A stretch of 32,590 bases of DNA from a virus (Duplodnaviria > Caudoviricetes). Location of the stretch: the IMG/VR virus record IMGVR_UViG_3300014169_000017, positions 1-32,590 of that record, one strand, 5' to 3'. This document shows, one piece after another, positions 1 through 32,590 of the stretch. Position numbers and translations under genes: made by a program. The notes under the pieces are model-generated. The model ran no database searches. It was given only the letters and a program-made list of their open reading frames with translations, and was not told the DNA's origin. The number at the start of each line of letters is the position of its first letter. Positions within the stretch are counted from its first letter, which is position 1.

Positions 1-92
1 CTCAGTTGCACACTTTGGCAGCAAAAAAAGTTTCAGATTGTCCAGAAGTGAGCGATAATACAGCAGGAATTGGGATCGGCTATGGTGATTTG

Positions 93-617
93 ATGGGTGG
101 ACGTGGATCGGGCGGGCGAAACCGAAAATCGGCTGCAACTAAGCGCGCGCAAGGCAATCCGGGTGGTCGATCTCTTAACGAGTTCGAGCCGCCGGCGTCG
201 CCTGGCGAGCCGCCAATGCCAAAATGGATGACGCCGGACATGAAAGCGGTGTGGGCGGAACTGATCCCAATCCTGCGCGAGAAGCAGGTTCTCGATACCG
301 CGGATTCGATCGCGCTCGCAACCCTCTGCTCCAATTACGTATTGTTCGCAAAGGCCGACGCTGCGGTGCAAAAATACGGTACGGTCATCTCTGAGATTGA
401 GGAAGCGACGGGAATGGCCGTTCTGCGCATGAATCCCGCGGTCCGGGTGCGGAGTGACACGCTGCGTCATCTGAAAGCGGGTTGGCAGATGTTCGGTTTA
501 GATCCTGCATCGCGCTCGGGTATCAGCACGGACAAGAGTGGAGCGAAGAAAAACGCGACACAGTCGGCGCTTGATTCGATCCTGTCGGCAAAATCTGGCA
601 ATGACGTGGTGAACTGA
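93..617 (+). CDS. terS: Terminase small subunit, P27 family
   Basis: ATG at 93 gives MGGRGSGGRNRKS..GNPGGR; PxW(M), W..LIP.L, NPAV and FGLDPASR motifs typical of P27 TerS; precedes terL. Confidence 0.9.
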   Translation: MGGRGSGGRNRKSAATKRAQGNPGGRSLNEFEPPASPGEPPMPKWMTPDMKAVWAELIPILREKQVLDTADSIALATLCSNYVLFAKADAAVQKYGTVISEIEEATGMAVLRMNPAVRVRSDTLRHLKAGWQMFGLDPASRSGISTDKSGAKKNATQSALDSILSAKSGNDVVN

Positions 618-760
618 TGCAAAGCAAGATGAAAAAGACCGCTGCATGGGAAGCCTTGAAGATCTGCCGGCTGCTTTTCCCTTGGCGCGTTCGTCGCGAG
701 CATGATTCAACACCAGACGCAGTGGAAAACGTCAGCCGCGGAGACGCTGTTAGCGCTTAA
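617..760 (+). CDS. Possible 47-aa small protein (MQSKMKKTAAWEALKICRLLFPWRVRREHDS...)
   Basis: ATG overlaps the terS stop (TGATG); open to TAA 758-760; overlaps the 5' end of terL; below the ORF-track size cut-off. Confidence 0.3.
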   Translation: MQSKMKKTAAWEALKICRLLFPWRVRREHDSTPDAVENVSRGDAVSA

Positions 761-1889
761 CTGCAGCCGGATCCCGTCGGTCGCACGTTATTCTCTCGAC
801 ATCCTCACCGGCAACATCCCCTCGGGCCGCATGGTTTACCTGGCGGTCGAGCGCTTCCTTGACGATCTGGTCCGGCAGAACACTCCCAGCTTCCCGTATT
901 ACTTCGATCAGGGCGGCGCGGTCGCCATCATCAAGTATTTCCGTGACCTGTGCCCGTTTCGCCTGGTCCCGTTCCAGCAGTTCATGGTCGCTAACATCAT
1001 GGGCTGGAAGGAATCGGGCGTGGTCTGCGCCGCGCATCCCTTCGGGCATCGGCGTTTTAAGACTGCGTATCTCGAGATTGGCAAGGGAAGCGGCAAAACC
1101 CCGCTCGCCGCGGGCGTTGCCACGTATTTAGCCTGCGCGGACGGTGAACCTGGCGCTGAGGTCTACATCGCGGCGCCGTCGAAAGAGCAGGCGGCCATCT
1201 GCTTCCGCGATGCGGTCAAGATGGTCGACGGCGACGACACGCATCAGGAGCTCGCCAAGATCTTCAAGCAGCACGGATGCGGCGGGAAGATGCTCTCGGG
1301 CAACCTTTCCTATGGAAATAGCTTCATCCGGCCGGTTTCCGCGGAACATAAGACGCTCGACGGTCCGCGACCGCATGGCGTGATCGCCGACGAACTGCAC
1401 GAGCACCCGAACACGCTGGTGCTCGACAAGCTGACGGCCGGCTTCAAAGCGCGCCATCAGCCGATCGCCTTTGAAATTACCAACTCCGGGTGGGACCGCG
1501 ACACAATCTGCTACAACCATCACGAATACTCGAGGCAGATTCTCGACAGGGTGCTCACGAATGAGCAGTGGTTCGCCTATGTTTGCGGGATTGACGTCTG
1601 CCCGAAGTGCCGCGCGAAGGGCAAAGAGCAACCGTCCTGCGACTCCTGCGACTCCTGGCTCGATTCGGACGTGTGGATTAAGGCGAATCCGGGCCTTGGG
1701 ACCATCCTGCAACGCGGATACCTCGAAACTCAGGTAAAGCACGGGCTCGAGATCCCCGGCAGCCGCGATTTAGTGCTCCGCCTCAATTTTTGCGTCTGGA
1801 CGCAATCGGAGGAGCGGTTCATCCCGCCGGAGACGTGGCGGGCATGCGCATGGGAGCCGGAGTTGCTGCGGGTGGAACCAAAGTTGTAA
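702..1889 (+). CDS. terL: Terminase large subunit, N-terminal ATPase part (Terminase_1-like); start uncertain
   Basis: L.PFQQF, RRFKTAYLEIGKGSGKT (Walker A), VYIAA..KEQA, VIADELH (Walker B), ITNSG (motif III), WIKANPGLG, RLNFCVW; stops at TAA before the nuclease domain. Confidence 0.92.
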   Translation: MIQHQTQWKTSAAETLLALNCSRIPSVARYSLDILTGNIPSGRMVYLAVERFLDDLVRQNTPSFPYYFDQGGAVAIIKYFRDLCPFRLVPFQQFMVANIMGWKESGVVCAAHPFGHRRFKTAYLEIGKGSGKTPLAAGVATYLACADGEPGAEVYIAAPSKEQAAICFRDAVKMVDGDDTHQELAKIFKQHGCGGKMLSGNLSYGNSFIRPVSAEHKTLDGPRPHGVIADELHEHPNTLVLDKLTAGFKARHQPIAFEITNSGWDRDTICYNHHEYSRQILDRVLTNEQWFAYVCGIDVCPKCRAKGKEQPSCDSCDSWLDSDVWIKANPGLGTILQRGYLETQVKHGLEIPGSRDLVLRLNFCVWTQSEERFIPPETWRACAWEPELLRVEPKL

Positions 1890-2057
1890 ACGCAAAGGTG
1901 CTACCGTATGCTGTGGTGTGACGTTCGTCACCACTACCCCTTGACACGCTGGTGTAATATGAATCCGCTTGCCTTAGCCGGTCGACGCCCGGCGTGTACC
2001 GCAAAGCGCACCCCATCGTTATCCCCCCGTCTCTAAAATGGCGACCTCTCCGGTTCT
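1853..2057 (+). other. Structured ~205-nt intervening sequence within terL with base-paired ends
   Basis: GGAGCCGGAG (1853-62) pairs with CTCCGGTTCT (2048-57); TTGCT pairs with GGCGA after a 3-nt bulge; internal hairpins at ~1913-1934 and 1977-1993. Confidence 0.6.
1884..1912 (+). promoter_or_regulatory. Possible sigma70-like promoter inside the terL gap
   Basis: TTGTAA (1884-89) - 17 nt - TATGCT (1907-12); each box 4/6 consensus. Confidence 0.3.
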
Positions 2058-2739
2058 GGGCATCGGCGACCCGATCGCTTGGCGCGAACTGAAAATCTTG
2101 GCACTCGCCAAGAAAATATGCTTCGGTGGGCTCGATCTCGGCGTCGTCAACGATTTCACATGCCTGGCACTCTACTTCCCGAAGCAGGCCGGCGTCGCAA
2201 TCGCCGTTCTGCTGCTCTGGGCGTGGGTTCCGATGGACGTTGACCATCACAAGCTGCTGAAAGAACGCTTTGGATACTTCGATTGGGTTAAGGGCGGCTT
2301 CGTGAAGCAGACGCCTGGCGTCCGCACGGACTACTCGATCGTCATGGCCGACATTGTGGCGCTCTCAAAACAGTTTCGCATCGAGGAACTGGCCTACGAT
2401 CCCGCCTACACTACCCAGCTCGTCCAAGAGCTCGCGGCCGAAGGCGTGACCATGGTCGAGCACCGGCAGGGCACGCTGTCGATGACCTATCCCATCAAAG
2501 AGTTCCATCGCCAGATTCTCGGGAAAGACTTTGTACACGGGATGAACCCGCTGCTGACGTTCATGGTGGATAATCTCGTGGTGAAAAGCGACGGCAAGGG
2601 CAACCTCAGTTGCCTCAAGCCCGATAATCCCATGTCGCCGCGCAAGATCGACGGCGCGGTCGCCTCAATTATGGCGGTCGGTCGATCGGCGGCGAATCCG
2701 AATGCCGGCGGTTCGACTGGAAAGGTCTTTGCCGGATGA
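2038..2739 (+). CDS. terL: Terminase large subunit, C-terminal RNase H-like nuclease part
   Basis: CFGGLDLG..NDFTCL, LAYDPAY, HGMNPLL.FM..N and KIDGAVASIMA motifs; different frame from the ATPase part; no Shine-Dalgarno upstream. Confidence 0.9.
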   Translation: MATSPVLGIGDPIAWRELKILALAKKICFGGLDLGVVNDFTCLALYFPKQAGVAIAVLLLWAWVPMDVDHHKLLKERFGYFDWVKGGFVKQTPGVRTDYSIVMADIVALSKQFRIEELAYDPAYTTQLVQELAAEGVTMVEHRQGTLSMTYPIKEFHRQILGKDFVHGMNPLLTFMVDNLVVKSDGKGNLSCLKPDNPMSPRKIDGAVASIMAVGRSAANPNAGGSTGKVFAG

Positions 2740-4436
2740 GATTCTTTCCGCGCACGCGCCTCGCTCTCAAGTTCCTCGGCTCCGCGTTCCGCGCGGATGC
2801 CGGCGGCCTCGGCATTGTTGGATCCCCGTCGCCTGATTCGGATTACTGGTACCACGGACTCGGGTACCAAAGCGCCGCCGGTCCGAACGTTTCCCCGGCT
2901 TCTTCGCTCCGCCTGGCCGCGGTTTTCGCCTGTACGCGCGTCTGCGCGGAAACACTCGGATCCCTTCCGGTCGGCATCTTCCGCGTCCGCAAGAGCGGTG
3001 GACGCGATCCCGCCCCTGATCATCCCGCCCAAGAGCTTTTCCTGCAGCCGAATCCCTGGCAGACCGGCATGGAGTTCCTCGAGATGATGCAGGGCCACCT
3101 CGAGCTGCGCGGCAACGCCTACGCGCTGAAAATCCCCGGAAACGGACGCGCCATCGACCAACTGCTGCCGCAGCACCCCGACCGCGTGCGCGTCTACCTG
3201 CTGCCGAATGGCCGGCTGCGCTATGAAATTACGGCGTATTCGAATGGCCAAATCGACCGCTACAGCCAAGATGAGATTTTGCACCTGCGGGCGTGGTCGT
3301 CGGACGGCATCATGGGCATGAGCACGGTGTCGGCCGGTGCGGAAACGATCGGCGTCGGCCTCGCGCAGCAGGAGCACCGGGCCCGGTACTTCCGCAACAA
3401 CGCGATTCCGGGCATGGTCCTCGAGAGCGTCAAGCTCACCGACGAAGCGCGCGAGGAAATGACCCAATCGATTTCCGAGAAGCTTAGCGGCGAGGGCGCC
3501 TTTAAGGTGTTTTCACCGCCGCCGGGGGTGACGGCGAAGGTTCTGGGGCTCACGAACAAGGATTCCCAGCTCCTTGAAGCGTCAAATGCCACAAGGACAG
3601 AGGTTTGCGGGATGTGGCGCGTCCCGCCCCATAAAGTCGGCGACCTCAGCCGCGGAACCTTTTCGAACATCGAGCAACAGAACATCGAGTTTGCGACCGA
3701 CTGCATGCGCCCGCGCGTGGTACGCATCGAGCGCCGGCTGGATCTGCAGGTGGTACAAGCGCTCCGGGCCTTCGAGTCGGCCATGGGCGACTACTTCGTC
3801 GGTCTGAACATGGACGCCCTATTCCGCGGCGACATGAAAAGCCGCTATGAGGCGTATGCTCAAGCACTTCCGTGGATGCTGCGGAACGAAATGCGCTCGA
3901 ACGAAGGGCTCAATGAAGTGGACGGGCTTAGCGAACCGCTGGTTCCGGTCAATCTGGAGACGGTCGATCAAGCGCAGAAGCGAAGCGACGCAGGCATCGC
4001 CGCCGCCCAGGCCAAGGCCGACGCCGCGACCGGCCAGGACAACCCGGAAGCGGAAACGCCCAAGGAACCGGGCCCAGAGGATGAGGAACAGAAGGCTATG
4101 GTCCGTCGAACCAATCAGTTACGGGCAATGGCCGTCGCTGCTGGCGGCCGCATCGCCAAGCGCGAGGCAAAATTCCTCACCCGTCTTGTTTCACGTGAAA
4201 CGCCCATCGCCGCTGGCGAGCTCGCCGAATTCTATGAAAATCTGGCGCCGATTGTCGCCCAAACCATGGCAATTCCTCTCCACGAGGCGAAAGCTTTCTG
4301 CGACGATCACGCGACGGCGCTCATGGCCGCGCGTAATCGTACGGCCGCGCAGATGGTTGTCGACCAGTTTGAGGAGGAAAGTCCTGTCACATTAGCCAAG
4401 CTCGCCATTGGCGACCGCGTGGAGGCCCGCCCGTGA
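2736..4436 (+). CDS. Phage portal protein, HK97 family, with C-terminal extension
   Basis: AVFAC.RV.AETLGSLP, PNPWQT..EF, LELRGNAY, EILHLR, W.VPPHKVG..TFSNIEQQ, L.RGD.KSR, NEMR..EGL; ATGA overlap with terL. Confidence 0.95.
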   Translation: MRFFPRTRLALKFLGSAFRADAGGLGIVGSPSPDSDYWYHGLGYQSAAGPNVSPASSLRLAAVFACTRVCAETLGSLPVGIFRVRKSGGRDPAPDHPAQELFLQPNPWQTGMEFLEMMQGHLELRGNAYALKIPGNGRAIDQLLPQHPDRVRVYLLPNGRLRYEITAYSNGQIDRYSQDEILHLRAWSSDGIMGMSTVSAGAETIGVGLAQQEHRARYFRNNAIPGMVLESVKLTDEAREEMTQSISEKLSGEGAFKVFSPPPGVTAKVLGLTNKDSQLLEASNATRTEVCGMWRVPPHKVGDLSRGTFSNIEQQNIEFATDCMRPRVVRIERRLDLQVVQALRAFESAMGDYFVGLNMDALFRGDMKSRYEAYAQALPWMLRNEMRSNEGLNEVDGLSEPLVPVNLETVDQAQKRSDAGIAAAQAKADAATGQDNPEAETPKEPGPEDEEQKAMVRRTNQLRAMAVAAGGRIAKREAKFLTRLVSRETPIAAGELAEFYENLAPIVAQTMAIPLHEAKAFCDDHATALMAARNRTAAQMVVDQFEEESPVTLAKLAIGDRVEARP

Positions 4437-4696
4437 CCATCCTGACGCTTCCCGACGAGGAACTCGCCCGGCGGATGCGATTTTCCCAGGGCCCGGAGTT
4501 TTTGAAGCTGTCGGAGATGCTTCATAGTGACGTCAAGGCTGCCCGCGCGCTGCGAAAAGAGAACGAATTTCTGGAAAAGTACCCAGGGTTGCCGCGGACA
4601 GCCGAATTTGCCGCAAAAGTACGAGCTATGTTGTTGAAAAACAATCTCGATTGGACGATCGAGAACCTTGAGCGCGTTACCGAGGAAATCTTATGA
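4433..4696 (+). CDS. Hypothetical 87-aa helical protein between portal and protease
   Basis: GGAGG SD, GTGA overlap with portal stop, ATGA overlap with next gene. Confidence 0.7.
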   Translation: MTILTLPDEELARRMRFSQGPEFLKLSEMLHSDVKAARALRKENEFLEKYPGLPRTAEFAAKVRAMLLKNNLDWTIENLERVTEEIL

Positions 4697-5913
4697 AATA
4701 CGCCCGAATTGTTGCGGAGTTTCACAGTCAGGTGTGGGCAATCCGCGAGGAAACCCTGCTTGCGATGGCCCAGCTCCTTCGCCGCCATGCCTATGAGGGC
4801 GAACGCCTCTCGGCAGAGGAAATCCGGGTCCGAATCGATCAATCGAACCTGTTGAACGGCTACGAGCCTCACAAACGTCTGGCAGCGAGCTATCTGGCGT
4901 TCGACGATGAGCCGCTCGAGATGCAGGCGGCCGGGAAGCGGGTCCAGGCACCGAAGGGCAGCGTCGCGCTGATTCCGCTTGTCGGGATTATCTCCCATCG
5001 CATGAACATGATGGCCGACATTTCCGGGCCGGGGGGTGCCTCGACGCAGCAAATTACCGGGCTGTTCCGGCAGGCGCTCGAGGATTCGAACTGCCAGGCG
5101 ATCGTGTTCGATTGCGATTCCCCGGGTGGCAGCGTCGAAGGTGTGAGTGAGCTGGCGACGGAGATCTACAACGGTCGCAAGCGCAAGCCCATCACCGCCT
5201 GCGTGAACGCCATGGCCGCGAGCGCGGCCTATTGGATTGCGTCGGCAGCGAAAGAGGTGGTCATCACTCCCAGCGGGCAAGCCGGCTCGATCGGCGTCTA
5301 CATGATTCATCAAGACGAATCGAAGGCGCTCGAGCAGGACGGCATCAAAGTCACCGCCATTAAGGCCGGGAAGTACAAAATCGAGGGTGCGCCGTGGGAA
5401 CCGTTGACCGATGAGGCGCGCGCCGCGTTCCAGACGAAGGTCGATGCCCTTTACAGCATGTTCTTGAAGGCGGTCGCCCAAAACCGCGGTGACTCCCAGG
5501 CGAACGTCCGCGAGGGTTATGGCGAAGGGCGCTGTTTGCTGGCTGGAGATGCCGTTAAACAGGGTCTAGTCGACCGAATCGGCACGCTGGACGACGTTTT
5601 AGGCAAGTACGGGGTCAAAACCTCGGGGGGAGCCGCCGCGTGCTCTCCTGAGCCTCCGCAAGCGAAATCGGATCCCGACGACGAAGAAGAAGCCGCCGAC
5701 CGTCCGAATGCCTGCAAAGCCTGTCAGGGATGCACAGCAGCGACGCCCTGCGCGTGTCGTCCGAACGCCTCGATGAGCTGCTCTTGCGCCTGCGACGCCT
5801 GCAAGCTCTGCGATAACAAGCCGCCGACCAATTCCCAGGCGACCGACATCCACACGGCGCTCGAACGCCGGCGCCGCATGCTCTCGCTGCTCAAACTGAG
5901 CACGTTGCGCTAA
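4693..5913 (+). CDS. S49 (SppA/ClpP-fold) prohead protease with Cys-rich C-terminal tail
   Basis: DCDSPGGSVEG, MAASAAYWIAS, GSIGV, AGKYK, F...VA.NRG, GLVDRIGTLD; located between portal and capsid. Confidence 0.92.
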   Translation: MKYARIVAEFHSQVWAIREETLLAMAQLLRRHAYEGERLSAEEIRVRIDQSNLLNGYEPHKRLAASYLAFDDEPLEMQAAGKRVQAPKGSVALIPLVGIISHRMNMMADISGPGGASTQQITGLFRQALEDSNCQAIVFDCDSPGGSVEGVSELATEIYNGRKRKPITACVNAMAASAAYWIASAAKEVVITPSGQAGSIGVYMIHQDESKALEQDGIKVTAIKAGKYKIEGAPWEPLTDEARAAFQTKVDALYSMFLKAVAQNRGDSQANVREGYGEGRCLLAGDAVKQGLVDRIGTLDDVLGKYGVKTSGGAAACSPEPPQAKSDPDDEEEAADRPNACKACQGCTAATPCACRPNASMSCSCACDACKLCDNKPPTNSQATDIHTALERRRRMLSLLKLSTLR

Positions 5914-5917
5914 AGGT

Positions 5918-5994
5918 TTAACCGCCGCCTATGCGGTCGGTTAGGTAAGTGCTGTAAACACCGGGCACTCAATCCTTTGATTGGGAGTCTCCGG
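5918..5994 (+). promoter_or_regulatory. Two stem-loops in the capsid 5' leader
   Basis: TTAACCG-CCGC[CTAT]GCGG-T-CGGTTAG and CCGG..CTCAATC[CTTT]GATTGGG..CCGG, followed by strong SD GAGGAG. Confidence 0.5.
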
Positions 5995-6029
5995 CGCGTG
6001 ATCCAATTCCAATTTCAAGAGGAGACACC

Positions 6030-7481
6030 ATGAAACCGAGTATTGATGCTGTCCGCCAGCGAAAGGTCGAGATTGAGGCAAAAATCGAGACGCTCATCGC
6101 TGCGAACCAGGCCATTTACGAAAAGGCGAAAGCCGAAAATCGTGATCTGACGGCAGAGGAAGATTCGACGTTTAACAAAAACACCGAAGCTCTGAAACCG
6201 TTGAAAGCCGACCTCAACCGCCAAGACTTCTTCCTGACGGAAATTGGCGGCCAACTTGAGCGGGAAAAGGCGATGGGCCTCATCCGCAGCGAAAATCGCA
6301 TTGCCGCAGGCCGCGCGGGAGATCCGGGCGACGGCGGCCGGGGTGGGTTTGCGAGCTTCGGCGAGCAATTGCAAGCCGTGGCGCGGGCCGGCAGAGGCGG
6401 GCGTCCTGACGCGCGTCTTGTCGCAGGCACGTTCGACGGGACCAACAACTTCGTAGCCTCCGGGGGCGCTGATGGCGCGATGAACGAATCCGTGCCCTCA
6501 GAGGGCGGCTTTCTTGTTGGACTAGACACGTCCGACAAGATCTACCAGCGCACGTATGCCACAGGCGCCATCACTTCACGGTGCCAGCGGCAGCCGATTA
6601 GCGCGAATTCCAATCGACTGAAATTAAAGATCGTCGACGAAGATTCGCGGGCTGATGGATCGCGCATGGGCGGGGTGCTGGCCTACTGGCAGAACGAAGC
6701 AGACCAGTTCTTGTATTCCCGTCCGAAGTTCCGGGTCATCGAATTGATCCTGAACAAACTCACCGCGCTCGTGTATGCGACCGATGAGTTGCTCGAAGAT
6801 GCGGCAGCGCTCGAAGGCTGGATCATGAACAATCTCCCGACGGAATTGGCGTTCCGTGTGGAGGATGCCATCGTGAACGGCACCGGCGCCGGCCAACCCG
6901 CGGGTATCCTGAACTCCCAGGCATGTCTCCAGATTGCGAAGGCGACGGGCGACTCCGGCGCGGTTTTCACATCGGGCGACGTGCTCAACATGTGGGCCCG
7001 CTTCTGGCATCCGGGGCTTGAAAAATCCATCGCGTCGATTAGCACGGAAAACCTCACCGCCGGCCAGGCAGGACAGGCTCCGGGCGCGGCGTGGTTCATC
7101 GATCAGAGCGTGATCCCGCAATTGTTCGGGATGACGGTCGGGTCCGGTACGGCTGTGATTCTGCTCTATCATCCGCCCGGATATATGGGACTGCCGGGGC
7201 CTTACGGCCAGTTGCTCGGCATGCCCGTGATCCCAACGGAACACAATCAGGTGCTCGGCACGCCCGGCGACGTCATTCTCGCCGATATGTCGCAATACCT
7301 GCTTGCCGACAAGGGCGCGGTGCAAGCGGCCGCCAGCATGCACGTGCGGTTCGTCTACGATGAGATGACCTTCCGGTTCACTTATCGCGTCGACGCACAG
7401 ACCACGTGGAAGAAACCGCTCACCCCGAAAAACGGCGGGAATACCATGTCGCCGTTCGTCACGGTCGCGGTCCGAAGCTAG
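6030..7481 (+). CDS. Major capsid protein, HK97 fold, with N-terminal delta (scaffold) domain
   Basis: Coiled-coil N-terminus, EGGFLV, TDELLED, GTGAGQPAGILN, LLGMPVI, DVILADMSQY, F..DEMTFR...RVD; SD GAGGAG. Confidence 0.95.
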   Translation: MKPSIDAVRQRKVEIEAKIETLIAANQAIYEKAKAENRDLTAEEDSTFNKNTEALKPLKADLNRQDFFLTEIGGQLEREKAMGLIRSENRIAAGRAGDPGDGGRGGFASFGEQLQAVARAGRGGRPDARLVAGTFDGTNNFVASGGADGAMNESVPSEGGFLVGLDTSDKIYQRTYATGAITSRCQRQPISANSNRLKLKIVDEDSRADGSRMGGVLAYWQNEADQFLYSRPKFRVIELILNKLTALVYATDELLEDAAALEGWIMNNLPTELAFRVEDAIVNGTGAGQPAGILNSQACLQIAKATGDSGAVFTSGDVLNMWARFWHPGLEKSIASISTENLTAGQAGQAPGAAWFIDQSVIPQLFGMTVGSGTAVILLYHPPGYMGLPGPYGQLLGMPVIPTEHNQVLGTPGDVILADMSQYLLADKGAVQAAASMHVRFVYDEMTFRFTYRVDAQTTWKKPLTPKNGGNTMSPFVTVAVRS

Positions 7482-7537
7482 TTTTGTTCAGCTCGCGCAG
7501 TCCAAGCAGCACCATTTCTGCAAGTTAGGAGATCACC

Positions 7538-8074
7538 ATGTCGAAAGGATTTGTAGTCAGCGAAGCTGGACACGTCGCAGTGATCCTGCCCCCGGCAAGC
7601 ATTTCCGGGGCGTCGGATGCCACTCCGATTAACCCTTGCTTCTCCATGAAAAACTACCAGCACGCCAGTGTTCTCATCATGGCGGGCGCGGAAGCGACGC
7701 AGGACGCAACGACTCTGCTGGTGTACTTGTGCAGCAGCGCAGCCGGCGCGAACCCTGTGGCGATTCCGTTCAACTACTACTACCAGGCGGCAGGCGGCGC
7801 GGGAAACGACGTTCTCAGCTCGATTCAGAACGCTCCGGCAACCGGGCTTGTGCTGGCAGCCGGCAACTGGCCCGCAAACGGCTTAATCGTCATCGAAATT
7901 GATGCGGCTGAGCTCGAGGGAGCCACCGGCGGCGTGCTCGCTGGATCTGGCGGCGTTGACTCGTATATTGGCATCGGTCTGGGTGCTCCGGCGGCTGCCG
8001 ATTATGCAGCCATCGCGGTCATCCTGAGCGGCGCTTCCTACGGCAACGTGTCAAGCCCCAGCGTCACGGTGTAA
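7538..8074 (+). CDS. Beta-rich virion protein following the capsid gene (probable decoration/minor capsid protein)
   Basis: SD AGGAG, Ala/Gly-rich, SMKNY.H motif, position directly after MCP. Confidence 0.65.
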   Translation: MSKGFVVSEAGHVAVILPPASISGASDATPINPCFSMKNYQHASVLIMAGAEATQDATTLLVYLCSSAAGANPVAIPFNYYYQAAGGAGNDVLSSIQNAPATGLVLAAGNWPANGLIVIEIDAAELEGATGGVLAGSGGVDSYIGIGLGAPAAADYAAIAVILSGASYGNVSSPSVTV

Positions 8075-8100
8075 ACTGCCTGCAACCGTGGGCAACGAAC

Positions 8101-8146
8101 GATCGGGTGGGATGCTGGGTGCTGACAGCCGGCATCCCGCCCGGTT
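8101..8146 (+). promoter_or_regulatory. Long GC-rich hairpin (about 18 bp including G-U) after the capsid genes; RNA stabiliser or weak terminator
   Basis: GATCGGGTGGGATGCTGG ... CCGGCATCCCGCCCGGTT; no long U tract. Confidence 0.55.
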
Positions 8147-8164
8147 CTCCGAGAAGGAATTGCG

Positions 8165-8440
8165 ATGTTTATCCGCATAGCGACAGGCCGCGACCGCGGC
8201 GAAGTGAAAGAGTTCGATTTTGAAGTGGCCCAGGGCATGCTCAAGCGCGGCGATGCGTACCGCGTCGACTTCGATCATCCGAACTGGCAAGACAAAATGA
8301 CCGATGAGCAGCTCCAGCTTTTGCAGCGTCCGCATTTGGTCGAGCGCCAGACGGAGACGGAGCCCGCGCTCGTCGCCGCGCACCAACCGGCGGCCATCGG
8401 CCAGCGCACCGTGACACGATCGACCGGCCGACGTCGTTAA
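8165..8440 (+). CDS. Hypothetical 91-aa protein of the head module
   Basis: SD AAGGA; basic C-terminus; typical small gene before the head-tail connector. Confidence 0.7.
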   Translation: MFIRIATGRDRGEVKEFDFEVAQGMLKRGDAYRVDFDHPNWQDKMTDEQLQLLQRPHLVERQTETEPALVAAHQPAAIGQRTVTRSTGRRR

Positions 8441-8464
8441 TCTGAACCGTTACCCACAATCTCT

Positions 8465-9697
8465 ATGAACTCCCTCGTGCGCGTCGCTACGATTGGGCCG
8501 GAGCCCGTCACCCTTGCGGCCATGAAAAACTGGCTGCGTGTGCCCGCGACCGTCGTGGCTGACGATCTGGAGATCACGGACCTTATCCAAGAGGCGCGGA
8601 TGCACTGCGAATTGCTCGCTAATTGCGCGCTGGTTCGCACGAAGTTCGTCCAGTACCTCGACCACTTTCCGGGTTGGAGTTCGCGCGAGCTCGAGTATTC
8701 GGGCAGCATCTCGGCCATGGGCGGAACCGGCGGCTGGGACGGCTATGGAATCGATCGGCATCACCGCTGGCACGGGGAAATCAAGGTCAAGCGGCCGCCG
8801 CTCGTGCAAGTGGGTCCGATTACCTTCATCGGGACCGACGGCCGGCCTTATACGCTGAACCCCGGCCAGGACTTCATCGTCGATGTGGCATCGAAAATCG
8901 GCCGCATCCGCCCGATTCCCTACACGGTTTGGCCGCTCACCCTGCATGTGCCGGCGGCCATCGCCATCCCCTTCCTCGCGGGCTATGCTCCGAACACGGA
9001 TGCTGTGCCACAGCCCGGCGGTCCGACTGAGCCCGAAGTGCTCACCGAGGATGTGAGCAACCCGGAATGGCAGCCGGGCGCGACCTATCAGCAGTACCAG
9101 TACGTCATCGACGCCGCGGGCTGCATCGAGGTTCAGATGAACGCGGGTCCGGTGGTCGCCGGATCCGGTTTGCCGACATGGGGAACGCCGGGCGGCGCTC
9201 CGGTCGCGGACGGGACCGCATCGTGGCAGAATGTCGGCCGATTGCAGGGCTTTTGGGCTCCGGGGCAGCTTTTCACCGCTCCCTGCGTAATTCTCGACTT
9301 CAATAGCAACCTGCAACTGCTGAACGTCTCAAGCCTCATCTCCCAGAATCTCGCGCCCTACTCGCTGCAGGCTGTGGGCGTCTCGCCCGTTCCATGGGCG
9401 TCGGCTTTGGGCGCTCTGTCGACCGATAACGGCGTCGCCGGCGCGTGGCGGTGCCTTGGCCAGTACCAGGCACTCGGCGACACCGGCCTTGCTTCCCCGA
9501 ATTCCCCGGAACAGCAAGCCGCGGTGACGGTGGATCTTACCCTGCCGCGCTGCGTGACACGCGCCATCAAAATGCTGGTGACGCACTGGTATTACAACCG
9601 GGAGCCGATCGCGCAAGGTTCGGTGGTCAAGGTTCCCCATGGCGTCGAGGATCTTCTCGGCGAGGTCACCATCCACGATTTTGCACCCACACCATAG
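8465..9697 (+). CDS. Head-tail connector (HK97 gp6 / phiE125 gp8-like) with a large internal insertion
   Basis: N-terminal EPVTLAAMKNWLRV..DD.EI..LI..AR..CE; C-terminal AIKMLVTHWYYNREP..VP.GVEDLL. Confidence 0.88.
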   Translation: MNSLVRVATIGPEPVTLAAMKNWLRVPATVVADDLEITDLIQEARMHCELLANCALVRTKFVQYLDHFPGWSSRELEYSGSISAMGGTGGWDGYGIDRHHRWHGEIKVKRPPLVQVGPITFIGTDGRPYTLNPGQDFIVDVASKIGRIRPIPYTVWPLTLHVPAAIAIPFLAGYAPNTDAVPQPGGPTEPEVLTEDVSNPEWQPGATYQQYQYVIDAAGCIEVQMNAGPVVAGSGLPTWGTPGGAPVADGTASWQNVGRLQGFWAPGQLFTAPCVILDFNSNLQLLNVSSLISQNLAPYSLQAVGVSPVPWASALGALSTDNGVAGAWRCLGQYQALGDTGLASPNSPEQQAAVTVDLTLPRCVTRAIKMLVTHWYYNREPIAQGSVVKVPHGVEDLLGEVTIHDFAPTP

Positions 9698-9705
9698 GAG
9701 ACAAC

Positions 9706-10125
9706 ATGATCCGAAAAATCGCTTCCGTTCTTTCCATGCTGGCGCTGACCGCCGTGCTGGCTTTTGCCGCACCCACGGCGCTCACCGTCAGCCTTCTCAA
9801 AGTCAACAATTATGCCGTGCAAGCCGGCGATTTGACGCTTACCCCGGTCGCTTGCGATGCGGTGAACGGCAATTCCTACCAGGCATCCGGGACCGAGATT
9901 CTTTTCGTCCAGAACACGGATACCTCGCCTCACACCTTCACCGTCAATAGCGTGCCCGATGCTTATGGCCGCACTGACACGTCGCTTGCGGCCTATAGCG
10001 TGGCTTCGGCGGGTCTGGCGGTGATTCAGATGAAACAGATGCAGGGATGGGCCGGCAGCGGCCAGATTGTCACGCTTACCTGCTCCTCCAACCTGCTGAA
10101 ATTCTCGGTTCTCCGCACGAACTAA
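9706..10125 (+). CDS. Neck-region virion-type protein (139 aa) with N-terminal signal peptide
   Basis: SD AGGAG before ATG 9706; MIRKIASVLSMLALTAVLAFA; D..NGNS...G.EILFVQN..T.TVNS..D.YGR core. Confidence 0.8.
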   Translation: MIRKIASVLSMLALTAVLAFAAPTALTVSLLKVNNYAVQAGDLTLTPVACDAVNGNSYQASGTEILFVQNTDTSPHTFTVNSVPDAYGRTDTSLAAYSVASAGLAVIQMKQMQGWAGSGQIVTLTCSSNLLKFSVLRTN

Positions 10126-10490
10126 TGCCCCTTCGTCGCCTAAGCTGGGTGCCGCATTCCATCGGTGGGATGCACTACCAGGTGCAGCTCTATTCCCAGG
10201 GCCAGCGCAATCCCACCGATGGAAGCACTATGCCGCCCAGCTTCGCCGTTACGACTTGGGCCGACGTTCGCGCGCTGCGTGGCGTCGAACTCGACAAAGC
10301 GCAGCAGATCGCCCAAGAGGTTGAGCACCTCATCACGATCCCTTACCAGCCCGGAGTGACCGAAAACATGCGGATCGACTTTGACGGGCGAACCTTCGAA
10401 ATCCGCTACATCGAAGATCAGGATGAGCGAAAGTTTTTCCTTGATTTATATTGCGCCGAAATCGGGCAAAACGCCGGGTCTGCGACCTAA
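10125..10490 (+). CDS. Head closure / head-tail adaptor (SPP1 gp16-like)
   Basis: TAATG overlap; WADVRALRG.E, ITI.Y.PGVT..MRI.FDGRTFEI..I.D..ER...L.L.C.E. Confidence 0.9.
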   Translation: MPLRRLSWVPHSIGGMHYQVQLYSQGQRNPTDGSTMPPSFAVTTWADVRALRGVELDKAQQIAQEVEHLITIPYQPGVTENMRIDFDGRTFEIRYIEDQDERKFFLDLYCAEIGQNAGSAT

Positions 10491-10505
10491 GCGGGGTTCA
10501 ACAAC

Positions 10506-10913
10506 ATGAGAGCCTTCCACAATTTCATCTCGCCGAAGCCGCCGACGGCAGATCCCACGCTGGTGTCATCCCAGAACTGGAATGACGTCCAACCCGCGGG
10601 AGTCTGTCCTGCCGCATATACCGCATCCGGCATCGTTCCCACACAAGTTGATTACATCCGCGCAACCGGCGGCGCGAATGGCATCGCGCTCCAGCTCACG
10701 CCCGGCATCTTCCAGGCGCAGGGTCCAAACGGAACGGTCGGGATCTACCAAACCTATTTTGCGATGAAAGTGGACGCCGGCGCTGGCGTCGTGACCTTCT
10801 CCGACGTGAACGGCGCGCTGATCAATGGCGGCGCAACCTATACCCTCGAAAACCAGTTTCAGTGGGCAATCTTCATGTGGAACGGCACCTCATGGGACGT
10901 ATTCGGCAACTAG
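10506..10913 (+). CDS. Short fibre-associated virion protein (135 aa)
   Basis: N-terminal H.F.S.K....DPTLV...NWN and C-terminal ING..TYTL..Q.......WNGTSW, both resembling phage fibre modules. Confidence 0.6.
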   Translation: MRAFHNFISPKPPTADPTLVSSQNWNDVQPAGVCPAAYTASGIVPTQVDYIRATGGANGIALQLTPGIFQAQGPNGTVGIYQTYFAMKVDAGAGVVTFSDVNGALINGGATYTLENQFQWAIFMWNGTSWDVFGN

Positions 10914-10923
10914 GAAACCAGTC

Positions 10924-13900
10924 ATGAAAAAACTCATTTTGCTCGCAACGCTCCTCGCAGCGCTGTGTCTCCCCAGCTTTACCCAGGACGCCGGAGTGGC
11001 GACGCGCATCGCTTATGGGCCGTCGCTGCCCTCGGGCGCTCCGATCTGGTACTACTTCACGCTGACGAACGGCACCGGCCTCTATCAGTGCCAGCACGCG
11101 CCGGATTGCACCTCAAGCGCGCAGTGGGTGCTCATCGGCCCGGGAACTGGCGGCGGCGGCGGCGGGTCGGCGATTTGGAACAATATCGGTGCGCCGAACG
11201 GGGCTTATAACCCGACCATGGGCACGTGGACCTCAGATTTTCAGTACACCGCTTCGGTCAACGCCTTTGAGTGGACCAACAGCACGCCGGCGACCAATAC
11301 CTATAACAACAATTCGCCGGCCATCATGCTCGGTGGCACTTATTGGAACGGGAGCGCGAGCAATCTTGATTACTGGTCGGTGGTCGATGTCTTAGGGACG
11401 GGCTCGAATCCGACCTCGCAACTTTACCTCGAGCACTATGGCTCAACCGGCAAAGCGTCGGTGTGGGTGCCAGCCATCACCATCCAAGGTTGTCCGGCGG
11501 GCTCGGTGGTTCTCGCCGACGGAACCGGCTGCTACACGCTGCCAGCGAATAGCAGCCTGTGGAGCGCGCTGCAGGCGCCGAACACGGCCCTGAACCTGAC
11601 GATGGGCGAGTATGCGACCGGCTTTCTCTATTCGGGATCCAGCCCGGCCGGGCTCGTCGGCTATCTCGGCATGAGCTGGACCAACACCGGCGCCGCGACG
11701 TCCTCACAGTCGCAAGACTCGCCGATGATGGGTTACGGCGGAAATTATTGGACCGGCAGCGCTTCGGCCGCCGATTTGTGGACAACGCAGCCACTTATCG
11801 CCGCCGGCGCGAACGGCTCGAGCATTTACACCTTCACGCACACCGGAACCAGCGGTTTTGCGGCCGTCAGCGCTCCAAATCTCGTAATTCCGGGGCAAGC
11901 CGCCGGATGCGCGGCCTTCACCACGGTTTCGGGCGTTTCTGGCGTTCTGCAGTCCACAGGAAGCCCTTGCGGATCCACGGGCGGAATGGTCTACCCGTCC
12001 GGCACCGGCATCGCTGTGGTCACCGGGGGCGCGTCCTGGGGCACTACGCTCACGGTTGGCAACGGCGCGAACAACATCCCGCAACTCGATTCGAACGCCC
12101 ACATTGCGGCCGCTTCGCTGCCGACCAATGCCGTCGTGACGAACTCGGCGGCCACGCAAAACATCGTCCAGCCGGCGGGCACGACAGCGAACGTCAATTC
12201 GCTCGAGCAAACCCGGTATGTCGATTCAAGCTGGAACTGGTCGCAGACCATCTCCGGCACCCTGACCGGCGGGACACAGGCGACCGTCACTTTGACTCCC
12301 TGCCCGCGCGGCATCGACGCATCCGGCGATTACCACCTGGGCGTAATCAGCGGTTGGAATGGGACGGCGTTTTCCGGTCCGGGCGGCTATCAGGTCACGA
12401 TCGCCGGTACCGGGACCACAGAACCCGTTTTCGTGACGGGTGGCTCCTGCACAACCGGCGCCTCGACCGGCACCATCGTTTTCACGCCCTATTACAGCCA
12501 CACGACGGGCTACACGATCAGTTCAGCCTCGCAGGGCATCCAAGAAGCCATCAACGACGGCTGCAGCCCCAGCGGCGTGCCCTCGCCGACGTATTACCTC
12601 AACAACAATTGCCACATCGTCATCCCGCCGGGCCTCTACAACGTCACCGGCCGCATTTTCCTGCACACGAATCAGTCCCAAGTCTCCGGCTATGGCGCTG
12701 TGCTGCAGTGCTCGGGCCGCGGGCCGTGCCTTGAAATCGGGCACGAAATGGACAGCTCGATCAACAATGACACGATCGAAGGTCTTGGCTTCCGCGTCGC
12801 CTCGAATCTGGCGACCGATCAGAGCTATGCCGGGTGCAATATCACCCAAACCCAGCGCACCTCGGGAGTCGTCACCATCACCACAAGCGGTACCTGCCCG
12901 CTTCGCACGGGCGACCCGGTTTCGATCCTTTACACGGATAACACCTCGTTCTGGGGCGACGTTCCCTACATCACCGTCACCGGGGCGAACACTTTCACCT
13001 ATCCCCGGTACGGCGTCCCTGACATCGCGGCGCAGACCACGCCGGGCGTCGTCATCCTGAACTTTGCGATGGTTCTCGACAACGCGCAAAAGACGATTCT
13101 CAACGACATCACCCTGGCGAACGGCGGACAGGCCGGCAACTTCGCCAACATCTTCGACTTCTGGGATGATGAAGCGGCCGCCATCCGCGGCTTCAACAAC
13201 AGCGCGGCGACGCCAGTAAATGCGGCCACCTGGGGCGGCAGCTTCGTGTACTCCGCCGGCGCCAACAACCTGCCGAATCCCTCGGTACAACTCGCCTCGG
13301 TCATCTCGTGGCGGGATTCGAACGTCACCGCGAACCTCACGAGCTGCGCGACCATCTTCAACAGCAACGGGTTTTACGTCCATGATCTGATTTGCCAAGC
13401 GGCCGGGCCCTGGCAATTCAACGTCTCAAACATCACCGGCAACTATCAGGGCGCGAACCTCGAGAACGTCTACAGCGAGTCGAATGCGGGCCTCAATCCC
13501 GCGAGCCCCGCGCATAACCCGTTCCCCGGTACCGGAATCGCCGGGTTGATCGCCGGGCCATCCACAGGCGCGGCCTATTTCCGCATCTCTGGATCTTCCG
13601 GGCTCCAAGGCGCATTCCCCTCGGGCGGCACCGGCTCGACGGCCATCACGTATTACATTGTCGGGCATGACACAACCGCGAATACCTACTCCGCGCCGCT
13701 GCCGGTTTTCACGTGGAACACGACGGGAAGCGACACGATCCCGTTCAACTTCCCGCGCATGTCGTCCTACACGAATCCGACCGATGCCATCAGCTATGAC
13801 ATCCTGAAAATGGCTTCGCCCGGCGGCATCGCCACGGGTACCGGGACGGCCGGGCCGAATCCCTATCCCTATGTCGGCGGCTGTCCTGGCGGCTCGAACA

Positions 13901-16413
13901 CGGCATGCGGCCTGGTCGCGACGAAAACACAGGCGCAAGCCTGCGGCAATAGCCTCGTTTGCACTTACACCGATACCGGCGGTTCGGTGACGTCGGCCTA
14001 CACCATCAACGAAGGCACCTTCCAACCCGTGCAAGCGTTCTGGCCGGGCGCGGTGGTCACTTCGAATCGCAGCATCCAAACCGACTCGGAGCAGGGTCCG
14101 GCGGTGGGCGTCGCTTTGAGCGCGAGTCCGCTGCAAATCGTGGGCCAATGCTTGGGCGGCGTTACCAGTCCGGGCGGCTATTCCATTTGCACCAACAGCC
14201 TCACAACGGCCAACAATAGCGTTCCTTCGCAGACGGCGCTGCTCCTGCCCGAAGGCGTCGACCATGGCGGCGCCGGCACCGGCGGTGCGACGTCCTGGGT
14301 TCCGCGCAAAGGCCGCATCAACTTCGGCCAATCGCCCTGGTCGGTCTATCAGCCGACGCACCTCATTACGCTCGTCGATTCGCAGGCCGCGCTTACGCGT
14401 GCGACGCCGGGCTATCGGCCGGTTGCCAGCGTAAATGACACGTGGATCGGAACGGATGAAGCCATGAGCGGCGTGGCCGGCAGCCAAGGGCGTCTCGCCA
14501 TGGGCTCTCCGGTCGCCATTTCCGAGTACATCGGCAAGGTTGGCAACCCCAGCAATGGCGATGTTCCATCGGAAACCTTGACCGCGACCGGCAAGACGCT
14601 GAATGTCCAGCTCACGGTCAACGGCAATCTCGTGGTCACCGGGTCGGTGACGTGCGGATCCGGTTGCGGAAGCAGCTTCGCTTATCCGGCGGGCACCGGC
14701 GTGGTCACCGTGTCCACTGGCACGGCCTGGGGCTCGACGCTGGGGCTTTCCGGCACCGGCACAAGCCTACTCACGAATGCGAGCCCCGTATTCACCGGGA
14801 CCATGACCGGCCCGACCTTCGTCGGAAACCTCACCGGCAATGCCAGCGGCCTTTCGGCGAACATTGCGGAATCACAGGTCACAAACCTCACCAGCGACCT
14901 CGGCCTGCGCGCGCTACTCTCTGGCGCATCCTTCACGGGCCTCGTCACAAGCACGGTGGGCTTCACGGCGCCGCAGTTCTGCATCGGCTCGAGCTGCATC
15001 ACCTCCTGGCCTTCGGGCAGCGGCGGTGGCGGCATCACCCCGACCTCTCTGGCGAATGCCCAAGTGGTTGTGGCGACCGGGGCGTCGACCGCAACGAGCT
15101 ATCCGGGCTTTACCAGTGACGGCTCGGCGAACGTGACCGTCAATAGCCTCACGGCCGGCGGCACGGCGTCTCCCGACCTTTTCACCGCGCAAGCAGCTCC
15201 CAGCACCCCGACCGGCAACACCTGGGCGGAGTGGATGGATTCGACAAACCTTGTTCCCACTTGGGAAGGCGCTGCGGGCCAGAAGTTTGTCGCCGTTACG
15301 CCTCTTGCCGCGTCCGGCGGCAACTGCGTCACCGGGATCTCGGCATCGGGCGTCCCGTCGACCGGAGCCTGCGGCGGCACGCCGGCAACCACAACTCCGC
15401 TCATGGATGGCACCGGCGCGGTCGGAACGTCGACCAATTACGCGCGCGCAGACCATGTGCATCCGACGGACACCTCGCGGGCTCCGCTCGCAAATCCCAC
15501 CTTCACCGTAGGCGTCACGGCTCCGCAATTCTGCATCACTGCCGGCGCCTGCATTTCCGCGTGGCCAAGCGGCAGCGGCCTGCCGACGGTGGTAAACGGT
15601 TCGGTCCTTATGGGCGTCGGCGGCGTCTGGACCGCGGTCGCGGTCCCGAATAGCGCTGGCAATCCGCTCGTTTTCAACAACTCGACGGACACGTTCAGCA
15701 CCCTCCTGCATGTGGACGTTGGCGAGCCCGTCAGCGCGGCCATCACGTCTGGCGGGAACATCTCGTCATCGTGGGATCAGACGGTGCAACTCATCAATTG
15801 CACCACAAATTGCACTGTCAACCTGCTGGCGCCGACGGGCAGCTCGGGAAACTTCCGGGCCGGCTTCATGGTGACGCTATTCAATATCAGCACGACGACA
15901 ACCATCACCATCACCGCAACCACCTCGGCAATCACGGCCGGGCCGACGTCGCTCCTGCCCGGTCAATCCGCGAGTTATAAGACGGACGGCAGCACGTGGT
16001 ATGCGCCGGGCGGATCTGGTCCGGTGTCGGGCACGACGACGACATTCTGGGCTATGGGTCCGAATCCGGTACCGCTCACCTCGAGCATGGTGATTTTCGG
16101 ACCCGTCCCCGTTTCGCAGCCCATTTCGATTCCGACCAATGGCGCGAACTCGATCGGCACGAGCCAGTTCATCCTCGGAACGCTGCCGACGGCGAGCTGG
16201 ACCGCGACGCTCTATCACATCGCCGCATCGACCGCCGGATGCACCGGAACCTCAACCTCGATGGGCACCGTCGCCATCTCGACAACCGGCGCGCAGACTT
16301 GGAGCCTGACGGCGACCAATTTCGCGATCGGTGACTGCATCAAAGTGGTCGCGCCCTCGAGCGTCGACACAACCGCAGCAAATCCAACCCTGTCTCTCGT
16401 CATGGTGAAATAG
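10924..16413 (+). CDS. Giant (1829 aa) Gly/Ser/Thr/Cys-rich tail fibre/tailspike-like protein with signal peptide
   Basis: Start at MKKLILLATLLAALCLPSFTQ; GIQEAIND...IPPGLYNV beta-helix cap; IAESQVTNLTSDL and YARADHVHPTDTSRAPLANPTFT fibre motifs. Confidence 0.8.
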   Translation: MKKLILLATLLAALCLPSFTQDAGVATRIAYGPSLPSGAPIWYYFTLTNGTGLYQCQHAPDCTSSAQWVLIGPGTGGGGGGSAIWNNIGAPNGAYNPTMGTWTSDFQYTASVNAFEWTNSTPATNTYNNNSPAIMLGGTYWNGSASNLDYWSVVDVLGTGSNPTSQLYLEHYGSTGKASVWVPAITIQGCPAGSVVLADGTGCYTLPANSSLWSALQAPNTALNLTMGEYATGFLYSGSSPAGLVGYLGMSWTNTGAATSSQSQDSPMMGYGGNYWTGSASAADLWTTQPLIAAGANGSSIYTFTHTGTSGFAAVSAPNLVIPGQAAGCAAFTTVSGVSGVLQSTGSPCGSTGGMVYPSGTGIAVVTGGASWGTTLTVGNGANNIPQLDSNAHIAAASLPTNAVVTNSAATQNIVQPAGTTANVNSLEQTRYVDSSWNWSQTISGTLTGGTQATVTLTPCPRGIDASGDYHLGVISGWNGTAFSGPGGYQVTIAGTGTTEPVFVTGGSCTTGASTGTIVFTPYYSHTTGYTISSASQGIQEAINDGCSPSGVPSPTYYLNNNCHIVIPPGLYNVTGRIFLHTNQSQVSGYGAVLQCSGRGPCLEIGHEMDSSINNDTIEGLGFRVASNLATDQSYAGCNITQTQRTSGVVTITTSGTCPLRTGDPVSILYTDNTSFWGDVPYITVTGANTFTYPRYGVPDIAAQTTPGVVILNFAMVLDNAQKTILNDITLANGGQAGNFANIFDFWDDEAAAIRGFNNSAATPVNAATWGGSFVYSAGANNLPNPSVQLASVISWRDSNVTANLTSCATIFNSNGFYVHDLICQAAGPWQFNVSNITGNYQGANLENVYSESNAGLNPASPAHNPFPGTGIAGLIAGPSTGAAYFRISGSSGLQGAFPSGGTGSTAITYYIVGHDTTANTYSAPLPVFTWNTTGSDTIPFNFPRMSSYTNPTDAISYDILKMASPGGIATGTGTAGPNPYPYVGGCPGGSNTACGLVATKTQAQACGNSLVCTYTDTGGSVTSAYTINEGTFQPVQAFWPGAVVTSNRSIQTDSEQGPAVGVALSASPLQIVGQCLGGVTSPGGYSICTNSLTTANNSVPSQTALLLPEGVDHGGAGTGGATSWVPRKGRINFGQSPWSVYQPTHLITLVDSQAALTRATPGYRPVASVNDTWIGTDEAMSGVAGSQGRLAMGSPVAISEYIGKVGNPSNGDVPSETLTATGKTLNVQLTVNGNLVVTGSVTCGSGCGSSFAYPAGTGVVTVSTGTAWGSTLGLSGTGTSLLTNASPVFTGTMTGPTFVGNLTGNASGLSANIAESQVTNLTSDLGLRALLSGASFTGLVTSTVGFTAPQFCIGSSCITSWPSGSGGGGITPTSLANAQVVVATGASTATSYPGFTSDGSANVTVNSLTAGGTASPDLFTAQAAPSTPTGNTWAEWMDSTNLVPTWEGAAGQKFVAVTPLAASGGNCVTGISASGVPSTGACGGTPATTTPLMDGTGAVGTSTNYARADHVHPTDTSRAPLANPTFTVGVTAPQFCITAGACISAWPSGSGLPTVVNGSVLMGVGGVWTAVAVPNSAGNPLVFNNSTDTFSTLLHVDVGEPVSAAITSGGNISSSWDQTVQLINCTTNCTVNLLAPTGSSGNFRAGFMVTLFNISTTTTITITATTSAITAGPTSLLPGQSASYKTDGSTWYAPGGSGPVSGTTTTFWAMGPNPVPLTSSMVIFGPVPVSQPISIPTNGANSIGTSQFILGTLPTASWTATLYHIAASTAGCTGTSTSMGTVAISTTGAQTWSLTATNFAIGDCIKVVAPSSVDTTAANPTLSLVMVK
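11167..15579 (+). repeat. Internal protein-level repeat pairs in the 1829-aa protein
   Basis: W..I/L.AP...TMG..WTN...SP...GG.YW.GSAS (x2, ~11167 and ~11551); YP.GTG...V..G..WG.TL (x2, 11992 and 14683); TAPQFCI...CI..WPSGSG (x2, 14965 and 15517). Confidence 0.75.
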
Positions 16414-19400
16414 TGCGTAAATTCGTCCTCTTTTTCGCCGCAATTCTGCTGCTAATTGCTGCACTGCCAGCGCGAGCGCAGACCTTCCAAACGGCCTATC
16501 AGTGCGCCAGCGGCAGCGCAAGCTGCATCCTCAATAGCACTTCGTTCTCCGTGACCGCCGGCTGGAACGCCGTGGTCATGGTGTCCGACGCCACCTACAC
16601 CGCTGGCACCTTCTCCGTCAGCGATACCAATGGAGACACTTTCAGCGCATGCGCGGGACCGGTGTCGATCAGTTCAAGTCTCATCGGGGAGCTGTTTTGC
16701 GTAAATTTCGGGACGACAAATTCCACGGAAGCCGTAACCTGCAGCGTCTCAAGCTCCGCCGGCTATCTCGCATGCGGCATTACGATCTATTCCGGCGGCT
16801 ATAACGTTGTCGACCAACACCAGACCTCGACCACATCGAGCGCCAGCAGCAACCTCACCAGCGGCGCGACGCCGACGACGACGGCGGCCTCGGAACTTGT
16901 GGTTGGCGGCTTTCTCAGTGACGGCGCCAACTCCTATACCTATACCGCGACGGGCGGCTACACCCTGCGCGGCGGCAGCCGCACCTCTTTCCATACCGAC
17001 GACATGGAGCTGGAGGATCTGAACGTCAGCAGTACCGGCGCGCAAACCGCGACCGCAACCGTCAGCACTTCGACTACAAGTGTTGGCCTGGTCGTCACGC
17101 TGAAAGCCGGATCCACACCGGCGGCCGCGCCCACGCTGACGATTGGGACCGGTACCTATTCGACGAATCAATCCCCGGTCGCGTCGACGACTACCACCGG
17201 CACGGTCATCCTCTGTTGGAACTTTGGTTCTTCGCCCGCGACGCCGGTCACCAATGGCCTCGGAACCGGATGCACCAATGGCACCTCGCTCGCAAACGGC
17301 GGGACACTCTCCATCACGGCAACTGGAACGCTCAAGATCGTCGCCGGCAGCAGCGCGAATTCCGATAGCACGGTGACGAGCGCCGTTTACACCATGCAAG
17401 GCGCGGCTCCCAGCATTTCGCCTGGAGTGGGCGTGTACCCGAACGGACAACTCATCACCCTCACCCCGCCATCAGGGTTCGGAGCCTGCTACAGCACTTC
17501 GGGCACTCCAATTAGCAATGGCAGCGGCGGATGCACCTCGGGCACTCTCTATTCCTCCCCATTTTCCCTGGGATCGAACGTTACGACTCAAAGGCTTTAC
17601 GCCATTTCGATCAAGAGCGGCTGGACCGACAGCACGGTCGCAACGCAAGCCAGCGCAATCCCGACGGCCGTATCGGAAACCGGCACCACGGTCACAGTGA
17701 CGAGCAATTTGAATCCTGGCGTGAACGTTCCAATCACCGTCGTCAGCGCCGTGCCCACTGGCTACAATGGCACCTTTCTAACAACCTCCAGCAATTCCAC
17801 GAGCTATACCTATACGGCTGCTTCTGGCTTGGGAACGGTCACGACTCTGCCGGGCGCCGTGCAAACGAGCTACGATCTCTATCCGCAGTTGGCGGTCCCC
17901 ACGATTTCGCCGGATGGGGGATCTTTCACCGGGCCGCAGAGTGTCACGCTGAGCTGCGGGGGAACGTGCTGCTACACGACGGACGGCTCGACTCCGACCG
18001 AGGCAAACAATCAGTGCATCAATGGGACAACCTATTCGAGTCCCTTCAACACCATCACGAGCGGCACCGAAACGCTAAATGTGTTGGGCACAAGTTCGGG
18101 GAGCGCCGATAATACGGCGACCGCGACCTTCACCATCTCCGAGGCGACGGCTGCAACCCCGACAAGTAGCCTGGCGGCGGGTGCGTACTTCTTATCTCAG
18201 ACCGGAGTGACGCTGAGCGATGCCACGAGCGGCGCCGCAATTACTTACTGCACGGACACGACGAATACATGCACTCCGGGCACGTCTTATTCCTCCTCGC
18301 TGACAGTGAGTTCGACCGAATATCTCCGCGCGCAGGCGACCGCGACCGGGTACAACAACAGCGCGGTTGCTTCTTATTATTACGTGATCGCCCCCGCCGA
18401 TCAGACGGGATCATATGCGTTTAGCGACAATTTCCAGAACTATGAAAACGCGAATGCCAAGGACGGTTTCCAGTTAGCATTCGACGCATGGAACACTGCC
18501 GGGCAGTGGACCGCCGGCGGCACCGCGCCCACTTATAACACCGGCGTGGCCACAATTCTCGATGTGACGCGTGGAGGCTCGAACGTCCAGCTCACGCAGT
18601 ACGGGAATGCCGAACTCGCATTTGCCACATTCACGGGAGCGACCGGATTCACCGCCGGCCAGTATTCGAAAGCTTATGTCCACAATGGCACCGGCACCGG
18701 GCCGCAGTGCGTTTTCGTCTATGCGAGCACATCGGGTGATCCGGCGACCGGCACCGCTTATGCTTTTTGCGTAAACCCACCTTCCTCCACCGCTGGCCTC
18801 TATAAGCTGGTCAGCGACTCGCCAAGCTCCATGGCCTCTGCCTCGAGTCTGACGATCGCGGACGGCTCGACGATCGAACTGCGGGCGCTGCCCGGCCAGA
18901 TTCAGCCGCTCCTCAACGGTGCGGCAGTTAGCGGCTGGTCATCGGTCTACAACGATTCGACTTATACCAGCGGCAATCCGGGTGTAAGTGGAGCGGGAAT
19001 TTATAACTGGACCGGCGGAACGATCAACGCGACATCGGCTCCGACAGCGATTACCTGGGGCGGCGCGACTTACTCGACTCATGGCCCGTTCGCCTGGACG
19101 AGCTCGAGTGACACATCTTCCGCCACATGGCCATGGAATAGTTCGACCGCGGCGCTCGTCGAAGTTCCGACCATCGGCGTTTACGTGCTCAACACCGGAG
19201 TGTCGGCCAACGGCACAACCGTCACTCTAACCTCAACGCTCAATCCGGGCGTAGGCGCATCCGTTGAAGTGAGCGGCATGTCGCCGGTGACGCTGAACGG
19301 TGTTTTCACCACAACGGCCAGCAGCTCGAGCTCTTTCAGTTATGCCAACACGACAACCGGCTGGGCAATCAGTTCGATTACTGAATCGGGCACGACTGCC

Positions 19401-20354
19401 ACGGTGAGCACGGGTCTGCCTCTGCTGAGCATTGGCGCGACTATCGTCATCACCGGCGCGACGCCATCCGGCTACAATGGCGCGTTTCTCATCACCGGCG
19501 GATCGGGCGGAGCATGGACCTTCACGGCGGCCTCGGGCCTCGGTACCGCGTCGGTTAATGGCACCGCATTCATGGCGGGCCAAGCGGCGCTCCAGAGCGC
19601 CTCGGTCTATGCGCTCGGCTCGGCAACCGCCGATGGGATCAAACAGGAGCATTACCTTTCAGCCTTCTCGCCCGCGCAATACATCCTGGCGACGGTCGCC
19701 CTCGACGTTACCAGCACGACGGTGCAAAACTGGTTCCTCAAGATCAATGGAAATTCCGGCATCCCCGGAACCGGCTGCTATGATCTCATCGGCTATTACA
19801 TCGGCGTCGAACCGATGTGGCAGCAAAACGGCGGAGCGCCGCCTTATCCGAATGCGTGCTCGGGAACCTCGGAATACTGCGGGACCATGTGGCTGCACAT
19901 CACGAAAGACACGCCCGCAACGCAGGTTGGCGGCCCGGTCGGCGGCTGCAACACAACGCCCAACTTCAACGTCTGGACGGTTGCCGGTTCACTCTATCTC
20001 CCCATGGCTGGTGATCATATCTTGGTCATGTATCAGCCAAACGGTTATCTCGATGTGTTCTGTAAAGGGACGGCGCGGAGTGCAGCCGCGCCATTTGGGG
20101 ATGGCTGCCCATCGACTGCGAGCTTCACGCGTGTCATGCACGTTTACGATTCGGACATGCTGGGCTCGACTCCAGCCGGCAACTCGCTCGGCTTCCCCGG
20201 AGTCTGGGCAGCCATCAACCACGGTGGCACGTCGATGAGTGTTTTCCAGAACGTCACGGTCGGCAGCGTGACCTCTGGAGTAACCTGCGCTTCAATCACC
20301 GGGGGTGCCTGCCTGACTCCCACAACCTACATTCCCATGAGCTTCATCGAATGA
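16413..20354 (+). CDS. Giant (1313 aa) secreted-type Ser/Thr-rich adhesin-like protein with about four chitobiase-C/Fn3-associated-like domains
   Basis: GTG overlaps upstream TAG; signal MRKFVLFFAAILLLIAALPARA|Q; repeats PTISP.GG....QSVTLS...CYTTDGSTPT...GTTYSSPF. Confidence 0.8.
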   Translation: MRKFVLFFAAILLLIAALPARAQTFQTAYQCASGSASCILNSTSFSVTAGWNAVVMVSDATYTAGTFSVSDTNGDTFSACAGPVSISSSLIGELFCVNFGTTNSTEAVTCSVSSSAGYLACGITIYSGGYNVVDQHQTSTTSSASSNLTSGATPTTTAASELVVGGFLSDGANSYTYTATGGYTLRGGSRTSFHTDDMELEDLNVSSTGAQTATATVSTSTTSVGLVVTLKAGSTPAAAPTLTIGTGTYSTNQSPVASTTTTGTVILCWNFGSSPATPVTNGLGTGCTNGTSLANGGTLSITATGTLKIVAGSSANSDSTVTSAVYTMQGAAPSISPGVGVYPNGQLITLTPPSGFGACYSTSGTPISNGSGGCTSGTLYSSPFSLGSNVTTQRLYAISIKSGWTDSTVATQASAIPTAVSETGTTVTVTSNLNPGVNVPITVVSAVPTGYNGTFLTTSSNSTSYTYTAASGLGTVTTLPGAVQTSYDLYPQLAVPTISPDGGSFTGPQSVTLSCGGTCCYTTDGSTPTEANNQCINGTTYSSPFNTITSGTETLNVLGTSSGSADNTATATFTISEATAATPTSSLAAGAYFLSQTGVTLSDATSGAAITYCTDTTNTCTPGTSYSSSLTVSSTEYLRAQATATGYNNSAVASYYYVIAPADQTGSYAFSDNFQNYENANAKDGFQLAFDAWNTAGQWTAGGTAPTYNTGVATILDVTRGGSNVQLTQYGNAELAFATFTGATGFTAGQYSKAYVHNGTGTGPQCVFVYASTSGDPATGTAYAFCVNPPSSTAGLYKLVSDSPSSMASASSLTIADGSTIELRALPGQIQPLLNGAAVSGWSSVYNDSTYTSGNPGVSGAGIYNWTGGTINATSAPTAITWGGATYSTHGPFAWTSSSDTSSATWPWNSSTAALVEVPTIGVYVLNTGVSANGTTVTLTSTLNPGVGASVEVSGMSPVTLNGVFTTTASSSSSFSYANTTTGWAISSITESGTTATVSTGLPLLSIGATIVITGATPSGYNGAFLITGGSGGAWTFTAASGLGTASVNGTAFMAGQAALQSASVYALGSATADGIKQEHYLSAFSPAQYILATVALDVTSTTVQNWFLKINGNSGIPGTGCYDLIGYYIGVEPMWQQNGGAPPYPNACSGTSEYCGTMWLHITKDTPATQVGGPVGGCNTTPNFNVWTVAGSLYLPMAGDHILVMYQPNGYLDVFCKGTARSAAAPFGDGCPSTASFTRVMHVYDSDMLGSTPAGNSLGFPGVWAAINHGGTSMSVFQNVTVGSVTSGVTCASITGGACLTPTTYIPMSFIE

Positions 20355-20611
20355 TCCTTCTATTGCTTTTACTGCAACTGACGCCGCCCGCGCGCACGGT
20401 GGCAAAGCCTCACGCCTATGTGTTGACCGCAGCGCAAACGGCACGCCTCAGCGCGAAGCAGGCCGCGATCAAAGCCGCCATGGCCGCGCACAATTCTGAG
20501 CAGTTCAGCCGCGCGCACCGGGCATGGTGGGATGAATGCCAGAAGGTCAAGGCCGAACTCAAAGCGCCGGTGACGGCGGTCTGTGAGGCGGATAACAGTG
20601 TCCACGATTGA
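20351..20611 (+). CDS. Small helical protein with hydrophobic N-terminus (86 aa)
   Basis: ATGA overlap; MILLLLLLQL; similar to the 29605-30000 product. Confidence 0.65.
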   Translation: MILLLLLLQLTPPARTVAKPHAYVLTAAQTARLSAKQAAIKAAMAAHNSEQFSRAHRAWWDECQKVKAELKAPVTAVCEADNSVHD

Positions 20612-20918
20612 AACCAGCATTCAATTCCGCGATCAGCAGCGGCGCATACTCGACAATCAGCGCGAGTGGAACCGGCGTCGCCGTGAACGCCGCCGCGCGA
20701 AAGGGCAGTGCCTCGATTGTGGGCGCAAGCCGAAACCGAACCGCCGGCGCTGTCGCCGATGCCTGCGCGCCGCGAATCGTCGCTGGCGCGAATCTTTCGT
20801 TTGGAATGTCGCTCATGGGGTCTGCATTCGCTGCGGAACCCCCAAGGGTGACAATGGAACTAAGCTCTACTGCCGATCCTGCGCCGATGCACGAGCGACG
20901 CGCCGACGAGCCCAATGA
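20598..20918 (+). CDS. Arg-rich protein with four CxxC motifs (double zinc ribbon), probable nucleic-acid binder
   Basis: CLDC, CRRC, CIRC, CRSC; GTG at 20598 with GAGG SD (ORF track starts at 20583); stop overlaps next ATG. Confidence 0.75.
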   Translation: MSTIETSIQFRDQQRRILDNQREWNRRRRERRRAKGQCLDCGRKPKPNRRRCRRCLRAANRRWRESFVWNVAHGVCIRCGTPKGDNGTKLYCRSCADARATRRRAQ

Positions 20919-23900
20919 TTAATAAACTGAAATTCGCCATCTTCTCCCTGTTTCTGCTGGCTGGCATCGCCCGCGCGCAGCTTTCAGCCACGAGCGCCTA
21001 TGTAACCCCGGCCGGGGCGGCAACCGGAAACTGTCCGACCGGGACCGGGAGCGCTCCAAACTTCACTCCCGCGCAATTCAACACTTCGACCAATTGGGGA
21101 ACCGGAACCGGAAAGATTGGCGCGGGCACGATCGTCCTCGTTTGCGGAACCTTCACCGGGGCGGTCAACACGACGCTGCTCTCCTTCCAAGGCTCGGGCT
21201 CGTCCGGCAACGTGATCACGCTCAAATTCGATACCGGGGCGCTGCTGCAATCGAACGCCTGGTCCTACAACGGCGCCGTCACGACGAACGGCAAAAGCTA
21301 TATCCTGATCGACGGCGGGACCACCTGCGGGCACACAACGACGCTGGCAAGCATTTCCTGCAACGGTACGATTCAAAACCTGCTGAACGGCGTCAGCGGC
21401 CAGACCTGCCTCGGTGGCACCTGCAGCATCCAGCAGGCGAGCTCGGGCATCGTCGTCAGCGGCAGCTCAACCAACGTCGAAATTCGCAACCTCCAGATTC
21501 AGGGGATCTATTACGAGCAGAATTCGACCGGCGGGACGCCCGCGCTCCAGACCGCGGACATCCTCATCTCGACGCCCACGAGCGCCATCCACGCGCACAA
21601 CAACTACCTCACCGAAGCCGACCAATCGATCGATGTCGATTTCGATTATGGCAATCAGGGCGGCGCGGAGCTTGACCACAATTTCTTAGGGCATCATGCC
21701 TGGGGCGCCGGCGTCGGCAATGGCACGAGCGCCAGCTACTCGGCAACCGTCTGGTTCCATGACAACGAAGTGACCAACTGGAATGACTGGAACCAGAATT
21801 ACAACACTTATCACACGGACGGCATCCACATTTTCACGATCGGCGGCGGAAGCGGCATCGTCACCGCCTATGTCTATAAAAACTACTTTCACGGGGCGCT
21901 CGCCGGCAACACGACGTTCGCCGGGACCGGATACATTTACGCGGATCTCGTCTCCGGTTCGGCGAATGCCAGCAATCAGATTCTCTGGGCCTTTGGCAAC
22001 ATCGGCGACGCCTCGAGCACGAACATCTCGGCATGGACCACGGCGAGCTCATGGAATGGAACCCACTGGATCAATAACACGCTGCTGGGCCAAGACGTCT
22101 ATCTGAGCGGGCAAGGCACAAACGGATTCCTGCCGACCGGCGGCACCGGGGCGGTGGTTGAAAACTCAATCTTCGATCACTTCTATTCCGAGTATCAGGC
22201 TCCCTATAGCGCGCTGACGGGCGGCGTCTTTGCCACCACGGATTACAACCTGTTCTATGACTGCACGAGCTGCTTCATCGCTGCCGATCCTGCCTACACC
22301 TCTTATACCTTCGCGCAGTGGCAAGCCATCCCGCTCGATGTCCACAGCCAGTATGCGAATCCGAATCTGAACGCTTCGACCTATGCGCCACTCACCGGAT
22401 CGCCTGCGATTACGGGCGGCACGAATCTTTACTCGCTATTCGGTTGCAGCTCGCCGGTCATCCCTGGCTTGGGCGCTGGCTGCTCGGACATCAATGGCGT
22501 GGCGTGGCCATCGTCGGGTGCCTGGGGTCAAGGCGCGGTGGCGTTTGCCGCGGTTCCGAGTGTCAATCGCTACGTCGGCGGCGGGCACAAGATTGGCGGC
22601 GGGCACTCTCTCGGGCCGGCTCCGGTTGTCGTCGCCGGCGGCTCCTGCGCGGCTCCGACTTACTGCGCTTATGATGGCCCGGATCTCGTTGCATCCTCTG
22701 GACCTTATGCGCTCGGCGGTCTGGTCAATAACTATGCCACCGTCTATGACACGAGCTACTTAGGGCACACCAACGCCGACGGCACGACGTTTAGTAACTC
22801 GTCCTATCTCAGCGGAATCACGCGGGTTACGGATACCCTCAGCTCTAAGACAACGACGGACAATTTCACCGCCGGCATGGGCGGCGCGGGTAACTTCCGG
22901 CTCACCAACCTTTCAACGACACTGACAGCCTTCACCGATGGCGGTCAGGAACTCGTTTGCCGCTTCAATCCCAGCGGCTCGAACAAAGGGTTCTGCACCT
23001 CCGGCGGCTGGTACAACAATGGGACGTACTCGAATCCCACGCTTTTCATCACCGAAGGCCAGAATTCGACGACGGTTTGCAATACAAATTGCGCGCTAGT
23101 CGACTTCGGATCGGTGGAATTTTCGCCGATTAACGACACTCTGGCCTATACCTATGGAACCTCGAGCGACCACACGAATCCGACCGCGGTCTTTGCCACG
23201 ACGGTGAACTCGTCGACCGGCCAGTACACGCCTTCGACGACACCGCTCGTCGACTTTGGCCTCGGCTTCCCCGCAGCCTATGCCCAAAATTGGGCGGCCA
23301 GCACGAGCTACAGCTACGGCACTTACATCATCCATCCACTCTCAACCGCGGAAATGGCGACCGGCGGCGTGTGGCAGCAATCCCATGCCTATGCGCTCGG
23401 CGACATTCTGGTCGCGCAGAGCGGCTCGGCCTGCATGTACAAGGCGGTTACGGCCGGCACCTCGGCGTCGACCGGCACCGGGCCGGCTTTCATCACCTCG
23501 GGCGCCTGCAAAACCGAAGCGCTCACCGATGGCACGGTGAAGTGGAACGGCACGAATTCAACCGCGCAGTTCCTTTACCAAGACACGACGACGGGCACGC
23601 ACACCTCGGGATCGAGCTTCGTCATCTCCGGTCACCCGGACACGCTCTCAACCTTCACCGATGGCTCGATCACGTGGACCAACGTCGGCACCGCCTATGT
23701 TCCGATCAATGGCAATCAGGTGTGGCATGCGGTGGGCGGCGAGTCGATGGATTCGAATTATCAGAGCAGTTACGCGCAGTTCTATGGCGCCGGCTTCTCG
23801 ACTAATACCTATGGCGCGCTCTCGAACAATTACAAGTTCCAGGGCACGCAAGACACCGGCTTTTGGCTGATGCGCGCGGATGCGGTCAACCGGACCTATG

Positions 23901-25585
23901 ACTTGCTCAACACCGGGACCGGGATCTGGACGGAGACAACCTGCACCGGGGGCGGGACCGGCTATAACTGCTCCGGCGGAACTTGGACGCAGACTCTCAT
24001 CGGCACGCTCCAGGCGATTACAAATCCCTTTGCGAACGGCAGTCAGGCATGCCCGTGGTACATCCACGATGACAAGATGGCGGTCGATGGCCTGCACTCG
24101 GAAGCTGTGACCGGCGATTCGCCACCTTACTCCGCCTGCGACCCGATCGAAAACTTCCAAGTCTGGCGCCACAACCCGGCGCTGTTCGATCAATACGCGT
24201 CGCTGCAAATCACCGGCTTCGGCATGGCCCATTGGGCGATCGACAAGAACACGACGGTCGCCGAAAGCAGCTCCGGCTGGGGCTATACGGCGGGCGTCTA
24301 TATCGGCGTCTATAACGTCGACAACGTGAGCGGGACCAACGGCAACCCGCCCCTCGGCGAGTATCCGACCAACACCCTCGGCTATCCGCCGGCCTTCTCT
24401 TATTACCTGCCGGCGATTGCGAGTCAGGCGACTGCCCAAAGTTTCCCGTGGCCGGGGTGTTACGTGACCTCTGGGACCACTCAAAAGAATCCTGATTGCA
24501 ACCTTTCAGAAGTTTTCGGCTCGCACGTGAGCCGGGCGGCGGGGCCGGGAACGGATACGTGGCCGGCGTGCGGCACTACTTACAACCTGAATCCTGAGAA
24601 CGGCCTCGTCGTAAATGCAATGCAGAATGAGATCACCTGTTTTTCAACCTCGCCACTCTACCCGACGGGATACACGCCGGGCTCGAGCTGGTCGACCATC
24701 GCGCCGGGCAACGGCTCGCCCATTTGCGTGCCCGGAACCTGCAGCCAGCGCTACGGCTGGGCGAAGCGCTACGGACACACGAATGGGACGCAAACCAGTC
24801 GGACATTCTCGACGCAGTTCAGCGTGACGCACTACTCGCAGGATGGGAACTGGATGTTCGCCTCAACCGATAATGGCTGCTCGTTCGGATCCCAATTGAC
24901 CGGCAACGCGGCTCCCGCGGTCTGGGCTTCTGGAACCTATTACCAGCAGCTCATGCTGACGGCCGTCGGCACTTCACCCTCGACGCCCAATAGCCTGTGC
25001 GGCTTCCCTTGGCAAGCGCTGCACACTTACGTGAGCGGCAATCTCATCGGGCCGATGGAAGGCACGAACGGCAGCTCGCAGATTGATGATGTTTTCCAGC
25101 TTCTCTATGTCGCGACCGGAGCGCAGAGCGGTCCGCAATCTTCTCTGACTAGCAATAATCCGAAGTGCGGCACCACTTCATGCTTCGCAAACACCAACCC
25201 ACCAACCGTAACGCCGATCGCAGGCACAGCCGCCACTGAGAGCGGCACCACGGCGACCGTCACCGTGGCAACGGCGATGCCGCTCACACTGAACGTATAT
25301 GTCACGCTCGCGGGCTGGACGCCCTCGGGCTATAACGGAACCTGGCTGGCAGCCGCGAGCTCTGGGACTACGGTGACACTCTCGGGGCTGCCATCGGGTC
25401 TAGGCGCCGCAACGGTCATGGGCACGGTCGCCGCGCAAGGCGATCGCGTTTGCGACCTGGCGTCCGGGACCGATACCTACAATCCGGTGCCGCCCTATTC
25501 GTCATCGTGCGTGGGTCTGGTCTGGCAGGATCTTGGGCCGAACACGCAACGCGGCGATGTGGTCGCATTTAACCTTGGACATTGA
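20915..25585 (+). CDS. Giant (1556 aa) secreted-type protein: N-terminal right-handed beta-helix (pectin lyase-like) and a C-terminal region with CBM-like Trp repeats
   Basis: Signal MINKLKFAIFSLFLLAGIARA|Q; HTDGIHIF, INNT, TDYNLFY, SPAITGG..L; W.....Y..G and DG.V.W motifs. Confidence 0.8.
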   Translation: MINKLKFAIFSLFLLAGIARAQLSATSAYVTPAGAATGNCPTGTGSAPNFTPAQFNTSTNWGTGTGKIGAGTIVLVCGTFTGAVNTTLLSFQGSGSSGNVITLKFDTGALLQSNAWSYNGAVTTNGKSYILIDGGTTCGHTTTLASISCNGTIQNLLNGVSGQTCLGGTCSIQQASSGIVVSGSSTNVEIRNLQIQGIYYEQNSTGGTPALQTADILISTPTSAIHAHNNYLTEADQSIDVDFDYGNQGGAELDHNFLGHHAWGAGVGNGTSASYSATVWFHDNEVTNWNDWNQNYNTYHTDGIHIFTIGGGSGIVTAYVYKNYFHGALAGNTTFAGTGYIYADLVSGSANASNQILWAFGNIGDASSTNISAWTTASSWNGTHWINNTLLGQDVYLSGQGTNGFLPTGGTGAVVENSIFDHFYSEYQAPYSALTGGVFATTDYNLFYDCTSCFIAADPAYTSYTFAQWQAIPLDVHSQYANPNLNASTYAPLTGSPAITGGTNLYSLFGCSSPVIPGLGAGCSDINGVAWPSSGAWGQGAVAFAAVPSVNRYVGGGHKIGGGHSLGPAPVVVAGGSCAAPTYCAYDGPDLVASSGPYALGGLVNNYATVYDTSYLGHTNADGTTFSNSSYLSGITRVTDTLSSKTTTDNFTAGMGGAGNFRLTNLSTTLTAFTDGGQELVCRFNPSGSNKGFCTSGGWYNNGTYSNPTLFITEGQNSTTVCNTNCALVDFGSVEFSPINDTLAYTYGTSSDHTNPTAVFATTVNSSTGQYTPSTTPLVDFGLGFPAAYAQNWAASTSYSYGTYIIHPLSTAEMATGGVWQQSHAYALGDILVAQSGSACMYKAVTAGTSASTGTGPAFITSGACKTEALTDGTVKWNGTNSTAQFLYQDTTTGTHTSGSSFVISGHPDTLSTFTDGSITWTNVGTAYVPINGNQVWHAVGGESMDSNYQSSYAQFYGAGFSTNTYGALSNNYKFQGTQDTGFWLMRADAVNRTYDLLNTGTGIWTETTCTGGGTGYNCSGGTWTQTLIGTLQAITNPFANGSQACPWYIHDDKMAVDGLHSEAVTGDSPPYSACDPIENFQVWRHNPALFDQYASLQITGFGMAHWAIDKNTTVAESSSGWGYTAGVYIGVYNVDNVSGTNGNPPLGEYPTNTLGYPPAFSYYLPAIASQATAQSFPWPGCYVTSGTTQKNPDCNLSEVFGSHVSRAAGPGTDTWPACGTTYNLNPENGLVVNAMQNEITCFSTSPLYPTGYTPGSSWSTIAPGNGSPICVPGTCSQRYGWAKRYGHTNGTQTSRTFSTQFSVTHYSQDGNWMFASTDNGCSFGSQLTGNAAPAVWASGTYYQQLMLTAVGTSPSTPNSLCGFPWQALHTYVSGNLIGPMEGTNGSSQIDDVFQLLYVATGAQSGPQSSLTSNNPKCGTTSCFANTNPPTVTPIAGTAATESGTTATVTVATAMPLTLNVYVTLAGWTPSGYNGTWLAAASSGTTVTLSGLPSGLGAATVMGTVAAQGDRVCDLASGTDTYNPVPPYSSSCVGLVWQDLGPNTQRGDVVAFNLGH

Positions 25586-25613
25586 TCCCGATCCCCGGTA
25601 ATCTGTGGAGGTT

Positions 25614-26075
25614 ATGCAATTGAGCGAACATTTCAGCTTGGACGAATTCACCCGGTCCTCGACGGCGATGCGTCTGGGGCTCGACAACACTCCGGGCATC
25701 GTGCAACTGGCGAACCTTCGCCGGCTGGCGGTGGCCATGGAGCAGGTGCGCCAGATTCTCGGCGGGCGGTTCGTCCATGTCGATAGCGCCTACCGCTCGG
25801 TCGCCGTCAATAAGGCAGTTGGCGGCCAAGAGGACAGCGCTCACGTCGAAGGTCTGGCGTGCGACTTCGTGTGTCCCGAATTCGGGACACCGGAGCAGAT
25901 TGCGCTTGCAATTCAGAAAGCCGGGACGGTGATCTTCGATCAGCTCATCCTCGAATACGGATGGGTGCATCTTGGACTGGCTCAACAGGGTATGCCTCCG
26001 CGATTGATGACGCTGACGAAACGGTCAGCGTCATCGCCGTATGAGCCTGGAATCGTTACCGAAGTTGCAGCCTGA
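25614..26075 (+). CDS. Peptidase M15-family endolysin (Zn D-Ala-D-Ala/L-Ala-D-Glu type peptidase)
   Basis: MQLSEHFSLDEF..S..A...DNTP, SAYRS..VN.AVGG..DSAH..GLACDF, DQLILEYGWVH. Confidence 0.9.
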   Translation: MQLSEHFSLDEFTRSSTAMRLGLDNTPGIVQLANLRRLAVAMEQVRQILGGRFVHVDSAYRSVAVNKAVGGQEDSAHVEGLACDFVCPEFGTPEQIALAIQKAGTVIFDQLILEYGWVHLGLAQQGMPPRLMTLTKRSASSPYEPGIVTEVAA

Positions 26076-26088
26076 AAGGGGAGACTCA

Positions 26089-26502
26089 ATGCATAACGGA
26101 CTGGTATGGCTCTGGGGCTGGTTCATCGTCGGCGCCTGGGCTCATATGTTCAAACGCGCCTATCTGAAAGTCACCGGGCCGGACCACTCGGTCACCACTT
26201 ATACGGAATACTTCGATTACTTCTGGCCGCTCCTGCTGTTCCGCGCGATCTGCGGGGCTGCACTCTATGGTTTGACCTTCTACCCGGACACGTTCGCCAA
26301 CGTCGTCCGCCTGATGGGCTGGTCAAGCCTCGGCACGATCCCATCGTTGTTCCCGCATATCTGGGTGGTCGCGCTCGTCGCCGGGCTCAGCGTCGATTCC
26401 CTACTCGATTTCATCTCGACGAAGATCCCATTTCTAGGCGGCTTCATCCCGCCTTTCACCCTGGTATCTCCCACCGGCAACGGCGGGACCGCTGTCCACT
26501 AA
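26089..26502 (+). CDS. Multi-pass membrane protein, candidate holin
   Basis: SD AGGGGAG; about three hydrophobic segments; directly follows the endolysin. Confidence 0.6.
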   Translation: MHNGLVWLWGWFIVGAWAHMFKRAYLKVTGPDHSVTTYTEYFDYFWPLLLFRAICGAALYGLTFYPDTFANVVRLMGWSSLGTIPSLFPHIWVVALVAGLSVDSLLDFISTKIPFLGGFIPPFTLVSPTGNGGTAVH

Positions 26503-26514
26503 CTGAGGAGATTT

Positions 26515-27096
26515 ATGAAACGTTTTTTCGTTCGCTGGCTCACCCTCTACCTTCTGCTGAACGGCTTGCTGTTTCTCACCGGCTGCGCGACGGGCTGGGT
26601 GACAGAAGCCTCCAACATCATCAGCGCGCTAACGCCCGCGATTCAGGCGGCGCTACTCATTCTCGCTTCGGTCGGCGCTGCTCTGCCGGCGGGAGCGCTC
26701 GATAGCGTCCAGAATTGGGGCCAGCAGGCGACGCAGGATCTCCAAAACGTCGTGCTGCCTCTGATTCAGGCATACAACGCTGCCACGGAAGGCGAGCAAC
26801 CGGGCATCCTCATCGAGATTAAGACGGCGCTCACGGACATTGTGAATAAGCTGCAACCGATCCTCGCAGCCATCCACGTGACCGATGTGGCCCTCGATGC
26901 CAAAATTACCCTCGTCGTCAATGAGATTGCCGACGAATTCTCGGCTCTGGTCGCGCTCATCCCCGTGCTCCAAGGGAACGTGAAAGACCACGATGAAATG
27001 CAAGCGCTCATCGCCAAGGTGAAAACCGCGAAGCAGTTCAAGCGCGACTTCAACAAAGCGGCCAGCGCGTTCGGAAAGCAGTACGAGATCAAGTAA
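26515..27096 (+). CDS. Helical lipoprotein (spanin-like or lysis-associated)
   Basis: SD GAGGAG; MKR + hydrophobic stretch + lipobox LTGC; amphipathic helices. Confidence 0.7.
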   Translation: MKRFFVRWLTLYLLLNGLLFLTGCATGWVTEASNIISALTPAIQAALLILASVGAALPAGALDSVQNWGQQATQDLQNVVLPLIQAYNAATEGEQPGILIEIKTALTDIVNKLQPILAAIHVTDVALDAKITLVVNEIADEFSALVALIPVLQGNVKDHDEMQALIAKVKTAKQFKRDFNKAASAFGKQYEIK

Positions 27097-27120
27097 CGAC
27101 TTCCAACAACAGAGAGCGCC

Positions 27121-27153
27121 TGCCGGTGGGCCTGGTTCACCGGCATTTTTATT
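27121..27153 (+). terminator. Intrinsic (Rho-independent) terminator
   Basis: TGCCGGTGGGC[CTG]GTTCACCGGCA followed by TTTTTATT. Confidence 0.75.
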
Positions 27154-27164
27154 GGAGGTAAATC

Positions 27165-28004
27165 ATGGTTCTTCCTCTCTCGCCATCGAACCGCCGCTAT
27201 GGCCGGCTGATGCCGCCGGCGCTGCCGCTCAAACGCATGTTGTCGCGCACCCTGCCGCCCGGCTTCCCGCTCTATGCGGATCTCTCGGCGTGGGACGGTC
27301 CCATCAAGGATCAGGGCGAAGAAGGCTCTTGCACCGGGCACACGTTCGCCGAATTTCAGGAGTGGGTTGTCCGCAAATACTTCCCGAAGCTCGGGCCGCT
27401 CATCTTTAGCCCGCAGTTTCTTTATGCCCTGGCGCTCATCGAAAACGGTAACTTCCCCTCAGATGACGGCTCGGACGGCGTGACGCTCTGCGAGGTCATG
27501 GTGAAATACGGCGCCTGCCTGCTGTCGGCTTATCCCTATGTTGCCGGCGAGATTCTGCGGCCGACCGTCGTACAGCTCGCCAATGGCCAGCAGTACCAAA
27601 TCAACAAGGCATATCACGGGCTCGTGGGCTCCCAGACGGCTATCAGCGTTCTGGGAGATAAAACCCCGTGGCCGATCGCCATGGGCTTCACCGTCCGCGA
27701 GTCGCTCGAGTCCGATGAAACCGCAAACACCGGCATCTACAACCCGCAACCTGACGAGCAGGTGCTCGGCGGCCATGAGGTCAAAGTGTCCGGCTACGAC
27801 ATAAGCCCGACGCCCGTCATCCGTCCGAAGGGTTGTCCGCCGGCGTTCAAGATCCAGAATAGCTGGGGCAAGGATTGGGGTTTGGACGGCTATTTCTGGG
27901 CGGCGGTCAGTGTGATCGACGATCCCGATACCGACCTGAAAATTGTCCACGCGGGCGGTCCGTGGATCAGAAAGAACAATCCGGCGTTACCGAAGGCAGC
28001 ATGA
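27165..28004 (+). CDS. Papain-like (C1 family) cysteine protease
   Basis: DQG..GSC (oxyanion Q, catalytic C), GGHEV (His), QNSWG.DWG..GYFW (Asn); SD GGAGG. Confidence 0.92.
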   Translation: MVLPLSPSNRRYGRLMPPALPLKRMLSRTLPPGFPLYADLSAWDGPIKDQGEEGSCTGHTFAEFQEWVVRKYFPKLGPLIFSPQFLYALALIENGNFPSDDGSDGVTLCEVMVKYGACLLSAYPYVAGEILRPTVVQLANGQQYQINKAYHGLVGSQTAISVLGDKTPWPIAMGFTVRESLESDETANTGIYNPQPDEQVLGGHEVKVSGYDISPTPVIRPKGCPPAFKIQNSWGKDWGLDGYFWAAVSVIDDPDTDLKIVHAGGPWIRKNNPALPKAA

Positions 28005-28507
28005 TTGTTCCTGGCAGCATGATCGAAAGTGGCCTGTACCTCTGGGCGACGACGAATCCCAATATTACGAAGTTCATGGGAAACGCCGACTCCCAGAGGA
28101 TCAAGGCTCCAACCTCGTTCTATTACTCATTCCTGCCCAAGCAGCCCGTGCTGCCGGGCATCATCCTTGACCGGCTGAAATCGCCCTATGCCTCGGAAAC
28201 TCTGGATCCTGGCACAAGGTTGCCGGGCTATCAAATCGAAGGCAAGTTCCAGCTTGGCTCGGTGGATAACATCGTCTCGGAAGGTCCAGCGGGATCCGAC
28301 GGGTACCTCTCGTGTGCCATGCTTTCGCAGGCGCTTCGGCGCGAGCTGCTCAACCTGGCGACCGGCAATGCGACGCTGCCGGATGGAACCATCATTGACG
28401 ATGTGATGATCGAAGATGAATACGACGCGCACTATGAAGTGGGCGGCCTCGGGTATCTCTGCCGGCGCGTGCTGCTCGTAACTCTGCTGTTTAAGGAAAT
28501 CGCGTGA
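28001..28507 (+). CDS. Probable tail completion/terminator protein (DUF3168-like)
   Basis: ATGA overlap; MIESGLY.., Y...LP..P.LP.I; position before the tail tube genes. Confidence 0.6.
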   Translation: MIVPGSMIESGLYLWATTNPNITKFMGNADSQRIKAPTSFYYSFLPKQPVLPGIILDRLKSPYASETLDPGTRLPGYQIEGKFQLGSVDNIVSEGPAGSDGYLSCAMLSQALRRELLNLATGNATLPDGTIIDDVMIEDEYDAHYEVGGLGYLCRRVLLVTLLFKEIA

Positions 28508-28971
28508 TCCCTGTCGCATATCGAGGCCGCGGTACCATCCTCGAAGTGTCTCTTGACCAAGCGGTCTGGCGGCCGGTCGCGCAGCTCCAGCAATTCGAGC
28601 CCACGGGTTCAAAGCAGTCGATCGCGGATCAGACGAACCTGTCCTCGCCGGGTGACTTCACGCAACACATGCCGCTGCAGGTGGACGCGGGCTCGCTCTC
28701 GCTGGCCGGCATCCTGAATCCGACCGACACGTCTTACACGGTGCTGGCGGAGATCCATGCCGGGCTGCTCACGGCGTTCTTTCGCGCGACGCTCATTGAC
28801 GGCTCGTGTTTCAATTTCGAGGCATCCGTCAGCGACTTTAAGCCGTTCAGCGCGAAGTGGAATAAGCTCTACGTCTGGTCGGCGACGCTCAAAATCACTG
28901 GCGGATTGCAGGGGCCAAGCGGAGCATTCCAGCAGGACGGATTCGACTCGGCGGCCTATCAAGACTTTTAG
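28504..28971 (+). CDS. Tail tube protein paralogue 1
   Basis: GTGA overlap; YRGRGT.L, D.T.LSSP..F....P...DAG..S, LIDGS...F.A.V..F, SATLKITG. Confidence 0.8.
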   Translation: MIPVAYRGRGTILEVSLDQAVWRPVAQLQQFEPTGSKQSIADQTNLSSPGDFTQHMPLQVDAGSLSLAGILNPTDTSYTVLAEIHAGLLTAFFRATLIDGSCFNFEASVSDFKPFSAKWNKLYVWSATLKITGGLQGPSGAFQQDGFDSAAYQDF

Positions 28972-28998
28972 CTTGTAAATTCAACAAGGAGCAAACCC

Positions 28999-29517
28999 AT
29001 GAAGATGTTTTTGCAACTGATGTTCCGCGTCTACCTGCTGCCGCTGCTCGGGCAGTTCTTCGCCAACCCGGTCGGCTATGCGGGCCGCGGCACGATCATC
29101 GGTTTCACGCCGACTCCGGTCACGGGCGCGAGCGTGTATCAGACCATGCCCCAGCTCGAGAAGTTCGAGCGTTCGGGCACGAAGGTCGATTTTGACGATG
29201 CGACCTGTCTGGACTCTCCGGGCAACAATAAGTTCCCGATCCCCATCGTCGTTGACAATGGCAAGTATTCGGCGGAAGGCGTGTTCGATCCCCAGAATGC
29301 GGGCATCGTCGCGCTGCTCGGCCCTTTGCAGGCCATGTTGCAGCTCGGTTACAAAATCACCCTGATTGACGGTTCGACGTTCACCGGCCTCTGCTACGTC
29401 TCGCAGTTTGAGGTGCCGAAGGTCGACCGTTACAAGGTGAACCGTTTCAGCTTCGAAGTTACGATTTTCGGAGTCGAGACGCTCACCCCACAGGGCGCGA
29501 CTGCCATCGCGGAGTAG
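28999..29517 (+). CDS. Tail tube protein paralogue 2 with hydrophobic N-terminal extension
   Basis: SD AAGGAG; YAGRGT, D.T.LDSP..K..IP...DNG, LIDGST.....YV..F, F.F.VTIFG. Confidence 0.8.
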   Translation: MKMFLQLMFRVYLLPLLGQFFANPVGYAGRGTIIGFTPTPVTGASVYQTMPQLEKFERSGTKVDFDDATCLDSPGNNKFPIPIVVDNGKYSAEGVFDPQNAGIVALLGPLQAMLQLGYKITLIDGSTFTGLCYVSQFEVPKVDRYKVNRFSFEVTIFGVETLTPQGATAIAE

Positions 29518-29540
29518 CCCGTCACGGATCATGGGCCATA

Positions 29541-29569
29541 GGGACGGATGGGGCTTCCCCATTCGTCCC
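29541..29569 (+). promoter_or_regulatory. 13-bp GC-rich hairpin after the tail tube gene
   Basis: GGGACGGATGGGG[CTT]CCCCATTCGTCCC; no U tract. Confidence 0.55.
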
Positions 29570-29604
29570 GCTCCTGCTACTATGCGCGCGAAGGAGATCA
29601 CCCA

Positions 29605-30000
29605 ATGAAATTCGCTTCACTCGTCGCCGCGCTCACCATTGGCCTGTTGTGCGGGCTCACCGTCAACACTGCCGTAAACGCCCAGCGCGTCACGGACAAA
29701 AATACGGTCGACCGCCAGAAGGCGATCGACGACTTCACGGATGGCAGGGCCACTACCAAAGTGGATTCCCCTCTGGTTCCTACCCAAGCCCAGCTCTACC
29801 GGATGCAGGCCGCGCAGCAAGCCTTTTTCCGGTGGCAGGATAAAGTCAACGAATCGCTGCAAGCCTTCTATGCCGCGTGCCAGGCGGCGCAGAACGAAAA
29901 CAAATGGCCGGATGTGGTCTGCCACATCGAGAACCTAACCATCACCCTGAAAGATCAGCCGCCACAACCGGCGGCCAAACCGGAGGCGCCGGCGAAATGA
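29605..30000 (+). CDS. Small secreted-type helical protein (131 aa)
   Basis: SD AAGGAG; MKFASLVAALTIGLLCGLTVNTAVNA|Q. Confidence 0.75.
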   Translation: MKFASLVAALTIGLLCGLTVNTAVNAQRVTDKNTVDRQKAIDDFTDGRATTKVDSPLVPTQAQLYRMQAAQQAFFRWQDKVNESLQAFYAACQAAQNENKWPDVVCHIENLTITLKDQPPQPAAKPEAPAK

Positions 30001-30656
30001 CCGCCCTCGAGGAAACCATTGTCGGACCGCCTGTCACTGTCAAGCTCGGCGGCAAGGAATATCCCCTTGCCTACCCGATGCAAGCCATCATCATCTACAA
30101 AATTGAAACCGCCAAGGTCGATCGGCGGCGAACCGAAGATCGTCCCAGGCTCGAGCGCGAGCTGGTACGCAAGATGCGCCGCGATCGTAAAGAGCTGCTC
30201 CGGCGGTCGCAAGAGCTGTTCGCCAAAAAGGACAAGACGCCAGAGGAACAAGAGGAATTCGAGTGGCTCCGCAGCGAAGCGAGCGCCATCAAGCGCGAAC
30301 TCGATGAGGACGCCGGCAACGGCGATAGCCTCTTTGACCTCTACAATTGGGACAAAATCAGCCCCGAGGAAGATCCACAGCGGCTATTACTCGCGCTCTG
30401 GGTGGGCCTGCATTACTTCGACGAGGCACGCGTCTATGTGCCAGCCCTGACCGTCCAACAGCTCGGCCCACTGATCACGCCCGGCAATGCCAGCGAATTG
30501 CTGCTGGCCGTCTCCCAGGCGCTCTCGCAGCATATTCTTTCGCAGCGTGAGCCCGAGGTACCGGACCCAAACGCCCAGACGCCGGAGCTCCCGGCGCTGA
30601 CGGACCCGCCCCCGGAGATGACGCGGCCGACGATGAAGCCGAAGGCGAGGCATTAG
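29997..30656 (+). CDS. Tail assembly chaperone (gpG-like)
   Basis: ATGA overlap; V.VKLGGKEYPL.Y; lies between tube and tape measure; slippery site near 3' end. Confidence 0.75.
   Translation: MTALEETIVGPPVTVKLGGKEYPLAYPMQAIIIYKIETAKVDRRRTEDRPRLERELVRKMRRDRKELLRRSQELFAKKDKTPEEQEEFEWLRSEASAIKRELDEDAGNGDSLFDLYNWDKISPEEDPQRLLLALWVGLHYFDEARVYVPALTVQQLGPLITPGNASELLLAVSQALSQHILSQREPEVPDPNAQTPELPALTDPPPEMTRPTMKPKARH
30566..30572 (+). other. Programmed -1 ribosomal frameshift site C CCA AAC
   Basis: X XXY YYZ heptamer in the G frame; -1 frame open from 30566 to 31003. Confidence 0.8.
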
Positions 30657-31003
30657 ATCCCATCCCGCGCATCTGGTCGATTGCGCGGGTGGATCTTCGG
30701 TTGTCCGACCATGAATTTCTCAGCATGTACCCGGCGGCCCTCGAGCTCCTCATGGACCGCTTGGCCGTGCGCGATCGTAAGATGCTCACCGGCTCGGCCA
30801 TGGTCTGCGCGGAACAATGGAACATCGCGCGGGACCGCGCGGCTCACCCGGAATCGTTCACCGCGGCGGACTTCCTTCCCGAGACTCGAGAGATGCGGCG
30901 CCAGCGACTCCAGGCAGAGGCCGATGCTATGAAACCGCCTTCGCCCGACGCACTCGCGGCGTGGAAAGCGCAATTTGTGTCGATCGGCAAGACCAAATCC
31001 TGA
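30566..31003 (+). CDS. gpT portion of the G-T frameshift fusion chaperone
   Basis: -1 frame reads PKRPDAG...IWSIARVDLRLSDHEFLSMYP, a typical GT motif. Confidence 0.8.
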   Translation, partial: PKRPDAGAPGADGPAPGDDAADDEAEGEALDPIPRIWSIARVDLRLSDHEFLSMYPAALELLMDRLAVRDRKMLTGSAMVCAEQWNIARDRAAHPESFTAADFLPETREMRRQRLQAEADAMKPPSPDALAAWKAQFVSIGKTKS

Positions 31004-31017
31004 GAGGAGCATTTATC

Positions 31018-31215
31018 ATGGCAACCGCAAAGAAACGTCCAGCCAAGCGGCAACACCGCATCCACATCCGAAAGGTGACCCACGTGCCCGAGGAAAACAA
31101 GCATGAGGTCGTCCTCGACGTCCACGATGCCATAACCCCGCCCGAGGTGGCTGTGCCGGAGACGGTCGACGCCCCGGAACACAAGCACTGGTACGATTGG
31201 CTATTGAGCAGATAG
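31018..31215 (+). CDS. Hypothetical 65-aa protein (basic N-terminus, acidic middle)
   Basis: SD GAGGAG before ATG 31018. Confidence 0.65.
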   Translation: MATAKKRPAKRQHRIHIRKVTHVPEENKHEVVLDVHDAITPPEVAVPETVDAPEHKHWYDWLLSR

Positions 31216-31237
31216 CTCCCGCGAATCGACCGCCGAT

Positions 31238-31849
31238 ATGCCGCAAATCAACCTCCAATTCGAAATCGCCGGCCTGCCGGAGCTCAACAACAACCTCGAC
31301 AAAATCGCGGTTGTCGTGGCCACTCCGATCGCGCGCGAAGCGCTGCAGGCTGGCGGTGCGGTCATCAAGGCGGAAGCGGAGCGGGAAGTACATCGCCTGA
31401 CTGGCGCTCTGGCCGCGGACATCATTGTCGTCACCCGCGTCAGTGAAGGCTCGATGGCATCGGACCGGATCAGCAAGCCCGGCGAAAAGTATGTGCTCAT
31501 CGGTCCCGCATGGAACCCGGATAACTATCGCCGGGTGGCCACGCGCCGGCGGGCGGAGAGTCGGGAAGCGGCGCCAGACCAAACCACCAACCCCGGCGTC
31601 TATGGCTATTTCCTCGAAGTGGGCCATCGCGCGCCCGGTCAAGGTCTGGCGAACAATGCCCAATATCAACGCGATGCGCGGCATGCCCGCAGGCAGGGCA
31701 AGCGCGTCGACACAAGCAAATACGGTCACCTCTCGACTCCGCCCTACCCGTGGCTGGGACCGTCGTTTGAAGCGACCAAAGACATCGCCGTCGAGCGCGT
31801 GGCCGACGTCATCATGCGTCGGCTGGACGCGCTGCACATTGCTTACTAG
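31238..31849 (+). CDS. HK97 gp10-family tail/neck component
   Basis: I.GL.EL...L, AL.AGG.VI...A, TG.L...I, Y..FLEVGH, P.PWL.P.FE. Confidence 0.85.
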   Translation: MPQINLQFEIAGLPELNNNLDKIAVVVATPIAREALQAGGAVIKAEAEREVHRLTGALAADIIVVTRVSEGSMASDRISKPGEKYVLIGPAWNPDNYRRVATRRRAESREAAPDQTTNPGVYGYFLEVGHRAPGQGLANNAQYQRDARHARRQGKRVDTSKYGHLSTPPYPWLGPSFEATKDIAVERVADVIMRRLDALHIAY

Positions 31850-31858
31850 GAGACTCCC

Positions 31859-32590
31859 TTGTCTGGCTTAAACGTTGGAACGATGTCCGCCCGGCTGGGA
31901 CTGGACCCGTCCGAATTCCTCGAGAAGATGAAAGGCGTACAGGGTTACAACGCCTTCATGTCCGCAGAGATGCGGCGCGAGTGGAAGCAGACAGGCCGCG
32001 ACGGTCAAGAAGGACTCCGCCTCATCGACGAAGCGCTCGGGATCCACGTCGCGCGCCCCGTCGCCCGCATCATTTCCGAAACCTTCCCGGCTCTCTCCCG
32101 CGCAATCTCCGGCGTCCTGGGCGGCGTCGCCGTCGGCGCGATCGGCATTGCTCTATTCGAGTTTGCCGAACACGTCAGCAAGAAGATGGAGGAAGCAAAG
32201 AGACAGGTTGACGAATACAACGAGTCGGTCCGGCACCTCGAGACGATCAGCGGCGAGGCTCGTGTCGCATATGAGAAAGACATCGACTCGCAGCGCGCCA
32301 AGCTCGCGCTCCTGCATGGCGACCTGAAAACCGCGTATCAGTTCAAGATCGCGGAGATTGACGCCGAATCGATTCGGACCCTAGCGAAAAACTTTAACGA
32401 TGTCGCCGAAGCGGAAAACAAGGTCGCGGAGAAGGCGCAAGAGATGCGGGGCGTCGGCCATGAAATCTGGTATGGCTGGAGCCTATGGTGGCACGATCTC
32501 ACAACATCCGACGCCGATGCGCGAATTGAACAAATCAACAAGCAGGGAATCGAGCTGAGCAGAACCTTCGCCGACCTGCAGGCACAGCAC
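31859..32590 (+). CDS. Tape measure protein, N-terminal part (runs off the window)
   Basis: SD AGGAG + TTG; MSGLNVGTMSARLGLDPSEF..; open to the window end, helical with a hydrophobic segment; absent from the ORF track because it has no stop. Confidence 0.8.
   Translation, partial: MSGLNVGTMSARLGLDPSEFLEKMKGVQGYNAFMSAEMRREWKQTGRDGQEGLRLIDEALGIHVARPVARIISETFPALSRAISGVLGGVAVGAIGIALFEFAEHVSKKMEEAKRQVDEYNESVRHLETISGEARVAYEKDIDSQRAKLALLHGDLKTAYQFKIAEIDAESIRTLAKNFNDVAEAENKVAEKAQEMRGVGHEIWYGWSLWWHDLTTSDADARIEQINKQGIELSRTFADLQAQH

Follow-up and report, generated by a model that had tools for sequence, protein, structure and literature searches.

The window, i.e., the whole stretch of DNA analysed here (32,590 nucleotides), is a 32.6-kb virus record that opens with an HK97-type head module in the order terS, terL, portal, protease and capsid, the last three of which are intact by their Pfam matches. 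The features around the large terminase gene are collected in Table 1. Here terL is found as two separate intact ORFs, and a profile search placed positions 15-88 of Pfam TerL_nuclease in the first of them and positions 93-284 in the second, so that almost no domain sequence is lost at the break. This placement on both ORFs confirms that terL is split at the ATPase/nuclease linker, as the preliminary description of this DNA had proposed. Its readings of the letters were also correct: the stop TAA 1887-89 ends terL-N, TAG 1975-77 closes the nuclease frame upstream, and ATG 2038 is not preceded by a Shine-Dalgarno (SD) sequence (anti-SD duplex of +1.2 kcal/mol). The product is an HK97-type TerL by its RNase H-fold nuclease with three catalytic aspartates and by the presence of Pfam TerL_ATPase plus TerL_nuclease.

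Table 1. Features of the split large terminase locus and its neighbours (positions in the window).
Feature	Position	Strand	Evidence or remark
Terminase small subunit (terS)	90..617	+	Pfam Terminase_4 E 2.8e-17, phrog_83; start codon uncertain, open frame 6-617
terL-N, ATPase chain, 395 aa	702..1889	+	Pfam TerL_ATPase E 1.6e-19; stop TAA 1887-89
terL-N codons 370-390, strand and helix, predicted latch on the nuclease chain	1809..1871	+	Predicted-complex interface
Long-range helix, 5' arm, inside the terL-N coding sequence	1853..1876	+	Pairing depends on folding context
Intergenic gap between the two terL genes, 148 nt	1890..2037	.	Cargo-ORF slot in relatives
Possible 42-codon ORF, weak SD (-3.9 kcal/mol), TAA 1 nt before ATG 2038	1908..2036	+	Coding status doubtful
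Short palindrome/hairpin, 5-bp stem, 4-nt loop	1918..1931	.	Pair probability 0.95 in 11/11 windows
Long-range helix, 3' arm, upstream of ATG 2038 and terL-C codons 1-7	2022..2057	+	
terL-C, nuclease chain of RNase H fold, stand-alone, 233 aa	2038..2739	+	Own ATG nine codons before GDP motif
HK97-type portal	2736..4436	+	Pfam Phage_portal E 6.6e-84; start overlaps terL-C stop (ATGA)

A scan of 1500-2500 for sigma-70 promoters found none, the TTGACA at 1941 having no properly spaced -10, and a 65-codon ORF on the minus strand (2016-1819), which overlaps terL-N and gave no match, was judged to be a shadow frame. There was no blastn match of 1700-2300 to the INPHARED phages. Close relatives were found in one Terriglobales and one Candidatus Acidoferrum genome, so the host is probably a member of the Acidobacteriota; among 401 genomes searched from the class to which G001 belongs, only G001 itself was found. 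An assembly error could be ruled out. The interval was found without differences in contigs of runs X2, X3, X4 and X5, all of them beyond the possible source X1 and each carrying parts of it (the X2 contigs tile 1777-2134 in two pieces), and an unchanged interval in contigs from other runs means that the break was not introduced by assembly. Besides, this sequence was present in runs from two different years.

The break is shared by many relatives. We fetched 48 loci, of which 30 were distinct at the junction, and 22 of these (including that of this phage, L039) were split here, with the remaining 8 continuous. Both halves were held by 16 of the split loci, the other six ending or running into long inserts, and L068 is one further split locus beyond the 30. 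Among the best 62 homologues of the ATPase half, this phage included, 28 stop just past a shared motif, at 5-12 residues (in one case 40) from the conserved W/F, and 34 continue; the one-chain relatives are 55-76% identical over the ATPase part. The search with the nuclease half gave 55 stand-alone proteins including its own, 46 of them of 226-247 aa, that is, 54 other stand-alone nucleases with 45 (P0122-P0166) in this size range. All 15 loci tested (L003, almost a copy of L005, was not counted) have an in-frame start codon 5-10 codons ahead of the GDP motif, and in 11 of them it is ATG; of 30 off-frame controls 4 have one, with ATG in a single case. This range was chosen after inspection, and the starts of database proteins are the choices of gene callers. 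None of the 35 more distant loci that we sampled was interrupted in this way ahead of the nuclease match, which restricts the split to a single group of these terminases.

What lies between the two halves is, on the other hand, extremely variable. The distances from the stop of the ATPase gene to the start of the nuclease gene were -8, -4, -4, 0, 32, 115, 148, 156, 210, 217, 228, 243, 269, 352, 432, 643 and 989 nt, covering all three frame offsets, and in L002, L019 and L024 there is no insert at all, the stop and start codons overlapping. When 16 gaps or gap starts were compared all-against-all by blastn, similarity was restricted to the pairs L003/L005, L003/L029, L038/L040 and L008/L047, and the gap of this phage had none to the 15 others. 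Homologues with a split terL and a non-conserved, unstructured spacer, which the preliminary description had named as counting against its reading, are therefore what was found, with gaps from -8 to 989 nt and no sequence shared with that of this phage. The end of the ATPase chain deserves a separate comment. Ala is the last residue in half of these tails (14 of 28) vs. an 18% background (p ~1e-4, for rows that are not independent), and since Ala is encoded by several codons this hints at a signal at the protein level; the tail of this phage is an exception, being longer and ending unlike those of the relatives, which end in Ala, Val or Ser.

Split and whole alleles appear to interleave on the trees. 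A quick ATPase tree (75 rows) gave 11 changes of split state, at least 7 of them forced by well-supported branches, and a quick nuclease tree (80 rows) gave 8, at least 4 of them forced. In the latter all 46 split chains fall in one group with 99% support that also holds 15 continuous proteins. A single early fission followed by re-fusion and recombination would fit these trees, and so would repeated fissions. One continuous protein (P0018), with a linker 16 residues longer, looks like a read-through re-fusion.

Across eight relatives dN was 0.19-0.34 (0.19-0.32 for terL-N) and dS ranged from 1.2 to saturated, with dN/dS of about 0.13-0.22 in both halves, and the close pair L059/L061 gave dN 0.001/dS 0.123 and 0.004/0.179 (dN/dS about 0.01-0.02). 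By these substitution rates both halves are under purifying selection. D33, D121 and D205, which align with the catalytic aspartates of HK97, are invariant in 42 nuclease chains, as are W379 and C382 of terL-N in alignment A1. Three hallmarks of a two-gene large terminase are found at this locus: separate intact ORFs, a split inherited among relatives with both halves selected, and, at the sequence level only, a start codon belonging to the nuclease gene. The nuclease chain modelled alone folds well in AlphaFold (pLDDT 89.5, pTM 0.88), its best Foldseek match being the HK97 TerL 6Z6D (E 8.3e-15). The predicted complex of terL-N and terL-C scored 0.88 vs. 0.04 for the best control, with an agreement between runs of at least 82% of contacts and a partner pLDDT of at least 83; of the solved complexes 116 of 157 attain the mark used, and of the mismatched pairs 2 of 215. 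In this model residues 370-390 of the ATPase chain (plus 272-285) lie on residues 157-182 of the nuclease, with W379, C382, A383 and W384 against residues 160-182. However, a one-chain HK97 TerL has been solved and the pass may come from likeness to it, so that the model speaks for the compatibility of the pieces and not for binding. Splitting T4 gp17 in two is reported to abolish packaging. The isolated nuclease domain of P74-26 neither bound nor cut DNA (PMC5389665), and by analogy a free nuclease chain would need the predicted docking.

The preliminary description had given most weight to the ends of the interval, which pair with each other and were taken to form a structure at the RNA level. 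As letters the four helices are present: 1853-62/2048-57 and 1863-67/2040-44, with two G-U pairs each, 1868-76/2022-30, with one G-U and one mismatch, and 1897-1901/2008-12. As a structure the element exceeds chance weakly at best; 1840-2070 folds (-78.8 kcal/mol) no better than its shuffles, 128 of 200 of which fold as well (z +0.44). The end duplex at the boundaries first proposed reaches -31.1, as low as only 1 of 863 same-offset controls; these boundaries had been picked for pairing, and the 10-bp helix also occurs in 14 of 316 controls. With untuned windows of 60x80 nt, 17% of 602 controls pair as strongly as the ends. The cognate end duplex of this phage (-33.7, z -1.95) was equalled by 8 of 300 shuffles and was stronger than 21 of 22 non-cognate pairings, and over 11 folding windows the probability of the helix went from 1.0 to 0.0 (at least 0.5 in 5 windows, at most 0.09 in 6). 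In the relatives end-pairing is clear in L001 (z -4.5) and marginal in L013 (z -2.1) and L021 (z -1.5), with this phage falling between these two, and it is absent from the other 8 of 12 loci (z -0.4 to +1.4). Rfam gave no match at the gathering thresholds over the whole record, nor any up to E 5 in 1800-2120. No close relative of this gap usable for covariation was found by blastn against phages, in the gap comparisons or in viral contigs, the 19-mer of the gap palindrome had no exact copy in viral contigs, and the gap shares only chance matches of 11-21 nt with the rest of the genome. The hairpin within the gap is the one structure that was stable in all the folding contexts tested. The end-to-end helix is most likely incidental.

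It could still be that the two chains are made separately and the helix has a function, which is a refinement of the two-chain explanation and does not exclude it. The helix would mask ATG 2038 and codons 1-7 and would be melted by ribosomes finishing terL-N, coupling the synthesis of the nuclease to that of the ATPase. The 3' arm does cover the start region, the cognate duplex is the somewhat favourable one given above, and in L001 and L021 the ATG of the nuclease gene also sits within a helix with the end of terL-N, the letters of the paired stretch being different. Against this stand the loci that lack cognate pairing, the folding contexts in which the helix all but disappears, the composition of the L001 helix, made of short inverted repeats, and the failure to find a close relative of the gap for covariation. 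We consider such a role unlikely.

Two ways of obtaining a single TerL from this locus had been put forward. One is that the ca. 205-nt interval is an unclassified mini-intron, or another excised intervening sequence, and that one TerL is made from the processed mRNA. The gene for TerL is an established site for introns, the helices join the ends of the interval, and the deletion of 1853-2057 does leave an open frame, of 611 aa. The product was described as having a plausible linker of normal length; this holds only in part, as the product spans 31 residues between the conserved W and the first catalytic D, below all the measured continuous homologues (32-52, n=32, with two more that were unmeasurable). 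In the 15 continuous homologues nearest to this phage (those in which its W/F likewise follows 'WRAC', or which fall together with this phage in the nuclease tree) this distance is 35-37 residues (n=13), 38 and 52, so that the product would be 4-6 residues shorter than its nearest continuous homologues, and it would also lose the E after W, which is present in most of the split relatives and in several of the continuous ones. One continuous relative, from runs X2/X3, is shorter here by 190 nt and not by 205, five codons longer than the product of the 205-nt deletion. Relatives are split without any insert (L002, L019 and L024) or with unrelated candidate genes in its place. Known introns have recognizable signatures, U...G ends for group I and GUGYG/AY ends for group II, and the preliminary description had already noted that no group I P7 or group II motifs could be recognized, which agrees with the lack of Rfam matches and with our motif tests. 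For group I there is no P3-P7 core (no Rfam match, short motifs absent), and exon 1 ends in G, and not in U with a terminal G in the intron, at all three equivalent junctions, the positions that the exon-end check covered; for group II there is no GUGYG start at these junctions, nor an AY end or domain V. The bulge-helix-bulge of archaeal introns consists of a 4-bp helix flanked by two 3-nt bulges, one on each strand, whereas here a 3-nt bulge, a 5-bp helix and a 9-nt bulge follow one another on the same strand. A split intein was also discarded (the tail of the N chain is 12 residues from the conserved W, the head of the C chain 9 before GDP, and there is no match to intein families). Excision of the interval was a headline reading, and with relatives split by unrelated gaps or by none it is left unsupported and, in our view, extremely improbable; splicing in this phage is unlikely on the sequence evidence.

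The second way is that ribosomes hop from terL-N into the nuclease frame, as in the bypass of T4 gene 60, giving one chain. The matched codons pointed out earlier do exist (CCG 1857/2050 and CTG 1866/2056) and there is a small hairpin in the gap. The take-off codon of gene 60 adjoins a stop, but those seen here precede it by 10 and 7 codons, TTG, the last sense codon, finds no partner in the frame of the nuclease, a stop-adjacent match was seen in 2 of 16 loci, this phage not being one of them, and the gaps to be crossed would reach 989 nt and more. With no take-off codon directly before the stop and matching a landing codon, a bypass of this type was rejected, and we find any such hop hardly credible. 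A very different possibility is that terL was broken by an insertion and that the phage is defective. The gap and the tail of the N chain are unique among the loci seen, which could be the mark of such an accident. However, both halves are intact and under purifying selection with invariant catalytic residues, the layout recurs across the clade, the sequence persists in runs of two years, and the portal, protease and capsid genes show no damage, all of which makes a defective phage very unlikely.

By far the most probable explanation is therefore that this HK97-type TerL is made in the form of two chains which, by prediction, come together again with no splicing involved, and that the gap is a slot for cargo. 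A two-chain terminase had been the third reading of the preliminary description, and it is the one supported by the same cut in relatives and by the selection on both halves. The ATPase chain (702-1889) and the nuclease chain starting at ATG 2038 would be translated separately. The former would keep residues 370-390, the strand and the helix that come last ahead of the old linker; in the model these dock into the nuclease domain, and they would replace the covalent link. The linker would have become an intergenic gap and then a slot for ORFs that come and go, the 148-nt gap of this phage being presumably one such filler. The weakest step is the start of the nuclease gene, since ATG 2038 would have to be used without SD; re-initiation following the 42-codon ORF is the likeliest route, the alternative being that it works like other starts of this phage that have none. 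The SD is indeed absent also at other genes of this phage (e.g., 8465 and 31238) and at the nuclease start of L007. Some observations do not sit easily with two chains: the ORF that could couple ATG 2038 has no homologue and a codon pattern like that of non-coding DNA, the end duplex surpasses shuffles to some degree, the end-pairing of L001 is very strong and L021 has a related one, and the N-chain tail differs from those of the relatives.

The gaps of the relatives contain a variety of candidate genes. There is a membrane-like ORF of 74 aa with a four-base overlap with each terL half in L031, minus-strand ORFs that take up exactly the whole gap in L005 and L007, two ORFs in L013, and a protein of 859 aa with chitobiase-type repeats in L047. 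Most of the gap ORFs had no family match at the curated cut-offs of Pfam and PHROGs, and their status as candidate coding sequences hence rests on their layout; as an exception, L038 and L040 have one ORF in common, with 71% DNA identity. The 42-codon ORF of this phage had no match by word-index search, Pfam or PHROGs, and its GC content by codon position (0.53/0.60/0.60) is unlike that of real genes of this phage. Four matches among 1.84 billion representatives were rejected as repetitive proteins, three of which look, by their periodicity, like translated CRISPR arrays.

Two peculiarities of these gaps are worth recording. In L003 and L029 a copy of the start of the nuclease gene is joined to one of the end of the ATPase gene, the frame being kept across a 12-nt linker that is the same in both loci, with different cargo on either side of this internal junction; L003 is otherwise close to L005, which has a single cassette. 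An exact search for the internal junction found two viral records only, both of L003 type, and there were no further copies of the arms elsewhere in four records examined. In five loci there is a hexamer (TAGGAT, TACAAT-like) 6-8 nt before the ATG of minus-strand cargo, which in L003, L005 and L007 falls within the first codons of the nuclease gene and is a putative promoter. It is possible, though unlikely, that the terL gap works as an integrase-free cassette exchanger, in which the two stretches of ~25 nt that end the ATPase gene and begin the nuclease gene would serve as shared homology arms, the start of the nuclease gene would also act, in the reverse direction, as promoter of leaderless cargo genes, cassettes would stack in tandem through the shared arm junction (L003 and L029), and the same exchange would switch between one-chain and two-chain terminases. 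Our literature search, which covered mainly open-access papers and their main texts, found no description of a cargo slot inside terL.

Lambdoid and HK97-like phages are known to carry morons, cassette hotspots and variable accessory genes on either strand in their structural operon. Unlike such slots, this one lies within what was formerly a single gene and is flanked by the ends of the two terL halves. The likeness to T4 gene 60 extends to a stop in the gap, a hairpin and matched codons nearby, but these codons do not flank the stop, and the gap is about four times longer and is not conserved. Group I introns do occur in phage terL genes, e.g., in the Bastillevirinae (PMC11878797). The interruption with paired ends seen here is similar, but without an Rfam match, a U/G junction or a conserved core, and a new intron class is not supported by this phage. 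In HK97 TerL, which is one chain, a unique strand joins the ATPase lid and the nuclease (PMC9410871; PDB 6Z6D), whereas the cut in this phage is placed immediately ahead of the first catalytic strand. By the alignment, the segment that probably corresponds to the connecting strand would stay, together with a helix, on the ATPase chain, where it would be a plausible latch. For P74-26 it has been proposed that cleavage is controlled by the tether (PMC5389665). A terminase of HK97 type that is naturally in two chains, and has relatives in one chain, provides matched pairs for testing whether the ATPase-nuclease link is needed in the switch between cutting and pumping. It also explains why pipelines report a 'truncated' terL in these phages, with close relatives in Acidobacteriota genomes. 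The nearest precedent is BillyTP, of Arthrobacter cluster AY, in which TerL's ATPase domain and its nuclease domain are described as two separate genes (PMC11920828). A two-gene terL is therefore already in print, and by its sequence this phage would be a further case. As in the description of cluster AY, the two domains are on two genes in a temperate-type phage. Unlike in cluster AY, where the genes are described as consecutive, the gap goes from an overlap to about 1 kb or more with cargo ORFs in the relatives, and split and whole alleles coexist within the same clade.

In five homologues of the terL ATPase half (P0012, P0013, P0019, P0025 and P0028) the ATPase part clusters in the tree with the proteins of split terL, in which the reading frame is cut at the ATPase/nuclease linker, while the nuclease part clusters with a distant lineage. 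Because the two parts group differently, recombination at the linker is likely in these proteins.

The gap between the ATPase-gene stop and the nuclease-gene start holds candidate cargo ORFs in related loci. Cassettes in tandem were seen in the gaps of L003 (= L059:3840-3920) and L029, where the joint consists of a copy of the nuclease-gene start, a 12-nt linker and a copy of the ATPase-gene end, all in frame. This linker is identical in the two loci, and different cargo lies on either side of the joint. In L001 and L013 the cargo is flanked at the gap ends by short tandem repeats of 7-8 nt; those of L001 have opposite orientations at its two ends and form a long helix.

At the right end of the gap in L001, L003, L005, L007 and L021, a -10-like hexamer lies 6-8 nt upstream of the ATG of a minus-strand cargo ORF, a layout suggesting that these ORFs are of the leaderless type. 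One CATG in L005 and L007 serves both starts, with cargo ORF and nuclease gene back to back, and the cargo stop overlaps that of the ATPase gene.

L008, L034, L046 and L047 share a near-identical ATPase end, behind which lies a large gene. The start of this gene resembles a signal peptide, and its sequence diverges among all four beyond about 50 codons. The L047 product (859 aa) has chitobiase-type repeats in common with a very long ORF of the window (E 3e-29; see table). L040, which shares its first cargo ORF with L038, appears by eye to carry a transposase-like ORF downstream of it in the gap.

Other genes of the window
Feature	Position	Length (aa)	Remarks
Head-tail adaptor	8465-9697	410	phrog_442 at residues 4-70, phrog_40 at 364-399
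Very long ORF	10825-16413	1862	
Very long ORF	16413-20354	1313	Chitobiase-type repeats as in L047 protein
Very long ORF	20915-25585	1556	
Two major-tail-protein paralogues in tandem, with tail-completion gene	28504-29517 and 31238-31849		phrog_158 (the paralogues)

Family matches are nearly absent for the three very long ORFs. Short repeats containing Trp make up a long insertion, in frame, within the head-tail adaptor, and the major-tail-protein paralogues and tail-completion gene lie downstream of the endolysin, distant from the head genes.

Among P0002-P0051, split ATPase chains end in a short tail, first acidic and then of Ala/Val/Ser, the last residue being Ala in 14 of 28. The tail of the window's own ATPase chain is unlike these, which are reminiscent of C-terminal protease tags.
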